Made by a program: the position numbers and the translations under genes. Below, one piece after another: positions 1 to 61,486 of a stretch of DNA of 61,486 bases; the stretch's first letter is position 1, and each line of letters begins with the position of its first letter. The stretch is taken from contig DCGU01000076.1 in NCBI GenBank assembly GCA_002315325.1, positions 1 through 61,486 on the forward strand. The letters run 5' to 3'. Origin of the DNA: Clostridiales bacterium UBA1770 (GTDB lineage: Bacteria > Bacillota > Clostridia > Oscillospirales > CAG-272). The notes under the pieces were generated by a model. That model had not been told where the DNA came from. It worked only from the letters and a program-made list of their open reading frames with translations, and searched no databases.

Positions 1-335
1 TTGGCTTGACAATCTGAGCAGGCTTTTAGGTTCATTGCCACGTGACAATCCCTCAGTCAGCCTAACTCGGCTGACAGCCCCCTTTACACAAGGCGGCCTA
101 CGATTGGTGTGTGTTCACTCGGTGGTTGGAATTTAGTATAGTGGTATGGTGAACTCCTTCCGTCACGACTGCGTCGTGCCACCTCCCCCACACGGAGGAG
201 GCTTGGAGTAACAACAGTCGGCGCAGGCTCCTTCCGTCATCGCTATTGCGATGCCACCTCCCTGCATAGAGTGCGAAGCACACATGCGCCCTTTGGGCTA
301 CTCCCGGAGGGAGGCTTATAGATTCTAAGGTTTAG
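1..335 (-). ncRNA. Unassigned structured RNA-like element, copy A (runs off the left window edge)
   Basis: The reverse complement of 1-335 aligns in blocks with 54550-54960 (+). This includes an identical 31-nt block (260-290 here, 54583-54613 there). It carries two GGGRGG-hairpin-GGAAGGAG modules (150-189 and 226-262). Only a short, non-protein-like ORF overlaps. The family was not identified. Confidence 0.4.
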
Positions 336-573
336 TGCTTTTCAAATTTTAGGGAAGCCGCATGAAAAAGAGTGCAGAATGGACGAAAACCGAGCGTCGC
401 CGTACCTCCGTACGGCAGTCGAAGGTTCTCGTTCATAGCCCAAAACATATAACGTAATGGATATTTTGACCGTTTGGTCAAAATACATCCGCAGAACGTT
501 TGCCGATTTCATTTTCACCAATGGATATCGGTGATTGAATAGCTAAATTTGTTTTGGGCGATCTGTGCCTTTT

Positions 574-2658
574 TCACAGGCGCTTACCAAGGGTGAGTTT
601 CAATACCCCGCCTTGCATCATACGAGACGCCGTGAATTCAAAGTTGATCAAAACTTCGCCGTCGAGTTCGGCCTTGACGACAACGTCGCCCTCGCCCACG
701 CGTTCGATGACGAAATCCTTACCGGACGCCAAATGCATCGTGACCTTGGGGAAGCGCGGGAAGCCGACCATCATCTTGTTTTGGCCTGCTGCCGGGAAGA
801 TTCCCATGACCAGCCACATATAGCAGGAGGACATACCGCCGGAGTCGTTGTTGCCGGGGATACCGCCGCGGCCTTCGACGAACATATAGTCAGCGGCAGC
901 GTTGGTGATATCGGCAATGCGGTCCATGGCGCCGATGGCGTGATAGGCGAACGGCGTTTCCATATCGCTTTCGTTATTAAAGCCTTCAAAACGGCCGCTG
1001 GCATCGTAAGGATTGGTAAAGCCGAAGAATTTATCCAAAAGGGCCTTGTATTTTTCCTTGCCGCCGGCGAGTGCTACGCGCTCGTCCATATGACGGAGCA
1101 GACGGAAGGAGTAATTGACGTGGTTGCCTTCGTAATAATTGAAGCCCTCTTTGCGTAAAAGTCCCGTTGCCGGGTCGTAGGCTTCCTTCCAACGGGCCTC
1201 GGCAGCGCGCAGGCTGTCGGCCGTTTCTTTCTCACCCAAGGCTTCCGCCATGTCGGCAACGTCGCCGCAGGCTTCGGCCACGTCAAGCAGGTGGGTCAGA
1301 GACGTGGGTACTTCGTCCTTTAAAAGTCCTGCATAGGACGGGCGGTGAATGCTGTCCATAATATAGGGCAGATTGGCTTTGTAGTCACCCTTAACGCCGC
1401 GCCAGAACGCGTCGCAGACGCTGTGCTCACCGATCAGGCACGCCTGACCGGAGCAGGAGTCGGTGGCGAAATGATCGCCCATGAGCAGCGTGTGGGGCAG
1501 TTTGTGCTCGTACTTGGCGTACAGGAAGAAGGCTTCCATAATACGTTCGCTGACTTCGGGGTAGAGCGAGAAGACCAGCGGCAGTTCGGTTTTATAGATA
1601 TCCCACATGGTGCAGATATCCACGATAAAGCCGTCCTCGTCCCACAGCGGCGATTCACCGCGGCGGTCACAGGGCTTTACCAGCGAATGGTAGAAGTTGG
1701 AATAGAAGATTTCCTCGTTGCGTTCGTCGGCACCCTCGATTTCAATGCGGCGCAGCGCCTTTTCCCAAGTGGCGTTGGCAAGAGCGGCCACCGTGTCGAA
1801 GTCACCCTCGTCGGTATGCACGTCACGCTCGCTCATCTCGTCGTTCTTTAAAGAATCGGCGAAGCGTGTCAGCACGTTTTTGCGCGCCGCCTCGGCGTAA
1901 ATACCAAAGACAACGTTCTTGCTGTTCTGCTCGTTGGCAATCGTCAGCTCTTTGCCGTCGACGGGCTTGCCGTCGCGCATCAGGCCGGTGACCTTGGCGC
2001 CGTCAAAGGTCAGGCGGAAGTAGTGGTCGATGCCGTCCATGACGACGTGGACCTTGACTTCGGTATCGGATACAATCACCAGCTCGGCACTGTTGCAGAC
2101 ACCGCACTGGTCGGGCCACATTTTGTTGGTGCCGTTGTTGCCGAAGTCGACGACGAATTTGCCGCCCTTCTTCGGGAACGTGAAACGGTGGTATGCGGAT
2201 TTTCCCGAAACGGTCGTTTCGGACAGAATCTCGCCGCCGCTGAGTACGCTGTAATAGCCGGGCTCGGCAAACTCATTGATGATTTCGCTGCCGCCTGCCA
2301 GGGGGGCATCCCCCATAAAGGGCGTGATAACGGCGAAGTTATAATACCAGCCGATGGCACCCGTGCCGCTTTGGCAGAAGTGCGAAAGGCCGCGGAAACC
2401 GGCCTCTTCCTTTTTCAGGTGCCGCAGGTCCCAGGAGCAGCTGTTGGGGTAGTTGTTGCCGTACCCCTGCGGATAACCCGAGGTGTAGGCACAACAGGAA
2501 TATTTACCGAATGGCAGCGTCGCACCGGGCGACGTGTTGCCGGCAATACCTTTAATGAAATACCAAGAGGCGGCCAAACGTTCGGCAGTGGGCAGGTTGA
2601 TGGTATCACAGCCCTGGAACACGTTAACTTTGCCGCAATAATCGGTAAATTTGTCCAT
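574..2658 (-). CDS. Glycoside hydrolase family 92-like alpha-mannosidase
   Basis: 694-aa ORF. The blocks GNTSPGATLPFG, GLSHFCQSGTG, YHRFTFP and PGNNDSGGMSSCYMW resemble the GH92 hallmark blocks (GNTxPGAxxPFGM, GFSHTHxSGTG, HRYTFP, GNDDxGxMSAWY). Confidence 0.8.
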   Translation of the reverse strand: MDKFTDYCGKVNVFQGCDTINLPTAERLAASWYFIKGIAGNTSPGATLPFGKYSCCAYTSGYPQGYGNNYPNSCSWDLRHLKKEEAGFRGLSHFCQSGTGAIGWYYNFAVITPFMGDAPLAGGSEIINEFAEPGYYSVLSGGEILSETTVSGKSAYHRFTFPKKGGKFVVDFGNNGTNKMWPDQCGVCNSAELVIVSDTEVKVHVVMDGIDHYFRLTFDGAKVTGLMRDGKPVDGKELTIANEQNSKNVVFGIYAEAARKNVLTRFADSLKNDEMSERDVHTDEGDFDTVAALANATWEKALRRIEIEGADERNEEIFYSNFYHSLVKPCDRRGESPLWDEDGFIVDICTMWDIYKTELPLVFSLYPEVSERIMEAFFLYAKYEHKLPHTLLMGDHFATDSCSGQACLIGEHSVCDAFWRGVKGDYKANLPYIMDSIHRPSYAGLLKDEVPTSLTHLLDVAEACGDVADMAEALGEKETADSLRAAEARWKEAYDPATGLLRKEGFNYYEGNHVNYSFRLLRHMDERVALAGGKEKYKALLDKFFGFTNPYDASGRFEGFNNESDMETPFAYHAIGAMDRIADITNAAADYMFVEGRGGIPGNNDSGGMSSCYMWLVMGIFPAAGQNKMMVGFPRFPKVTMHLASGKDFVIERVGEGDVVVKAELDGEVLINFEFTASRMMQGGVLKLTLGKRL

Positions 2659-2790
2659 GGGAATCCTCCGTGTTATATAAAAAAATATACAGTATCATTT
2701 TATCACAATATAAGGGAAAAGGCAATAGAAGAAATGATTATATATAGACAGCACCGCCGAACCTGCGTCCGACGGTGCTGTCACGTTATT

Positions 2791-4509
2791 TTATTCTTTT
2801 TCCACCGCTGCTTTTTTGCCGAGAATCTTGGCAATCACTTCCGGCGGGAATTTGGCCTTGCGGTCGTAGGTATACAAACCGTTCTGCTCCTGCTCCACGT
2901 CGGTGAGCTGGGTGTAGCAATAGGCGAAGATATTGGGGTTATCCAGCAGCACGTTGGTTAGCCCTTCCAGACGGGTGAGGAATTCATCCTCGCTCTTGGG
3001 TGCTTCGCCGTAGCCCCAGCCGTCCTTGTTCGACCAGCGGATACCACCGTATTCACTGACGAAGAAGGGCTTGTCGCCCAGGTAGTTCTGGCGGGGTGCA
3101 AACTTATCCTTGTGCGCGCCGCACTCGGCCAATTCGCGGAAGATTTCGGTCATCTTTTCCACGTTCTGCTCGTACTCGTGCACGTCGTAAATATCGGTGA
3201 GTTGCCCCACGTGGTAGTTACCGCTGGTGTCGATGCAGGGACGCGTCGGGTCGGCCGCCTTGGTGGCGTAGAAGACGCTGGCCAATACGTCGTCGCACTG
3301 GCGCGTGCCGCATTTATCCCACGTTTCGTTATACGGGCACCAGCCGACGATGGACGGATGGTTTTTATCGCGTTTGATTTCGCACAGCCACTCGGACAAA
3401 ATGGGATGCACAGCCTCGGGACGGGTGTGGTCCAAACCCCAGTTGGGGTATTCGCCCCACACAATGTAGCCTTCGGTATCGCAATGGTACAGGAAGCGTT
3501 CCTCGAATACCTTTTCGTGCAGGCGGGCGCCATTAAAGCCCATGGCCTGCGAACGCTTGACGTCGGCAAGCAGCTCGTCGTCGCTCGGCGCTGTGTAGAC
3601 GCCGTCCGGATAGAAGCCCTGGTCCAGCACCAAACGCTGGTAGACAGACTTGCCGTTGAGATAGAATTTCTTGTCGCGGTATTCGATCTTGCGCAGACCG
3701 AAGTAGCTGTTCACAACGTCGTCGCCATAGCGCAGCTCCACGTCGTACAACCGCCCTGCACCGATTTCCCACAGGTGGGCTTCCTTCAGAGGCAGGCAGA
3801 GCGTGACGTCGCCGCTGACGTTTTGCAATGCAGCACAAGCCATTTCACGTCCGTCGTATTTCACGGTGACGGACAGATTCTCTTGGCCGCAAACGATGGC
3901 GCGCAGCATGACGGAGGCGGTCTCCACCACGGGTGTCAGCGTGATATCGTCAATATAATTCTTTGGCTTCTTTTCCAGCCAAACGGTTTGCCAAATGCCC
4001 GTCGTGCGCGTGTAATCGCAGCCGTGCGAATAAAATTCTTCACTCTGTTTGCCGCGCGGAATCATGGGGTTGCGCGTGTTGTCGCGGGCACGTACCACCA
4101 GCAGGTTTTCACCCGGTTTCAAATATTTGGTGATATCGAAAGCAAAGGAAACGTATCCGCCGGCGTGCTCGCCTGCGGCCTCGCCGTTGACCCAAACCTT
4201 GCAGAACCAGTCGACGGCACCGAACTGCAGCGTGACGATGCCTTGCAGATCTTCGGCGGTGACCGTGACAGTACGGCGGTACCAAACGGCACTCATAAAG
4301 TCTTTATATTCTACACCTGACAGGCGTGACTCGGGGCAGAAGGGCACTTCGATCACTTTGTCAAACGCGTCGGCCGGTGCGTCTGTTGCATACCATTTAC
4401 GCGCTTCGCCGCTGTCGCCGTGGTCGATGGCAAAATCCCATTTGCCGTTCAGGTTTTCCCAATTATCGCGCCGAAATCCGGGGCGCGGATGTTCTGTTCT
4501 GTAAATCAT
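2791..4509 (-). CDS. Glycoside hydrolase family 2 enzyme (beta-galactosidase/glucuronidase/mannosidase class)
   Basis: ORF 2791-4635 is trimmed to the ATG at 4509, which is preceded by GGGAGG. GH2-like blocks include WYRRTVTV, VWVNGEAAGEHAGGYVSFAFDIT, GFNGARLHEK, NHPSIVGWCPYNE and FVSEYGG. Confidence 0.8.
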   Translation of the reverse strand: MIYRTEHPRPGFRRDNWENLNGKWDFAIDHGDSGEARKWYATDAPADAFDKVIEVPFCPESRLSGVEYKDFMSAVWYRRTVTVTAEDLQGIVTLQFGAVDWFCKVWVNGEAAGEHAGGYVSFAFDITKYLKPGENLLVVRARDNTRNPMIPRGKQSEEFYSHGCDYTRTTGIWQTVWLEKKPKNYIDDITLTPVVETASVMLRAIVCGQENLSVTVKYDGREMACAALQNVSGDVTLCLPLKEAHLWEIGAGRLYDVELRYGDDVVNSYFGLRKIEYRDKKFYLNGKSVYQRLVLDQGFYPDGVYTAPSDDELLADVKRSQAMGFNGARLHEKVFEERFLYHCDTEGYIVWGEYPNWGLDHTRPEAVHPILSEWLCEIKRDKNHPSIVGWCPYNETWDKCGTRQCDDVLASVFYATKAADPTRPCIDTSGNYHVGQLTDIYDVHEYEQNVEKMTEIFRELAECGAHKDKFAPRQNYLGDKPFFVSEYGGIRWSNKDGWGYGEAPKSEDEFLTRLEGLTNVLLDNPNIFAYCYTQLTDVEQEQNGLYTYDRKAKFPPEVIAKILGKKAAVEKE

Positions 4510-4743
4510 AGGGTCATAACCTCCCAATGTAATGATGATTTCATTATAGACGCGTTGCGTATTTTTGTCAACGAAAAAACGCGGGTGCAGGTGCCGATTG
4601 TTGTAATTTGCGCACGTTGATGTTATAATATACAATGGTGTATTAGGTGATAATTAAAGTATGCGGCAAACGCGGTCGTACGGCTGCCCGCAATAAGATA
4701 TAAACGCATTTTTATAATTGCTTAAACCGGAAAGGAGAGAGCC

Positions 4744-5808
4744 ATGGCTGCACCCGCCAAAAAACCAACCCCGCAGGGCAAACCCGAAATTCTCGGCGCT
4801 GCGTTCGACAAAGCCGTCAAGGGCACGCCCGACGTCGGTTATTTATTATACGGTGACGAAGATTACCTGAAAAATCACGCGATTGCGTCAATGCGCACGG
4901 TTCTCTGCCCCGACCCGTCCTTCGAACCCTTTAACTACATGCGTTTCGATGCCATGACCTATTCGGCCGAGGCGCTGTCCCGCGCCCTGCAGCCGCCGCC
5001 CATGATGGCCGACCGCAAACTGGTCGTCGTGACGGGCCTTTGCCCCGGCAGCATGAAAGCGGACGACCTGGACGAGCTGTGCGAGGTTCTCTCGACGCTT
5101 CCCGATTACGATTACAACGTCCTGTTGCTGGTGGTGCCTGCCGGCGGCATGGAAACCGATAACCAAAATAAAACCAAGGCATTGATGGCGCGTCTTGCCG
5201 CCACGCTGACACCGGTGCGCTACGACCACGTCGGCACCGACCGATTGATGGGCTGGATGATGCGCCATTTTGATAAAGACGGCATTGCCTGCGACGAACC
5301 CGTTTTGCGCAGCATCCTGAACCGATGCGGGCAGGACATGTACCGGTTGTCCTTTGAAATCGACAAACTTGCCTGCTACCTGTTGGAAAACGGGCGCAAC
5401 GTCGTCACGCCGGCCGACGTCACACTGGTGACGAGTGAAACGGTGTCTTTCGGCGCATTTGCCCTGTCGAACGCGTTGATGGATCGCCGCACCGACGAGG
5501 CATTGCGTATTTTGGAAGAGCGAAAAAAACAAAAAGAAGAACCCGTGTTCCTATTGGGCGAAATCACCCGCATCTTTTGCGATCTTTTGCGCGTATCGAC
5601 GCTGGCGGCCGTTTGCCCCGATGATAAAGCCATCGCGGCGGCATCGGGATTGTCCGCCGGTAAGATTGCCGTGATGCGCCGTTCCCTGCGCGGTGCGACG
5701 CCCGAACGGCTGCGCGAAGTGCTGGATGCCTGTGCCGCGGCAGACGTCGAAATAAAGTCGTCCTACAACGATTTCGGGCCGCTTGAAACGCTGGTTTGTA
5801 AATTGTAA
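4744..5808 (+). CDS. holA: DNA polymerase III delta subunit
   Basis: 354 aa. It has the N-terminal LLYGDEDYLKNHAI motif, and its length and helical C-terminal half are typical of HolA. AGGAGAG lies upstream of the ATG. Confidence 0.7.
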   Translation: MAAPAKKPTPQGKPEILGAAFDKAVKGTPDVGYLLYGDEDYLKNHAIASMRTVLCPDPSFEPFNYMRFDAMTYSAEALSRALQPPPMMADRKLVVVTGLCPGSMKADDLDELCEVLSTLPDYDYNVLLLVVPAGGMETDNQNKTKALMARLAATLTPVRYDHVGTDRLMGWMMRHFDKDGIACDEPVLRSILNRCGQDMYRLSFEIDKLACYLLENGRNVVTPADVTLVTSETVSFGAFALSNALMDRRTDEALRILEERKKQKEEPVFLLGEITRIFCDLLRVSTLAAVCPDDKAIAAASGLSAGKIAVMRRSLRGATPERLREVLDACAAADVEIKSSYNDFGPLETLVCKL

Positions 5809-5897
5809 AAAAAGCCGAAAGGCATTGCTCTGCATACCGCATGAAAATATGCAGTTTTGTGCAAATGGGAGAATTATTTCCAATTGCCCCAAAAAAG

Positions 5898-6071
5898 TTT
5901 TCCGCACTTTCCACTGAGTTTTCCACAGGCTATACCCCTTTACAGGTGCCGAAATGGTGGAAAAACACGGTATTTTCCCCAGTTTCCACAGAGTTTTCCA
6001 CAGGTGTTGGGAAAACGGCGGAAAACTGTGGAAAATTCGGCCGTGACGCCTGTCAATCGGCATATTCCACA
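5898..6071. promoter_or_regulatory. DnaA-box cluster
   Basis: Three exact TTTTCCACA boxes fit TTWTNCACA: 5919-5927 (+), 5994-6002 (+) and 6027-6035 (-). Five one-off variants follow: TTTTCCGCA 5898-5906, CTTTCCACT 5907-5915, TTTTCCACC 5956-5964 (-), GTTTCCACA 5982-5990 and TATTCCACA 6063-6071. A T-rich tract at 6085-6120 lies just downstream. Confidence 0.6.
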
Positions 6072-6134
6072 AATCGGCCAAAAACGAGACTTTTTTTCAA
6101 ACGTGCTTTTTCATTATTTTTGGGAGGATTTAAA

Positions 6135-7406
6135 ATGAGTATCGATGCAGCGAAAGCAAAAGAATTAAGCAATATCCCCGCCGGTGTCAACGCCGCTTCG
6201 GGTCACGACAAAATCAACTGGGTCATCTCGTATATGCCCATTCTGAACGCCATCAAAAAGGAGTTTGAAACCACAAAGCCCTTTGCCGGCATGCGCATTG
6301 CCACTTCCATTCACCTGGAGGCCAAAACTGCCTATCTGACGACCGTTTTGAAGGCCGGCGGCGCCGAAGTGTACGCCACGGGCTGCAATCCCCTGTCCAC
6401 ACAGGACGACGTGGCGGCAGCGCTTGTCGAGGAAGGCATCGTGGTGCACGCCCATCACGGTGCAACCGACGCTGTCTACAAACAGGACCTGATCGATACC
6501 CTGGCCTGCCACCCGCACGTTATGATTGACGACGGCGGCGACCTGACCTCGCTCCTCCACGGCGAGTGCCGCGACTTTGGCGATTGCCTGATCGGCGGCT
6601 GCGAGGAGACGACGACGGGTATCCACCGCCTGTATTCCCGCGTCAAAGCAGGACTGTTGGATTTCCCCATGATCGACGTTAACGACGCCGACTGCAAACA
6701 TTTGTTCGATAACCGTTACGGCACGGGCCAGTCCACGCTGGACGGCATTATGAACAGCACCAACCTCATTATCGCCGGCAAGACGGTCGTCGTGGCCGGA
6801 TACGGCTGGTGCGGCAGGGGCCTGGCTATGCGCGCCAAGGGTATGGGGGCCCTGGTTATCGTGACCGAAATCGACCCCATCAAGGCCATCGAGGCCGTCA
6901 TGGACGGCTTCCAAGTGATGCCGATGGCTCAGGCTGCCCCCTTGGGTGATTTGTTCGTCACGCTGACCGGCTGCTGCGACGTCATCCGCCGCGAACATAT
7001 GGAAGTCATGAAGGACGGCGTGCTGCTGGCCAACAGCGGCCATTTCGACGTGGAAATCAATAAAAACGATTTGCAGGATCTGGCCGTCGAGGTGTGGGAG
7101 CGCAAACCCAACATTCGCGGCTACCGCATGAAGGACGGCCGCATTCTCAATCTGCTGGCTGACGGCCGTTTGGTCAATTTGGCGGCCGGCAACGGTCATC
7201 CCGCCGAAATTATGGATATGTCCTTTGCCATTCAGGCATTGAGCCTGGAATATATGGCCAAGAACGGCAAAAACCTGGCGCACGACGTCATTCCCGTGCC
7301 GGTGGAAATCGACCGCCGCGTTGCCGCCATCAAACTGGCGTCGCTGGGTACCGGTGTCGACGTGCTGTCGAAAGAGCAGACGGACTATATGAACGCCGTG
7401 GTATAA
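6135..7406 (+). CDS. ahcY: Adenosylhomocysteinase
   Basis: ORF 5841-7406 is trimmed to the ATG at 6135, behind GGGAGG at 6122-6127. The 423-aa product has the HLEAKTA, CNPLSTQDDVAAAL, EETTTG, DNRYGTGQS and GYGWCGRG (NAD fold) blocks typical of AhcY. Confidence 0.9.
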   Translation: MSIDAAKAKELSNIPAGVNAASGHDKINWVISYMPILNAIKKEFETTKPFAGMRIATSIHLEAKTAYLTTVLKAGGAEVYATGCNPLSTQDDVAAALVEEGIVVHAHHGATDAVYKQDLIDTLACHPHVMIDDGGDLTSLLHGECRDFGDCLIGGCEETTTGIHRLYSRVKAGLLDFPMIDVNDADCKHLFDNRYGTGQSTLDGIMNSTNLIIAGKTVVVAGYGWCGRGLAMRAKGMGALVIVTEIDPIKAIEAVMDGFQVMPMAQAAPLGDLFVTLTGCCDVIRREHMEVMKDGVLLANSGHFDVEINKNDLQDLAVEVWERKPNIRGYRMKDGRILNLLADGRLVNLAAGNGHPAEIMDMSFAIQALSLEYMAKNGKNLAHDVIPVPVEIDRRVAAIKLASLGTGVDVLSKEQTDYMNAVV

Positions 7407-7513
7407 ACGCAAATCCCGTAAACCTAATACAAAACAAACTAAACAAAACAAAAATAAAAGTTTAAAAACGCTCCGCGTAAAGGAGCGCTGTACAGGAAAG
7501 ACAGCAAATCCAC

Positions 7514-9457
7514 ATGAACGAAAACGAAACGATTGAAAATTCGATAAATCAACAAAATAAACAGGCACTGCGTCCTCTGTCCTGCCGCGTCGCCGTCATC
7601 GGTGCCGGCCACGCCGGCATCGAGGCCGCGCTGGCATCTGCCCGCATGGGGCTGGACACCGTGCTGTTCACCATGTCGCTGGAGTCCGTCGGCAATATGC
7701 CCTGCAACCCCTGCATCGGCGGTACGGCCAAGGGGCATTTGGTTTTTGAAATCGACGCCCTGGGCGGCGAGATGGGTCGCGCGGCCGATATCTGCACGAT
7801 GCAGTCCCGCACGCTCAATCTGGGCAAGGGGGCTGCCGTGCACTCCAAGCGCGTGCAGGCCGACCGCAAAAAGTACCAGGCGTATATGAAACACGTGCTG
7901 GAAACCACGCCCAATCTGCGTTTGGTACAGTCCGAAATTGTGGCCGTGGAAACCGAAACGGTATCCGAAAACGGCGCGGAACGCCAATACGTGCGCGCCG
8001 TAAAGACCAAACTGAACGAACGCTGGAGCTGCGATGCCGCCATCGTGGCAACGGGCACTTATTTGGAAAGTTCCATCTTCGTCGGGGACGTCGTGTATGG
8101 CGCGGGGCCGGACGGCTTTTTGCCGTCGAGCGGACTTTCGGCGTCACTTGCCTCGTTGGGACTCAAACTTGTCCGCTTTAAAACGGGTACGCCGGCGCGC
8201 GTCAACAAACGCTCCATTGATTTTACAGAACTGGAAGAGCAGCCGGGCGAGGAGACGATTATCCCCTTCTGCGCCGACCATTCCCCCGCTATGTTCGACG
8301 GGCTTCAACAAAGCCCCTGCCATATCGTGTACACCAACGACGAAACCCATCGCATCATAAAAGAGAATATTAAGCGCAGCGCCATGTATTCCGGCCACAT
8401 TCGCGGCACGGGCCCGCGCTATTGTCCCTCCATCGAGGATAAAATCGTGCGCTTTGCCGACAAAGAGCGGCACCAGCTGTTTGTGGAACCCCTGGGCGAG
8501 AACACCGAGGAGATGTATATCCAGGGTTTTTCCACCTCACTCCCGACGGACGTGCAGCTGGAAATGTACGCAACGCTCAAGGGCTTTCAAAATTGCGAAA
8601 TCATGCGCTATGCCTACGCCATAGAATATGACTGCGCCGACCCCACCCAAATGGACGCCACGCTCGGTTTTAAGGCCGTAGGCGGCCTTTACGGTGCCGG
8701 GCAGTTCAACGGCACCTCCGGATACGAGGAAGCGGCCGCACAGGGCTTAATTGCCGGTATCAACGCGGCTTTGTGGCTCAAGGGTGAGGAACCCCTGATT
8801 CTGCAGCGCAGCGACGGCTATATCGGGACCCTGGTGGATGATCTTGTGACCAAGGGCACAAACGAGCCCTACCGTATGATGACCTCACGTTCCGAGTACC
8901 GCCTGCTGTTGCGCCAGGATAATGCCGATTTGCGCCTGACCCCCATGGGGCACCGCGTCGGCCTTGTCACGACGGAGCGATATGACAGATTTCTTGCCAA
9001 AAAGGCACGCCAGGAGGCCGAGATAGAACGCCTGGAGCACGCGCACGTATCCTTAGCAGATGCTAACAGCGTACTGGAAAAGGCCGGTGAAAAGCCGGTT
9101 GTCAGCGGCGTGACGCTGGCGGATTTATTGCGTCGTCCCCCCGTATCGTATGCCGATTTGAGCGCCATTGACCCCGAAAGACCCGCACTTTCCCCGCAGG
9201 AAAAGCTGACGGTGGAAGTATCGGTGAAGTACGAGGGGTATATTAAAAAGGAACTGGCGGAAGTGGCGCGCCACAAAAAGCTGGAAGATAAACAATTATC
9301 CCCGGATATCGATTACAATACCATCGCAGGTCTGCGCTTGGAAGCAGCCCAAAAACTGAACAAAGTGAAGCCCCTGTCCGTGGGGCAGGCGGCCCGTATC
9401 AGCGGTGTTTCCCCTGCAGACGTTTCGGTTTTGCTGATTTGGCTGGGATTGAAATAA
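7514..9457 (+). CDS. mnmG: tRNA uridine 5-carboxymethylaminomethyl modification enzyme MnmG (GidA)
   Basis: 647 aa with an FAD-binding VIGAGHAGIEAA motif. The PCNPCIGGTAKGHL, GPRYCPSIEDK and YAIEYD blocks and the C-terminal GLRLEAAQKL/ARISGVSPADVSVLL are diagnostic of MnmG. Confidence 0.95.
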   Translation: MNENETIENSINQQNKQALRPLSCRVAVIGAGHAGIEAALASARMGLDTVLFTMSLESVGNMPCNPCIGGTAKGHLVFEIDALGGEMGRAADICTMQSRTLNLGKGAAVHSKRVQADRKKYQAYMKHVLETTPNLRLVQSEIVAVETETVSENGAERQYVRAVKTKLNERWSCDAAIVATGTYLESSIFVGDVVYGAGPDGFLPSSGLSASLASLGLKLVRFKTGTPARVNKRSIDFTELEEQPGEETIIPFCADHSPAMFDGLQQSPCHIVYTNDETHRIIKENIKRSAMYSGHIRGTGPRYCPSIEDKIVRFADKERHQLFVEPLGENTEEMYIQGFSTSLPTDVQLEMYATLKGFQNCEIMRYAYAIEYDCADPTQMDATLGFKAVGGLYGAGQFNGTSGYEEAAAQGLIAGINAALWLKGEEPLILQRSDGYIGTLVDDLVTKGTNEPYRMMTSRSEYRLLLRQDNADLRLTPMGHRVGLVTTERYDRFLAKKARQEAEIERLEHAHVSLADANSVLEKAGEKPVVSGVTLADLLRRPPVSYADLSAIDPERPALSPQEKLTVEVSVKYEGYIKKELAEVARHKKLEDKQLSPDIDYNTIAGLRLEAAQKLNKVKPLSVGQAARISGVSPADVSVLLIWLGLK

Positions 9458-9459
9458 CA

Positions 9460-9690
9460 GCTGATAGCTGATGGCTGATAGCGGATAGCTGATAGCGGAT
9501 AGCCGATAGCGGATAAAAGATAGCAGATGGCTGATAGCGGATAGCCGATAGCGGATAGCCGATAGCGGATAGCAGATAGCAGATGGCTGATGGCTGATAG
9601 CTGATAGCTGATAGCTGATAGCTGATAGCAGATGGCTGATAGCTGATAGCGGATGGCTTATAGCTAATAGGGGATTGCGGATAGCTGCAG
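9460..9690. repeat. Perfectly phased heptanucleotide tandem repeat (GCNGATR, 32-33 units)
   Basis: Units start at 9460+7k with no indel over 231 bp. GCTGATA, GCGGATA, GCCGATA, GCAGATA and GCTGATG predominate. The tract fills most of the mnmG-rsmG intergenic space. Confidence 0.95.
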
Positions 9691-9738
9691 AAAGCAGACA
9701 ACGGTATGATTGCAAAAGAAATACGAAAGGAGCGGGAA

Positions 9739-10800
9739 ATGAACAAAAGTCAACGCCAACCCACAAACAAGCCCAAAGATAATAAAGGCAAAAAAGCTGC
9801 AACTAATAACACCACGTGCGCGAACGAAAAGGCAAAACACAACGATAACCGCGAAGCGCGTCCGGCACAAAGCGGGATGCGTACCGGGCTGCTCGACACG
9901 GCGCCCAAAAAGGAAAAGGCCGTCGCGTTTGACGTTGCACTCTTCCGCACCTACACCCCGCTTGCACTGCAGGCCAACGGCATTGATACAAATCAGTATT
10001 ACACACCGGCACAGGCTGCACTGTACGAACGGTTCTTCGCACAATTGTTCACTGTGAACGCCTATATGAATCTGACTGCCATTCGCTCCACAACCGAGGC
10101 GATTGTGAAACATTTGGTGGACTCCCTGACGATTGCATCTATGATCCCGCAGGGTGCCCACGTCCTTGACGTGGGATGCGGCGGCGGGTTCCCCTCGGTT
10201 CCACTGTGCATTGCACGGCCGGATATTCGCATCATCGCCTTTGACGCCACGGCAAAGAAGGTTGAATTCGTGAAGGGAATAGGAGAAGAGTTAGCAACGG
10301 CTAACTTGTCAACTTCCGTCGGGCGTGCAGAAGAATATGCCCATAAAAACGGCTGGAGAGAGTCCTTTGACGTTGTTGTCAGCCGGGCTGTTGCCAATAT
10401 GGCGGCACTGTGCCAGATCACCCTGCCCTTCGTCAAGATGGGCGGAGAGGTCATTGCCATGAAGGGGCCGAACGGCCTGCAGGAACTGCAGGTGGCCCTG
10501 CCGTTAATCCGCACCTATGGCGGAGAAACAAAACAAATTGATTGGACTAAGATTACGTTGAAGTCGCCGTTGCTGTCTTCTATAACGGGTACTCCCCTGC
10601 CCTGCACCGCGCAGGACGCGCCGACACCCGAGAACGGCTGCGCCTGCACACCCATAGAAGCCAACGTAACTTCCCCCGATCAGGCAGATAATGAACGCAC
10701 CATCCTATGCATTCGTAAAGCAGAACCTACGCCGCCCGTATTGCCCGGGACCTGGGCCCAAATCACGAAAGAGGCGGATAAGGCAAACGGTAAGGTCTAA
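9739..10800 (+). CDS. rsmG: 16S rRNA m7G methyltransferase RsmG (GidB) with N-terminal extension and C-terminal insertion
   Basis: The start is set at ATG 9739 behind AAAGGAG. The core contains NLTAIRS, VLDVGCGGGFPSVPL (SAM motif), SRAVA and the terminal LCIRKAEPTP block typical of RsmG. There is a ~75-aa K/N-rich N-terminal tail and a ~45-aa insert before the last block. Confidence 0.85.
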   Translation: MNKSQRQPTNKPKDNKGKKAATNNTTCANEKAKHNDNREARPAQSGMRTGLLDTAPKKEKAVAFDVALFRTYTPLALQANGIDTNQYYTPAQAALYERFFAQLFTVNAYMNLTAIRSTTEAIVKHLVDSLTIASMIPQGAHVLDVGCGGGFPSVPLCIARPDIRIIAFDATAKKVEFVKGIGEELATANLSTSVGRAEEYAHKNGWRESFDVVVSRAVANMAALCQITLPFVKMGGEVIAMKGPNGLQELQVALPLIRTYGGETKQIDWTKITLKSPLLSSITGTPLPCTAQDAPTPENGCACTPIEANVTSPDQADNERTILCIRKAEPTPPVLPGTWAQITKEADKANGKV

Positions 10801-10814
10801 ACGGTTGATATCTC

Positions 10815-10857
10815 ACGCGTTAAGTGCTTTTGAAAAGGCGCTTAACGCGTTTTTTTG
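10815..10857 (+). terminator. Rho-independent terminator after rsmG
   Basis: A 13-bp stem (ACGCGTTAAGTGC / GCGCTTAACGCGT, one G-U pair) is followed by TTTTTTT. Confidence 0.75.
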
Positions 10858-11168
10858 AGCAAATCAATGGGTTGACAGCCATAGAACGTGCTTCTCGTGC
10901 GCATAATGGCCTGCCGAGATTGTCTACCCATTGAAATCAATCAAAAAACGGCGCAATGACAACTACGGTCGAATGGATCGGCTATATACGCCACAAATGC
11001 AGGTAAAATGACACAAATTCGGCAGATATTTTCGGGAAAACAATGCCACACTCCGTATTTCTGAGTTGACAATGCTGCGAATAACTAAAATACTCTCAAT
11101 TGAGCCGTTGTTGGTCGATTTTGAACCAAATCGGCACATTTTGAGACAAAAAACAACGATATATCACC

Positions 11169-11194
11169 GGCAGGGAATTCACCTGCCCTTTTTT
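11169..11194 (+). terminator. Hairpin plus T6 terminator-like signal inside the gene-free gap
   Basis: GGCAGG-N7-CCTGCC is followed by C and TTTTTT. No annotated gene lies upstream, so it may end a small transcript. Confidence 0.45.
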
Positions 11195-11267
11195 ATTGGT
11201 TTTGGGTGACTGAAGCGGTATATTCGCCGTTGCGGGTTCCGTTAATATCAGCATTACCGTATTAGCG

Positions 11268-14213
11268 TGTTTCACGTGAAACAAATGGCTCATTAGATCA
11301 AAACATCAGACACATTGTCGCCCAAAAGACGTTTCCGGCCCCATTTTGCGCTGATAAGACCATTGTTTCTTGATATCAGGGGCACGCAGATGTAAAATTG
11401 CCTATTGTAATGCGTTTATTCGTTAGAAAATGATTGTTTCACGTGAAACATTGATGGAATATCACTCAATTCTGTGCCGGAATCACTTTGAAATGATTCT
11501 TTAACGATAGAATTAACCAATATTTGGCCATGTGATACGTTATCATCCGGTGTTTAACCAATTCTTGCATAAAACTGAGAGATTCTACCTGATATCAACT
11601 GATTTTCAACATCGGTTGGCTGTGTTTCACGTGAAACGTGGCGTTATGACCGCCATATCGTTATTATTATGAGCGTTTATAGACAAATAATAGCAAAATA
11701 TAGCATTTTATGCCATTGCATCTATTGTTTCACGTGAAACGCAGCATAATGACTGCTATATCGTTATAACTATGACCGTTTAGAGACAAATAATGGCAAA
11801 ATGCGGCGTTTTTGTGTCATTGCATCTATTGTTTCACGTGAAACACAGCGTTATGACTACATATCGTTATCAACATGCCCGTTTATATACAAATTATAGC
11901 AAAATGCGGCATTTTGCATCATTGCTCTTATTGTCTCGCGTGAAACATGGTGTTTTGATTACACAATCGTCAAAATCATGGCCTCTTGCAGATAAATGAT
12001 GACCAAATACGGCATTCAAACACTATTTATTCGATTGTTTCACGTGAAACGTGACGTATTGATCGCAAAATTGTCATAATCATAGCCCTTTTTCTACAAA
12101 TTATAAATAAATGCAGCATTGTTCGGCAGTAATTCAATTGTTTCACGTGAAACAGTGGTTTTGTGCCTTCTATAACCGGTTTATCTTAAAATAAATGCCA
12201 TTTCATCTTGAAATAATGATTTAAAGTCATCCTTATTACGTTTCAATGAGTATATTCGACGTTAACTGCCCTTAGTTTTGGAGTCTGGGCTTATATTTCC
12301 TTGCTTTTCAGCTGCTTTTGACGTTTTATCTTTGTACACCGGTTAAGAACGCCTTTATAAACACGTTTTTTAGAATAAATAAAGAAAAAACATCCTATTT
12401 TTTACTTATTTTCACCGTATTGCTGCCAATATACCGTTTTTATGCCGATAATTTCGGTCTCTTATGTATAGTTGAGCGGCTATATTTGATTTATCGACAA
12501 AATGGCTCATTTTTTGCAAATTGTTTCACGTGAAACGCGAATATAGCGCTTTTATCCGCAATTATATCTGATTTTTGCTGTTCTTCATATTCTTTTGCCG
12601 TAAAATCACCCGTTTTTATTTGCAAATAATGGTATGGAAACGTTTTGGCTGAAAAACGCAAATTCAACCCGGCTGCAGTGCCACATTTTATATAAATTCG
12701 TGTTATTCTTGCATTATTGACCCCAAAATGGCGATGAAAACCGTTTGTTTTGGCGCAAAATAACCTCAAAAATGGTTCGGGGCTGATAAGTTTAAGCCTT
12801 AAGCGGCTTGCATCGGTAAATTGTCGTTTCTTTCTTGTTTTTCTTGATGAAAAGGGCTGATTTTTCTTCCGTTTATTGGAATAACGAGCCGCAATTTGCA
12901 TGAAAAAGCATATAGATACTGTTATTTAGCCGATTGTGCATCGAAACAAACGTTCCTGTGAATGATTACCTGTATATTTCCGATTTAGTGCCGTAATTAT
13001 GCATTTTTGAGCTGCTTTTTTATTATGTTTCACATGAAACATAGAATGTTTGGTGTCGGGTGCGCTGTATTCTTTAAAAAATGCCGGCAATCTTGCTTTT
13101 TGATGCGTTTTTGCAATGATTAATCTTGAGAACGGCCGGAATCTTGATTTGTATTGTGAATTTGGCTTCTAAAACGCCATTCTTAATTGATTTTGCTGTA
13201 CAATCTGCTCTGAACGTCGGTTTATTGGCAATAACTTAAGTATTGGCATTGAAAACGCGAATGCTTCCTGATCAGAACCGGATTTAGATGCAAAAATGCA
13301 TATTGTTGAACGTATATTTGCTTTCCACACGTCAAATTAACTCATTTGGGCGGCATTTAGCATTAAAACTCACGATTATTAGCTACATTGTAATTTGCTA
13401 TGCTGCAATACTGTATTGAACCCGATGATAACGTTTATTGCGGCGTTTTTGCGCGCAAAATGATGGTTTGCACGGGATTTTGCCGTTATATCCGAGATAA
13501 AATCGGTCAAAAGGTCGCTGAATAATAGGGAAATGGCTCGATTGCGCCTAATGTGCCGACAATTGCAACCGTTTCCTGACTTTTCTTTGTTTCACGTGAA
13601 ACATAATGCTGTTTTTATGAGTTTATTGTTATTCTTTTGATGAGATATATTAGATAAATCCCCATTTTGCAGCGTTTCTGCAACCTTTTTGCACGATATA
13701 GTCGTATATTATAAGATTCGCTTGATTAATTTGCCATAGTGCGACTAAAATACTGCGTTAAAGCTTGTTTTGGGTCTCTGATGCGTTCGTAATGCCACGT
13801 ATTATATGCTTTTTGTTGAATGTCTGGCTATAGTTCTCACAATTGAAGCCAAAATTGACATTCTTTGGCTTTTTCGTTGAATGATCGTGCTAAAAACAAT
13901 CATTCTTTCGCGTTTCACGTGAAACAATTGCTTGTCAAACCAATATTTACTCGATTTTAGCCCGTAGATGCACTTGATATGTTGTAATCTGATTTTGCTC
14001 GGTAAAAACGGTGCATTTCGAGCAAAAAGGGCAGGGAAGTAAACGAAAATGCGCCGAACGTTTCACGTGAAACATATTCATGACGCCTATTTACATCGTT
14101 TCATTTGATTTTTGTTTGACGCCTGCCCTTCTTTGCTCATTTATCATCGCTTTGTGCTGCAAAGAGACGATTGTTTGTCGAAACGCAACGTTGACAACGT
14201 TTCACGTGAAACA
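11268..14213. promoter_or_regulatory. parS: Array of 14 parS (ParB-binding centromere) palindromes
   Basis: The exact 14-bp core GTTTCACGTGAAAC occurs in 16-mers starting at 11268, 11435, 11623, 11726, 11830, 12036, 12139, 12522, 13588, 13911, 14059 and 14198. Variants are TGTCTCGCGTGAAACA at 11932 and TGTTTCACATGAAACA at 13026. All match the chromosomal parS consensus TGTTNCACGTGAAACA. Confidence 0.85.
11623..12154. repeat. Degenerate ~103-bp tandem repeat, each unit starting with a parS site
   Basis: parS starts at 11623, 11726, 11830, 11932, 12036 and 12139 give spacings of 103, 104, 102, 104 and 103 bp. The inter-parS spacers are alignable (for example ...ATATCGTTAT...GACAAATAATRGCAAAATG...CATTGCATCTAT). 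Confidence 0.85.
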
Positions 14214-14307
14214 ATCCCTATTATATTTTCACTTTTACGTTTTCAACGTTCGTAAATCACGGCCTCAACGGCTTCATACTTTATTTTCCGTTTCTTGCAC
14301 CGTGCTC

Positions 14308-14336
14308 TTGCACATTCCCTTTATATATGATATAAT
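14308..14336 (+). promoter_or_regulatory. Sigma-70-type promoter upstream of parA
   Basis: TTGCAC (14308-14313), a 17-nt spacer, then TATAAT (14331-14336). It lies ~165 nt upstream of the parA ATG and downstream of the last parS. Confidence 0.5.
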
Positions 14337-14500
14337 AATAATGCTGAAAATGGGGTTCAGGGATCGTAATACTGACCCCAAAATCAATTCATTATTCAAA
14401 ATAGCATCCAATTTAACTTTGCAGTAAAACAAACCCGAATGCCGGCAATTTTTGCATTTGTTCGGTTCATATTCGGGTGACGAAGAGAAAGGAAAGAATC

Positions 14501-15262
14501 ATGGGAAAAATTATCTCTTTTGCCAACCAAAAGGGCGGTGTCGGTAAGACAACCTCCGCTATTAACGTTGCAGCCAGCCTGGGTTACATCGGCAAGAAAA
14601 CGTTGCTGATTGACCTTGACCCCCAGGGTAACTCCACTTCCGGTGTCGGTATTACCAAAAAAGGTCTGAAAAAGACCATTTATGACGTTCTGACCGACGG
14701 TACGGACATTCACGAGGCTATTATTGCCACCAAGTTCGATAATTTGAGCGTTATCCCCTCCACTATCGCGCTGGCAGGCGCCGAACTGGAGCTGATCGAG
14801 ATTGAAAACAGCGAATACCGTATGCGTGACGCTCTGAATCTCATTCGTGACGATTTCGACTACATTATTATTGACTGCCCGCCTTCCCTGGGTATGTTGA
14901 CCGTGAATGCCCTGTCCGGCTCCGACGGCGTCGTTATCCCCATGCAGTGCGAATTCTATGCGTTGGAAGGTTTGTCCCAGCTGATGAATACCGTATCCCG
15001 CATTCGTTCCCACTACAACGAAAAGTTGTCCGTAACCGGTATCCTGATTACCATGTACAATGCAAGACTGCTGCTTTCCCTGCAGGTTATCAACGAAATG
15101 GAGAAACACTACTCCGATAAGCTGTTCTCCACGATGATTACCCGTTCCGTTCGCCTGTCCGAGGCACCCGGCTTCGGCCGCCCGATTTGCTACCATGATC
15201 CCAAGGGTAAAGCTGCCCAGGAATACATGGCCATTGCCAAGGAATTGGCCGAAAGAATCTAA
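14501..15262 (+). CDS. parA: Chromosome partitioning ATPase ParA/Soj
   Basis: The start is set at ATG 14501 behind AAAGGAAAG. It has the deviant Walker A KGGVGKTT, the DLDPQGN and IIIDCPPSLG blocks, and a typical 253-aa length. Confidence 0.92.
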   Translation: MGKIISFANQKGGVGKTTSAINVAASLGYIGKKTLLIDLDPQGNSTSGVGITKKGLKKTIYDVLTDGTDIHEAIIATKFDNLSVIPSTIALAGAELELIEIENSEYRMRDALNLIRDDFDYIIIDCPPSLGMLTVNALSGSDGVVIPMQCEFYALEGLSQLMNTVSRIRSHYNEKLSVTGILITMYNARLLLSLQVINEMEKHYSDKLFSTMITRSVRLSEAPGFGRPICYHDPKGKAAQEYMAIAKELAERI

Positions 15263-15361
15263 TCTGCTGCCGATTGTTGTTTAAAGCAGTAAAAACGAAA
15301 GAAAGGATTGTTTCTATATAATATAATATTTATATTATATATAATATAGACGGTTTACGTC

Positions 15362-16258
15362 ATGCCGAAGAAAGCAGGTCTAGGAAAAGATTTCTTTTCC
15401 ATTATGGATGATAACACCATCGAGGAAGCCAAAGGTTCCGCTTCCACGTTGCGTATCTCCGATATTGAGCCCAGATCCAACCAGCCCCGTAAAGATTTCG
15501 AGCACGAAGCGCTGGAACAGTTAGCCGATTCCATTTCGGTCTACGGTGTCCTGCAGCCCATCATCGTTCGTGAAAACCCCAATGCCGCCGGCACGTATGA
15601 AATCATTGCCGGTGAGCGCCGCTGGCGCGCTGCCAAGATGGCAGGGTTGTCTGAAATTCCCGCCGTCATTCTGGAAGGGGATGAACTCAAGGCTGCCCAG
15701 GTTGCCCTGATTGAAAACATCCAGCGTGAAGACCTCAACCCCGTTGAAGAAGCCTTCGGTTATCAGTATTTGATTGAGAACTTTGGGCTGAAACAGGAAG
15801 AGGTTGCCCAGCAGGTTGGCAAGAGCCGCTCTGCCGTGGCCAATATGCTGCGTCTGATCGATTTGCCCGAGGAAGTACTCGAGTTATTGAAGGACGGCAG
15901 CCTCTCCACGGGCCACGCGCGCGCATTACTCGGCCTGGAAAGGGAAGAGGACATGCTGCCCCTGGCACAAAAAGTCATTGCCAAAGCCCTGAACGTACGC
16001 GATACCGAGCGTGCCGTTAAGGCTCTGAACGCCGCTGCCGACGAAAACGAAGTGGAATCCACCTTTGTGGACGCTTCCGTCCGTCAGCGCAAGGTTTACA
16101 TGAAGGATTTGGAACGCCGCGCGCTGTCTTCCCTGGGCCGTAAGGTTCGTATTACCGATAACGGTAAGAAGCAGACGCTGGAAATTGCTTACAACGGTGA
16201 CGACGATCTGGAATCGCTGCTCAAGCTGTTGTGCGGTGACGATTTCTTCAATGCCTGA
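15362..16258 (+). CDS. parB: Chromosome partitioning protein ParB/Spo0J
   Basis: 298 aa with the GLGKDF N-terminus. It has the QPR, LQPIIVR and GERRWRAAKMAGL (CTP-binding ParB box) motifs and an HTH region EEVAQQVGKSRSAVANMLRL. Confidence 0.92.
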   Translation: MPKKAGLGKDFFSIMDDNTIEEAKGSASTLRISDIEPRSNQPRKDFEHEALEQLADSISVYGVLQPIIVRENPNAAGTYEIIAGERRWRAAKMAGLSEIPAVILEGDELKAAQVALIENIQREDLNPVEEAFGYQYLIENFGLKQEEVAQQVGKSRSAVANMLRLIDLPEEVLELLKDGSLSTGHARALLGLEREEDMLPLAQKVIAKALNVRDTERAVKALNAAADENEVESTFVDASVRQRKVYMKDLERRALSSLGRKVRITDNGKKQTLEIAYNGDDDLESLLKLLCGDDFFNA

Positions 16259-16325
16259 CCCGGCAATGCTTTAAACACGCAAATTAAATTGTGAACAAAA
16301 AATTAATATAAGGAAGCGCTGATTC

Positions 16326-17618
16326 ATGATCGATATTAACTATATCAAAACAAACCCCGAAGAGGTCATTGCCCGCTTTGCCACCAAGGGTAAGGAAGCA
16401 AGAGCCGAAATTGAAAACATTATTGCCCTGGACAACGAACGCCGCGTTCTCATCTCCGAGAACGAGCAGATGAAGGCCGAGGCCAATAAAACCAACAAGC
16501 TGATTCCCCAAATGAAGAAAGAGGGCAAGGACGTTTCCGAAATCTTCGCCCGTATGAAGGAAATCGGCGCAATCACCAAGGCCAACGACGATAAGCAGAA
16601 GACGATTGAGGAAGAACTGTCCAACCTCTTGTTGAGCCTGCCCAACCTGCCCGACCGCGACCTCAAGGCCGGCGGTAAGGAGAACAACGAGCCCCTGCGT
16701 TACTACGGCGAGCCCCGCAAGTTCGATTTCGAACCCAAGAATCACGTCGATCTGTGCACCGACCTGGGTTTGATTGACTACAAACGCGCCGCAAAACTGT
16801 CCGGCGCCGGCTACTGGATCTATTCCGGTATGGGTGCGCGTCTGGAATGGGCAATTCTCAACTATTTCATCGATTTCCACACCAATAACGGCTACCAGTT
16901 TATGCTGGTGCCCCATATGCTGGGCTACGAATGCGGCCAGACGGCCGGTCAGTTCCCCAAATTCAAGGATGAAGTGTACTGGCTGGAGAAGCAGGACGAC
17001 GACGAACGCCGCCGTTTCATGCTGCCCACGGCCGAAACCGCGCTGGTCAGCCTGCACCGCGATGAAATCCTGACCGAGGCAGACCTGCCCAAGAAGTATT
17101 TCGCTTATACCCCCTGCTTCCGCCGTGAGGCCGGTTCCTACCGCGCCGACGAGCGTGGTATGGTGCGCGGTCACCAGTTCAATAAGGTGGAAATGGTACA
17201 GTACACGCTGCCCGAAAAGAGTGACGAGGCGTTTGACGAGCTCGTTACCAATGCCGAGAACCTGGTGAAGGGTCTGGGCTTCCACTTCCGTACCGTGAAA
17301 CTGGCTGCCGAGGACTGCTCCGCATCCATGGCGCGTACCTACGATATCGAAATCAACATTCCTTCCATGAACGGCTATAAAGAAGTATCCTCCGTGTCCA
17401 ACGCCCGCGATTACCAGGCCAGACGCGGTATGATGCGTGTCAGACGCGCAGACGGACGTTTGGAGTATTTACATACCCTGAACGGCTCCGGTCTCGCTAC
17501 AAGCCGAATTTTCCCCGCTCTGGTGGAGCAGAACCAGAATGCCGACGGCAGCGTCAACGTGCCCGACGTGCTCAAGAAGTACCTGGGCGGCATCGACGTG
17601 CTGCGTAAGCCGGAATAA
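16326..17618 (+). CDS. serS: Seryl-tRNA synthetase
   Basis: 430 aa with an N-terminal coiled-coil arm. Class II motifs include FRREAGS and GSGLATSR, and the end is SerS-like. Confidence 0.93.
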   Translation: MIDINYIKTNPEEVIARFATKGKEARAEIENIIALDNERRVLISENEQMKAEANKTNKLIPQMKKEGKDVSEIFARMKEIGAITKANDDKQKTIEEELSNLLLSLPNLPDRDLKAGGKENNEPLRYYGEPRKFDFEPKNHVDLCTDLGLIDYKRAAKLSGAGYWIYSGMGARLEWAILNYFIDFHTNNGYQFMLVPHMLGYECGQTAGQFPKFKDEVYWLEKQDDDERRRFMLPTAETALVSLHRDEILTEADLPKKYFAYTPCFRREAGSYRADERGMVRGHQFNKVEMVQYTLPEKSDEAFDELVTNAENLVKGLGFHFRTVKLAAEDCSASMARTYDIEINIPSMNGYKEVSSVSNARDYQARRGMMRVRRADGRLEYLHTLNGSGLATSRIFPALVEQNQNADGSVNVPDVLKKYLGGIDVLRKPE

Positions 17619-17641
17619 ACCCGCTCCGCTCGCTTTCAGCT

Positions 17642-18292
17642 ATGACCCTTTCGTTTGTACCTGCCGCAAGGCATTTAGTCAAGGTGGGACTCGATTCCAC
17701 CGTGTGGGAGGACGTCGCCGCGTACTTTACAAAGCTCTACGACGGTTTCAAGGACGTTAATCCCGCCAAAAACGGCTCTGTTTCGGTTTTCTGGATATTT
17801 ATCGGCTTATGCACGGGTATTATCCTTACAACCGTTTTTATGACCGTTTACAGGCGTCTGTGCGGGCCCCTGGTCCGCAAGCTGCTGTCGGCGGCTGCGG
17901 CCCCTGACCAAGCCAAGACGCTGGATGAACTCGGTATGAACACACCGCTTGTACGAATGGCCCTGTCCGGAAACGGGGAAATATCCCGTATCGTTTCCTG
18001 TGTCGAGGCCGATGCGCACGTACAGGCAGTCCTTGCTTCTTCGGCTGATGAGGGTCGGCCGAAGAAGATAAAGGATGACGCTTTGCTGTTCTCCTATCGG
18101 GGCAAATGGGATACGCTGCATTTTTACGTGAGTGAAAAGAATGCGTTTATCGCGGACGAGCATTTCAGTGAAAAGAACGGCCGTCTGCTCCCCATGTTCG
18201 TTACGATTGCTTTCGCCTTGCTCCTGACGTGGGTGCTTTTGCTGGTCGGCCCGTCCATTATTGGCTGGGCAGCAGCCAATTTAGTGAAATAA
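17642..18292 (+). CDS. Hypothetical membrane protein
   Basis: 216-aa ORF with two predicted TM helices (VFWIFIGLCTGIILTTVFMTV and the C-terminal FVTIAFALLLTWVLLLVGPSII). No family was recognised. The start codon is uncertain because there is no clear RBS. Confidence 0.5.
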   Translation: MTLSFVPAARHLVKVGLDSTVWEDVAAYFTKLYDGFKDVNPAKNGSVSVFWIFIGLCTGIILTTVFMTVYRRLCGPLVRKLLSAAAAPDQAKTLDELGMNTPLVRMALSGNGEISRIVSCVEADAHVQAVLASSADEGRPKKIKDDALLFSYRGKWDTLHFYVSEKNAFIADEHFSEKNGRLLPMFVTIAFALLLTWVLLLVGPSIIGWAAANLVK

Positions 18293-18394
18293 ATCCCTGA
18301 CGGGATTTGTGAAATACGTCTACGACGTGTGAAATTGTCCTTCGGACAGTGAAATACGCCTGCGGCGTGTGAGATGTCCTGCGGACAGTGAAAC
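18284..18394 (+). repeat. 20-nt periodic array: GTGAAAT linkers alternating with short covarying hairpins
   Basis: GTGAAAT occurs at 18284, 18309, 18329 and 18349, GTGAGAT at 18369 and GTGAAAC at 18388. The intervening hairpins are AAATCCC/GGGATTT, ACGTC/GACGT, TGTCC/GGACA, ACGCC/GGCGT and GTCC/GGAC. Confidence 0.8.
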
Positions 18395-18407
18395 GAACCG
18401 AAAAGAA

Positions 18408-18446
18408 AAACAGGTTGATTGAAACGTCAACCTGTTTTCTTTTTTT
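18408..18446 (+). terminator. Rho-independent terminator
   Basis: An 11-bp stem (AAACAGGTTGA / TCAACCTGTTT) is followed by TCTTTTTTT. Confidence 0.8.
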
Positions 18447-18567
18447 GCAGACACTTTTCAAAACGGCAAAAATTTTATATAATATACGCAATATGATTAC
18501 GATATGATAACCCGGCGCATTTTACGTGCGGGCAGGTTTGTTTTTTTGTTACAAGGGAGTTCGGTAC

Positions 18568-19218
18568 GTGATTCAATTACAAAACGTCGAAAAAGGGTAT
18601 AACGGGGAGAGCGTGCTGCGCGGCGTCAATTTGACGGTGAACGACGGCGAGTATGTGTCCGTCATGGGCAGAAGCGGCAGCGGTAAATCGACGCTGCTGG
18701 CCATTCTGGGCGGCTTTCTGCAGCCCGACGGCGGCAGCGTGACGTGGGACGGCGAGGACGTTTACGCCATGAGCGCAGAACGTATGGCCCGTATGCGCTG
18801 CAACAAAATCGGCTTTGTGTTCCAGTCGTTTCGCCTGGTCAATACCCTGACGGTACGGGACAATATTCTGCTGCCGGGGCACCTGTCAAATCTGCCGCGT
18901 CGCGTCGTTTGGGATAATATAGAGAGACACGCGCACGACCTGGCAATAGAATCCTCTCTTGATAAATATCCGGATGAGCTGTCCGGCGGCCAATGCCAGC
19001 GTGCCGCCATCTGCCGCGCCCTTTGTTTTAACCCCTGTGTTTTGATATTGGACGAACCCACCGGGGCACTGGACGCTGCAAATGAAAAGGTGGTTATGGC
19101 ACTGCTCAAACGCGTCAATGAGGAATGCGGCACGACCATCGTGCAGGTGACGCACAGCAATATCGTCGCCGCCAATGCCCACCGCATTCTGCAAATGACG
19201 GACGGGGCACCCGTATGA
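18568..19218 (+). CDS. ABC transporter ATP-binding protein (MacB/FtsE/LolD-like), paralog 1
   Basis: The start is set at GTG 18568 behind AAGGGAG. It has Walker A GRSGSGKST, the signature LSGGQCQRAAICRAL, Walker B LILDEPTGALD and an H-loop VTHS. Confidence 0.88.
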   Translation: MIQLQNVEKGYNGESVLRGVNLTVNDGEYVSVMGRSGSGKSTLLAILGGFLQPDGGSVTWDGEDVYAMSAERMARMRCNKIGFVFQSFRLVNTLTVRDNILLPGHLSNLPRRVVWDNIERHAHDLAIESSLDKYPDELSGGQCQRAAICRALCFNPCVLILDEPTGALDAANEKVVMALLKRVNEECGTTIVQVTHSNIVAANAHRILQMTDGAPV

Positions 19219-21521
19219 GATATTATTTGAAACATTTGCGGCGCGCGATTGCGCGCCGCCCCGCACAGCCGCTGGTTATTATCTTAGTCCTTTTGCTGGC
19301 TTTCACGGTGACCTTTGTCAGCGTCAGCGCGGCAAACGGCATTGAGGACGATAACGCCTTAAAAAACGAGGCGGCCGGCGGTAACGCCGTGACGGTTTCG
19401 GCGTCGGCCTCATCGTCATTGCCCTTCGTATCCGCAGCGCCGCTGCAAACGTCCGGCTTGGACGTCTCTGCCGTCGGCACGTTTTCCATGCCGCTGACGC
19501 TTGGACAAACCGTCGTGCAGGGATATGCGCTCGATTGGGACAATGCAGGGGCTGTTTTCCCGCAATCGTTTGAACAATGTACGGCTGTATCGGCCGGGGA
19601 ACGGGCCGGTGCCCTGTTCGTTACCAAGGTTTTTGCCGATACGTACGCGTATCAAATCGGGGACGAGATTGCTTTTCGCCTGTACGGGTACGATTTGTAT
19701 TTTACGATACGCGGGTACTTTGATACCCCGATTTTGGGGGACGGCGACGTTACCTGTGACCTTGGGGCTTTATTATCCGCGTATTGCGACGCTTCCGGTT
19801 TGCGTGGAACGTACCCGTTTTTGACCGACGATTTCCTGTCCGCGGTTTGCGGTAAACTCTACGTCAAAAGTCCATCTTACACGACACAGGCGTTGGAAGA
19901 AGCCCTGCAGGCGCTCTATCCCGAGGCCGTCGTGGCGCCCGTCGTTACCGAGACTGCGGATAACGGCTTCGGTGTCTTTACCGTAATTCCTGCGGTGATT
20001 ACCGCCTTTACCTTTATGATTGCACTGGTCGTATCCGTTTCCTGCTTGTGGTGTCTGGCAAAACAGCGGCGGGAATACGCCCTGTTGTTCTCCTTTGTCG
20101 GGTTCTCGCCGCGCAGGGCGCTGCTTTGCCGCATCATCGAGATGCTGCTTTACACGCTGCCGGCAATGGGAATCGGGACGTTGGTATCCATCCCCATCGG
20201 CCGCCGTATCTTTGCCGGGATGGGGCTTTCCTTCGCAGAGTTTCATCTTTCATGGCAGGCGTTTTTGCCGGCCGCATTGATTTTGCTGTTTGTAGCAACG
20301 TTGTCTCCCGTTTTGGCCGATCTGCGTACCCCGCAACGTCGCCGTGCATTGCCCACGGGGCGTTTGGCGCTGTGTTGCTGTATCATCACGCTGCTGTCGG
20401 GCGGTGCCGCCTTCTTCGTTCCGGTGGCACGGCGCTTTTGGTTGGCAATACCGGCGGTGTTCCTATTGTTTATAACGATTTGTCTGTTGACACGCACGGC
20501 GTTCACGGCGCTGTTCGCTCACCTGTGTAAAAAGCGGCGTATGAGCGTGCCGCAGGAACTTGCAGTGAAAAACGGCGTCCGCGTTGGTGAATTGGTTAAT
20601 GCGGCACGGCTGCTTTGCGTGCTGCTGACAGCCGTTCTATGCCTTGGCTTTTTATCGTTTTCTTCCCGCCGCATGATGACGCTGACGGGACAAACGCTCA
20701 CGGGGGATTATCTGATTTCGGGTTCGGAAGCGGTTCTGACAAACGTCAAACAATCGGTGGAAGCCATGAATGAAACTGACGGCGTATATCCCGTGCGCGT
20801 ATGGAATGCCGAAACGGCATCGGGCGAACGCGCTTTCTTCTTGGGTATTACCGATACGGCGGTGTTGGGGTACGACTTCGGCGATACGCTGATATTGCCC
20901 GCCGCCGGGGACGTTGCTGCGGCCGCATTCATTGCCGATGCGCGCGGTTTTGCACTTGACGAAACCTTCGCCGTGAGCGACACCGTACAGACAAAGACGC
21001 TGCGCCTGACGCAAACGGTATCCACTTCCATGCCGCAAATGATTACGCATTACGATACGCTGCAGGGGGCGCCGACGTACCTGGTTGTCTCCGGCTCCGC
21101 GGGTGTGCCGCTGCAAACGCTGTATGAAGCGCTGCAGGACGTGACGGCAGGGCAGGCGGTGGAAATCCTGCCGGTCGACAGCCTTTTTGGGGCCTACGTG
21201 CGCGATATGACGCGGTACGTTTTCTTCGTGCGGTTTATGATGGCACTGCTTTGCGCCTTTGGATGTATCGGTATCGGCAATAATTTGTGCGAAAGTATTC
21301 GTTCCCGCCGCGAGGAGTTTGACGCATTGCTGCTATGCGGTATGACGCGGCGGCAGGTCAACGCCATGCTGCTGTATGAAAATCTGTACGTTTTGCTTTT
21401 TGCCGTTTTGGCGGCGCTGCCGGCACTGTTATTCGTCATTCCCGTGCTCAATTTGGGGTTGACGACGTATTCGACCGATTGCATACAGATTATTTTGGAT
21501 TGTATCCGTTTACACTTATAA
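19215..21521 (+). CDS. FtsX-family ABC permease (two FtsX-type TM bundles plus large extracytoplasmic regions), paralog 1
   Basis: The start is set at ATG 19215, overlapping the upstream stop (ATGA). It has an N-terminal TM helix, a large loop, a TM cluster around residues 270-480, a second loop and a C-terminal TM cluster. It is alignable along its length with the 38444-40774 product. Confidence 0.8.
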   Translation: MRYYLKHLRRAIARRPAQPLVIILVLLLAFTVTFVSVSAANGIEDDNALKNEAAGGNAVTVSASASSSLPFVSAAPLQTSGLDVSAVGTFSMPLTLGQTVVQGYALDWDNAGAVFPQSFEQCTAVSAGERAGALFVTKVFADTYAYQIGDEIAFRLYGYDLYFTIRGYFDTPILGDGDVTCDLGALLSAYCDASGLRGTYPFLTDDFLSAVCGKLYVKSPSYTTQALEEALQALYPEAVVAPVVTETADNGFGVFTVIPAVITAFTFMIALVVSVSCLWCLAKQRREYALLFSFVGFSPRRALLCRIIEMLLYTLPAMGIGTLVSIPIGRRIFAGMGLSFAEFHLSWQAFLPAALILLFVATLSPVLADLRTPQRRRALPTGRLALCCCIITLLSGGAAFFVPVARRFWLAIPAVFLLFITICLLTRTAFTALFAHLCKKRRMSVPQELAVKNGVRVGELVNAARLLCVLLTAVLCLGFLSFSSRRMMTLTGQTLTGDYLISGSEAVLTNVKQSVEAMNETDGVYPVRVWNAETASGERAFFLGITDTAVLGYDFGDTLILPAAGDVAAAAFIADARGFALDETFAVSDTVQTKTLRLTQTVSTSMPQMITHYDTLQGAPTYLVVSGSAGVPLQTLYEALQDVTAGQAVEILPVDSLFGAYVRDMTRYVFFVRFMMALLCAFGCIGIGNNLCESIRSRREEFDALLLCGMTRRQVNAMLLYENLYVLLFAVLAALPALLFVIPVLNLGLTTYSTDCIQIILDCIRLHL

Positions 21522-21540
21522 GATATTTTTGGGGGTAGTT

Positions 21541-22776
21541 ATGCAACAAAATCAAATTGCACCGCAGCCGCAGGGCCGGCTTTTGGCACTCGATCGGCTC
21601 AAGGGACTGTGCCTGGTATTAATGCTGTTTTTTGAGTCCGTCGGTTTTTTTAAGTGTTTCGGCCCGTTGTATTACATTGCCGCCGACACGCGCAAGGATC
21701 GCGTGGAAATCCTGCCCGGCATGGAATGGGGCGATTGCCTTTTGCCGATGTTCTTATTGTTAATCGGTATGTCCTGCTATTTGGCGTTTACCCGCCGTGC
21801 CGCGACAGACCGTCCCGGTGCCTTTCGGCACTTGGCACACCGCTATTTGATGTTCGCAGCGCTCGGCAGCTGTTTGGTATCGCTGGAGAACCTGATGAAC
21901 GGATGGCTCGACGATATCTTCGGCGTGCAGGCGATTTGCGTGGTTTGCGCACTTTCCGGTATTGCCTATGCCGTATGCGGTAAGTGCTGCGGAAAAATGA
22001 AAAACGGCAATACGTTCGTCTATATTTGCAAGGTTATCTTTTATACGTCGGTCGTTGCGTTGGTGGTTTTGGATTGGCCCTTAATGCTGATCGACGCATG
22101 GAGACAATTGTTTTCTGCCGGAACGGCACAACGTTTTTATGATACGTCCTTCATGCATTGGAGCATTTTACACGTCTTTGCGTATGCAGGCATATTGAGT
22201 CTGCCGTTCATCGCGGCAAAATCACGTGCGCGCACTATTTCCTTCATTGCACTGCTTGCCGTACGGTACGGCCTGCATTTTGTTCCGCTTTTACAAGAGC
22301 GCCGCAGCGCCTTGGTTATGGGCGGCCCGTGGGGTACGTTCGGCTGGGTAACCTGTATCGTCGGCGGTTATATTTTGTGCGAAAACTACGTGCACGCCAA
22401 GCGCCCGTGGCTGGTTTGTATGCTGACGTTTGCCGGTACCGTCGCCGCGGCAATTCCGGCAACCATCCTGCAGCCCATTTCCTCTCGCGGTGTTTCCGTC
22501 AACTTTTTGCTGTTGACGTTTGCTTTCTTTACGCTGCTGCTGTTTTTAGTTGCGGCATTCGACCGCGTTCGCATCCCCTTTGACCTGTTAGCACTGTGGG
22601 GTAAAAGCCCGATCCTGATTTTTGCCATAGGGCTGGCTTTCAAAGTGGTGCTTTTGCTGTGGCTGCCCCTGGAGGAACCGCTATGGGTGGCATTGACCTT
22701 TATCGGCGTTTGTTTTGCCATTCTGCTCGGCGTGACGGTCTTGTTGAACAAATCCAAGAAGGCCATCAAGTTGTGA
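21541..22776 (+). CDS. Polytopic membrane protein (possible DUF1624/acyltransferase-like)
   Basis: ATG 21541 lies behind GGGGG. About 10 hydrophobic helices are predicted. The N-terminal RLLALDRLKGLCLVLM resembles the RxxSLDxxRG start of heparan-glucosaminide N-acetyltransferase-like proteins. This functional hint is weak. Confidence 0.6.
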   Translation: MQQNQIAPQPQGRLLALDRLKGLCLVLMLFFESVGFFKCFGPLYYIAADTRKDRVEILPGMEWGDCLLPMFLLLIGMSCYLAFTRRAATDRPGAFRHLAHRYLMFAALGSCLVSLENLMNGWLDDIFGVQAICVVCALSGIAYAVCGKCCGKMKNGNTFVYICKVIFYTSVVALVVLDWPLMLIDAWRQLFSAGTAQRFYDTSFMHWSILHVFAYAGILSLPFIAAKSRARTISFIALLAVRYGLHFVPLLQERRSALVMGGPWGTFGWVTCIVGGYILCENYVHAKRPWLVCMLTFAGTVAAAIPATILQPISSRGVSVNFLLLTFAFFTLLLFLVAAFDRVRIPFDLLALWGKSPILIFAIGLAFKVVLLLWLPLEEPLWVALTFIGVCFAILLGVTVLLNKSKKAIKL

Positions 22777-22808
22777 TTTTATCCTTTCCGGTGCACCCCA
22801 CGGGCGTT

Positions 22809-22851
22809 CTGTTCCCAAAACTTTACATTTTTTCATTTTTCGGGAATAGAA
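22809..22851 (+). repeat. Conserved 43-nt inverted-repeat element, copy 1
   Basis: CTGTTCCCAAAACTTTACATTTTTTCATTTTTCGGGAATAGAA matches 42211-42253 at 39 of 43 positions. The arms are CTRTTCCC / GGGAATAG around an AT-rich 25-27-nt centre. Confidence 0.7.
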
Positions 22852-22902
22852 CGCTTTAAACGGTTTAGTTGTAACGTTGTAGTCTATGATAGTCAAAAAA
22901 CG

Positions 22903-22943
22903 CTCGCCTGCGCCATACGTGTGACGCAGGCGAGTTTTTGTTT
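22903..22943 (+). terminator. Rho-independent terminator after the ABC/membrane-protein operon
   Basis: A 10-bp stem (CTCGCCTGCG / CGCAGGCGAG) is followed by TTTTTGTTT. Confidence 0.8.
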
Positions 22944-23035
22944 AAAAAACGTTTTTCGGTTCCGCCGAGCAGATAGTTGTGCAACCTTATCCCACCCCAA
23001 AATCAAAGCAACAGCAGGGACTGATTATTTAGCGG

Positions 23036-23064
23036 TTGACCTATTTTTACTATTATGGTATAAT
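23036..23064 (+). promoter_or_regulatory. Near-consensus sigma-70 promoter of the giant-protein operon
   Basis: TTGACC (23036-23041), a 17-nt spacer ending in TGG (extended -10), then TATAAT (23059-23064). It lies 74 nt upstream of ATG 23138. Confidence 0.65.
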
Positions 23065-23137
23065 GAACAAAATTATTTTCTTATATTTGCGCTTTGATAT
23101 AAAGAAATAATGGTTTTCTTTTCAGGAGGAATTCAAA

Positions 23138-26100
23138 ATGATGAAAAAGCTTTTGAGTGTGCTGCTGGCGCTGACCATGATGACGAGCCTGGTATCCGTG
23201 TTCGCCGTCGACGTCGGTGCAGAGGAGCCGAGCCTGCAGGCTACGGCTGCCCCCGCGGTACCCGATGCAGTCGCCGATGATCCCGACAGATATACGATCA
23301 TCGTCCCGACAAAGAGTGACGTTGCCGTCGTGGAGGGAGTGCCGGTTGCCTGGCCTGCCTCTCCTTTTGTCAACCTTGACTATATTGAAGTGAACGGGAT
23401 ATTCGACAAACAAATCGTCACCTCTTGTGACGTGACCGATTTCGTGTCAACAGCATTCCCGGAATCTGCTGCCGACGCGTACTTTTATGCGTCACTGGTC
23501 GATGCGGGCATGGGGGACTATGATTCCACGTCTGCGTATCGCAACGGTACAATTAAGATTAATAAAATAACTTCCCTCAAGTATGCATACGTACAGGACC
23601 AGCCTGCGCCGACAGGAACGGAACTTATGCAAGACAAAAACTTTGTTTATGACGTTTTATCTACGTATAAAATGGGCTATGAAGCCTATTTTGAAACGGA
23701 CGCTGTCGGCAACGTGAATAAGGTACACATTGACTATGATTTTACGTCCAAAAATCAAAACGATGACAAACAGGAGTGTACCACGCACCTTTTAGCGTTT
23801 GCTGGGACTGTAGATCAGTCGATGAACGTGACGCCCGTTTTACAAAAGCTGACGGGTGCGGAGATGCAAACGTACGCGCTGCATGCCGACTCTTTGGCCG
23901 TTCAAAATTACGGGGCAGCGTGGGAGACCGTGTATGATGCAGAGGGGAATGCGGTTACCGGTGCCATTGTATACGATAAAGTGAATAAAGCCTACTTTAC
24001 GGAGTTTGATTTGACTGCGTACGATTTGGCGTCCGGTGTGTACAATATTGCCTTTATCTTAACGTACAAGGACAATTACAACCACCATTACGCGATGGTG
24101 GTGAACAGTGCCCCGGGTTGTTATGGAGTCGAGTACTATGCGCCGGCATACGACGTGCAGATGACGCCCGGTTCCACGGACGACGTTGCTACGACAACGG
24201 ATATTATGATGCAGTATCGCATGAATGAGACCGGGGTGTGGGAGGGCAATGACGTCGTATACGGCGTCAATACCCTGGGTTCCGTTTCCTTCAGAATTAA
24301 AGACGACGCTGCGGAAAAGGCCCCCTACGTCGTCACGATTCCCGATTTTGCTTTCGGTCACTTTGATGAAACGGCTGCCTCCGTTACGTACGACGGTACC
24401 GATTGCGGGGCACTGTTCTCCGCAGACCTCACGCTGCCCGTGATCAATCGCCGTTTCCTTAATTTTAAATTGTACAAGGTTCTCGGCGACGGGCTGCGCC
24501 AATTGGTTTGCACGCCGGAATACACTTATTATAAAAACCTGCTCCGTGAATCCGACTTTTTCTCCTGTGCCGTGCTCAACTCCCTCAACGTCGGTAACTA
24601 CGAGATGGAAATCCTGTACGACGCTGTGGGTGACTACGAACCGGACTATATTACGGTCCCGTTTACCATTACCCCCTACGCAATCGATGAAAACACGCGC
24701 GACGTCTACGTGACGACGATTATCACCGAGTGCGAAGAAGCAGAACCCATCGGCTTTTCCTATGAAACAGAATGGGACGAGAGTTTTGCCGATAATACGG
24801 CCAACCTGGCGGACTATTTGGCGTTCAAACAGGCCTACGCAAACGGCATTTTACCCTCTGCCGCTGAATTGGCATCCGGTGCCGTGACGTCCGCCACGGA
24901 GTTGTACAACCGCTTGCATGCTTCCTACACGGACGTTGTTGCCAAGTATAAGGATGCATTGACGGCGTACAATTTGTTCTATCAAGTGGCAAACAAGCTC
25001 AGCACGTTTGCCCTCAATAAAAATGCAAACGAAACGTTTGCGGATACCGACAGCGACGTGGAGAAAACGTTAATCCATTTATTGCTGAGCTATTATGGAA
25101 CCTATTTGGAAGATGATACAAGAATCCTATGTACGACCGATACGGACGTGGCCATGATGCACTCCTATTTGATGGATGCCTACAACGCGTACGTTGCGTA
25201 TGCGGATGTCTATCGGGCCTTCACGGCGGCCTGCGCAGAGGCCGGCATCACCGTAACGGCGTTTGATGACGCGACGCTTGCGTCCTATGCGCAAACGGTT
25301 GCCGCCTACAGGAGTCTCGTTACCCTGACCGATGCCGAACATTTCTACTGGCGCGCCATCCCCGAAGACGCTGCCGCGTTCACTTTCACGCAGATTGAAC
25401 GCCCGCAATTACCCGGCGGCTTTATTTCCCCGGCAGCAATCGAACGCAGCTATACCGGCGTCGGCCAAACCCCCAACATCCTCCTGACTTACTGTTTTGA
25501 AGGATACAGCATTTACGATGACGGTGCTATGCATACTCCTGTTATTCGCACCGGTTATGCACATGCGTCCGCGATGTATAATCAGGCCGCAACCGATGCT
25601 GTAAGAAATTATTACAATTACTATTCCTGTGTGGTGATTGCTATGCCCAAGACGGGTGTTTGGGCGGATTATAATACCGGTGCCTGTGAGTATCTCTCCT
25701 ATCGGATTCTGCATGACGGCGTCGACGTGCGCCGCAATACCGCACTCCCCGGCACCTACGATATTACCCTTGCTTTCGAGGGGAACTTCACGGGTTCTGT
25801 TGCCGGTTTGACGTATACCGTGAACAAGAACGTCCTGACCAACCCCATGTTTACGGCCGGCACGTCCGAGACGGATTATACGGGTGAAGCCCTGGATGTG
25901 AAGGTGCACCTGACGCAGGTATTATCCGGCCAACTCTATGAAATTGTGCCCGATCGATTAAAGCTGTTCGGGGCAGCGTATAACAATAGCATATCGTTAT
26001 CAAGTTACGTTGACTACGGCTTCTTAAAGGGCGATATGTCTTACACCATTGTTCGTGTGGACGGTGCATCGCTGACCGACGTGGACGAAATCAGGGATGC

Positions 26101-29100
26101 CGGCGAGTATATCGTTACCTATTATTTAAATGACGAACACATCTTGCTGGCAGACGGCACGACGGTGACCGACGTACACGTTACGGTAAACCCCGTCAAC
26201 GTGGCCATCAATGCTGCCGTGAACGGCGCCGCATACGGCGATACGTTGACGGACGTCTTGGCCAAGACCGAGATTAAGGCAATGAACACCTGGCACGGCG
26301 GTACAACGGACAGCGCATTCTCCTATGATCTCAGTAAAGCCGTTTTGGAAGTTTACGAGAAAGACGGCTACGTACCGATGACTGCGACGGCCACGGTGCT
26401 GGCCGGTGAATTATACCGCCTGACCGTACCGGTGACGCTGACCGATGCCGTCAATTTCACGTTTGACGGAAACGACAGCGTACTGAACGGCAATGCGCTG
26501 AGCATCACCTTTGTCGCACAGCGCAGGGTGGTGGATATCATTTGGAGCGAGGGCGATTACGAGAAATACGTTTCCGAAGATAAGGAACTGCCCGTTTCCT
26601 CCGTTGCCGCCTCCTACACCGATATCGATGGTAAAGAAGTGGCACTGCTGGTTACGTGCGAGCACGACCTGACCGGCGCCGGCGTGTACGATATCGACGT
26701 TGCGTTTGCCACTGCCGAGGAGGCCGCCAATTACGAATTCTCCGCTGTCTCCCACAGGGCATTTGTTGTTAAGAAAGATAAGATTACTGTCAGCGACACG
26801 TCGCTTTCCTACGTCACGGACGAAAATTGGATTTATTACGGCCAGCATTATCTGGATTACGGTTTCACCTACGTGATTTCCTTCGCCGGTGAGCATTGCG
26901 GCGATTTTATCATTACCTACAGCGATTACGACCGTACGGCCGAAAAAGAAAACGCTTACGAAAAGTTCACCGTTTGGACGGATACGAGCATCGGCGTGGT
27001 TCCCGGCAGTATCGTCAGACGCATCGCGTCGGGCGATTTGTACAACGGACCGCTGTATATCAATGCCGATGACATGGATCGCATTCCCGTCGGTACGTGG
27101 GTTGACGAGCTGCAATTGTTCGTCAATAACGAAGATTACGAGTTGACGGAAGATACGATTTACGTCTCCTTCTACGTATCGGCAACGGATATGACCGGAC
27201 AGCCGGTTAAAACGGCACCCGATGCCGACCTGTGCTGCACCGGCTATCCCATTGAGCCCGAATTTGTGATTTCTAACCCGTACAGCGGCAGACCCCTGGT
27301 TTCCGGGACCGACTATATTGTGACGTTTGCTTCCAACACCGATGTCGGTACGGCCACCGCATATATTACGTATATCGGCAATTACGTCGGCTCCGCCACC
27401 GTGGAATTCGACCTGGTGAAACGCGACCTCGGCAATATCGCCGACCTGGTCAGCGTAACCGATATGACCTATACCGGCAGCGGTGTTGAACCGACGCCTG
27501 TCTTCCACGTCAACGGCATTCTGATAAAAGCCAAGGATATCGTGGTTACCTACACGGATAACGTTAACGTCGGTACGGCAACCGTTTTGATTCAGGCGGC
27601 AGCCGACGGTAACTTCACGTTTGAAGACGTTGAATTGCCGTTTGCCGTTCTCCCCAAGACGTTGACGGCGTATAACGTCGTCATCCCCGGCGTTACCTAC
27701 GACGGCAGCGCGAAAACGCCCGCCGTTTCGATAGCCGACGGTCAGTGCGCGCTGCAGGCCGGCATCGACTACACGGTGACCTACACGGATAACGTCAACG
27801 CCGGCAACGGTAAAGCGATTATTACGTTCAGCGGCAACTATGCCGGTACCATTGAAAAAGAGTTTGTCATTTCTCCGATCTATATGGGCGGCGCCGACGT
27901 TACGGCAGAATCTGCCGTTTATGACGGCACCGAGAAAACGCCCAACGTGACCGTCACGTACGGCGGCGAAACGGTAAATGCTTCCTATTATGACGTATCC
28001 TATGAGGACAACGTCGATGCCGGCGAAGGAGACGTGATCGTCGTATTCCGCGGCAACTACAGCGGTACCGTTGTCGCCCATTTCACCATTGCGCCGAAGG
28101 ATATGAGCCAAGTACCCGTTGTCATCACCGCTACGGATTACAACGGCAAACCGCAAACCCCGGAACTCATTCTGAAAAACGGCTACGTCGTATTGACGTC
28201 CGGTACCGATTATTACGTTACGTATACCGATAACGTCAACGCCGGCACGGCGAAGGCAACGATTTCCTACTGCGGTAACTACACCGGTACGGTAGAGGTG
28301 CCCTTCACCATCAACGCGTTGGACGGCACGATGACCAAGATTTCTGTTCCCGCTGTTCCGTATACCGGAAAAGAACAAACGCCCACGCCGTACGTCGTGG
28401 ATGAAGTAAACGCGTACGCATTGATCCCGGGCACCGATTTCGTCGTTTCCTATACGGATAACGTCGCGTTCGGCACGGGTATTGCCCATATTACCTTTAT
28501 CGGCAACTACGTCGGCACGATGGACGTCAACTTTGTCATCGGTGAAAAAGATATGAACGGTGCTGTGGCAACCGTGTCCGATATGACCTACACCGGTAAG
28601 GAACTTAAACCTACCGTATGGCTGTACGACGGCAACAACCTCTTAATCGAGGGCAAAGACTTCGACGTCAAGTACAGTGACAACGTCAACGTCGGCACGG
28701 CAAAAGCGGCCATCACCTTCAAGGGCTGCTATAAGGGTACGACGGCAGTAACCTTTGCCGTATTGCCCGCCGATCTTTCTGATACGAACGTTCAGCTTGA
28801 TGACGTTGTATACACGGGCAGCGCCGTAACGCCTGCCATTGTGATCCCGTTCGGTGACGGTAACGTTGATGCGGGCGATTACAAGGCGGTATTTACGAAT
28901 AACGTCAATGCCGGTACCGCTTCCGTTAAGATTACCTTGGGCGGCAACTATAAGGGCGAGATTGTCGCCACGTTTACCGTTCTGCAAAAGAAAGTAACCC
29001 TGACTGCGGCTAACGTCAAAGTTGCCCGTGCCGCCTATACCGGCAAGGCACTCACGCCTGCCGTTACCGTGACCGTGGACGGTTTGGTGCTTGATCCCGC

Positions 29101-30514
29101 CGGCTATACGCTGGCGTATGCCGATAACGTAGAGAAGGGCGCGGCGAGCGTGACGATTACCGCCCGTGACAACGCCAACGTTATTTTCGCCCCCTATACC
29201 GCTTCGTTTACCATTGAAGGTGTCAATGCAGAGAACAGCATCGTTACGCTGCTTGACCACGAGAACTACGTGTACGACGGTACCGAGAAGAAACCCGGTG
29301 TGAGCGTGAAACTGCCCGACGGCACCGTGCTGTACGAGGACGTTGACTACGTTATTTCGTACGCCGATAACGTCAATGCCGGCAGCGCTTGCGTTATCGT
29401 TTCCTTCTTCGGCAACTATTCCGGTACGAAGAGCGTCGGCTTTACCATTGCACGCGCCGCATACGACGCGCAAAAGTTGGCACAGATGGTCTTTGCCGAC
29501 AGCCACGTGCTTTACGACGGACAGCCGCACTCCCTGCTCGTACAAAACGTGCCCGACGATATCCGCGTTACCTACGAGGGTAACAATGCGGTTGCCGTCG
29601 GTAAACACACGATTACCGCTACGTTTGAAACGAACGGCAACTACCTGGATATCCCCGCCATGACTGCTGTGCTGGATATCCGCACGACTGTGAAAAATAA
29701 TACCGATTCGACCGAGACACCCGTGACGCCGACAGGCAGCGACGTGCCCGGTACGGATCCCGTTAACCCGCCCGCCGAAAATCCCGATGAACAGACCGAA
29801 AAGCCTGCAGTCATCGTGGAATATGAAGGCGGTTTCCCCGGCGACGTCACGCTGGTGGTACAGGTCGTTGTCAGCACCGAGATTGAAACCAAGCCCGTCG
29901 AGGAATTGGATTTGACGATCGACTACAACGAACTGCTCGAAAAGGATGAAGTCGTCCTCACGATTTATGACGTAAAACTGATTCAGATTGATGAAAACGG
30001 CGTTGAAACCGAAATCAACGTCAGCGATTTGGACGAGGGGGCCACGATTCTGGTCAAGATGGCCATCCCCGAAGAAATTAAGAACGGCGGCAAATTGACG
30101 CGCGTACTGCACGTACACGATGCCGATGACGTGACCGAAATCCTGCCTTCCGAAACGGGAGAGCCGGCCGTGGGTAAATACGTCATCGACGGTGATTACC
30201 TGATCACCCGCATCGACCGCCTGTCCGAATTTGCTTTCATTACCGAGGCCAAGTGCTGCGTGCATTGGATTATGTTGGCACTGGCTGTACTGTTCATTGC
30301 TTTTGTTCTTGTTTGCTTCTTTGTATTCCGTAAGAAAAAGCACGACTTAATGACCATCATCGGCATTGCCGTCTACGTTGTCGGCATTGTCGTGACTGCC
30401 ATTCTGGGTAATTGCACGGCTTGCGTTGTGTGGACGATTATCAACGCAGTGCTGGCAGTGCTGGGCGCCGCATTCTTTGCGCTGTACGAGCGCATTTTCC
30501 CGCAGCAACCTTGA
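23138..30514 (+). CDS. Giant cell-surface protein (2458 aa): signal peptide, ~11 tandem ~72-aa adhesin-type repeats, C-terminal multi-TM anchor
   Basis: AGGAGG RBS and signal peptide MMKKLLSVLLALTMMTSLVSVFA. The repeats carry Y-[TDN]-G...TP...G-x-DY-x-V-x-Y-x-DNVN-x-GTA...GNY-x-G. The tail has three hydrophobic helices. Confidence 0.9.
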   Translation: MMKKLLSVLLALTMMTSLVSVFAVDVGAEEPSLQATAAPAVPDAVADDPDRYTIIVPTKSDVAVVEGVPVAWPASPFVNLDYIEVNGIFDKQIVTSCDVTDFVSTAFPESAADAYFYASLVDAGMGDYDSTSAYRNGTIKINKITSLKYAYVQDQPAPTGTELMQDKNFVYDVLSTYKMGYEAYFETDAVGNVNKVHIDYDFTSKNQNDDKQECTTHLLAFAGTVDQSMNVTPVLQKLTGAEMQTYALHADSLAVQNYGAAWETVYDAEGNAVTGAIVYDKVNKAYFTEFDLTAYDLASGVYNIAFILTYKDNYNHHYAMVVNSAPGCYGVEYYAPAYDVQMTPGSTDDVATTTDIMMQYRMNETGVWEGNDVVYGVNTLGSVSFRIKDDAAEKAPYVVTIPDFAFGHFDETAASVTYDGTDCGALFSADLTLPVINRRFLNFKLYKVLGDGLRQLVCTPEYTYYKNLLRESDFFSCAVLNSLNVGNYEMEILYDAVGDYEPDYITVPFTITPYAIDENTRDVYVTTIITECEEAEPIGFSYETEWDESFADNTANLADYLAFKQAYANGILPSAAELASGAVTSATELYNRLHASYTDVVAKYKDALTAYNLFYQVANKLSTFALNKNANETFADTDSDVEKTLIHLLLSYYGTYLEDDTRILCTTDTDVAMMHSYLMDAYNAYVAYADVYRAFTAACAEAGITVTAFDDATLASYAQTVAAYRSLVTLTDAEHFYWRAIPEDAAAFTFTQIERPQLPGGFISPAAIERSYTGVGQTPNILLTYCFEGYSIYDDGAMHTPVIRTGYAHASAMYNQAATDAVRNYYNYYSCVVIAMPKTGVWADYNTGACEYLSYRILHDGVDVRRNTALPGTYDITLAFEGNFTGSVAGLTYTVNKNVLTNPMFTAGTSETDYTGEALDVKVHLTQVLSGQLYEIVPDRLKLFGAAYNNSISLSSYVDYGFLKGDMSYTIVRVDGASLTDVDEIRDAGEYIVTYYLNDEHILLADGTTVTDVHVTVNPVNVAINAAVNGAAYGDTLTDVLAKTEIKAMNTWHGGTTDSAFSYDLSKAVLEVYEKDGYVPMTATATVLAGELYRLTVPVTLTDAVNFTFDGNDSVLNGNALSITFVAQRRVVDIIWSEGDYEKYVSEDKELPVSSVAASYTDIDGKEVALLVTCEHDLTGAGVYDIDVAFATAEEAANYEFSAVSHRAFVVKKDKITVSDTSLSYVTDENWIYYGQHYLDYGFTYVISFAGEHCGDFIITYSDYDRTAEKENAYEKFTVWTDTSIGVVPGSIVRRIASGDLYNGPLYINADDMDRIPVGTWVDELQLFVNNEDYELTEDTIYVSFYVSATDMTGQPVKTAPDADLCCTGYPIEPEFVISNPYSGRPLVSGTDYIVTFASNTDVGTATAYITYIGNYVGSATVEFDLVKRDLGNIADLVSVTDMTYTGSGVEPTPVFHVNGILIKAKDIVVTYTDNVNVGTATVLIQAAADGNFTFEDVELPFAVLPKTLTAYNVVIPGVTYDGSAKTPAVSIADGQCALQAGIDYTVTYTDNVNAGNGKAIITFSGNYAGTIEKEFVISPIYMGGADVTAESAVYDGTEKTPNVTVTYGGETVNASYYDVSYEDNVDAGEGDVIVVFRGNYSGTVVAHFTIAPKDMSQVPVVITATDYNGKPQTPELILKNGYVVLTSGTDYYVTYTDNVNAGTAKATISYCGNYTGTVEVPFTINALDGTMTKISVPAVPYTGKEQTPTPYVVDEVNAYALIPGTDFVVSYTDNVAFGTGIAHITFIGNYVGTMDVNFVIGEKDMNGAVATVSDMTYTGKELKPTVWLYDGNNLLIEGKDFDVKYSDNVNVGTAKAAITFKGCYKGTTAVTFAVLPADLSDTNVQLDDVVYTGSAVTPAIVIPFGDGNVDAGDYKAVFTNNVNAGTASVKITLGGNYKGEIVATFTVLQKKVTLTAANVKVARAAYTGKALTPAVTVTVDGLVLDPAGYTLAYADNVEKGAASVTITARDNANVIFAPYTASFTIEGVNAENSIVTLLDHENYVYDGTEKKPGVSVKLPDGTVLYEDVDYVISYADNVNAGSACVIVSFFGNYSGTKSVGFTIARAAYDAQKLAQMVFADSHVLYDGQPHSLLVQNVPDDIRVTYEGNNAVAVGKHTITATFETNGNYLDIPAMTAVLDIRTTVKNNTDSTETPVTPTGSDVPGTDPVNPPAENPDEQTEKPAVIVEYEGGFPGDVTLVVQVVVSTEIETKPVEELDLTIDYNELLEKDEVVLTIYDVKLIQIDENGVETEINVSDLDEGATILVKMAIPEEIKNGGKLTRVLHVHDADDVTEILPSETGEPAVGKYVIDGDYLITRIDRLSEFAFITEAKCCVHWIMLALAVLFIAFVLVCFFVFRKKKHDLMTIIGIAVYVVGIVVTAILGNCTACVVWTIINAVLAVLGAAFFALYERIFPQQP
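27239..29683 (+). repeat. About 11 tandem ~72-aa (about 216-nt) surface-repeat units within the 2458-aa gene
   Basis: The motif YTG/YDG-x3-TP ... GTDY-V-YTDNVNAGTA ... GNYTG recurs with ~70-75-aa spacing. I believe this matches the MBG-type repeat of Firmicute adhesins, but that needs an HMM check. Confidence 0.75.
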
Positions 30515-30651
30515 CTTGCATAGAAGAAACGGGTAACGCCGGGGGCTGTCCCCAATAAAAAACGGCCCCTCAAACAAAAATGAACGTATCACGTCAACCA
30601 CCGGGCAACGCTGTTGCCCGGCGGGAATCAGATATATATGGAGGATGAAAT

Positions 30652-33600
30652 ATGCGCTCAAATAAAAAAGCGTTCACGGCTCTCGTTTTGGCCGTGTGTG
30701 CAGTGATTGCATTGGGTGCCGTCCTTGCCGTGTCGGTGTCGAAAGAACCGGCGGTGCAGGCAGCCATGTTCAACCAATCCACTGTTAATTATACGCTGCA
30801 AGACGACTATAACGTCACGGAATACGATACCATGACGTTTGCGGACGGTATGACGCTCGACCTGGGCGGCAACGTACTGAACCTGAATAACAGTACGCTG
30901 TATGCGTCTGCCGGTGCGCAGGGCACCGTTACACTCGCCAACGGCACCATTGCCAACGGCACCCCTGTATTGACTTCCGGTTTACAGTGCGTCACGTTAC
31001 GCAACGTACGGACGGACACCACCGCGGAGTCCCTGTGCTGCAACGGCACAGTGTCCCTGTTCTGCTCACAAATCGGCTCGATGGTTGTCGTTGCCGCAGA
31101 GGATAGAATCAACTACGCCGTCGACGGCGGCAACGTCGTCACGGTCAGCGATATCACGGTGGATAAAGACTCCGTGGTCGGTACGCTGGTGTTAGATGCC
31201 CCTGCCAACGTCAAGATTGCCGGTTTTGTCGGCATCCTGTACCTGACGGAAAAAGCAGAGTATTCCTACGTTGAGTTGTTGGCCAATGCCAACGTCGGCA
31301 CCGTCTATTTGATGGGCAGCAACGTGTTCCTCAACGTGCACGGCGAGGCATTCGTACGAAATGCGATGGCTGCGGGTGAGGCGTGGGAAACCGTTCTGGC
31401 CCCCGACGTTTACGTGGAAAGCATGACGGACGAGGAAATGGACGCATTGATTGCGGACGTGCCGACGTACCGATTCGTTTCCAACAAAACGGCCACCTGC
31501 GTGGAAAACGGCAACGTCGTATTCTATAACGACAAGTCCGGTAAAAACGATACGTATACCGTTTTGGCCAAGCATAAATATGATGAAGGAACGCCCCTGT
31601 ACGACGGTCCCAACCCGCTGTTTAATATCACCGAATATCACTGTGAGTATTGCGGCGACGTCAAACGCACTATGGGCGAAAAAGAGCGTTCCATCGACAA
31701 CTGCGATAACGTCATCGACCTGTTGCTGCTGGCACTCCCCGATTTCAACTATGATTTCAATCTGGACAGCGGCATGACCTTTGGCGGCTACGTGGTCGAC
31801 GGCGGTTACGTGCATCTGGTCAGTGCCAACGGTAAACTGACGGGTGCCATCACGGCCAACGTCAGCACGACGCAAACCGACCTTGCCACGCAGAGTGACG
31901 CGACGGTACGTGCCTATATCAGCAACGAAAGAGTGTACGTTTATACCTCGTTCGTTGGGAATATGGCCGACATGGAATCACTCAATTTTCAGGGGTATTA
32001 CGACCTGAACGAAATTTTGACGGACCTTTTGACAGCATACGTTGGCGATTCCTTCGGCACCCCCGACGATATATTTGACGTCGTCAAAACCGTGTATGAT
32101 ATCGGCGGCACGCTGATTTGTGCCCAGCCGGAAATCGAGGCGGCAATGGCCGGTGCCCTGCAAGGCAGCTTGAAAATGCTGGTGGATTGCTTGCCGGTGG
32201 CATTCTGGGATTCCTACCTGTCCGAAACCGAGCTTTTCACCCGTCAATCCGTCGATAAAAACGGGAATATCACCTACGTACTGGACGTATCGTACTTGCA
32301 GGCGTCCCTGACCGACCTGTTGTTCGGCAGTGATAAGGCAACCGAAACGGACGATTTGATCGTCGTTGACTTTATCAACGAGTATCTGTATCCCGTCGCC
32401 GAGGGCGAGACCCTGACCGGCGACCGTATCGATAAATTCCTGCAGACGTTGCCCAACCGCACCGGTGAGGAAGTCATTGACGCACTGGTGACGCTGGCTG
32501 AGGGCGGCGGTTTGCGTTCCGAAGACTTATTCGACGCAATCAACAGCATTATCAGTACTGTGTTGACCGAGGAAGAGTTTGACGCGGCGTTCCACGGCGA
32601 TATCCGTTCCTTGGTGGACGGAGATTTGGCACAGACAACAATCGACGATATTTGTGCCGCCAACGGCATTCCGCTTGACGCGTTGATCGATAACGTCAAC
32701 AGTCTGCTGTCGGCCACTGTTGCAAGCGTCATCGATAACGCTTTGCAGACTTACTTCAATGATTCCACGTTGAACTGCGCCGACCTGTTGGAAAAACTCA
32801 CCAACGACCTCGTGGCAAAATACGGGTCGCTGACCTACGTGACCGACGCAGAGGGCAACCTTTTGCACGTGGACGTTGAGGTTATGGAAGCCGGCAAGGT
32901 ACAGTACGTCAAGACCTATGGTGTTGACGGTGTCGGCCGTGCCCTGCGCGTCAACGTGGCTACCGCAACCGATGGGGATATCTACGCGGGCAATGCAGTC
33001 GTCACCTTTGCCACCGTCTCCGACTGTGAACAGACGTATTTGACAGCGGTGAATGCCGATTGCCTGCTCGTGAAAAACGGTGTCACCGAAACCGATGCCG
33101 CGTTCACCTGGGCCGGTAATAAAGAAGACGTGAACGGTATCGTGACCTACGTGGTCAAGGAAGTATCCGTTCAATACAGCAACGAGGCATCCGGTACCAA
33201 CCTCGATGCATTGATCAAGGGCGAAATCAACCGGGATGGCGACACAGACCGCTATGAATTGACGGCGTGTGAAGTTACGACGGATGAATTGGCTGTTTCC
33301 TGCTGCAGGTCCGAAAATCTGGACACCATGATGGTCAACGTCGATTATCACAGCGGGGATGAAGCCTTCTCCCTGCACCAGACCGATGCGTATCTCGGCG
33401 TTGTTTCCACGTCCGGTGTGTTGAATACCATTGTCATCCAACGCGGGGACGGCATGGTTATATCCTATACCGACACGTTGGCTGCCTTCGATGACAGACA
33501 GCGCATGCTGCCGAACGCCCTCTTGTACACCACGGGTACGTCGCTTTCGTTGACGACAACGGCCACCGATAAATTCAGCGGGAAAATCATCCCGATGTAC

Positions 33601-36420
33601 CGCTTGGAATTGCTGCATACCACGGAAAACGCCACGACAACGATTTTGGTTGAACAAAACGACCACGGCAGCGAAAAAGTATTGACCGAGGCCGTCTTTA
33701 GCTATTTGTATGCATTCGAAAACAATTACACGCGGGTGTATGCCGCACAAAACTATACCGTTGTCGATGCAGCGGCAGGGCTTGTCGAGCAGAACAGCGT
33801 GTTTGATTTGACCAACCGCGGCACTGTGTTCTTCTGCTCCTACGGTTTGGACGCGCATGCCGACTACGTCACGATTGTGACGCAGACGAATGCCCCGAAA
33901 CTTGAAACGATCGAGAAATGGCATGCTGTTCTTTCGTATACCGAATATACGGACGCTACCTATGCAACGCCCGGAGATTGGGGTACGTTCGATTACGTGA
34001 ACGTCGCCTATGACGAGCGCGTCGAGAACGGCAAAGTGCTGACCGACTTCGACTGCGATATTAACCTGTTGGCCTACGTTACCAATACGGATAAGACGAT
34101 GGTAACGCCCTCCCGGACCGACGTGAAGCTTGAATTCCAACCCACACGCGGGCCGGAACTCCACGTCCATTACTATGAAACGTGGACGGATGGCAAGGTT
34201 GTCGGCCGTCTTACGGACAGCTATTTTGCATGGACGAAATATACAAATAGTTTGCGTGCAGACGGCAGTCATAACTTTTGGCAGGCGGTATTGGATTACG
34301 CACCCATTTCCGACGAGCAAAAGTTCACCTTTGCAAACGTTGTATCCAATCAGTATCCGTTTGACGTCGTGCGCTATTCGCTTTGCGGGGAGAAAATCTA
34401 CGACGGGAATCACAGCTATTGGGACCTGCGCTTGTCTGTTTCCGATGAGGTGATGCGCCAAAATGCTGCCGGTGAACGGGAATACTTTACGGTCGAAAAG
34501 GACGTATACGATATCACTTTCCGCAACAGTGATACCTTCGCATTCACGTTCCATCGCTTGGATGCACTGGATTATTACAAGACTGATACTATAGATATTC
34601 CGAATTCAAGTTTCAAATCTGCCAAAGTGTATTACCCGATTCAAACGCCTAACTACGACTGCGACGTGGTCGATTGGGGCTTTGTTGCAGATAAACCGCT
34701 TGCCGAATGGAAAAACGGGTTTGTCGGCCGATTCTATCAAATGGACGCCTCCGTTGCCTATCGGACGCCGGAAGATATTCTGGCAGACCTAGAGGCCGGT
34801 GTGGTTACTACGGAAAAGCTTGTATATTACGTGAATGACGGGTTAACGCTCCTTGACGTGCAGTATAACCAAACGGGCGAGCGAGATTATGCGTGGACGC
34901 TGAGTTACGTCCTCGACCCCCTGACGTTCGATGAGAGCTATAATTATTTGACGGAATTGATGAACGGCAGCGACAGTAACGATAATGATGCGGAAGTGCT
35001 GCTGGATGAAAACGGACACGTCGTTGTGCTGTCGCATCCGATGGCCATCACGTACAGCGAAAGAGGGTTCCTTGACGAAGCGTATAAACGCGACGTCGAT
35101 GAGGCAGATTGCAAGTGGACCATCTACGAGAACGTGACACGTCGGCTGAGTAATGGCACGATTTACAATACGTTGGCTGTGGCCACGGATACGGTGCTTG
35201 TGAACGGAAAAACCATTGCGCTGCATACGCCGGCATATATTGCAAAAACGCTGCCGGAACTGGCTGACGTGACCATGGCCACCATAACCAAGACCGTGGA
35301 CGACGATGGTACCATTACCTGGACGTGGAAAGATAACCTGTGGATGATCACGACCGACAGACTTGCTTTTAATGGCAAGAACAGCCGTTTGTCCGTTCTG
35401 TCTAACACGGTGAACCTGGTCGAAGAGGTCAGCATGAACACGGCGTTCTGCATGCAAACGTATAACGAATTGTATGGGGAGAACGTCGTCGGCAACACGA
35501 TTGTCGTGAAAAAGGCAGTGGACGGCACAAAGATTGATTACAGTGTGAGTGTGGACGCTACCCTGGGTAACGGCCTGACCATGGTGGACGAGGCAGCCGT
35601 ATGTAACGAGAACCTAACCCTGCACGCCTCCCTTGGCTTGCACGTCAATACCGACCCGGATCACTACTACTTCTCGTTCTACACCGATGCCGAGGATCTT
35701 ATGGCTTTCGTTTGCTCGGATGGTTTGAAAAAGATTGTCGAAGAATACCGGGAACCGATTATGGCCGATAAAGAGCAGAGCGACCTGTACGGGTTCCTCT
35801 TCGATCTGTATGACGTTCTGAAAAATATCCCCGTGGAACCCGGCGAATGGTTCAGCATTGCCCTGGATAAGGTCAATGCGGGTTACGGTACGGAAACGAC
35901 GCTGCGCTTTATTGCATACAGTGAAGTCAGAGATTACGTCTATTCCGCATCGCTGTATCAGGATCATGACGTATACGGCATCAAGGTGACGGACGATGGC
36001 TACTTGGTCGCAGACGTTTCCTGCCTGTATAACGAAACGACGCTTGCGTTGACGTCGGCGTATTTGGATATCAAGTCTCTGCTGAAAGGCACGAACAGTG
36101 ACGTGGTACGCGCTAACGTTTTGGCCGGATACGATCCTGCCATCCGGATGACCTTTGATAAAGACACCGGTGACCTGACGATTGACGTCTCCTTCGAAAT
36201 TCCGTCTACGGCGACGGACGTACGCGGTGCCTACAGTCTCCACCGTGCTGTGAACGGGAACGAGGGGACGCGCGCCTTTAAGATCAACGAGAATGGCAAC
36301 AGCTACGGGTATACCGGTGATGGTACCTGCGATAAAGAACTCCTGCCCTTCAGCAGCGTGATGGAAGGCAAAACCAAGTCCGAGTTCGAATACGTCGAAT
36401 TTGACGTTGGAGCAAAATAA
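30652..36420 (+). CDS. Giant secreted or anchored protein of unknown function (1922 aa)
   Basis: GGAGGA RBS and an N-terminal signal or anchor (AFTALVLAVCAVIALGAVLAV). I could detect no internal repeats and no recognisable catalytic motif. Codon usage matches the neighbouring genes. Confidence 0.85.
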   Translation: MRSNKKAFTALVLAVCAVIALGAVLAVSVSKEPAVQAAMFNQSTVNYTLQDDYNVTEYDTMTFADGMTLDLGGNVLNLNNSTLYASAGAQGTVTLANGTIANGTPVLTSGLQCVTLRNVRTDTTAESLCCNGTVSLFCSQIGSMVVVAAEDRINYAVDGGNVVTVSDITVDKDSVVGTLVLDAPANVKIAGFVGILYLTEKAEYSYVELLANANVGTVYLMGSNVFLNVHGEAFVRNAMAAGEAWETVLAPDVYVESMTDEEMDALIADVPTYRFVSNKTATCVENGNVVFYNDKSGKNDTYTVLAKHKYDEGTPLYDGPNPLFNITEYHCEYCGDVKRTMGEKERSIDNCDNVIDLLLLALPDFNYDFNLDSGMTFGGYVVDGGYVHLVSANGKLTGAITANVSTTQTDLATQSDATVRAYISNERVYVYTSFVGNMADMESLNFQGYYDLNEILTDLLTAYVGDSFGTPDDIFDVVKTVYDIGGTLICAQPEIEAAMAGALQGSLKMLVDCLPVAFWDSYLSETELFTRQSVDKNGNITYVLDVSYLQASLTDLLFGSDKATETDDLIVVDFINEYLYPVAEGETLTGDRIDKFLQTLPNRTGEEVIDALVTLAEGGGLRSEDLFDAINSIISTVLTEEEFDAAFHGDIRSLVDGDLAQTTIDDICAANGIPLDALIDNVNSLLSATVASVIDNALQTYFNDSTLNCADLLEKLTNDLVAKYGSLTYVTDAEGNLLHVDVEVMEAGKVQYVKTYGVDGVGRALRVNVATATDGDIYAGNAVVTFATVSDCEQTYLTAVNADCLLVKNGVTETDAAFTWAGNKEDVNGIVTYVVKEVSVQYSNEASGTNLDALIKGEINRDGDTDRYELTACEVTTDELAVSCCRSENLDTMMVNVDYHSGDEAFSLHQTDAYLGVVSTSGVLNTIVIQRGDGMVISYTDTLAAFDDRQRMLPNALLYTTGTSLSLTTTATDKFSGKIIPMYRLELLHTTENATTTILVEQNDHGSEKVLTEAVFSYLYAFENNYTRVYAAQNYTVVDAAAGLVEQNSVFDLTNRGTVFFCSYGLDAHADYVTIVTQTNAPKLETIEKWHAVLSYTEYTDATYATPGDWGTFDYVNVAYDERVENGKVLTDFDCDINLLAYVTNTDKTMVTPSRTDVKLEFQPTRGPELHVHYYETWTDGKVVGRLTDSYFAWTKYTNSLRADGSHNFWQAVLDYAPISDEQKFTFANVVSNQYPFDVVRYSLCGEKIYDGNHSYWDLRLSVSDEVMRQNAAGEREYFTVEKDVYDITFRNSDTFAFTFHRLDALDYYKTDTIDIPNSSFKSAKVYYPIQTPNYDCDVVDWGFVADKPLAEWKNGFVGRFYQMDASVAYRTPEDILADLEAGVVTTEKLVYYVNDGLTLLDVQYNQTGERDYAWTLSYVLDPLTFDESYNYLTELMNGSDSNDNDAEVLLDENGHVVVLSHPMAITYSERGFLDEAYKRDVDEADCKWTIYENVTRRLSNGTIYNTLAVATDTVLVNGKTIALHTPAYIAKTLPELADVTMATITKTVDDDGTITWTWKDNLWMITTDRLAFNGKNSRLSVLSNTVNLVEEVSMNTAFCMQTYNELYGENVVGNTIVVKKAVDGTKIDYSVSVDATLGNGLTMVDEAAVCNENLTLHASLGLHVNTDPDHYYFSFYTDAEDLMAFVCSDGLKKIVEEYREPIMADKEQSDLYGFLFDLYDVLKNIPVEPGEWFSIALDKVNAGYGTETTLRFIAYSEVRDYVYSASLYQDHDVYGIKVTDDGYLVADVSCLYNETTLALTSAYLDIKSLLKGTNSDVVRANVLAGYDPAIRMTFDKDTGDLTIDVSFEIPSTATDVRGAYSLHRAVNGNEGTRAFKINENGNSYGYTGDGTCDKELLPFSSVMEGKTKSEFEYVEFDVGAK

Positions 36421-36525
36421 TATTGGGGAGAACGTAACTCCCACCGAGGCAAGCCGTCATTTTTGGGCGGCTCGCCTCTTTCCGCATTTTAGACTGATTA
36501 CTGATTACTGGTTACTGTTTACTAC

Positions 36526-37785
36526 GTGAATTTATATGAAAAAGGGGGGCACGACGTTTTGAAAAATAGAATCAACCGCGCAGCGTCGCACTGCCGCAGG
36601 TCTTTGGTACTGTGTCTTTGCCTTGGCGCGTTGTGTCCCCTCACCATAACTGCCTGCACGGCACGCAACGATATGCGCCGCGGCATCGATATGCAGGATA
36701 TGGCAGCGTCCTATACCGATATGGCAATGACAAATGCACGCGATGCGCTGTATCACTTGCTCTACGGCATAACCGCACACGATGGGATTATCAACGCCAC
36801 GACCCTGGAAAATCTCAATGAACAAACCGATTACCTCCTGTCCATGATGCAGGCAGTCGGTGTTGCAGAAGCGGATTTTAACGATTATTTCTCGTGTCTT
36901 TCACGTGATGCCGACGCCTTGCTTGACGCGTATACCGTATGGGCGCAGACGAGTCAGCTCGACGCGCAACAGACAGCGCTTTGGCAATCCCTATACACAA
37001 AAACTTTGAAAACGTTCGGCACACGCGCCTGTGCGCAGATGCTGTATCAATATACGATTCAACAATATGATAACAAGCTGGATACCCTACGTACGCGTGT
37101 GCATACCTATCAGAACGATAAGTATTTATACCCGTATTACGTCCGGCAGCTGGAAGAAACCAAGGCGGAATCCGCCGCGTTTCGGTCAGTAACAGAGGGG
37201 GATTTTGTCACGGTATTTCAAACGGCCGTGATGCTTTACAACGTTGCACGCGCATGGAACGACGGGACGGCGGTACCGGACGCCGTATCGTTCAGCGCGG
37301 CAGAGGTGAAATTGCTGTACGATGAGGCATCGTACGACGTACAATTAACGCAGGCGCAATGGGCCGCCCTGTTTGCACGGACGGCGGCACTCCCGGGGAC
37401 TCTCGGGGGACTGTTTACCGCCGTGGTGCAGGCGGAGGACACCGTGCAGTGCGGCAACGTCTGCAACGCAGTATTTATACTGTTATCGTCGCTGCAAGGT
37501 ACCGCTGCAGTGCAAACCGAGATATGGGACACACTTTTGAAGGGTGACGATGCGCTGCGGATCAACGCATTGCTTGATTTTTTCACCGATAATGCACCGC
37601 AGGCCTTGGATACGGTGTGCAGTCTGCACCTTGGCGGGCAGGCGTACGTGGATTGGCTGGCGGATGCGGACGCGCAGGGGAACGTCCTGGGCGCTGCGCC
37701 GGTCACGGCCGATGCATTTCGACGTATGGATGCACAACTTCGTCCCGAAGCCTTATCGGGACTGTTACGGGGGGTATTCGACTGA
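36526..37785 (+). CDS. Putative lipoprotein of unknown function
   Basis: 419-aa ORF with a signal peptide ending in the lipobox-like ITAC (LCLGALCPLTITAC). The alternative TTG start at 36559 behind AAGGGGGG is possible. The stop overlaps the next gene's start (TGATATG). Confidence 0.7.
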   Translation: MNLYEKGGHDVLKNRINRAASHCRRSLVLCLCLGALCPLTITACTARNDMRRGIDMQDMAASYTDMAMTNARDALYHLLYGITAHDGIINATTLENLNEQTDYLLSMMQAVGVAEADFNDYFSCLSRDADALLDAYTVWAQTSQLDAQQTALWQSLYTKTLKTFGTRACAQMLYQYTIQQYDNKLDTLRTRVHTYQNDKYLYPYYVRQLEETKAESAAFRSVTEGDFVTVFQTAVMLYNVARAWNDGTAVPDAVSFSAAEVKLLYDEASYDVQLTQAQWAALFARTAALPGTLGGLFTAVVQAEDTVQCGNVCNAVFILLSSLQGTAAVQTEIWDTLLKGDDALRINALLDFFTDNAPQALDTVCSLHLGGQAYVDWLADADAQGNVLGAAPVTADAFRRMDAQLRPEALSGLLRGVFD

Positions 37786-37786
37786 T

Positions 37787-38437
37787 ATGCTGCAATTGGA
37801 AAATATTGAAAAAGGGTATAACGGTGAACCGGTTTTGCGCGGCATTACGCTGACAATCAACGATGGGGAATACCTGTCCGTGATGGGGCGCAGCGGCAGC
37901 GGTAAAACGACGTTGCTCAACATTTTGGGCGGCTTTTTGCCGCCGGAGTCGGGCCGCGTCTTGTGGGACGGTAAGGACGTTTACGCCATGACGGATGCAG
38001 AAACGGCCTACGCACGCTGTAATAAGGTCGGATACGTGTTCCAGGGGTTTAAGCTGATCAATACGCTCAGTGTGGCGGATAATATTTTGCTGCCGGCGTC
38101 ACTTTCCGATCTGGATGATACACGTGTGCGTGCTAATTTCCAAGAGTTGACGCGGGAATTGTGTATTGACACGCTGCTGGAAAAGTACCCGGATCAACTT
38201 TCCGGCGGACAATGCCAGCGTGCCGCTATTTGCCGCGCCCTCTGCTTTGAGCCTTCATTACTGATATTGGATGAGCCGACAGGCGCACTGGACGTGGAAA
38301 ACGAGAAACGCGTTATGGTACTCTTGCGCCGCATCAACCAAGAGAAAAAGATGACGATGGTACAGGTGACGCACAGTGATGCCGTCGCACGGAACGCCGG
38401 ACGGGTTTTGACCATGTCCGATGGTGTTTTGGTGTAA
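37787..38437 (+). CDS. ABC transporter ATP-binding protein (MacB/FtsE/LolD-like), paralog 2
   Basis: ORF 37544-38437 is trimmed to ATG 37787. It has Walker A GRSGSGKTT, the signature LSGGQCQRAAICRAL and Walker B LILDEPTGALD. By eye it is roughly 60 percent identical to the 18568-19218 product. Confidence 0.88.
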   Translation: MLQLENIEKGYNGEPVLRGITLTINDGEYLSVMGRSGSGKTTLLNILGGFLPPESGRVLWDGKDVYAMTDAETAYARCNKVGYVFQGFKLINTLSVADNILLPASLSDLDDTRVRANFQELTRELCIDTLLEKYPDQLSGGQCQRAAICRALCFEPSLLILDEPTGALDVENEKRVMVLLRRINQEKKMTMVQVTHSDAVARNAGRVLTMSDGVLV

Positions 38438-38443
38438 ACGTTT

Positions 38444-40774
38444 ATGAGTTTGAACGTTAAAAAAGAAAAAACCGCCTTGCGGGCATACGGCAGGCACTTA
38501 ATACGCACCGTGCGCAGACAACCGTTACAGCCGCTGTTTTTGGTGATCATTTTGACACTGGCCTGTTTGATGCAAATCGTGGGGCTTTCGGTCTCGGACG
38601 CCATCGAACTGGAAAATGAGCGTAAGAATGAATCGTCCTGCGGCATTGCCGACGTACGTATCGAGGTGGGTGCCGATGCCGATGCACGGTTTATCACAGC
38701 CAAGGCCGCACAAACTTTTTTGCCCGATACAGCAAGTGTGACGGGTGTCATCTCGATATCATACGTGCGCGAGCAAGATGTGCTTTATGGGTATGCGGTT
38801 GACTTTGATACCGTCAATGACGTTTTCCCGCTGTGGTTCACGGAAAGCAATACTGTGCCGAGTGCCTTGCGTGGAAACGCCCTGTTTATCACGCAGGATT
38901 ATGCCGATGCCTATGCATTGGCTGTCGGAGATACCGTGACGCTGCAATTGTTCAACAGCGACGTCGTCTATACTGTGTATGGTATTTCGCCCTATCCGTT
39001 TTTGGGGGATGGCAGCGTGCTGTGCGACGTTTCCTCCGTCGTGGCGCAATTGACGCAGAAATCTGATTTCGTATCGCTTTTTGCGCAAGGCACGGAGGTC
39101 TTCAGCCGGCTGTATATCGCCGGCATCGAACCTGATAGCTCCACTTTGGAAGCACTCTCCGCTTTGTATCCCGATGCCGTTGTATCCGCCGTGCAAAAAA
39201 ATAACTTTCTTGACGGGTTTAATTTTTTCGGCATCATATCTGCCGTGATGGTGCTGATGACCGAGGTGGCCGCCTTGGTCGTTTCTGCGACCGGGTGCTA
39301 CTGTATGGCTAAGGAAAGGGAAGAGTATACCTTTTTATTTTCGTTGGTCGGCTTTTCACGATGCCGCGCGTATTTTTACCGCGTACTTGAAATGCTGGCG
39401 TATGCCGTCGTCGCACTGCTCATCGGTCTTATTCTATCAATCCCCTGCGGCAGAGCCGTATACGCTTACGTCAACTTAAAATACGTCACGTATGCCATTA
39501 TGCCATATCCCGTACTGACTGCCGTCGGCGCATCGCTCATTCTATGCTTTCTTTCGCCGCTTTTGGCGGAGATTGCGCGCACGGCGGGGCACAAGAAACA
39601 AATCAGCGGCGCCAAATGGATTGCCGCCGTTTGCTCGGGAATCCTATTGCTGTGCGTGGTTGCCGTCATACTTTTGCCGGTGCGGCTGCGCTTCGGCGTT
39701 ACCGTTGTCGGCGTGGCGTGCGGCGTTTTGGCAGCTGCTCTGGGTATATCCCCCATGTTAGCGCACGCTGCCGAGAAAGCACCGCGACACACCGACCGTA
39801 AAAACGTACCGGCCGTGCTTGCACGTAAAAACTGCCGGCGCGTGGGAGAATTAGCCAACTCCTGTCGCCTGGTGGCCGTGTTGCTGCCGGTTATTATGAC
39901 GGCCGGATTCTTATGTTTTGCCGTATATGCGTCGATCGTTCTCGAACCAAAGATGTTTGACGCTTCCTATGCCGTCGTGGGCGGGAATACGACGGTTCCT
40001 GCCGTTTTGGAAGACACAGAAGAAGTGGGAAAAACCTTTCTGTTGCGTACGGCCGTTTTGAAATTGGAAAACGGCAAAAGTGCCAACGTGTGGGGCGTAT
40101 CCGATATTGACGTTTTCGGAAATGAACTGAAGGCGTTGACGCTGCCCGACGTGGGGGAAGCCTTTGGGTCTCGGTTTACCATGGAATCGCGCGACATGCC
40201 GGTCGGGACGACGTACGAACTCGATTTGGGAAAATCGACGGTTGCGATGACGATGATTGATTCCAAAAAAATAACGTCGCCGTATTTGATTACGAATGCG
40301 GAAACGTTGACCGGGGTCAACGCCACGTACTTAGTTCGCCCTGCCGACGGTGTGTCCGATATCGAGCTGTACAACGCGCTTTGCGAAGCACTGGCGGACA
40401 GTATGGTAACCATTGTCCCCACGAGCAGCCTTGTTTCGCATTATTTGGAGATTTTTGTGGTGTATTTCTATTTTTGCCGCATGATGCTCCTGTTATTAAT
40501 CGCCTTCGGTCTGTTCGGCGTGTGTAATAACTTGGCGGAAAACCTGCGCTCGCGCCGCACGGAACTGGGTATGTTCGTGTTGTGCGGCATGACGAAAAAA
40601 GAGATACGCCGCATGATGGCGCAGGAATACCGGCACGTTGCCCGGCTCAGCGTCGGGCTGGGTCTGCTTCTTGCTGCAGTGTTTATCGTGCTGGTCAATT
40701 ACGGCATCCGCGGCTATTCCACCGACTGTTTCGTGCAGCTCGGCGTTTATTTTAAGTATTACGTGTTTGCGTGA
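38444..40774 (+). CDS. FtsX-family ABC permease, paralog 2
   Basis: 776 aa with the same architecture as the 19215-21521 product. Alignable blocks include ALFITQDYADAYALAVGD versus ALFVTKVFADTYAYQIGD, and a C-terminal RSRRTELGMFVLCGMTKKE versus RSRREEFDALLLCGMTRRQ. Confidence 0.85.
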   Translation: MSLNVKKEKTALRAYGRHLIRTVRRQPLQPLFLVIILTLACLMQIVGLSVSDAIELENERKNESSCGIADVRIEVGADADARFITAKAAQTFLPDTASVTGVISISYVREQDVLYGYAVDFDTVNDVFPLWFTESNTVPSALRGNALFITQDYADAYALAVGDTVTLQLFNSDVVYTVYGISPYPFLGDGSVLCDVSSVVAQLTQKSDFVSLFAQGTEVFSRLYIAGIEPDSSTLEALSALYPDAVVSAVQKNNFLDGFNFFGIISAVMVLMTEVAALVVSATGCYCMAKEREEYTFLFSLVGFSRCRAYFYRVLEMLAYAVVALLIGLILSIPCGRAVYAYVNLKYVTYAIMPYPVLTAVGASLILCFLSPLLAEIARTAGHKKQISGAKWIAAVCSGILLLCVVAVILLPVRLRFGVTVVGVACGVLAAALGISPMLAHAAEKAPRHTDRKNVPAVLARKNCRRVGELANSCRLVAVLLPVIMTAGFLCFAVYASIVLEPKMFDASYAVVGGNTTVPAVLEDTEEVGKTFLLRTAVLKLENGKSANVWGVSDIDVFGNELKALTLPDVGEAFGSRFTMESRDMPVGTTYELDLGKSTVAMTMIDSKKITSPYLITNAETLTGVNATYLVRPADGVSDIELYNALCEALADSMVTIVPTSSLVSHYLEIFVVYFYFCRMMLLLLIAFGLFGVCNNLAENLRSRRTELGMFVLCGMTKKEIRRMMAQEYRHVARLSVGLGLLLAAVFIVLVNYGIRGYSTDCFVQLGVYFKYYVFA

Positions 40775-40821
40775 TTTGTGACGTACAATCGATATACGCC
40801 TTATTATAAATTAATAAAACG

Positions 40822-40859
40822 TCCCGTCTGCGGCATTTTGCCGCAGACGGGAGTTTTTG
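40822..40859. terminator. Bidirectional rho-independent terminator
   Basis: A 13-bp stem (TCCCGTCTGCGGC / GCCGCAGACGGGA) is flanked by an A-run upstream and a T-run downstream. It lies between convergent genes. Confidence 0.8.
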
Positions 40860-40921
40860 ATAGCATTCTTTTCGATAAGGACGGCGCGCCGTGTTTGCGT
40901 TTTAGTGCTAAGGGTGCGGTG

Positions 40922-42127
40922 TTAAGAATTGGTCTCTTTCAAAAGCCAGTTCGCTATGTCGGTGATCATAATACCTTCATACTGATAGTCTTCATGCCCG
41001 GTTCTGGCAATAATCATTTTAGGGTAAGCGTCTTTTATTTGCAGTAACGGGCTGATTTCCCGTTGCATCGTGTTGCTGTCACCAATATTGTCAGAAACCT
41101 GCACGTATATTTTCTCGTCTCGTTTTAGGGCAACAAAGTCAATTTCTTTTTGGTAAAGCTTGCCTACGTACACCTCGTATCCGCGACGTATTAACTCCAA
41201 ATAGACAATATTCTCATAGGTTCTGCCGAAATCAAGATTTTTGGTGCCGTTTACAGCGTATTTGAAAGAAGGGTCGCAAAGATAGTATTTTTTGCTTGTT
41301 GCCAAATACTTTTTTCCTTTTAAATCGTACCGCTTGGCTTCATAAAAGAGAAACGCGTTTTCCAAATACCGGATATATTTATCTACTGTTTTTCGTGTGA
41401 TTTCGCTTTTCTCACGGTTTAAGGTATCACAAACGTTGTTCGGTGCCAGTAGATTTCCGATATTATCCATCATAAATGCGGATATGGACAGAAACTCCGA
41501 CTGATTTCGGATTTTGTATTTTGTCACCAGGTCTCTGATAAGAATCGTTTTGTAAACGTCATTCACGTAATCAAGACTCTTTTCCTCTGCGGGATATGGA
41601 TATGCACCCGCCATGCCGCCTTTTCGAACGTATTGATCAAAGGCATCGGAAAAATGATCGTTGATATGGAAGTACTCCGTATATTCTTTAAAAGAAAACG
41701 GTAGTACTTTAACTTCCATGACTCTTCCGGTAAACAGCGTAGCCAAATCCGAACTTAACAAAAAGGCATTTGAACCGGTAAGATAGATATCAAACAGCCC
41801 TTTGGTATGCAAACTGTTTATGGCGAGCTCAAACTTTTCGCAAAGTTGGATTTCATCAATCATAACAACGTTATGTGACGAAGGCGCGTACTGCTGCATA
41901 ACGTATTCGTGCAATCGATGGTAATCAAGAAGGGAATCGTATTCCAATTCCTGCAAATTAATCGATATGATTTTTACGTCCTTTTCCGTATTGTGCAGAT
42001 ATTCTGCAAATTGGCGAAGGAGAACAGATTTTCCGCTTCTGCGTACCCCGGTGATCACTTTTATATCAGGTGTGCCGCTTAAGGCAATAAGTTCATTTAG
42101 GTATTTACCGCGTTGAATGTATGCCAC
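40922..42127 (-). CDS. AAA-family ATPase with DUF4143-like C-terminal region
   Basis: ORF 40922-42238 is trimmed to GTG 42127 behind AAGGGAG. It has Walker A GVRRSGKS and Walker B VVMIDEIQ. The overall pattern is that of the AAA_14 plus DUF4143 ATP-binding proteins. The gene is visibly AT-rich compared with its neighbours. Confidence 0.75.
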   Translation of the reverse strand: MAYIQRGKYLNELIALSGTPDIKVITGVRRSGKSVLLRQFAEYLHNTEKDVKIISINLQELEYDSLLDYHRLHEYVMQQYAPSSHNVVMIDEIQLCEKFELAINSLHTKGLFDIYLTGSNAFLLSSDLATLFTGRVMEVKVLPFSFKEYTEYFHINDHFSDAFDQYVRKGGMAGAYPYPAEEKSLDYVNDVYKTILIRDLVTKYKIRNQSEFLSISAFMMDNIGNLLAPNNVCDTLNREKSEITRKTVDKYIRYLENAFLFYEAKRYDLKGKKYLATSKKYYLCDPSFKYAVNGTKNLDFGRTYENIVYLELIRRGYEVYVGKLYQKEIDFVALKRDEKIYVQVSDNIGDSNTMQREISPLLQIKDAYPKMIIARTGHEDYQYEGIMITDIANWLLKETNS

Positions 42128-42210
42128 GATGCAATTCTCCCTTTCTATGTGATATTTATGTGTGATATTTGATAATAGTATACCATCTTTTAGGGGGCCT
42201 ATCAATACGT

Positions 42211-42253
42211 CTATTCCCAAAACTTTAAAAATTTTCATTTTTCGGGAATAGAA
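42211..42253 (+). repeat. Conserved 43-nt inverted-repeat element, copy 2
   Basis: CTATTCCCAAAACTTTAAAAATTTTCATTTTTCGGGAATAGAA matches 22809-22851 at 39 of 43 positions. Confidence 0.7.
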
Positions 42254-42280
42254 TTCCGCCGAGGGTCACGTATATCATCA

Positions 42281-42318
42281 ATTCGCTTGCAGAAAAACAA
42301 CTGCAGGCGAATTTTTTT
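42281..42318 (+). terminator. Plus-strand rho-independent terminator with no annotated upstream plus-strand gene
   Basis: A 12-bp stem (ATTCGCTTGCAG / CTGCAGGCGAAT, one G-U pair) is followed by TTTTTT. Confidence 0.6.
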
Positions 42319-42361
42319 GCTTGGGGATATAAAAGTCCCGCATTTATTCGGCATAGTAAAC

Positions 42362-42390
42362 TTGTCTACACTATAATTATATGATATAAT
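42362..42390 (+). promoter_or_regulatory. Sigma-70-type promoter of the 3881-aa gene
   Basis: TTGTCT (42362-42367), a 17-nt spacer, then TATAAT (42385-42390). This implies a ~290-nt leader. Confidence 0.5.
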
Positions 42391-42683
42391 TATTTGTGCG
42401 CGTGACGTGAAAACAGTGTAAAAGCGTGCCGCAGGGCATAAAAACGTGTGTCCGAGTTAACGCAAAGATAACGCGCACGGTGTATAATAATATAATTTAC
42501 ACTTAAATCAAATATAATTTTAAAGAGGAGAACGCGTGAAGTAACGTACAGCATGCTTGAACACTTGCTGTTCACGCAGCATAAAAAGCGCTTCCCGGTC
42601 ATGGCTGCCGCCAAGCCCGACGCGTTTTTATGCATAAGATAGTATTATTTTGATAGCCGCCAAGGGCGGCATGGAGGTATAAA

Positions 42684-45600
42684 ATGAAGAACAAACTCAC
42701 AACAAAAGTATCACTCATTTTATTGATGATACTCACGTTCGTTGTACTGCTCGGCGTGAACGTCGGCGCAGCGTCCACGGAGATTACTTCCGGAACGAAG
42801 ACGCTCACGTTGAAGAATAGCGGCGAATACGTGCTAAACGGAGACGTGACGCGTAATATCAAGATTCCGTCGTACTCCGACGTGACCATTGATTTAAACG
42901 GGCACGTTTTGTGCGGTACGGGCAACGGCAGCGTTATCACTAATAATGGTTATTTGACCATTAAAGACAGCAACCCGGATGCGCTGCATTACTACGTGGT
43001 TAATGCGGATGGTTCCTGGACCTGGAATGACGCTGCTGACAAGACGAATGCGGTATTGTATGCCTCGTTAACCGATGCGCCGACGGCAGGAACTGTCGTT
43101 TGCGTGCCCGGCGGTGCAATCACCGGCGGTAATGCCTCATACGGCGGTGCTATCAATAATGCCGCAAAAGACAAAGACACGTATCTGTTTTTGGATGGCG
43201 GTAATTTTATCGGTAACGTTGCTAAAAAGGGCGGCGGCGCCATTGCAAGCCAAAATAAAACAAGCGGAAGCGATATTCTTTTCACATCAACTCTTACGAT
43301 GAAGAACAACGTTAAGGTGCTTGGTAATATTGTAAAGAGTGACGCCAACAATACAATGGGTGGCGGTGTTTACGTGAACAGTATAGCCAATTTGGATAGT
43401 TGTGATATTTCGTATAATGTTTCTGTTTGCACTGCTGACGGCAACCGTGCCTATACGGGTGGGTTGTATTTTGGTGAAAAGGCGACCGTAACCAATTTAG
43501 CTTTACAGCAAGAACTTTCGCACTTGACCATTGTTGGTAATATTACGCTGGCATCCGGCGATTGTTCGGTTGCTTTAGGCGGCGGTATTTCCTTTGCGTG
43601 CCAAGGCAATATTAGACTTTTTTCCTGTACCGTTCGCGGCAACCGCGTCCTGGCAACCGGGCTGGAAACGGCCGGCACTGCACGTGCCTTTGGTGGCGGT
43701 GCTTATGTCTATAATGACAATTTAGTTTTGACGTTGAAAGATACGACGGTATCGGATAACGTTGCTAAAGTTGAAGCACCCAAAGACGGTGATGCCCTTC
43801 GATATGCGTTTGGCGGCGGTATTTATATCGGCCACGGAACGTTGAATATCAACGATGATGACGTCTTAATATCCGGCAACCTTGCGGATGCCACGTATAA
43901 GGCACAGGGCTCCGGCGTGTATATGGCCGGGAACACGACCTTTATCATGACAGCCGGAAAAATCACCGGGAACACCATTAAAGCCTACAGAGACGGTGAC
44001 GTCAATGAGGAGGAGGGTGCCGGCGTTATCGTCACCTATGATTCATGCGCGTTTAAGGTCGGTGGAGGAGCGGTGATTGTAAGCAACACTGACTCCCTGG
44101 GTGCTGAAAATAACGTTTACCTGCGCGAAAATGCGGTTATTTCGACACTGCCAAATCCGACTGACATGAGAATCGGTGTGACGGTAGTGAACGGTGTAGG
44201 TACGATTACGGATATGACGTCCGTGCCTGTTCATTCGTATTTTTTTGCGGACAACGCAGATTATACGTTGATGAATGAGGGTGTTGTTCAAAACTACGTT
44301 TTAAAATCAGTCGTTCCCGTATGTGTTGTGACCGACGGTGCACTTCAGGGGCAGAAATTTGGCAGAGTTAAAGATGCCTTTGACAAAGCATCACAATTAG
44401 AAATAACGGTTTCACTTTTATGCGATCAAACCGAATGCATTGAACTTCAAACAGGTGCTATCGGCACGATTGATTTGAATGGGTACGTTCTTTCAGCCCC
44501 CGACGGGAAATCCGCCATTGTAAATGGCGCTCTTTTGACCGTGACGGATTTGAATACTGTGAGAACGTCATCACATAAGTTTGTTTATCGCAAGACTGAT
44601 GCATGGACCCTGACGAATACTGTCGAAGATGCTATTGGGGTTTCCGCAATTGACGAGGACACTCTTGAGGGTACTATTGTTATCGTGTACGGCAGTGTCA
44701 TTACCGGTGCAAACGGGAACAGCGCAATCGCCAATTCCGGTACAATGGTATTGGAAAACGTCAATATCATCGGTAACGATGCTGCTGGCAACAATGGCGG
44801 CGGGATTACCAATGGTGATAACGGCATTCTTACGCTTGTTGGCTGTATCATTGCCGGCAACAAAGCAGCAAACGGCGGCGGTATATATGCGGATAAAGCA
44901 ACCGGAGGAAATTGCTTCGCAGAAGGCACGAAAATCACGATGGCAGACGGCACCATTCTGCCCATCGAGGACGTTCACGTCGGCGACAAAGTGCTTTCGT
45001 TCAACCATGAAACAGGCAACTATGAAAGTCAAAAGGTCATGCTTGCTTATAGGGGTGAGGCAAAAGCATCCTATTTCACCCTACATTTTGCAGATGGCAA
45101 TGAGCTCAGCATTGTCGGCTGTCACGATTTGTTCGAACAGTCTGCCTGCCGATACGTTACCGTCAGCACAGAAAATGCAACGGAATTCATCGGTAAATAT
45201 TTCTACAATGCGGCAAGTAAATCATGGGTGAAGCTGGAATCCGTGACCTACTGCGACGAAAAAGTTAATTTTTATTCCATATACGTTGCAGGTACCATCA
45301 ACTGCATCGCTAACGGCATGCTTACCATTCCCGACGATATGGAAACGGTATGCAATCTATACGAGTTCAATGCGGATTTAACGGTGAATGCTGAAGCGTT
45401 ACAAGCGGAGATTGACACATACGGCTTGCTTGCATACGAAGATTCCCCCTACGTTTTGTCCCGTGAAACGTTTGACGCGCTCAATATGCGTTTTTGGAAT
45501 ATCCTCATCGGCCGCGGTTTTATGACGACCGAGGAACGGGATTACGTTTACAACGAATGGTACCGCGACCTTGACCTGCAGCTGACAAATGCGCAGCTCT

Positions 45601-48600
45601 TTGGTAGTGCCGTGCTGTTTTCTGCCGAGGTGCCTTCCAACTTAACTATTTCCGGCAAGACGTTGATTTTTGGCAACGTCAACGCTTCCGGTGCTGCTGA
45701 TAACGTGTATTTATGCGACGGAAAAGACATTTGCGTTAAAAACCCTGATGCCGATATGTACGTCGGCGTTACGCTTGCCGGCAAAACCGGTGTTGCAACG
45801 ACGGCAGCCGATGATTCTTTTGCCAAGTATTTCTTTAGTGATAACGATGAATACGTGGCATTCGACACAGGTGTTGCGGTTGCTTTGCAGGTATATATCG
45901 GCAACCCCGTTGCTGTCATCAGTGAAACAAATCTGCGGTATGCGTCCCTTACGGATGCCATCAAAGCTGCCGACACGACGCCTTCAACCATTATCCTGTT
46001 GTGCGACGTGACTGAAAACGTTACAATCCCGGATGCTGCAACGATTACGATTGACTTGGACGGCTACGTTTGGCAATCTGTTGCTGATACCGATGAACAT
46101 ATCATTGATAATAACGGCACGTTAACTATCATAGACAGTAATACTCATAACCAAACGCACAATTATAAGGTCAATGCTAAAGGAGTATGGGTACTGACGG
46201 ATGATGAGTATACAAAAACGTTTGCTTCGCTGACAGACATCCCGGCAGAAAATGACGTCATTTGTGTTCCCGGCGGCGTGATTACCGGGAGCAAATTAGT
46301 AGCTATTGCGAACATTAATACACTGAAGATAGCTGGCGGCAATATCATCGGTAATGCAATCGATGATGTGCAAGCCGGAATAATACATCATCACTCGGGT
46401 GAAATGACCATCACGGCGGGTAACATTGTCGGAAACGGTATACATGCCGTCGTTTGTGAGGGCAGCACCTTGACGATGGATGGTGGCTGCATTGCGTATA
46501 ACAACGGTATCGGTGTGGCAATTGATGATGAAAGCAGTTTTTATTTGAAGAATGGTGTCATCCGTGGGAACAGCATCGGCGGTGTCAATAATACCGGTAC
46601 TTTCTTGATGACCGGTGGTCTTATCACCGGCAACAAGGCTGAAATGGGCGCGGGTGTTTATAGCTGTGGCACAATCACCATAGGCGGCACGGCACAAATC
46701 TACGGAAACACCGCAACAGATTGTGGCGATAATTTGACGATTTATGCCCCGATTGCTTTGGGTACCGGAACCGATGCCCCTGCCGATGGCATGATAGTGG
46801 GTATTTCGTTGTTAGACGGTGATGATGCTATCAAAGCCGGTGCTGTAACAAAAGAAACCACGGTACCTTATGCTAAGTATTTCTTTAGCGATAACGATGC
46901 TTACGTGGCATTTAACACGGGTAAACCGACTGCCATGCAGGTATATATCGGCAACCCCGTTGCGGTGATCAGCGAGACCAATTTGGGATATCCATCCATT
47001 AAAGATGCAATCGAAGCCGCCGGCACGACGCCGTCGACGATTAAACTGCTGTGCGACGTAAAAGAGAACGTTACGATTCCTGCAAATGCTGATATCACGC
47101 TCGATTTGAACGGATACGTTCTCTCCGGCGACGGCACGACAAGCGTTATTGTCAACTACGGCACGGCCACCATTACCGACAGCAATCCCACATCAACCCA
47201 TTATTACGTGGTGGACGCAAACGGCGTGTGGCAATGGAATGATAAAGCCACAAAGACAGATGCGGTTAATCTCGCGGATTTAACCGGCATCCCCGCAGCG
47301 GGCACGATTATTTGTGTCCCCGGCGGTGCTATCACCGGCGGCGCGGCTGTCAACGGCGGCGGTATTGAAAGCAAAGGCACGCTCGCCCTGGAAGATGGCA
47401 CCGTTATCGGTAATAAAGTGACGAGTAACGGCGGCGGTGTGTACGTATTCGATAGCAATTTCACAATGACCGGTGGTAAAGTTGTCGGCAACGTTGCCAA
47501 CACTTACGGTGGCGGTATCTACGTTGGTAAACAAGACAGCGTTGCCGACTTTACTATGATTGATGGTAATATCTACGGCAACAAAGCGTCATACGGCGGC
47601 GGTGTGTACGTCTTCAAAGCCAACTTTACCATGACAGGCGGTAACGTTGTCGGTAACAAGTCAACAACTTACGGCGGCGGTGTGTATAATGCCGGCACGT
47701 TTACTATGAACGGCGGTACTGTTTCCGACAATACGGCTGTGGGTGCGAGTAAAATCGGGACAATCTATAAAGATGGCGGTGGTGTGTATAACGCCGATAA
47801 AGCCACCTTTATCATGACCGGCGGAAGCATTACCGGTAACGCAGCGAATAGTGGCGTTTACAACTGCGGTACCATGACTGTTGGCGGTGCTGCAACCATC
47901 ACCGACAATAAAAATAAAGACGGCAAGGCAAGCAACCTGTATTTGCCAAGCGGCAAGACCATCACCGTTCAGGACTTTAACGGTATGGTAGGCATTACTA
48001 CGCAGGATGCACCCGCAGCCGGAGCACTGATTGCATTTACGGGTGCGAACGATGCAAACAAGACATACTTCTTCTCCGATAACGATGCTTACAGTGTTAT
48101 CAAAGCGGACGCCACGCTGTATCTCGGTATCCCTGTCGCGCAAATTGTTGAGACCGGTGAAAAATACGTAAGCATTTATGATGCCGTCACAGCAGCCGGC
48201 ACAACGCCGACGACCATCAAGTTGCTGTGTTACGTACAGGAAAACGTTACGATTCCCGCAGGTGCACAAATCACACTTGACCTCTGTGGCCAAATATTGG
48301 AGGGTGCCGGCGACAGCAGCGTTATTGTCAACTACGGTACGCTGACGGTAACCGACAGCAATCCCGATATTGAACATTATTACACGGTTGTTCCGACCGG
48401 GATGTGGGATTGGAATGATAATGAAATTTGGCTTTCGAGGCCCTTTGCTTCTTTCACAGAGATTCCCTCTGAGGGCACGATTATCTGTGTTCCCGGCGGC
48501 GCGATTACCGGCGGTGCGGGTATGCTTTTATACGAAGATGATCCTGATACCTACGGCGGCTGTGTATGCAATAAAGGCACGTTCACAATGAACGGCGGCA

Positions 48601-51600
48601 ATATCTGCGGCAACAGTGCAACCAGTGATGCCGGTGGTGTGTACAACACCGACGCCGGTAAGTTCACGATGAACGGCGGCAACATCTGCGGCAATACCGC
48701 AGTCTACGACGGCGGCGGTGTGAAAAATGACGGCGCGTTCAAGATGAACGGCGGCAGCATTAATTACAACAAAATATCCCAAAATGACGGCGGTGGTTTG
48801 TACAATAACGGCACGTGCACGATGACCGACGGCCTCATCGCCGGCAACAGCACAGGCCATTACGGCGGCGGTCTGTACAATAAAGGCAAGTTTACGATGA
48901 CCGGCGGCAGCATTTCCGGCAATGAAACGCGTACTTACAGCGGTGGTGGTATATTCAATAAAGGCGTCGCGACTATCAGCGGCACAGCCTTGATTGCCAA
49001 TAACACGGCCAAAACCTATGCCGGCGGTATTTACAACTGTTACGATGAAGATAAAAATTGCTATGCAACCATGACGGTCCTCGGTGCTGCCAAGATTGTC
49101 AGCAACACTGCAATTGAATGTGCCGGTGGTGTGTGCAACAATGGTGCGTTCACGATGACCGGCGGGTACATTTCCAGCAACACGTCGAAAGCATGCGGCG
49201 GGTTGTACGTCGAGGGGGGTATCGTGACTCTCGGCGGCACAGCGCAAATCTATGGAAACACCGCAACGGTATGCGGTGACAACCTTGCGATTTCAGCCCC
49301 GATTACTTTGGGTAACGGAACCGATGCCCCTGCCGATGGGATGAATGTCGGTGTTTCACTGATAGATGCGTCGAATTATCCGACGTTCACAATCAAAACA
49401 GGTGCGGTCACGAAAGAAGCAGACGCACTGTGCGCTGAATATTTCCACAGCGATGATGATAAATACGTGGTATTCAACACAGGTTTGCCGACTGCGATGC
49501 AAGTATACGTTGGTAACCCCGTCGTCGTTATCAGTGAAACGAACCTGCAATACGAAACAATCAAAGACGCTATCAAGGTTGCCGGCACGACGCCGTCGAC
49601 GATTAAACTGCTGTGCGACGTAAAAGAGAACGTTACGATTCCTGCAGGCGCTGACATTACGCTTGATTTGAACGGTCACGTTCTTGACCTTGGCGGCAAG
49701 CATATTTTGAACCAGGGTATCCTGACCATTGAAGATTCCGATCCCGATGCGGTACATACCGGTACGCTGACAGATTACGTCGGCGGTATCATTACCAACG
49801 GAAACGCCGGTGACGTTGATCCGATACTGCAGGGGATCGGCGGTGCCATTGTCGTTTGCAAAAACGGCAGTGATGCTGCATTGATTATGAATGCCGGTAC
49901 GATTGTCAATTGTACGGCCCTGAACGGTGGTGCAATCTTTGTCGGCGAAGGCGCAACCTTCACCATGAACGGCGGTACAGTCACGCACTGTACGGCTGAA
50001 CGCGGCGGCGCCATCGGTAACTATAAGGGCTCCGCTACGATTGCCGGTACGATTGCATATTGTACGGCAACAAATTACGGCGGCGCGATTTATAACGAGG
50101 GTGACAACACGACAAAGGCAACCACTATTCTGAATGACGGTGCTGTCATTAATAACTGCGCCGCCTTCGGCGGCACGGACCAAATGGGCGGCGGTATCTT
50201 CAATAAAGGTACGCTGGTCATGAATGCAGGTGCCGTTATTGAAAACTGCACTGCAGAAAAGGGTGCCGGTGTGCACAACCACGGCGCCGATTGGGTTACC
50301 TTCACCATGAACGGCGGTACCATTCAAAACAACACGGCCGCAAAGAACGGCGGCGGTGTGCAGAACTCCGATAAGGCAACCTTTGTGATGAACGGCGGTA
50401 CGATTACCGGTAACGTGGCAAAAGAAAGTCTTGCCGGCGGTGTGTTCACCAAGGGCAAAATGACGGTGCTGGGTACGGCTTCCATTTACGGCAACTATAC
50501 CGGCACGTCCACGCAAAAGGCAAGCAATCTGACTGTTGTTAAGGGTTATCCCGTTACCATTGCTTCTAACACGGGGCTGTTGTACGTTTCCGTGATTGAA
50601 AAAGACGGTTCATACAAGGTAACTACCGGCACGTTTACGAACCCGACGGCAACCGATTACAGCGGTGCCTTCTTTGCGGACGACGCGGACAACTACGAGG
50701 TGCGCCCGTACCGCAATGCGAACGGCATTGCATCTATGCTGGCAGGTAAGACGCCCGTTTGTGAAATCACAAGTGAAGGCGATTATATGGGCAACCGCTA
50801 CGATACGTTCAAACAGGCTGTTCAGGATGCTGCGGCAGCGGCAACGCCGACGACCATCAAGCTGTTACAGCCGCTTGATTTGACCGAAACGTATCAGCTG
50901 CCGGATTATACAACGGTGGTCATCAATGACAAGTGGATTGAAACCAATAGTTATAATCTATACGTAGGAAAGGACTGTGTATTTGAAGTTGCCAGCCAGC
51001 GTGATTTGGAAATTGCCCTTTACGTTGTGCCCAGAAACGGCAGCGATAAATCCTATACGCTGAAATTGACGCAGGATATCCACGTTTCCAAGCCTATCAA
51101 AGTGGATTACGGATATTTCAAATCGCTGACGATTGACGGTAACGGCTATGTCTTTACGGCAACGGCAAGCGATACGGCTCCGGCACAGAGCCACGTTCTC
51201 TATTTCTACAACGACGTAAACTTCTATAAAGAAGTAAAGCTTAATAACGTTGTCATCAACGTCGGCAACGGTTTCCGCGGCGGTATTTGCGTGGATAAGA
51301 CGGTTGACGCTGCGATTATCGCGGTTGACCTTGACAACGTGACGATTATTGCCGACCGTACCAAGGCACCCCTGGGCAGTGATATGACCGAAAAAACGGG
51401 TACGCTCATCCAAAATAACGGGAACGGTATTTTGGTGAAGGGGCAGCTCAAGCTCGTAACGGATGCCTACTGCTGGTCTGCCGTTGACCTGGATAACGGC
51501 AAGGGCAACGTTATGCTGGAATTTAACACCGGGGCTGTCATTTCCGTGACGGATTTGCGTACGGACGCTGTCAAGATCAAAGAACCCCTGGTGGGACTCA

Positions 51601-54329
51601 GCGGTACTTCCGCAAAACAATGGGCTGTCAGAGTTCCGAGCAGCGGTGCACAGCTGCTCTTTGCTACGAAGACCGATCTTAACCCGGATAACGTAACCGG
51701 TATGCGCTGCAAGGACGGTTACGACGTTGAAATCCATACCCATAATTGGGTATATACCGCAACGGGCACGACCATTACGGCCTCCTGTGCCGGTACGGCA
51801 CACGTTTGCCACACCATGGCATTTGCAACGAACACTTCCATTTCCATCAAGGCGCCTACTGCTCTGACCTATAACGGACAGGCCAAGAATGCAACCCTGA
51901 TCGGCACTTCCATCGTCGGTCAGGATGCGCTCCCCGCAATTACCTATCAATATAAGACGGGTGCCAACGGTGCCTATGCGCCTGCGGCGAATATCACCAA
52001 TGCCGGGTATTACAAGGCAAGCGTGACCATCGGCGACGCAACGGTTTACGTAGAATATTACGTGGCGCAGGCTGCTGTCAGCGAGCCGTTCACGGTGGAT
52101 GCCTACGTTTACAACGGCAGCGAGCTGACGCTGTCCCTGATCGGCGTACAAGACTTTATGACGCTGTCCGGTGAAACGAAGGCTGTACTTGCCGGCCCCC
52201 ATACCGTAGAGATTGCACTGGATATCAACCACACGTGGGCAGACGGCGCCGACGGTAAAATTACCTGGGTCATTGACCCCGCAACGGCTGTCATCGACGT
52301 GGATACGAAGGCCATCGTCGCAACGTACGGTGATATCATCGTATTGCCGACGGCTTCTTCCAACGTCGGTACAGTGGCATGCAGCGCTACGGCTGATGAA
52401 CTGATCAATGCCGGTACCTACGTTGTCACCTATCGTGTTGTCACGACGAGCAATTACGCCGGCAGTGAAAAGACCCTGACCGTCACGATTCTTCCCTTGG
52501 CTGTGAGTGAACCCACCGTGGAAGATATCACGCGCACGTATACAGGTGAAGAATACGTTGTCACCGTTTCCGACGTTGCGTCCTACGTAACTGTCGGCGG
52601 CGAAGTGAGCGGTACCGACGCGGGTATCTACGTGATTACCTACACGCTGGATAACAACCACGTATGGGCAAGCGGCAGTGACGGTATCTATACCTGGACC
52701 ATTGATAAGGCAAACGCCGTCATCGACGTCGATACGACCGCAATCGTCAAGACGTACGGCGACGTTTGGACGCTGCCCGTTGCCGTTTCTACCTTCGGTG
52801 ACGTGGCTTGCGATAAGACGATTGCCGATATGAAGAATGCCGGCACCTACGTTGTGACCTATACGGTGGCAAGCACGACGAACTACAACGGTGACGAAAA
52901 GACCATCACCGTGACCGTTAAACCCCTGGCTGTGAACGAACCCGTCGTCACCGGCGCTTACGTATATGACGGCAGCGAAAAGAAGGCTGTTGTCAGCGGT
53001 GTCGCCGATTACATGACGGTGAGCGGCGTGGATAAAGCCACGGCTGCCGGCACCTACACCCTGACCTACACGCTGGATAACAACCACGTCTGGGCAAACG
53101 GCTCCGACGGTATCGTGACCTGGTACGTCAATACCGTACAGGCACAAATTGCCGTGGATTGCACACCCATCGTCGTGACTTACGGTGAAAAAGTTGTGCT
53201 CCCTGTTGCAACGTCCGACTTCGGTACGGTCGTTTGCGATAAGAATGCACAGGATCTGGTCAATGCCGGTTCCTACGTTGTGACCTACACGGTAGAGGGC
53301 ACGGCAGATTACGCAGGACAGGTCGCAATACTAACGGTTGTGATTAATCCCCTGGCTGTGAACGAACCCACGGTGAGCGGTTCCTACAAGTATGACGGTA
53401 CGCCCGTAACGATTACCGTGAGCGGCGTAGAGGAGTATATGACCCTGGAAGGAAGCCTGACGCAGTCCGCAGCCGGTGTTTATTCCGTTTCCTATACGCT
53501 GGATAACAACCACGTCTGGGCAGATGGTTCCGACGGTGTCGTGACCTATGAAATCAAGGCTGCTTCTATTCTCTCCGATACAACGGAGCAGGGCGGTGAC
53601 AAACCCGCCGTGATTGTCGAAACCGAGGACGGCTTCGGCGACGATATCATCCTGGTCGTTGTGGTTGTCGAAGCTACCGCAACCGATGCGGCCGAAAAGA
53701 CGCAGACCATCGTTGATTACGATAACCTGCCCGACGAGAACCTCAAGCTGAAGGACGACGAAAAGCTCGCCGTCGTGTTCGACGTCAAACTCTATCGCAT
53801 TGTGAACGGTGTCTCCTATGAGATTCAGCCGGAAGACATTAAGCCCGGCACGGTTCTCAAGGTTAAGATGCTGATCCCTGCAGAGGTCGACGTGACCAAG
53901 GTCACAAGACTTTTGCACGTGCACGCAGCCGACGATATCGAGGAAATTCCGTTCGATGCATCGCTGATTGATGCGGACGGTTATTATACGATTGAAATCG
54001 ACCGCCTGTCCGAGATTGCCTTTATCGCCTACAAAGACGCTGCGTCCGAGTTCATCCACTGGATTGTATTGGCCCTGTTGATTGCCCTTGTCGTATTCGT
54101 GGCAATCCTGTGGTACGTATACAAGATCCGCGGATTCAAACAGGACGGGGAGCGCAAATTGGCGCCCTATATCGGCTTCGGTTTGCACTTCGTCGGCATG
54201 GTCACACTTGCCTTCTTGGCAGTCTGTGCCCTGTGCTGGATTCTGCTGGGTGTCAACCTGTTGGCCCTGGGACTTTCCGTCGCACTGTACGTAAAGGGTG
54301 CGAAGGAAGACGAAAAGAAGAACGGATAA
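42684..54329 (+). CDS. Giant surface protein (3881 aa): signal peptide, about six beta-helix (PMP/PbH1-like GGxI repeat) modules, internal Hint module, C-terminal Ig-like repeats and multi-TM anchor
   Basis: GGAGGT RBS and signal peptide KVSLILLMILTFVVLLGVNVGAA. There are dozens of GGG[AIV][YIF]...N.G.[FL]T[MI]..G.I.GN repeats. Module heads of the form VYIGNPVAVISETNL...TPSTIKLLCDV.ENVTIPA..DITLDLNG recur. The tail is homologous to that of the 2458-aa protein. Confidence 0.9.
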   Translation: MKNKLTTKVSLILLMILTFVVLLGVNVGAASTEITSGTKTLTLKNSGEYVLNGDVTRNIKIPSYSDVTIDLNGHVLCGTGNGSVITNNGYLTIKDSNPDALHYYVVNADGSWTWNDAADKTNAVLYASLTDAPTAGTVVCVPGGAITGGNASYGGAINNAAKDKDTYLFLDGGNFIGNVAKKGGGAIASQNKTSGSDILFTSTLTMKNNVKVLGNIVKSDANNTMGGGVYVNSIANLDSCDISYNVSVCTADGNRAYTGGLYFGEKATVTNLALQQELSHLTIVGNITLASGDCSVALGGGISFACQGNIRLFSCTVRGNRVLATGLETAGTARAFGGGAYVYNDNLVLTLKDTTVSDNVAKVEAPKDGDALRYAFGGGIYIGHGTLNINDDDVLISGNLADATYKAQGSGVYMAGNTTFIMTAGKITGNTIKAYRDGDVNEEEGAGVIVTYDSCAFKVGGGAVIVSNTDSLGAENNVYLRENAVISTLPNPTDMRIGVTVVNGVGTITDMTSVPVHSYFFADNADYTLMNEGVVQNYVLKSVVPVCVVTDGALQGQKFGRVKDAFDKASQLEITVSLLCDQTECIELQTGAIGTIDLNGYVLSAPDGKSAIVNGALLTVTDLNTVRTSSHKFVYRKTDAWTLTNTVEDAIGVSAIDEDTLEGTIVIVYGSVITGANGNSAIANSGTMVLENVNIIGNDAAGNNGGGITNGDNGILTLVGCIIAGNKAANGGGIYADKATGGNCFAEGTKITMADGTILPIEDVHVGDKVLSFNHETGNYESQKVMLAYRGEAKASYFTLHFADGNELSIVGCHDLFEQSACRYVTVSTENATEFIGKYFYNAASKSWVKLESVTYCDEKVNFYSIYVAGTINCIANGMLTIPDDMETVCNLYEFNADLTVNAEALQAEIDTYGLLAYEDSPYVLSRETFDALNMRFWNILIGRGFMTTEERDYVYNEWYRDLDLQLTNAQLFGSAVLFSAEVPSNLTISGKTLIFGNVNASGAADNVYLCDGKDICVKNPDADMYVGVTLAGKTGVATTAADDSFAKYFFSDNDEYVAFDTGVAVALQVYIGNPVAVISETNLRYASLTDAIKAADTTPSTIILLCDVTENVTIPDAATITIDLDGYVWQSVADTDEHIIDNNGTLTIIDSNTHNQTHNYKVNAKGVWVLTDDEYTKTFASLTDIPAENDVICVPGGVITGSKLVAIANINTLKIAGGNIIGNAIDDVQAGIIHHHSGEMTITAGNIVGNGIHAVVCEGSTLTMDGGCIAYNNGIGVAIDDESSFYLKNGVIRGNSIGGVNNTGTFLMTGGLITGNKAEMGAGVYSCGTITIGGTAQIYGNTATDCGDNLTIYAPIALGTGTDAPADGMIVGISLLDGDDAIKAGAVTKETTVPYAKYFFSDNDAYVAFNTGKPTAMQVYIGNPVAVISETNLGYPSIKDAIEAAGTTPSTIKLLCDVKENVTIPANADITLDLNGYVLSGDGTTSVIVNYGTATITDSNPTSTHYYVVDANGVWQWNDKATKTDAVNLADLTGIPAAGTIICVPGGAITGGAAVNGGGIESKGTLALEDGTVIGNKVTSNGGGVYVFDSNFTMTGGKVVGNVANTYGGGIYVGKQDSVADFTMIDGNIYGNKASYGGGVYVFKANFTMTGGNVVGNKSTTYGGGVYNAGTFTMNGGTVSDNTAVGASKIGTIYKDGGGVYNADKATFIMTGGSITGNAANSGVYNCGTMTVGGAATITDNKNKDGKASNLYLPSGKTITVQDFNGMVGITTQDAPAAGALIAFTGANDANKTYFFSDNDAYSVIKADATLYLGIPVAQIVETGEKYVSIYDAVTAAGTTPTTIKLLCYVQENVTIPAGAQITLDLCGQILEGAGDSSVIVNYGTLTVTDSNPDIEHYYTVVPTGMWDWNDNEIWLSRPFASFTEIPSEGTIICVPGGAITGGAGMLLYEDDPDTYGGCVCNKGTFTMNGGNICGNSATSDAGGVYNTDAGKFTMNGGNICGNTAVYDGGGVKNDGAFKMNGGSINYNKISQNDGGGLYNNGTCTMTDGLIAGNSTGHYGGGLYNKGKFTMTGGSISGNETRTYSGGGIFNKGVATISGTALIANNTAKTYAGGIYNCYDEDKNCYATMTVLGAAKIVSNTAIECAGGVCNNGAFTMTGGYISSNTSKACGGLYVEGGIVTLGGTAQIYGNTATVCGDNLAISAPITLGNGTDAPADGMNVGVSLIDASNYPTFTIKTGAVTKEADALCAEYFHSDDDKYVVFNTGLPTAMQVYVGNPVVVISETNLQYETIKDAIKVAGTTPSTIKLLCDVKENVTIPAGADITLDLNGHVLDLGGKHILNQGILTIEDSDPDAVHTGTLTDYVGGIITNGNAGDVDPILQGIGGAIVVCKNGSDAALIMNAGTIVNCTALNGGAIFVGEGATFTMNGGTVTHCTAERGGAIGNYKGSATIAGTIAYCTATNYGGAIYNEGDNTTKATTILNDGAVINNCAAFGGTDQMGGGIFNKGTLVMNAGAVIENCTAEKGAGVHNHGADWVTFTMNGGTIQNNTAAKNGGGVQNSDKATFVMNGGTITGNVAKESLAGGVFTKGKMTVLGTASIYGNYTGTSTQKASNLTVVKGYPVTIASNTGLLYVSVIEKDGSYKVTTGTFTNPTATDYSGAFFADDADNYEVRPYRNANGIASMLAGKTPVCEITSEGDYMGNRYDTFKQAVQDAAAAATPTTIKLLQPLDLTETYQLPDYTTVVINDKWIETNSYNLYVGKDCVFEVASQRDLEIALYVVPRNGSDKSYTLKLTQDIHVSKPIKVDYGYFKSLTIDGNGYVFTATASDTAPAQSHVLYFYNDVNFYKEVKLNNVVINVGNGFRGGICVDKTVDAAIIAVDLDNVTIIADRTKAPLGSDMTEKTGTLIQNNGNGILVKGQLKLVTDAYCWSAVDLDNGKGNVMLEFNTGAVISVTDLRTDAVKIKEPLVGLSGTSAKQWAVRVPSSGAQLLFATKTDLNPDNVTGMRCKDGYDVEIHTHNWVYTATGTTITASCAGTAHVCHTMAFATNTSISIKAPTALTYNGQAKNATLIGTSIVGQDALPAITYQYKTGANGAYAPAANITNAGYYKASVTIGDATVYVEYYVAQAAVSEPFTVDAYVYNGSELTLSLIGVQDFMTLSGETKAVLAGPHTVEIALDINHTWADGADGKITWVIDPATAVIDVDTKAIVATYGDIIVLPTASSNVGTVACSATADELINAGTYVVTYRVVTTSNYAGSEKTLTVTILPLAVSEPTVEDITRTYTGEEYVVTVSDVASYVTVGGEVSGTDAGIYVITYTLDNNHVWASGSDGIYTWTIDKANAVIDVDTTAIVKTYGDVWTLPVAVSTFGDVACDKTIADMKNAGTYVVTYTVASTTNYNGDEKTITVTVKPLAVNEPVVTGAYVYDGSEKKAVVSGVADYMTVSGVDKATAAGTYTLTYTLDNNHVWANGSDGIVTWYVNTVQAQIAVDCTPIVVTYGEKVVLPVATSDFGTVVCDKNAQDLVNAGSYVVTYTVEGTADYAGQVAILTVVINPLAVNEPTVSGSYKYDGTPVTITVSGVEEYMTLEGSLTQSAAGVYSVSYTLDNNHVWADGSDGVVTYEIKAASILSDTTEQGGDKPAVIVETEDGFGDDIILVVVVVEATATDAAEKTQTIVDYDNLPDENLKLKDDEKLAVVFDVKLYRIVNGVSYEIQPEDIKPGTVLKVKMLIPAEVDVTKVTRLLHVHAADDIEEIPFDASLIDADGYYTIEIDRLSEIAFIAYKDAASEFIHWIVLALLIALVVFVAILWYVYKIRGFKQDGERKLAPYIGFGLHFVGMVTLAFLAVCALCWILLGVNLLALGLSVALYVKGAKEDEKKNG
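44913..45326 (+). other. Hint (intein-like / bacterial intein-like) module inside the 3881-aa protein
   Basis: It starts at Cys744 with CFAEGTKITMADGTILPIEDVHVGDKVLS (Hint block A). It continues with ELSIVGCHDLF (block B-like) and ends with FYSIYVAGTINCIANGMLT (block F/G-like, with no terminal HN plus nucleophile). Confidence 0.65.
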
Positions 54330-54387
54330 AACGTACAAACACAAAATGCGTAAAGCAATGGGGTGAAAATCCCATAACGTAAAACAT

Positions 54388-54428
54388 GCCCAAGGGACTC
54401 TGCATTTCTGCAGGTCCCTTGGGCTTTT
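54388..54428 (+). terminator. Rho-independent terminator after the 3881-aa gene
   Basis: An 11-bp stem (GCCCAAGGGAC / GTCCCTTGGGC) is followed by TTTT. Confidence 0.8.
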
Positions 54429-54436
54429 ACGTCCCA

Positions 54437-54466
54437 TTGACAAAACTACTCCGATAGGAGTATAGT
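54437..54466 (+). promoter_or_regulatory. Sigma-70-type promoter of the structured RNA-like unit
   Basis: TTGACA (54437-54442), an 18-nt spacer, then TATAGT (54461-54466). Confidence 0.5.
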
Positions 54467-54472
54467 TGCCGG

Positions 54473-55040
54473 CTGATTGCAACGCAAACAGACGGCGGGA
54501 TTGCGTAGCAAGACCCGGGCAGTCGTCCTCTTTATCTGTGGCAATGAAATTCGAAGCCTCCTCCGAATGTAGCCGACAAGTCGGCGCATGTGTGCTTCGC
54601 ACTCTATGCAGGGGAGGGGGACCAACGAAGTTGGTGGAAGGAGTTCATTCTTAACTAATGCGTTATCCCACCTGCGGGGGAACACTTTAGCCAAGCCTGC
54701 CTTGTGCAAATGGAAGTAGTCCGCAAGCGGACACGTGTTCGCTACGCAATCTACGTGGGGGACCGCTTCAGCGGTGGAAGGATTGTCGTCTCCCCGTTCC
54801 CCATCCATGGTGCTGAACCTAAAAGCCGTCACCGACGGGGCAATCTCTGCGGAGGGAGTAGGGGGGCCACAGCAGGTGGTGGAAGGAGTTCATCATACAA
54901 ATACGTCTCATTACATCAGGCGAAGAATGACATACACCAACCGTAGGGCGGGTTGCTTGTCGCCCGGGAACCCCCAGCACTCTCTGCGTTCGCGTTGGGG
55001 AACCCCTTGCCCGCCGTTTTTTATGGCGGTTATTTATTAG
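54473..55040 (+). ncRNA. Unassigned ~570-nt structured RNA-like element, copy B
   Basis: It is bounded by its own promoter and a CCGCC-N9-GGCGG hairpin with a T-rich tail (55011-55038). There are three GGGGG-hairpin-GGAAGGA modules (54611-54646, 54756-54785, 54861-54892) with different but always complementary stems. Other hairpins include GCCGAC/GTCGGC and CCGTC/GACGG. Only short overlapping ORFs of non-protein-like composition are present. Confidence 0.5.
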
Positions 55041-55207
55041 ATCGACCTTGCACCCGCCTGAGGATTTGAAATCGGTGTGGTATAATAAGGATGACCGAAG
55101 AAAGAACACGGCTTTTGATAAATATAAAAATCAAAATAAAATAGTCGTGTACAATTATATGCACATATAATGATATATACTTATTTTAACCAAACTGCCC
55201 TAACGTC

Positions 55208-55235
55208 TTGCAATTCTATATTTTCTTGTTATAAT
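55208..55235 (+). promoter_or_regulatory. Candidate promoter of the cas operon
   Basis: TTGCAA (55208-55213), a 16-nt spacer, then TATAAT (55230-55235). Confidence 0.4.
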
Positions 55236-55262
55236 AAAAGCAGAGATTTTATGATGACAAAG

Positions 55263-55378
55263 AAAAAAGGCCTCCGAAGAGACCTTTTTCGCACACACTG
55301 TGCAACCGGTTGCCCGGCGATTTGGATAAATCTTTATTTGAACGCGTAGTGTAATTTCATAGGGGTCTATGTAGTTAC
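55263..55378 (-). ncRNA. tracrRNA: Predicted tracrRNA
   Basis: The minus-strand transcript would read GUAACUACAUAGACCCCUAUGAAAUUACACUAC-GCG-UUCAAAU.... The segment UACACUAC...UUCAAAU pairs with 15 of the 16 visible repeat nt (GUUUGAG-A-GUAGUGUA), leaving a bulge like the SpCas9 repeat:anti-repeat duplex. It ends in a GGUCUC-UUCG-GAGGCC hairpin plus U6 (55263-55290). Confidence 0.6.
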
Positions 55379-55384
55379 ACCAAC

Positions 55385-55413
55385 ATTATAACCAACAAAA
55401 AGGAGTTTGTCAA
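55385..55413 (-). promoter_or_regulatory. Consensus sigma-70 promoter for the tracrRNA, overlapping the cas9 RBS and start region
   Basis: On the minus strand: TTGACA (55413-55408), a 17-nt spacer, then TATAAT (55390-55385). Confidence 0.6.
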
Positions 55414-55414
55414 C

Positions 55415-58400
55415 ATGGAAAACAAAAATTATTACCTTGGCTTGGACATTGGTACCGACTCTGTCGGCTATGCCGTCACGGACGAAAACTATAACTTGCT
55501 GCGTTTCCATGGTGAACATGCGTGGGGTGTTACGCTCTTTGATGAGGCGGCACTCTGTACCGATCGTCGTGCGCACCGTACGGCACGCCGCCGCCTTGAC
55601 CGCAGAAAACAGCGTGTGGACTTGCTGCAGGAATTGTTCGCAGTGGAAATCGGCAAAGTTGATCCGCGGTTCTTTATCCGGTTGCAGGAAAGTGCCTTAT
55701 ACCGTGAAGATGCCGGTGATGCATACTCCTTCTTTAATGATGAAAACTACACGGATATTGATTACCACAAGCAATACCCGACGATTCATCATTTGATTGT
55801 TGATTTGATGACGTCAAGCAAGCCGCACGACGTGCGTCTTGTCTATTTGGCGTGCGCGTGGCTGGTCGCACACCGTGGGCATTTCCTGTCCGACGTGAAT
55901 AAGGAAAATATCAGTGAACTGACCGATTTTACCAAAGTATACGATAACCTTTTGGCCTATTTTGCGGAGAATGAATTGCCGGCACCCTGGGGTGACTGTG
56001 ACCGTGCAGCGTTTGCCGACGTTCTTAAACGCAAAACGGGTTTATCTTACAAACAAAAACTCTTGGCGGGCATCTTGTATGCTGACGGCAAACTGCCAAA
56101 GACGGCAGAAGACGACCCCTACGCCAAGGACGTTTTGATCAAGGCTATTTGCGGCAGCAAAGTCAAATGTTCGGATTTGTTCAATAATACCGAATATGAA
56201 GAACTCGATACAAACGGTTTTTGCCTCGGTGCAGATGAAGAAACGCTTGCCGGCGTGATGGCAAATCTGTCCGACGCCGATGCCGATTTGTTTGCTCGGT
56301 TAAAAGCTACGTATGACTGGGCAGTGTTGGTGGATGCACTGAACGGACAGGATTGCATTTCGTTGTCCAAAGTAGCCGTCTACGACCAACATAAAAAAGA
56401 CCTGGCGACACTCAAGTATTTTATCCGCAAATATGCCAACGAAAAATATGCCGAGGTTTTCCGCAAGTCGGCTGAAACCAACTACGTGGCATATTCTTAT
56501 CATAATAAAAACAAGAATATCACGCTGCCCAAGAAAAAGGCAAATAAAGAGGACTTCTGCAAATACGTAAAAGGTATTATTGCAGCCTTTAAGGGCAAAG
56601 TGGAAGAAAAAGATGCCGCTGCGTATGCGGATATGGTCGACCGCCTGGATCTGTTGACGTTCCTGCCCAAACAGCGCGATACGGATAACCGCGTTATCCC
56701 TTACCAGTTGTATTGGTATGAACTGAAAAAGATTATGGAAAAGGCAGGCACGTATCTGCCGTTCCTTTCCGCATCGGATGCGGATGGTATCCGTACGGAT
56801 GAGAAAATTATGGACGTCTTTACGTTCCGCGTCCCGTACTTTGTCGGTCCGTTAAACAAACATTCCAACCGCGGTTGGATTGAACGTCAGCCCGGCAAGA
56901 TTTATCCGTGGAATTTTGAAAAGATGGTTGATTTGGATAAATGTGAAGAAGCGTTTATCAAAAAACTCATCAACTACTGTACCTATATTCCCGGGGAAAA
57001 GGTGCTGCCGAAGGAATCATTGACGTATGCCAAATTTATGGTACTGAATGAGATTAATAATCTCAAGATAGACGAACAGCCCATTTCCGTTGAGCTGAAG
57101 CAAATTATCTATTACGAGCTGTTCTGCAAAAAGCGCCGTGTCACGCGCAAAGCCCTGGAAGAGTATTTGCTTTCTAATAATCATATGGCAAAAGGGCAGC
57201 ACGTTTCCGGTATTGACGAACAAATCAAATCTTCCCTGAAAGCGTACCACGATTTCAAACGTTTGTTGGCCAATAAAGTGTTGACCGAAGAACAGGTAGA
57301 AGCAATTATTGAGCGTATCACCTACGTGGAAAATCCGGCACGCGTTCGAGCGTGGCTCAAGAAGAACTATGCATTCCTATCCGATGCGGACGTGACGTAT
57401 ATTGCAAAGCTGAAATATAAAGATTTCGGCCGTTTGTCCTATGCGTATTTGAACGGACTGGAAGGTTGTGAAACCGATAGCGCCACCGGGGAGGCGGCAA
57501 CGATTCTGTCTGCCATGTGGAACACAAACAACAATCAGATGGAACTCATGTCCGACCGATTTACCTATCGTCAGTCAGTTCTGGATTTGCAGGAGCAATA
57601 CTATGCCACACATTCCAAGACGTTGGCAGAACGGCTTGACGATATGTACCTGTCCAATGCCGTCAAGCGTCCCGTTATCCGTGCCCTGGAGATTACCAAG
57701 GACGTAGTGAAGGCATTCGGCGGCGCACCGGCGAAAGTATTCGTGGAAATGACGCGCGGGGCTACCGAGGACCAAAAGAACAAACGGACCAAAACGCGTC
57801 TGCAGCAATTGCGGGAGCTGTATGAAAAGTGTAAGCAGGATGCGCGCGACTTGAATGCACAATTGGATGCTATGGGCGACAATGCCGATAACTGCCTGCA
57901 GAGTGACGCCCTATTCCTATACTATTTGCAGATTGGTAAATGCCTGTATACCGGCAATACCATTGATATCACGGCATTGAAATCCGGACGTTATAACATT
58001 GAGCATATCTACCCCCAATCGCTTGTTAAGGACGACAGTATCATTAACAATGAAATCCTGGTAGAGTCCAATGCCAACGGCGCTAAGAGTGATAGTTATC
58101 CCGTTGCCGTTGATATCCAAAACAAGCAAGGTGCGCTGTGGTCAATGCTGCATCATGCAGGGCTGATGAGTGACGAAAAGTATAAACGTCTAACCCGCAC
58201 CACGCCGTTTTCCGCGGATGAAAAAATGGGCTTTATCAATCGTCAGCTGACCGAAACGTCACAGTCCACCAAGGCAGTTGCCACGTTGTTGAAGGAGCTG
58301 TATCACACGGAAATCGTCTACGTCAAGGCACGCCTGACGTCGGAATTCCGCCAGGAATACGGTCTGTTAAAATCACGCACCGTCAACGATTTGCACCATG

Positions 58401-59482
58401 CCAAGGATGCCTATTTGAATATCGTGACCGGTAACGTCTACAGTATGCGGTTTACAAAACAATTCTTCCGCATTGACGAACAGTATAGTTTGAACACGTG
58501 GGCCCTGTTCGGCCATTCCGTGATTTGCGGCGGCAAGACTGTATGGACGCCTGCTATGCTGGATACCGTTAAGAAAACGGCTGTGATGGATACGGCGCAT
58601 TTGACGCGGTACGCTTATTGCAAACATGGTCCCCTGTTCGACTTGATGCCGCTCAAGGCGGGGCAGGGACAGATTGAGCAAAAGGCCGGAAAGAGCGTTG
58701 AAAAATACGGCGGATACAATAAGGCTGCCATTTCGTTCTGCTTGATTGTTGGGTATAAGACGGATAAAGCCAAAGACGTTATGATTATGCCGGTTGAATT
58801 ATTGTTTGCCGACCGTGTGCTTGCGTCTGCTGATTTTGCCGCAACGTATGCACAGGATAAAATCGGCCGTATGCTGAACAAACCGGTGCACGATATCACG
58901 TTCCCGTGCGGGATGAGAATGATTCGAATTAATACGGTATTTGCATTGGATGGGTTTAGAGGTTATTATACCGGAATTACGGCAACAAACTGGTGTTTCT
59001 CATCCTTTATGCCTTTATCATTGAAAGGTGAATGGCAGAATTACATCAAACATTTGGAGTCTTTTGCTGAGAAGACAAAAAAGAATCCGGGTTTGACCTA
59101 TCAAAAAACGTACGATAAGATTTCGTGTGAAAAGAATATCGAATTATATGACGTTCTTTGTGATAAATTAGCGAATAGTATTTATCAGAAGCGTCCCGGC
59201 AATCCCGTTGACACAATAGGAAAAGGAAAGAGCAAGTTTGCCACACTTGACGTCAAGGTACAAGTGCAACAATTGCTTTCCTTGTTACAAGTATTCGGCC
59301 CCACTTCAGGCGGAATTGACTTGACGCAAATCGGCGGTGCAGCAAAAGCTGCAACGACACGAATTGGCCTTTCTATTACAACGTTAAGCCATTCATTTAC
59401 ACATAGTATAGTTATTATTGATCAATCGCCTTCCGGTTTATGGGAGTCCCAATCTATCAATCTGCTTGATTTAATTAAGTAA
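55415..59482 (+). CDS. cas9: Type II-A CRISPR endonuclease Cas9
   Basis: 1355 aa behind an AAGGAG RBS. It has RuvC-I YYLGLDIGTDSVGYAV, RuvC-II VFVEMTRG, HNH NIEHIYPQSLVKDDSIINNEILVESNANGAKSD and RuvC-III NDLHHAKDAYLN. Confidence 0.95.
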   Translation: MENKNYYLGLDIGTDSVGYAVTDENYNLLRFHGEHAWGVTLFDEAALCTDRRAHRTARRRLDRRKQRVDLLQELFAVEIGKVDPRFFIRLQESALYREDAGDAYSFFNDENYTDIDYHKQYPTIHHLIVDLMTSSKPHDVRLVYLACAWLVAHRGHFLSDVNKENISELTDFTKVYDNLLAYFAENELPAPWGDCDRAAFADVLKRKTGLSYKQKLLAGILYADGKLPKTAEDDPYAKDVLIKAICGSKVKCSDLFNNTEYEELDTNGFCLGADEETLAGVMANLSDADADLFARLKATYDWAVLVDALNGQDCISLSKVAVYDQHKKDLATLKYFIRKYANEKYAEVFRKSAETNYVAYSYHNKNKNITLPKKKANKEDFCKYVKGIIAAFKGKVEEKDAAAYADMVDRLDLLTFLPKQRDTDNRVIPYQLYWYELKKIMEKAGTYLPFLSASDADGIRTDEKIMDVFTFRVPYFVGPLNKHSNRGWIERQPGKIYPWNFEKMVDLDKCEEAFIKKLINYCTYIPGEKVLPKESLTYAKFMVLNEINNLKIDEQPISVELKQIIYYELFCKKRRVTRKALEEYLLSNNHMAKGQHVSGIDEQIKSSLKAYHDFKRLLANKVLTEEQVEAIIERITYVENPARVRAWLKKNYAFLSDADVTYIAKLKYKDFGRLSYAYLNGLEGCETDSATGEAATILSAMWNTNNNQMELMSDRFTYRQSVLDLQEQYYATHSKTLAERLDDMYLSNAVKRPVIRALEITKDVVKAFGGAPAKVFVEMTRGATEDQKNKRTKTRLQQLRELYEKCKQDARDLNAQLDAMGDNADNCLQSDALFLYYLQIGKCLYTGNTIDITALKSGRYNIEHIYPQSLVKDDSIINNEILVESNANGAKSDSYPVAVDIQNKQGALWSMLHHAGLMSDEKYKRLTRTTPFSADEKMGFINRQLTETSQSTKAVATLLKELYHTEIVYVKARLTSEFRQEYGLLKSRTVNDLHHAKDAYLNIVTGNVYSMRFTKQFFRIDEQYSLNTWALFGHSVICGGKTVWTPAMLDTVKKTAVMDTAHLTRYAYCKHGPLFDLMPLKAGQGQIEQKAGKSVEKYGGYNKAAISFCLIVGYKTDKAKDVMIMPVELLFADRVLASADFAATYAQDKIGRMLNKPVHDITFPCGMRMIRINTVFALDGFRGYYTGITATNWCFSSFMPLSLKGEWQNYIKHLESFAEKTKKNPGLTYQKTYDKISCEKNIELYDVLCDKLANSIYQKRPGNPVDTIGKGKSKFATLDVKVQVQQLLSLLQVFGPTSGGIDLTQIGGAAKAATTRIGLSITTLSHSFTHSIVIIDQSPSGLWESQSINLLDLIK

Positions 59483-59483
59483 A

Positions 59484-60353
59484 ATGAGTTGGCGGACAGT
59501 CATCATCGCTAATCGGTGCAAGCTTGACGTCAGCATGGGATATTTGGTAGTCCGTGGAGAGGATACCAAACGCATCTTTTTGGATGAAATAGGGATACTG
59601 CTGATTGAAAACCCGGCAGTATCCCTAACTGGGTGCCTGATTGAAGCACTGACAGAAAAGAAAATCAAAACCATATTTTGCGACAGCAAGCGTAATCCGA
59701 TGGCAGAATTGGTGCCGCATCACGGCAGTCATGATTCATCGCTGAAAATACGGACGCAATGCCAGTGGCGCGATGACGTAAAGGCACGCATATGGCGGGA
59801 AATTGTGATCGAAAAAATCAAGCGGCAGGCATCGTTCCTCAAACAAATCGGCAAGATAAATGAGAGTGAACTGATTTCTTCCTATATAGAGCAGGTGGAA
59901 CCCGGTGACGTTACTAATCGGGAGGGACATGCTGCCAAGGTGTATTTTAATGCCCTGTTCGGTATGTCTTTTACCAAGAGTGCCGATTGCCCCATCAACG
60001 CTGCATTGAACTATGGATACAGTTTGATTTTATCAGCGGTAAACAGGGAAGTATCTGCAAATGGGTATTTAACGCAGATTGGCATATTCCATGACAATAT
60101 GTTCAATCATTTCAATTTGAGCTGCGATCTCATGGAACCTTTTCGTATTATCGTTGACCGCTACGTTGTGGCAAATATGCCGACGCAATTTGAAAAGGAT
60201 GAAAAACATAATATTTGGGGCATCTTGAATCAAACGGTCTATATTGAATATACTCGGCAAACGGTTTTAAATGCCATCAAGATATACGTGCACAGCGTAT
60301 TTGATGCTATCAATGATAATGATTTATCACGAATCAAGTTTGTACAGGAATAA
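59484..60353 (+). CDS. cas1: CRISPR integrase Cas1 (type II)
   Basis: 289 aa with an N-terminus and length typical of type II Cas1. It contains the NAALNYGYS and EPFR blocks. Confidence 0.9.
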   Translation: MSWRTVIIANRCKLDVSMGYLVVRGEDTKRIFLDEIGILLIENPAVSLTGCLIEALTEKKIKTIFCDSKRNPMAELVPHHGSHDSSLKIRTQCQWRDDVKARIWREIVIEKIKRQASFLKQIGKINESELISSYIEQVEPGDVTNREGHAAKVYFNALFGMSFTKSADCPINAALNYGYSLILSAVNREVSANGYLTQIGIFHDNMFNHFNLSCDLMEPFRIIVDRYVVANMPTQFEKDEKHNIWGILNQTVYIEYTRQTVLNAIKIYVHSVFDAINDNDLSRIKFVQE

Positions 60354-60359
60354 CGGGGA

Positions 60360-60680
60360 ATGAGTTATCGATTTATGCGTACAATCGTGATGTTTGACTT
60401 GCCGACAGAGACGGCAGAAAACAAGCGCAACTATCGCCATTTTGTGCGGGCACTTGAGAAAAATGGGTTTATGATGATGCAGGAGTCTGTCTACATCCGT
60501 TTGTTATTGACACCATCCGCGCAAAAACTTGCGGTGGACGCTATCCGTAAATTGAAACCACCGGATGGACTGGTCCAAGTACTAACTGTCACAGAAAAGC
60601 AATTTGCTAATATGGAATATATGGTTGGTGAAGCGCACAGTGAAGTGATTGACAGTGATGAGCGGCTCATCATTTTGTGA
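60360..60680 (+). CDS. cas2: CRISPR protein Cas2
   Basis: 106 aa with the MSYRFMRTIVMFDLP ferredoxin-like start and QESVY motif. Confidence 0.9.
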   Translation: MSYRFMRTIVMFDLPTETAENKRNYRHFVRALEKNGFMMMQESVYIRLLLTPSAQKLAVDAIRKLKPPDGLVQVLTVTEKQFANMEYMVGEAHSEVIDSDERLIIL

Positions 60681-60690
60681 GGAATAGCAA

Positions 60691-61362
60691 ATGAAATACT
60701 GTTTTCCGGAAATTGACCACGTTTTTGATACGGAATGCGGCTGGGTAAATATGTTGGTTGTGGAAAACCAAGCGTTATTTTGTCGATTGCTTGCGGATTT
60801 TTATGCACAAATTGAAAACGGGGAAAAGGGGAATGGGGTTATATCAGTGGATAATGCGCCGGTTGATATGGCAAAATACGCTGACGTTATATCGACGTTT
60901 ATTCCATTTGATTTGAACCGCAAAACGCTTGTGTCAAAGCTAACGGCAACGCTTGAAAAAACTGCAGTCAATCAGGACCATTATGAGAATACGATGAAGG
61001 TTATGCAAGATTTGCACGATTGGTTGGATGAAATATCCTTTTCCCTTTCCTGTGACGTGGTCTATCCAAAGTTGAGCCATTCTTCCATCATAAAAGCGGC
61101 CGGCGTCGAGTTTCAGAATCAGGATGCCGGTGTTGCGCAGAACGTATTGGATTATATGGAACTGTACCGCGAATTTGACCGCGACCGGTTATTTATTACT
61201 GTAAATATTCGTAGTTATATTTCCGACGCAGAAACACAGGCATTTTGTGAAACAGTCCTTTGTCATGGGTATCACGTATTGCTGTTGGAAAGTGTGGACA
61301 GGCGGCAAATAGAGTCTATTAAAAAGGTCATTATTGATAACGATTTATGTGAAATAGAATAA
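60691..61362 (+). CDS. csn2: Type II-A adaptation protein Csn2
   Basis: 223 aa at the position after cas2. Its pattern resembles short Csn2 proteins (LVVENQALF..., the C-terminal LFITVNIRSYISD...VLLLES). Confidence 0.8.
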   Translation: MKYCFPEIDHVFDTECGWVNMLVVENQALFCRLLADFYAQIENGEKGNGVISVDNAPVDMAKYADVISTFIPFDLNRKTLVSKLTATLEKTAVNQDHYENTMKVMQDLHDWLDEISFSLSCDVVYPKLSHSSIIKAAGVEFQNQDAGVAQNVLDYMELYREFDRDRLFITVNIRSYISDAETQAFCETVLCHGYHVLLLESVDRRQIESIKKVIIDNDLCEIE

Positions 61363-61470
61363 GTAAACATAGTACCCCATATTACACGAAAACGTTGTGG
61401 GCAATGAGTCCGTAGGCTCATATAAAGCAGGTGTAGGCCTGCTTTTCCACCCACAACGAACCAATTTGAG

Positions 61471-61486
61471 GTTTGAGAGTAGTGTA
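61471..61486 (+). CRISPR. First 16 nt of a probable CRISPR repeat (array truncated by the window end)
   Basis: GTTTGAGAGTAGTGTA lies 108 nt after csn2. It has a type II-A-like GTTT(T/G)AGAG start and is complementary to the predicted tracrRNA anti-repeat upstream of cas9. No second repeat is visible, so array status is inferred. Confidence 0.5.

Follow-up and report, generated by a model that had tools for sequence, protein, structure and literature searches.

In Myxococcus xanthus, 22–24 parS sites are found in ~3 kb upstream of parAB, and purified ParB shifts the entire 3.1-kb fragment in vitro (PMC3899335, PMC3778016). Corynebacterium glutamicum carries 10 sites (parS1-10) in 35 kb, all in one cluster to one side of the origin and nine of the ten in intergenic DNA. 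ParB binds this cluster, which loads SMC and forms the apex of chromosome folding, and cells with just one parS grow normally (PMC7083940). Gut bacteria, too, are documented to have clustered parS sites that are mostly intergenic (PMC10197239), and in vitro the force of ParB condensation grows with parS number, as seen with 7, 13 and 26 sites (PMC8299390). Bacillus subtilis has the neighboring gene order rsmG-noc-soj-spo0J (PMC8357415). Its parS sites are scattered around the origin across a far larger region than the one described here, one of them lies inside spo0J, and there is no tandem array. Among plasmids, the sopC centromere of F consists of 12 repeats of 43 bp, each with a SopB-binding inverted repeat.

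The stretch of DNA analyzed here, a window of 61,486 bases, carries 14 parS sites packed directly upstream of parA-parB, a clear high-copy array from a lineage of uncultured gut Clostridia. Judged from its sequence, we consider it likely (with a probability of roughly 0.85) that this feature is a chromosomal ParABS centromere that grew partly by tandem duplication. The array resembles the M. xanthus cluster in that many consensus-type 16-bp parS sites are packed into ~3 kb near parAB at comparable density and span (22 sites in 3 kb in M. xanthus versus 14 in 3 kb here), but M. xanthus belongs to another phylum, has a GC-rich genome and uses the variant TGTTCCACGTGGAACG, and its cluster lies ~4 kb from parA whereas the array here abuts it. 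With B. subtilis Spo0J it shares the 16-bp consensus and the protein family of the binder (PMC8357415). The C. glutamicum cluster differs in its ~10-fold lower density and in the genes that lie between its sites. F sopC is likewise a tandem array with one ParB-family palindrome per short unit beside a parAB-type operon, but it is a plasmid element with another binding sequence and near-identical, contiguous repeats, whereas only 6 of the 14 sites here are tandem and their units are diverged.

A pattern search of the 61,486-base window recovered 12 exact copies of the core GTTTCACGTGAAAC, at positions 11269, 11436, 11624, 11727, 11831, 12037, 12140, 12523, 13589, 13912, 14060 and 14199, and the same core had no match in 100 shuffles of the sequence. 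Searching the whole window with the 16-mer and allowing up to two mismatches added two variant sites, at 11932 (TGTCTCGCGTGAAACA) and 13026 (TGTTTCACATGAAACA). Compared with the 16-bp palindrome TGTTNCACGTGAAACA, five of the 16-mers are perfect, eight have one mismatch and one has two, and the 14-bp core is perfect in 12. The perfect 16-mer TGTTTCACGTGAAACA is found at parS 1 (11268..11283), parS 2 (11435..11450), parS 5 (11830..11845), parS 8 (12139..12154) and parS 11 (13588..13603); TGTTTCACGTGAAACG is found at parS 3 (11623..11638, with a perfect core), parS 4 (11726..11741), parS 7 (12036..12051) and parS 9 (12522..12537); and CGTTTCACGTGAAACA is found at parS 12 (13911..13926), parS 13 (14059..14074) and parS 14 (14198..14213). 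The degenerate parS 6 (11932..11947) has two mismatches, and parS 10 (13026..13041) has one, which changes the central CG to CA. No strand is assigned to any of the sites. Together they occupy 2,946 bp (11268–14213), or one site per ~210 bp across 3 kb, with the final site 288 bp upstream of the parA ATG, and their number exceeds the 10 sites in a few kb beside parAB that mark a dense cluster of the M. xanthus type. At up to two mismatches, the remaining ~58 kb of the window, including the interior of parB, yielded no further parS. These searches confirm the original prediction, which had counted 12 exact cores and two variants with one or two mismatches between rsmG and parA and had described parB as free of internal sites, and its identification of the palindrome as the consensus chromosomal parS is supported by the 12 perfect cores and by a canonical ParA/ParB pair directly downstream.

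That pair consists, on the forward strand, of parA/soj (14501..15262, 253 aa; Pfam AAA_31, E=3.5e-68, with CbiA and ParA also matching) and parB/spo0J (15362..16258, 298 aa; Pfam ParB_N and HTH_ParB), the latter encoding the presumed cognate binder. ParA is placed as its ParA/Soj ATPase partner, encoded in one operon with it, with parA ending 99 bp before parB; the parA ORF opens at a GTG at 14477, and the ATG at 14501 was adopted from the gene call in an identical contig (L001). The best PDB matches of ParB are M. xanthus ParB (7bnk, E=3e-56), B. subtilis Spo0J (6sdk) and Caulobacter ParB (6t1f). The CTP motif is kept as GERRWRA (GERRxRA), and aligning its motifs with those of Spo0J and of the M. 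xanthus protein locates G153-K154-S155-R156...N161 and G184-H185-A186-R187. R156 and G184 are the equivalents of Caulobacter R173 and G201, which are absolutely conserved in ParB and are Q and R in Noc (PMC7383237), and they correspond to specificity of the parS type. By its CTP motif and these specificity residues, the adjacent ParB is canonical.

The array lies in a gene-free, AT-rich intergenic region of 3.7 kb (10801..14500, no strand assigned), characterized by GC content, ORF, Pfam, Rfam and tblastn evidence and bordered on the left by rsmG (9706..10800, forward strand), which encodes the 16S rRNA m7G methyltransferase (Pfam GidB, E=4.7e-38). Consensus matching identified a terminator-like hairpin with a T-run after rsmG (10815..10850, forward strand; a 16-pair stem followed by TTTTTTT) and, between parS 14 and parA, a putative promoter (14309..14336, forward strand; TGCACA-16-TATAAT with a TG extension). 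GC content is 37.4% in the gap versus 50–58% in the adjacent genes; the window's other intergenic regions span 26–50%, a range that includes the gap. Eight ORFs of at least 50 aa are found in the gap, the longest of 136 aa; none of the eight matched Pfam at E≤1, and when the longest was searched exhaustively with HMMER against 1.84 billion representative proteins, the only matches were the ORF itself and a spurious one of 38 residues. The prediction that this gap holds no credible ORF therefore stands, but the accompanying claim that every ORF is built around the FHVK translation of the palindrome does not, as only five of the eight contain FHVK. The longest stop-to-stop frame in the gap measures 144 codons versus 98 ± 18 in shuffles and is reached by 2.7% of shuffles, and with a frame somewhat longer than in the shuffles a small orphan gene is conceivable. 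Rfam searches of the gap, at gathering thresholds or at E≤1, found no structured RNA; a candidate small RNA is placed at 11095–11200. With the parS sites masked, k-mers in the spacers showed only weak AT-rich enrichment (e.g. CATTTTGC, six in the gap versus three elsewhere), and we rejected a second protein-binding motif in the spacers on account of this weakness.

Tandem duplication is visible in parS 3–8, which lie in a diverged repeat (11623..12154, no strand assigned) with a period of 102–104 bp, made up of five units, the first opened by parS 3, and a terminal site, parS 8, that closes the block. The repeat was found by TRF, repeat search and unit alignment: TRF gave a period of 103, 82% matches and 3.1 copies, and a repeat-family search (family D1) agreed. 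In this respect, 6 of the 14 parS sites sit on head-to-tail units, as in a tandem-repeat centromere, and the flanks of the other eight are unrelated. When the 103-bp units are aligned, their 16-bp cores are 91–92% identical versus 55–65% for the spacers. Each site in the block appears to have been kept by selection, because the repeat is old and its cores remain ~91% identical while the spacers have fallen to 55–65%. In the upstream region of a relative whose ParB is 81% identical (L004), essentially the parS cores alone align with this organism, and parS 13 and parS 14 each align with an L004 parS.

Comparison with related genomes, which the original prediction had proposed, showed that the position of the cluster upstream of parA is conserved. 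Relatives with 66–69% ParB identity have 2–4 packed parS sites in this slot, L004 has at least four, and other Clostridia have 5–8. The prediction had also placed the array in the slot of noc; noc does fill the rsmG-parA slot in several relatives (L005, L007, L089, L090 and L105), but L105 has both noc and eight parS sites, and because the two coexist the array does not replace noc. Nor is the array a departure from the normal parS layout, as had been supposed, since tight clusters between rsmG or noc and parA (2–4 sites, up to 8) are the rule in the clade. Its exceptionality was overstated: relatives commonly share the arrangement, of which this array is a large example, and Myxococcus was already known to have it; the array is not a new kind of element and reveals no new mechanism. 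Other Clostridia clusters, namely L020 (eight parS with a 46-bp period), L006 (five parS at 33–35 bp) and Blautia sp. HCP28S3_G10 (L035; six parS in a 3.4-kb gene-free array of ~600–700-bp units), are like this one in their location upstream of parA, their consensus and their tandem amplification, and the Blautia array is also gene-free and of similar length, but all three have fewer sites, other unit lengths and other repeat ages. The Blautia units are 90–96% identical, indicating that their amplification is recent. Up to 66 parS in 11 kb are found on metagenome contigs of a Corynebacterium-like organism. Taken with the array itself, these comparisons show that a cluster upstream of parA is the default state in the clade and one that tandem duplication can enlarge, with the binding cores apparently kept under selection.

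We favor a centromere because 12 perfect cores and two variants occur in the gap where chance would give none, and the rest of the 61 kb has no further site; because parA-parB lies immediately downstream and encodes a ParB that matches solved Spo0J/ParB structures (E ~1e-55) and has the CTP motif; and because the R156/G184 specificity residues, the conserved cores, the clusters in relatives and the dosage data of PMC8299390 point the same way. The array would have grown from the 2–4-site cluster typical of the lineage, partly via tandem duplication of a 103-bp parS unit, in a stretch that stayed non-coding throughout. As known for the family, ParB dimers would bind each palindrome, bind CTP and close into clamps that slide onto the AT-rich DNA on either side. 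Given one loading site per ~210 bp over 3 kb, a dense ParB condensate should be built at the locus, to be moved by ParA and most likely to load SMC-ScpAB.

The parS sites may be real and the size of the array non-adaptive, arising in a permissive intergenic region by replication slippage or unequal recombination with copy number left to drift and one or a few sites being enough. One parS suffices in C. glutamicum (PMC7083940), so 14 sites need not bring a benefit, and the variety of units (33, 46, 103 and ~600 bp) and of site numbers (2–14) among related lineages looks like repeated unconstrained amplification. However, the tandem units are old by their spacer divergence and yet keep five of six cores intact, and as an unselected 14-bp core would rarely survive at the divergence rate of the spacers, individual copies appear to be maintained, which makes a non-adaptive size rather unlikely in our view. 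It is less likely still that the array is mainly regulatory, a sink for ParB or an operator field where spreading ParB represses the parAB promoter or tunes Soj activity, and does not serve segregation. The final parS does lie ~100 bp upstream of the promoter-like element, and sites right at the parA upstream region are kept in every relative examined, but the 2–4 promoter-proximal sites seen in relatives would do for autoregulation, 11 of the sites lie 0.6–3.2 kb from parA, and regulation and segregation are compatible with each other.

That the gap is some other element that happens to carry parS, such as a replication origin, a decayed mobile element or plasmid remnant, or pseudogenes including noc, would fit its AT-rich, gene-free 3.7 kb and the presence of noc in this slot in some relatives, and is nevertheless highly improbable. 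No perfect DnaA box (TTATCCACA), DnaA-box cluster or dnaA gene was found in the 61-kb window, and one-mismatch boxes number three in the gap (~2 times the window-average density) and 24 in the window versus a shuffle mean of 12.9 per window; lacking a DnaA-box cluster in AT-rich intergenic DNA, the gap was rejected as oriC. The cumulative GC skew of the window is flat to ~18 kb and rises afterwards, and in one relative (L088) dnaA lies 8.5 kb downstream of parB. Searching the gap by tblastn with every ORF of at least 80 aa from relatives (loci L004-L084) gave only noise and no noc remnant, and a Noc system, defined by a ParB paralogue with Q/K/K/R specificity residues and by Noc-binding sites (NBS), was rejected because the window contains no second ParB-like sequence and no NBS match (ATTTCCCGGGAAAT, up to two mismatches). 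A foreign origin was likewise rejected, as no plasmid or phage similarity was found in the gap and its GC content is typical of the intergenic DNA of this genome. An assembly artefact, in which repeats were collapsed or expanded, is scarcely credible: short palindromic repeats can break assemblies, and one Logan contig (L002) stops exactly at parS 13, but no exact repeat in the gap is longer than 27 bp and the units have diverged, so that unique flanking sequence anchors every site. All 14 sites also recur in a separate JGI contig (L001), which is 100% identical over 14.7 kb.

Beyond the centromere itself, we raise as a tentative possibility that several lineages independently built dedicated, gene-free 'regional centromeres' by amplifying parS-bearing units, with selection acting on site number, on AT-rich spacers and on the lack of transcription units. 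If so, these selected properties would determine how large the ParB-CTP condensate becomes and how fast SMC is loaded, and parS copy number would be a fast-evolving tuning knob of chromosome organization. Example lineages are this organism (14 sites), the Blautia isolate (6 × ~600–700 bp), a Lachnospiraceae MAG (8 × 46 bp) and the Corynebacterium-like organism (up to 66 in 11 kb). Knowledge of such arrays helps in the annotation of MAG origins and centromeres, and the arrays offer natural test cases for the effect of parS number on ParB condensates and SMC loading.

Two features of site arrangement were also observed. The 102–104-bp spacings correspond to ~9.8 helical turns and the other spacings are unphased, from which we draw no conclusion. 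The four sites ending in ...AAACG all lie on the left and the three starting with CGTTT... all adjoin parA; this order is not significant as a signal, because three of the left sites derive from one duplication and sorting by chance is expected ~1 time in 9. The CG-start form of parS beside parA recurs in relatives.

An exact search of the window found 12 copies of the core GTTTCACGTGAAAC, all within 11269-14212 (0 of 100 shuffles contained any match). A 16-mer search of all 61,486 bases allowing up to two mismatches added two variant parS sites at 11932 (TGTCTCGCGTGAAACA) and 13026 (TGTTTCACATGAAACA), and found none in the rest of the window, including parB, which had been predicted to lack an internal site. 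The 14 sites span 2,946 bp, or about one per 210 bp, and comprise an isolated pair (11268 and 11435), six sites in a tandem repeat with a period of 102-104 bp (11623-12154), three widely spaced sites about 400-560 bp apart (12522, 13026 and 13588), and three parA-proximal sites 139-148 bp apart (13911, 14059 and 14198), with a promoter-like element at 14309-14336 between the last parS and parA. The three parA-proximal sites are of the form CGTTTCACGTGAAACA, with C rather than T at position 1, a form also found in relatives with 66-69% ParB identity (L085 at 9008 and 9044, L087 at 124 and 160, L090 at 3963), and it may represent a conserved asymmetric flank of ancestral promoter-proximal sites.

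The ParB encoded beside the array is canonical. Among proteins of solved structure it most resembles M. xanthus ParB, B. subtilis Spo0J, T. thermophilus Spo0J and Caulobacter ParB (E-values 1e-51 to 1e-56), it contains the CTP-binding motif GERRWRA, and it carries R156 and G184, placed via the GKSR...N and GHAR motifs, at the two parS-specificity positions where ParB is invariant and Noc instead has Q and R (PMC7383237). Neither a second ParB-like gene nor a Noc-binding site occurs in the window.

Pfam matches place mnmG (7514-9457) and rsmG (9706-10800) upstream of the array and parA (ORF 14477-15262, started by gene callers at ATG 14501), parB (15362-16258) and serS (16326-17618) downstream. 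The 3.7-kb gap between rsmG and parA has a GC content of 37.4% versus 50-58% in the surrounding genes, and the window's other intergenic regions range from 26% to 50%, so its AT-richness is that of ordinary non-coding DNA here and not a foreign sign. Between mnmG and rsmG the intergenic region (9459-9687) is taken up by a heptanucleotide microsatellite, (AGCTGAT) x 32.7, which is identical in an independent JGI metagenome contig (L001). RsmG is 364 aa long versus 241-251 aa in relatives, and begins with a low-complexity extension of about 100 aa (9706-10020) rich in lysine, asparagine and threonine.

As far as can be tested, the gap is gene-free, as originally predicted. Its longest ORF (136 aa, minus strand, 12491-12901) lacks a Shine-Dalgarno-like sequence when read directly and matches itself alone among 1.84 billion representative proteins, and none of the eight gap ORFs of at least 50 aa has a Pfam match even at E≤1. 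The expectation that every ORF would be built around the FHVK translation of the palindrome was borne out for five of these eight and failed for the other three. The longest stop-free frame is 144 codons, a length reached by 2.7% of shuffles, given which an orphan small gene is just conceivable. Decayed genes are an unlikely origin for the gap, as tblastn with all ORFs of the related loci fetched by then, noc included, found no protein remnants. That the gap is a mobile remnant is likewise improbable, given its typical intergenic GC content and its lack of plasmid or phage similarity, and the absence of a DnaA-box cluster makes it a poor candidate for oriC. The gap has no Rfam match. Between rsmG and the first parS, a promoter-like site (11066-11094, plus strand) precedes a terminator-like hairpin with a T-run (11169-11187); the 106 nt at 11095-11200 have a folding energy of -30.2 kcal/mol (z = -3.5 versus shuffles) and no Rfam match, and are a candidate small RNA.

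Within the tandem block, the 16-bp cores are 91-92% identical between units and five of the six are intact, whereas the spacers are 55-65% identical. Judged by the spacers, the units are old, and nothing else within the array argues as strongly as this contrast between cores and spacers that selection maintains each parS individually. An assembly artefact, which the original prediction had raised as a possible undoing, is unlikely: the longest exact repeat within the gap is 27 bp, too short for a collapsed or expanded assembly, L001 reproduces the array base for base over 14.7 kb, and two further samples yielded contigs 99.97-100% identical to the flank.

Source names identify the host as an uncultured Clostridia/Eubacteriales bacterium. 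The closest relative (L004, 81% ParB identity) has four perfect parS in the terminal 310 bp of its contig, and its upstream region aligns with that of the window essentially only at the parS cores. Relatives L085-L090 (66-69% ParB identity) carry two to four parS at 36-50-bp spacing within the few hundred bp before parA; noc is present in L089 and L090 and absent from L085 and L088. Among 80 GTDB species sampled by ParB, the densest 3 kb held a median of 2 parS and never more than 8, placing the window's 14 at the top of an ordinary sample. Several species of this sample have amplified clusters, including eight sites with a 46-bp period (L020), five at 33-35 bp (L006), and, in a Ruminococcus sp. 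(L017), 17 TGTTCCACGTGGAACA-type sites spread over 11 kb, of which two are degenerate. Also in the sample, the isolate genome of Blautia sp. HCP28S3_G10 has a 3.4-kb gene-free array upstream of parA (L035:5730-9170) built from five to six tandem units, each about 600-700 bp long with one perfect parS, that share 90-96% identity; its only ORFs overlap and derive from the repeats. Here a parS-bearing unit seems to have been amplified recently.

A metagenome pattern scan for three cores spaced about 100 bp apart matched at least 120 contigs, and the matches listed include low-GC contigs with arrays of 11-17 sites as well as very large arrays with as many as 66 sites in 11 kb, far exceeding the ten sites of C. 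glutamicum. The very large arrays among the matches listed (L176, with 66 sites in 11 kb; L147, a 359-kb contig with 54 in 9 kb; L186, L208, L190, L156, L116 and L159) form two dense blocks separated by a conserved insert, about 2.95 kb long, with genes for an OYE-type NADH:flavin oxidoreductase and an SBF-like transporter. No parAB was found near them in the retrieved stretch. The named homologues of a flanking AlgH-like protein (59-64% identity) are all from Corynebacterium, which points to a Corynebacterium-like source.

The feature is real and cleanly defined, and its original identification is upheld. We consider it probable (roughly 0.85) that the locus is the ParABS centromere of the chromosome, in which the cluster that the clade usually has upstream of parA is expanded. 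The sequence data show what the sites are, that they are confined to this locus within the window, that the cognate ParB and ParA are canonical, that the cores are under selection, and that the position is conserved across relatives. By established ParB biology, CTP-dependent ParB clamps would load at each parS and slide into the spacers, forming a dense condensate from which ParA would drive segregation and at which SMC would load. The architecture, predicted to be exceptional, is not, since densely packed clusters beside parAB, some of them larger, were already known or turned up in other contigs. M. xanthus has 22 parS (24 by another count) in a 3-kb cluster upstream of parAB, and the whole cluster fragment is shifted by ParB in vitro (PMC3899335, PMC3778016). 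The ten parS of C. glutamicum lie within 35 kb, nine of them intergenic, in a region enriched in ParB and SMC (PMC7083940), and OMM12 gut isolates have 1-10 mostly clustered parS at the crossing of the Hi-C secondary diagonal (PMC10197239). ParB-CTP condensation strength in vitro grows with parS number (7, 13 and 26 sites; PMC8299390). Core conservation argues that every one of the 14 parS is used; much of their number may be redundancy, as C. glutamicum grows normally with one site (PMC7083940).

In L088, a 66% relative (GCA_045597145.1), dnaA-dnaN lies 8.5 kb downstream of parB (L088:18499-20900); the corresponding region of the window holds ABC transporters and giant ORFs, with no dnaA within 45 kb, indicating that the origin region has been rearranged between relatives. 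The window also encodes a type II-A CRISPR-Cas operon (55415-61362, plus strand) with Cas9 (1355 aa), Cas1 and Csn2, and ends before any CRISPR repeat array. Giant plus-strand ORFs lie downstream of the partition locus at 23138-30514 (2458 aa), 30652-36420 (1922 aa) and 42684-54329 (3881 aa). A Gut-1 RNA (Rfam RF01706; 18282-18360, plus strand; 76 bits, E=1.6e-13) lies just 3' of the gene for a 216-aa hypothetical protein.

What the first reader, a model, noticed from the sequence alone, without database searches (positions are those of the whole stretch)
54437..55040. Independent ~570-nt promoter-to-terminator unit with no ORF but modular, covarying hairpins: unassigned large structured RNA candidate
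Seen: TTGACA-18-TATAGT lies just after the terminator of the giant gene, and the unit ends in a hairpin with a T-rich tail. Inside, the module GGGGG(R)-[5-6-bp hairpin]-GGAAGGA(G) occurs three times with different stems (ACCAAC/GTTGGT, ACCGC/GCGGT, CCAC/GTGG). The diverged copy at 1-335 has two more modules with yet other stems (CATCGC/GCGATG, CACGAC/GTCGTG). Pairing is therefore kept while the sequence changes. Another helix also covaries between copies (GCCGAC/GTCGGC versus GCCC/GGGC). A 31-nt block (GGCGCATGTGTGCTTCGCACTCTATGCAGGG) is identical in both copies. CCUCC and GGAGG/GGGGG tracts could form long-range or pseudoknot pairings. Inference: this is a structured noncoding RNA family rather than a protein gene or a simple repeat. 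I cannot assign it from memory to any riboswitch, RNase P, tmRNA, 6S, SRP or group I/II intron consensus. Its size and likely host clade are in the range of the large ornate RNAs (ROOL, GOLLD and OLE classes), but that is only a hypothesis.
Basis: partly seen in the sequence, partly recalled or inferred. Interest (0 to 1): 0.7.

Follow-up and report, generated by a model that had tools for sequence, protein, structure and literature searches.

The report
Cluster of dispersed hairpin repeat units
The proposed large ornate RNA is a cluster of three or four copies of a short two-to-four-hairpin repeat unit that is scattered through the intergenic DNA of many gut Clostridia, including Faecalibacterium prausnitzii; I found no Rfam family or paper that describes it.

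Summary
Window 54437-55040 has no credible ORF. It has a strong promoter-like site and a terminator-like hairpin. It holds repeated G-run/hairpin/GGAAGGAG modules whose stems differ but stay paired. A diverged copy lies at window 1-335 on the minus strand, with an identical 31-nt block.

No Rfam family matches, including ROOL, GOLLD, OLE and raiA. The modules are units of a dispersed repeat family. A pattern built from the unit found about 45 family loci in genomes of Eubacteriales, Oscillospiraceae, Ruminococcaceae and Faecalibacterium. Some genomes gave several loci, and many loci sit at contig ends. A covariance model then found 105 units in 338 kb.

Each unit is AAAG-CCUCCCUCC/GGGAGG helix (H1), a variable hairpin (H2) and a purine tail (GGAAGGAG). 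H1 sometimes encloses two extra hairpins. Both helices covary strongly. Units lie between genes, in both orientations, mostly as inverted pairs, and rarely in divergent promoter regions. No transposase or target-site duplication was seen.

The source genome has a third cluster just past the CRISPR array. Only cluster A has its own promoter and terminator.

Best reading: a REP/BIME/BOX-like mosaic repeat, probably co-transcribed. A stand-alone RNA at locus A is not excluded.

The parts
54437..54466 (+). sigma-70-like promoter TTGACA-18-TATAGT just after the giant gene's terminator
   Evidence: one of six >=11/12 matches in 61 kb versus 0.9 in shuffles
54468..54496 (+). 5' hairpin GCCGGCUGAUUGC-AAC-GCAAACAGACGGC at the predicted transcript start (specific to copy A)
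   Evidence: MFE fold; sequence
54538..54553 (+). linker module GUGGCAAUGAA-N5 that precedes a unit head; also in cluster B (window 18-41, minus) and cluster C (L004 ~17370-17390, minus)
   Evidence: (I3)
54553..54643 (+). unit A1, long-form type-1 unit: AAGCC-CCUCCUCC (H1 5' arm 54557-54564), hpA 54572-54585, hpB 54586-54609, H1 3' arm 54611-54619, H2 54621-54635, tail GGAAGGAG 54636-54643
   Evidence: family model R2 27.2 bits, E 4.4e-5; MFE shows H1 enclosing hpA+hpB, then H2, then a free tail; coordinates
54583..54613 (+). 31-nt block identical to window 260-290 (minus); it is hairpin hpB (GCAU-GU-GUG-CUUCG-CAC-UCU-AUGC) plus flanks
   Evidence: I1
54692..54783 (+). unit A2, diverged long-form unit: head AAGCCUGCC, hpA GUCCGC-AA-GCGGAC 54719-54732, hpB-like 54732-54757, H2 ACCGC-UUCA-GCGGU 54762-54775, tail GGAAGGAU
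   Evidence: the 27-nt GGGGGACCGCTTCAGCGGTGGAAGGA is also in L058, a Ruminococcaceae MAG
54796..54827 (+). inter-unit linker GUUCCCCAUCC..GAACCUAAAAGCC, also present upstream of cluster C
54820..54888 (+). unit A3, diverged unit: head AAAAGCCGUC, H2 (G)CCAC-AGCAG-GUGG(U) 54866-54880, tail GGAAGGAG 54881-54888
   Evidence: D1: 85% identical to A1's 3' half; weak partial hit at 54822-54858
54935..55010 (+). 3' module CACCAACCGUAGG + GGGCG/CGCCC hairpin + CCCC../..GGGG hairpin. It is homologous to B3 and is a decayed type-2-like unit.
   Evidence: A/B alignment; B3 hit by R1/R2; related CCACCACTATCGTAGG in L098
55011..55029 (+). terminator-like hairpin CCGCCGU-UUUUU-AUGGCGG followed by UUAUUUAUUA
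228..318 (-). unit B1, long-form type-1 unit (hpA 288-298, hpB 264-287, H2 238-253, tail 228-235)
   Evidence: R2 49.9 bits, E 3.9e-11
154..205 (-). unit B2, short-form type-1 unit AAGCCUCCUCC-GUGU-GGGGGAGG-UGG-CACGAC-GCA-GUCGUG-AC-GGAAGGAG
   Evidence: R2 59.2 bits, E 1.3e-13
46..101 (-). unit B3, type-2-like unit AGGCCGCC..GGGGGCU-GUCAGCC-GAGUU-GGCUGAC-UGAGGGA
   Evidence: R1 16.9 bits, E 0.007; R2 13.6 bits
1..41 (-). start of a further linker/unit (GUGGCAAUGAACCUAAAAGCCUGC at 18-41); the contig ends inside the repeat cluster
   Evidence: the window is the whole 61,486-nt contig

Best explanation
Window 54437-55040 (cluster A) and window 1-335 on the minus strand (cluster B) are clusters of a dispersed, modular, hairpin-forming intergenic repeat. 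A third cluster (C) lies just beyond the CRISPR array of the same genome. The family is widespread in gut Clostridia: Oscillospiraceae, Ruminococcaceae, Faecalibacterium and unnamed Eubacteriales.

The repeating entity is a 45-95-nt unit:
- a 5' AAAG;
- a C/U-rich arm (CCUCCCUCC) that pairs with GGGAGG to form helix H1;
- optionally two further hairpins (hpA, hpB) inside or next to H1;
- a short linker (UGG or GGGA);
- a variable 4-6-bp hairpin H2;
- an unpaired purine tail (GGAAGGAG in type 1, UGAGGGAG in type 2).

Units are strung together with linker modules. In most genomes they form inverted type-1/type-2 pairs. In this genome they form direct arrays of two to four.

In kind this is a REP/BIME-, REPIN- or BOX-like mosaic repeat, not one large ornate RNA.

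Shown: family membership, multi-copy dispersal, intergenic location, conserved pairing.

Inferred:
1. The units spread or are maintained as single-strand hairpins, by a mobilising enzyme supplied in trans or by recombination, without target-site duplication.
2. They are carried into RNA by read-through from the preceding gene and fold there into stable hairpins. These could buffer mRNA 3' ends as REP and BOX elements do. The exposed GGAAGGAG could pair with up to 8 nt of the 16S rRNA 3' end.
3. At locus A a strong promoter and a terminator happen to bracket the cluster, so about 545-560 nt of RNA made almost wholly of these units is probably produced there.
For: Family and dispersal:
About 45 are clearly one family, and all of these are Clostridia.
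- Several genomes were hit repeatedly: JAZODX01 four times, JAZRIQ01 and JAZRLS01 three times each, and five others twice. At least 14 of the 45 lie within 500 nt of a contig end. One 3.1-kb contig has units at both ends.
- Model R1 found 105 units in 338 kb.
- Model R2 scores the window's own units: B2 59 bits, B1 50 bits, A1 27 bits.
- It also shows a third cluster in the same genome at L004 17248-17369, minus strand.

Structure:
- 93.4% of cells are paired and 12 of 14 pairs carry double changes. The covariation score is 0.288 against 0.112 in shuffles (0 of 500 reach it) and 0.03-0.07 in the slid controls.
- MAFFT plus RNAalifold, not fitted to any model, gives the same two helices. Nine of 11 pairs are compensatory, and U-G outnumbers C-A 22 to 6 in H1.
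- MFE folds of individual units give the same architecture.

Context:
- All clusters are intergenic. Of 28 with both neighbours called, 17 lie between same-direction genes, 9 between convergent genes and only 2 between divergent genes.
- There is no orientation bias relative to genes.
- Most clusters are inverted pairs.
- The genes between clusters are ordinary housekeeping genes.
- Clusters B and C have no promoter of their own.

Not a known RNA.
Against: - Cluster A has a near-consensus promoter and a terminator of its own.
- Nine type-1 units from eight genomes carry a conserved TTGTTT/TTGTCT-17-TGnTATAAT promoter-like site ending 11 nt upstream. No type-2 unit does. This looks more like a transcribed gene than inert repeat DNA.
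- Four different species representatives carry 100% identical 94-nt units. That is more conservation than neutral selfish DNA should show.
- No transposase, RAYT-like gene or target-site duplication was found, so mobility is inferred only from distribution.
- In this genome the units are in direct arrays, not the inverted pairs typical of REPIN/BIME.
- Copy number per complete genome was not measured.
- No expression data were available.
Confidence: 0.7

Rival explanations
1. Locus A is a real stand-alone non-coding RNA of about 550 nt, built from three or four repeat modules. It would act in trans, for example as a sponge that displays several exposed GGAAGGAG (Shine-Dalgarno-like) tails to 30S subunits, to C-rich small RNAs or to an RNA-binding protein. 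The dispersed units elsewhere would be the same functional RNA module used in cis.
For: - Strong promoter at 54437 and a terminator at 55011-55029 bracket the cluster, with no ORF.
- A conserved promoter-like site lies 11 nt upstream of nine type-1 units in eight genomes.
- The unpaired purine tail and the AAAG head are conserved in sequence.
- U-G is tolerated more than C-A in H1.
- The sense strand folds better than the antisense strand in 58 of 63 units.
- Unit sequences are nearly identical across species.
Against: - Clusters B and C in the same genome have no promoter.
- Units occur in both orientations relative to neighbouring genes, mostly as inverted pairs, so one partner would be antisense in any transcript.
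- The whole-region fold is no more stable than shuffles.
- The sense/antisense energy difference could simply reflect G-richness.
- No expression data are available.
Confidence: 0.17
2. The units are the terminal inverted repeats of a classical MITE, mobilised by a DDE transposase of a full-length IS element that has the same ends.
For: Type-1 and type-2 units usually form an inverted pair with heads (AAAGCC / AAAGGC) outside and tails inside, spaced 40-60 nt apart. They are multi-copy and break assemblies. JGI contig L001 continues past cluster B into sequence that could be an IS end.
Against: - No target-site duplication flanks 13 inspected composites.
- No transposase lies next to any cluster in about 340 kb.
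- Single units and direct arrays also occur, including all three clusters in the source genome.
- The ~50-nt ends carry conserved internal hairpins with compensatory changes. A double-strand-binding transposase would not require that.
Confidence: 0.08
3. The region is a single large ornate structured RNA of the ROOL/GOLLD/OLE type, or a new one of that size class.
For: Its size (~570 nt), lack of an ORF, G+C-rich hairpins and gut/rumen Clostridia host. Possible 5'-3' closing pairings exist: 54487-54499 with 55010-55022, and 54499-54509 with 54741-54751.
Against: - No Rfam match, even at E<=10.
- The conserved unit is 45-95 nt and occurs alone, in pairs or in arrays of different number in different places.
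- Copy B lacks the middle ~240 nt of copy A.
- The fold z-score is -0.42.
- The long-range pairings are absent from copy B.
Confidence: 0.02
4. The element belongs to the adjacent type II-A CRISPR-Cas system, for example as a long tracrRNA form, a leader or a regulator of cas9.
For: It lies about 375 nt upstream of cas9. A related cluster (C) lies right after the last CRISPR repeat in inverted orientation, so the two bracket the whole locus.
Against: - The tracrRNA is accounted for on the minus strand at about 55378-55263. It has its own 12/12 promoter, a full anti-repeat and a terminator.
- The element has no complementarity to the repeat.
- Cluster B and about 45 loci in other genomes have no CRISPR context.
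Confidence: 0.02

Closest known systems
REP / BIME elements of enterobacteria (repetitive extragenic palindromes in bacterial interspersed mosaic elements)
   Same: Short G+C-rich imperfect palindromes in many copies. They lie strictly between genes, mainly at 3' ends and between convergent genes. They are assembled with linker motifs into mosaic clusters of variable composition, often in alternating orientation. They have no coding capacity and no target-site duplication. They are co-transcribed and form RNA hairpins (my own knowledge of the family; compare PMC2817692 as listed).
   Different: There is no sequence similarity. The unit is larger (45-95 nt, two to four hairpins) with conserved single-stranded head and tail motifs. 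No GTAG-plus-palindrome signature consistently precedes the main hairpins. No RAYT gene was found. The host is Clostridia rather than Proteobacteria. In the source genome the units are in direct, not alternating, orientation.
REPIN doublets mobilised by RAYT transposases (Pseudomonas and others)
   Same: Most family members elsewhere are inverted doublets of two related units with a 40-60-nt spacer. Such a doublet could fold as one long hairpin in single-stranded nucleic acid.
   Different: No RAYT or Y1 transposase was detected in the sequence held (a weak test). The two halves are distinct subtypes (type 1 and type 2). The window's clusters are not doublets.
BOX elements of Streptococcus pneumoniae (boxA-boxB(n)-boxC)
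   Same: A Firmicutes intergenic repeat built of modules in direct order, with a variable number of the middle module. It is predicted to fold into stable RNA structures and is co-transcribed with neighbours. The window's clusters have the same layout: a 5' linker module, two or three units, then a 3' module.
   Different: Sequence relationship was not tested and none is expected. BOX is restricted to streptococci, whereas this family spans many genera of Oscillospirales.
STAB-SD mRNA stabilisers (cryIIIA of Bacillus thuringiensis)
   Same: A Shine-Dalgarno-like sequence (GAAAGGAGG there, GGAAGGAG here) that is not followed by a start codon. By my own pairing to the Bacillus-type 16S 3' end, the tail could form 8 bp including one G-U.
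   Different: STAB-SD is a single 5'-UTR element with proven 30S-dependent stabilisation. Here ribosome binding is speculation, and most copies lie downstream of genes.
ROOL, GOLLD, OLE and raiA large or ornate RNAs
   Same: Non-coding, structured and found in Firmicutes and gut or rumen metagenomes, with a length of several hundred nt at locus A.
   Different: No covariance-model match. The conserved entity here is a short dispersed module, not a single-copy RNA of several hundred nucleotides.

Membership tests
ROOL / GOLLD / OLE / raiA / HEARO (Rfam families) | Match to the family covariance model at or near its gathering score | tested here: not met
   Rfam 15 at gathering scores over the whole window found only Gut-1 at 18282-18360. 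E<=10 scans of both copies gave only noise: mir-8186 on the terminator hairpin, YenS, radC, sR10.
ROOL / GOLLD / OLE-like large RNA (as a kind) | Full-length homologs in which the whole several-hundred-nt architecture, including long-range helices, is conserved | tested here: not met
   Copy B lacks ~240 nt of copy A. Homologs elsewhere are single 45-95-nt units or pairs. The long-range complements of A are absent from B.
REP/BIME-type interspersed mosaic repeat | Many copies per genome, dispersed | tested here: inconclusive
   Three clusters in ~64 kb of the source genome. Two to four loci per genome in eight genomes from a truncated scan with a restrictive pattern. Extra clusters occur in 8-kb blocks. 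No complete genome could be scanned, so no copy number was obtained.
REP/BIME-type interspersed mosaic repeat | Extragenic location, enriched at gene 3' ends and depleted in divergent promoter regions | tested here: met
   17 tandem, 9 convergent and 2 divergent among 28 clusters, using crude ORF calls. Clusters A, B and C each follow the terminator or stop of the preceding gene.
REP/BIME-type interspersed mosaic repeat | Imperfect palindromes whose pairing, not sequence, is conserved | tested here: met
   (compensatory changes in 12 of 14 and 9 of 11 pairs).
REP/BIME-type interspersed mosaic repeat | Association with a RAYT (REP-associated Y1 transposase) gene flanked by the repeats, and a conserved GTAG-type guide tetranucleotide | tested here: inconclusive
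   tblastn with an IS608 TnpA-like sequence written from memory found nothing in 0.97 Mb, but one gene per genome would easily be missed. GTAG precedes hpA in A1, A2 and B1 only. AAAG precedes H1 in nearly all units.
MITE | Terminal inverted repeats plus target-site duplication, and an autonomous IS with the same ends | tested here: not met
   Inverted type-1/type-2 pairs exist, but no duplication flanks 13 inspected composites. No IS was seen. The window's clusters are direct arrays.
tracrRNA of the adjacent type II-A system | Anti-repeat complementary to the CRISPR repeat | tested here: not met
   The repeat start has no match in the element with up to 3 mismatches. The anti-repeat lies at ~55337-55379, transcribed from the minus strand.
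CsrB/RsmZ-type protein-sponge RNA | Multiple GGA motifs presented in hairpin loops | tested here: not met
   The GGA-containing GGAAGGAG tracts lie 3' of hairpin H2 in unpaired linkers, not in loops.
Riboswitch or 5' leader | Consistent position upstream of, and in the same orientation as, a regulated gene class | tested here: not met
   No ORF follows A before its terminator. Units show no orientation bias (12 same, 10 opposite) and their neighbours are diverse.
BOX element (S. pneumoniae) | Sequence homology to boxA/boxB/boxC | not tested
   No BOX reference sequence was available in the tools. Only the modular layout is compared.

The most novel reading that the evidence does not exclude
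The unit could be a new, widespread structured RNA module of gut Clostridia, including Faecalibacterium prausnitzii. It would comprise an H1 helix that sequesters an anti-SD-like/SD-like pair, a variable H2, and an exposed 'super-Shine-Dalgarno' tail. It would work at the RNA level, for example by recruiting 30S subunits or a protein to protect or insulate transcripts. Locus A would then be a dedicated ~550-nt multi-module RNA with its own promoter and terminator, and promoter-bearing copies elsewhere would be small RNA genes or mobile promoter/5'-stabiliser cassettes.
Probability: 0.2. Interest if true: 0.7.

Novelty: new member of a known kind. Interest (0 to 1): 0.4.

Why it matters
The result removes a false lead: this is not a new ROOL/GOLLD-class RNA. 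It also exposes a repeat family for which I found no Rfam family and no paper, although the literature search was small.

The family is strongly structured and extremely conserved. It pervades intergenic DNA of Oscillospirales, a dominant and medically important gut clade that includes F. prausnitzii.

Such repeats break metagenomic assemblies. Here both ends of the 61-kb contig lie in repeats: this family on the left and the CRISPR array on the right. They also seed spurious ORF calls. They can mediate rearrangements, and two copies in inverted orientation bracket the CRISPR-Cas locus here. In other bacteria such repeats modulate mRNA stability and termination.

A covariance model for the family would improve annotation. 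Public F. prausnitzii transcriptomes could then be used to ask what the units do.

Tried and rejected
- blastn of copy A against the plasmid and phage collections gave nothing relevant.
- The exact 21-mer from the 31-nt block found nothing in genome contigs or metagenome contigs. This hairpin sequence is therefore private to this lineage. The source records themselves appear to be masked or absent.
- A six-frame pseudo-protein query, meant to catch spurious ORFs called over homologous elements, gave no hit.
- Two viral-contig patterns gave one chance hit inside a coding region and nothing else.
- The synteny route failed. The nearest GH92 homolog is 55% identical and the nearest MnmG 73%, so the lineage has no close sequenced relatives and I dropped this approach.
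- Protein-coding or pseudogene reading: rejected.
- tracrRNA or CRISPR leader: rejected.
- Transposase search in the held loci: negative but weak.
- The canonical composite from L118 has no plasmid match and only three short matches in unannotated faecal 'Bacteriophage sp.' contigs.
- Five literature searches for a prior description found none.
- I did not use the second metagenome scan, because the genome scan had already given enough homologs.
Full report
**1. What is at the coordinates**

The window is a complete 61,486-nt NCBI contig. It comes from an uncultured Clostridia bacterium that has no close sequenced relatives. The nearest MnmG is 73% identical and the nearest GH92 is 55% identical.

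The contig covers the origin-proximal chromosome: holA, ahcY, mnmG, rsmG, a parS cluster, parB and serS. It also carries three giant repeat-rich ORFs and a type II-A CRISPR-Cas operon.

The finding lies between the terminator of the 3,881-aa ORF (hairpin 54388-54424) and the tracrRNA/cas9 region.

- TTGACA-18-TATAGT at 54437-54466, and a terminator-like hairpin at 55011-55029.
- No ORF with any Pfam similarity, and no protein-level homolog for any of the six frames.
- Three G-run/hairpin/GGAAGGA modules with different, fully paired stems.
- A second, shorter copy on the minus strand of window 1-335 with two more modules, a covarying GC hairpin and a 31-nt identical block.

The promoter is probably real. 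Only six sites of at least 11/12 occur in the whole window, against 0.9 in shuffles. The others sit before the 2,458-aa ORF, before the tracrRNA and near other gene starts.

Two points qualify the observation:
- Copy B has neither a promoter nor a terminator.
- The 574-nt region folded whole is no more stable than shuffled sequence, with z = -0.42 on the plus strand and -1.02 on the minus strand.

**2. It is not a known RNA, and it is not part of CRISPR-Cas**

Rfam 15 at gathering thresholds finds only a Gut-1 RNA elsewhere in the window. Permissive scans of both copies give only chance-level matches.

The tracrRNA is fully accounted for on the minus strand. It has a 12/12 promoter at 55413-55385, an anti-repeat to the 36-nt repeat GTTTGAGAGTAGTGTAATTTCATAGGGGTCTCAAAC, and a terminator at 55290-55263. 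The element has no complementarity to the repeat.

**3. Internal anatomy**

Each unit starts with AAGCC, followed by a pyrimidine run (CCUCCUCC). This run pairs with a downstream GGGGAGG to form helix H1. Then come GGKGG, the variable hairpin H2, one or two bases, and GGAAGGAG.

In A1, B1 and A2, H1 encloses two extra hairpins. hpA has a GC stem and an AA loop. hpB has a 4-bp lower stem, an internal loop, a 3-bp upper stem and a CUUCG loop. The 31-nt identical block is hpB. MFE folds of single units reproduce this layout.

Linker motifs (GUGGCAAUGAA-N5-AAGCC; GUUCCCCAUCC...) and a 3' module (GGAAGGAGUUCAYC...CACCAAYCGUAGG...) recur between clusters.

**4. Homologs**

Exact searches with the 31-nt block found nothing.

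I then built a pattern from motifs shared by the paralogous units: AAGCCTCC-N30-60-GGKGG-N14-18-GGAAGGAG.

About 45 of the hits are plainly one family. All of these come from Eubacteriales, Clostridia, Oscillospiraceae, Ruminococcaceae or Faecalibacterium genomes from human, ruminant, deer, rabbit and other gut sources. They include a complete F. prausnitzii chromosome. The remaining hits are scattered chance matches in unrelated phyla.

Several genomes were hit two to four times. At least 14 family loci lie within 500 nt of a contig end, and one 3.1-kb contig is bounded by units at both ends. These are the marks of a multi-copy repeat that breaks assemblies.

The window contig itself starts inside cluster B. 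Two Logan contigs that encode the identical GH92 stop at B's other edge.

**5. The family model**

I built a covariance model (R1) from ten short units. It found 105 units at E<0.01 in 338 kb.

Two subtypes emerge:
- Type 1: AAAGCCUCCCUCC-loop-GGGAGG-UGG-[H2]-AC-GGAAGGAG.
- Type 2: AAAGGCUCCCUCC-GGGA-GGGAGC-UG-[H2]-C-UGAGGGAG.

Long forms carry inserts either within or next to H1 (hpA+hpB) or in H2.

The retrained model R2 scores the window's units at 59 bits (B2), 50 bits (B1) and 27 bits (A1, E 4e-5). A3 and a type-2-like B3 give weak hits. A2's H2 region is identical over 27 nt to a unit in a Ruminococcaceae MAG.

R1 also revealed a third cluster (C) in the same genome, on the JGI contig that extends beyond the window. 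It lies at L004 17248-17369 on the minus strand, immediately after the 18-repeat CRISPR array, and shares the linker and 3' modules of A and B. Cluster C has no promoter and sits just downstream of a bidirectional terminator.

No Rfam family matches 16 of the related loci.

**6. Is the pairing conserved?**

Yes.

On the model-derived alignment:
- 93.4% of cells are standard pairs, against 78.3% in shuffles.
- 12 of 14 pairs carry changes on both sides.
- The covariation score is 0.288, against 0.112 in shuffles (0 of 500 reach it) and 0.03-0.07 when partners are slid.

That alignment is fitted to the structure. I therefore also ran MAFFT plus RNAalifold on 35 distinct short units. This independently predicts H1 and H2, with compensatory changes in 9 of 11 pairs. 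One of these is a clean C-G/G-C split (16 each) at the base of H1 that separates the two types.

In H1, U-G (22) outnumbers C-A (6) (19 versus 8). The sense strand folds about 2 kcal/mol better than the antisense in 58 of 63 units.

This suggests selection on a single-stranded hairpin in each unit's own orientation. It cannot distinguish RNA from single-stranded DNA, and the energy difference is confounded by G-richness.

**7. Genomic behaviour**

- All clusters are intergenic.
- Of 28 clusters with both neighbours called, 17 lie between same-direction genes, 9 between convergent genes and 2 between divergent genes.
- Type-1 units are as often antisense as sense to neighbouring genes: 12 in the same orientation and 10 in the opposite.
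- Most clusters are inverted type-1/type-2 pairs with heads outward and tails inward, 40-60 nt apart.
- The intervening genes are ordinary housekeeping genes.
- Thirteen inspected composites have no flanking duplication.
- No transposase was seen, although my tblastn check is weak.

This is the profile of REP/BIME, REPIN or BOX-type repeats. It is not the profile of a single-copy RNA gene.

In the source genome the clusters are direct arrays of two to four units. Each lies just downstream of the preceding gene and in the same orientation as it.

**8. Points that keep an RNA-gene reading alive**

- Locus A's own promoter and terminator.
- A conserved TTGTTT/TTGTCT-17-TGnTATAAT box ending 11 nt before the head of nine type-1 units in eight genomes, and before none of the 47 type-2 units examined.
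- 100% identity of a 94-nt unit among four species representatives.
- The conserved unpaired GGAAGGAG tail. By my own pairing to the Bacillus-type 16S 3' end, it could form 8 bp including one G-U, which recalls STAB-SD stabilisers.

I therefore give about 0.17-0.2 to a stand-alone or RNA-level functional reading.

**9. Verdict**

The best-supported explanation is a cluster of a dispersed mosaic hairpin repeat that I could not find described. It is a new family of a known kind. At this locus it probably ends up in RNA because of a flanking promoter.

Mobilisation and RNA-level function are inferred, not shown.

Noticed in passing
window 55263-55413 (minus strand): The tracrRNA of the type II-A system. 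It has a 12/12 promoter at 55413-55385, an anti-repeat (the plus strand at ~55337-55379 reads like a degenerate CRISPR repeat) and a terminator at 55290-55263. cas9 is at 55415-59482, cas1 at 59484-60353, cas2 at 60360-60680 and csn2 at 60691-61362. The first CRISPR repeat starts at 61471 and is cut by the contig end.
   Followed up: partly
window 54437-55040 (+) and L004 17248-17400 (-), about 62.66-62.8 kb in window numbering: Repeat clusters A and C bracket the whole tracrRNA-cas9-cas1-cas2-csn2-CRISPR locus in inverted orientation. Cluster C abuts a degenerate terminal CRISPR repeat. This could mark a recombination-prone or formerly mobile CRISPR-Cas island, or it could be chance.
   Followed up: partly
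window 11268-14213: Fourteen copies (up to 2 mismatches) of TGTTTCACGTGAAACA, which I recognise from my own knowledge as the parS consensus. All lie in a ~3-kb stretch with few ORFs upstream of parB (15362-16258). They include a 103-nt tandem array at 11623-11946. The expected number by chance is 0.07.
   Followed up: partly
window 9459-9687: A heptamer tandem repeat AGCTGAT, about 33 copies, between the end of mnmG (9457) and the start of rsmG (9706).
   Followed up: no
window 18282-18360 (+); also L091 4038-4114 (-): A Gut-1 RNA (Rfam RF01706, 76 bits) overlaps the end of ORF 17642-18292. A second Gut-1 lies 1.6 kb from a repeat unit in an unrelated Clostridia MAG.
   Followed up: no
window 23138-30514, 30652-36420, 42684-54329: Three giant ORFs (2,458, 1,922 and 3,881 aa) are full of internal repeats and have almost no Pfam signal. 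The only hit is a weak Hint-module match at residues 736-823 of the largest. Each region is accompanied by FtsX-like permease paralogs; 18569-19118 is ~75% identical to 37788-38337.
   Followed up: no
L012, L052, L065 (two units), L066, L083, L086, L118, L120: A conserved promoter-like box TTGTTT/TTGTCT-17-TGnTATAAT ends 11 nt before the AAAGCC head of type-1 units. It overlaps a terminator-like hairpin (CGGCAGAGAA..TTCTCTGCCG). The whole arrangement recurs at different loci in different species.
   Followed up: partly
L006, L012, L029, L110, L112, L118, downstream of the unit pair: A further conserved ~60-nt motif (TAGGGGTATGGGCTTTGCCCGAWGCCTTTGTAATACAAAGGCGAAACTGGCGATAAA) follows the inverted pair and precedes small, unrelated ORFs. 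Other recurrent motifs (for example TTCTCCGCTAAGAATGCAGAG) occur nearby. These genomes seem to hold several co-occurring repeat families.
   Followed up: no
L012, L029, L066, L068: A 94-nt type-1 unit is 100% identical in four different species-representative genomes.
   Followed up: partly
window 54499-54509 and 54741-54751: A perfect 11-nt complement (GATTGCGTAGC / GCTACGCAATC) links the 5' region of A to hairpin hpB of unit A2. A 13-nt, 85% complement links 54487-54499 to 55010-55022. Neither has a counterpart in copy B.
   Followed up: no
L048 5640-5785 and L063 957-1102 (Faecalibacterium prausnitzii): An orthologous unit pair lies in the same intergenic position in two Faecalibacterium species representatives. 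They differ by only 2-3 nt. An adjacent small hairpin shows a compensatory change (UUCGU..ACGAA versus UUUGU..GCAAA).
   Followed up: no
L001 12660-12732 (beyond window position 1): The JGI contig continues 74 nt past the window start into unrelated AT-rich sequence and then also ends. Something repeated, possibly an IS end, lies next to cluster B.
   Followed up: no
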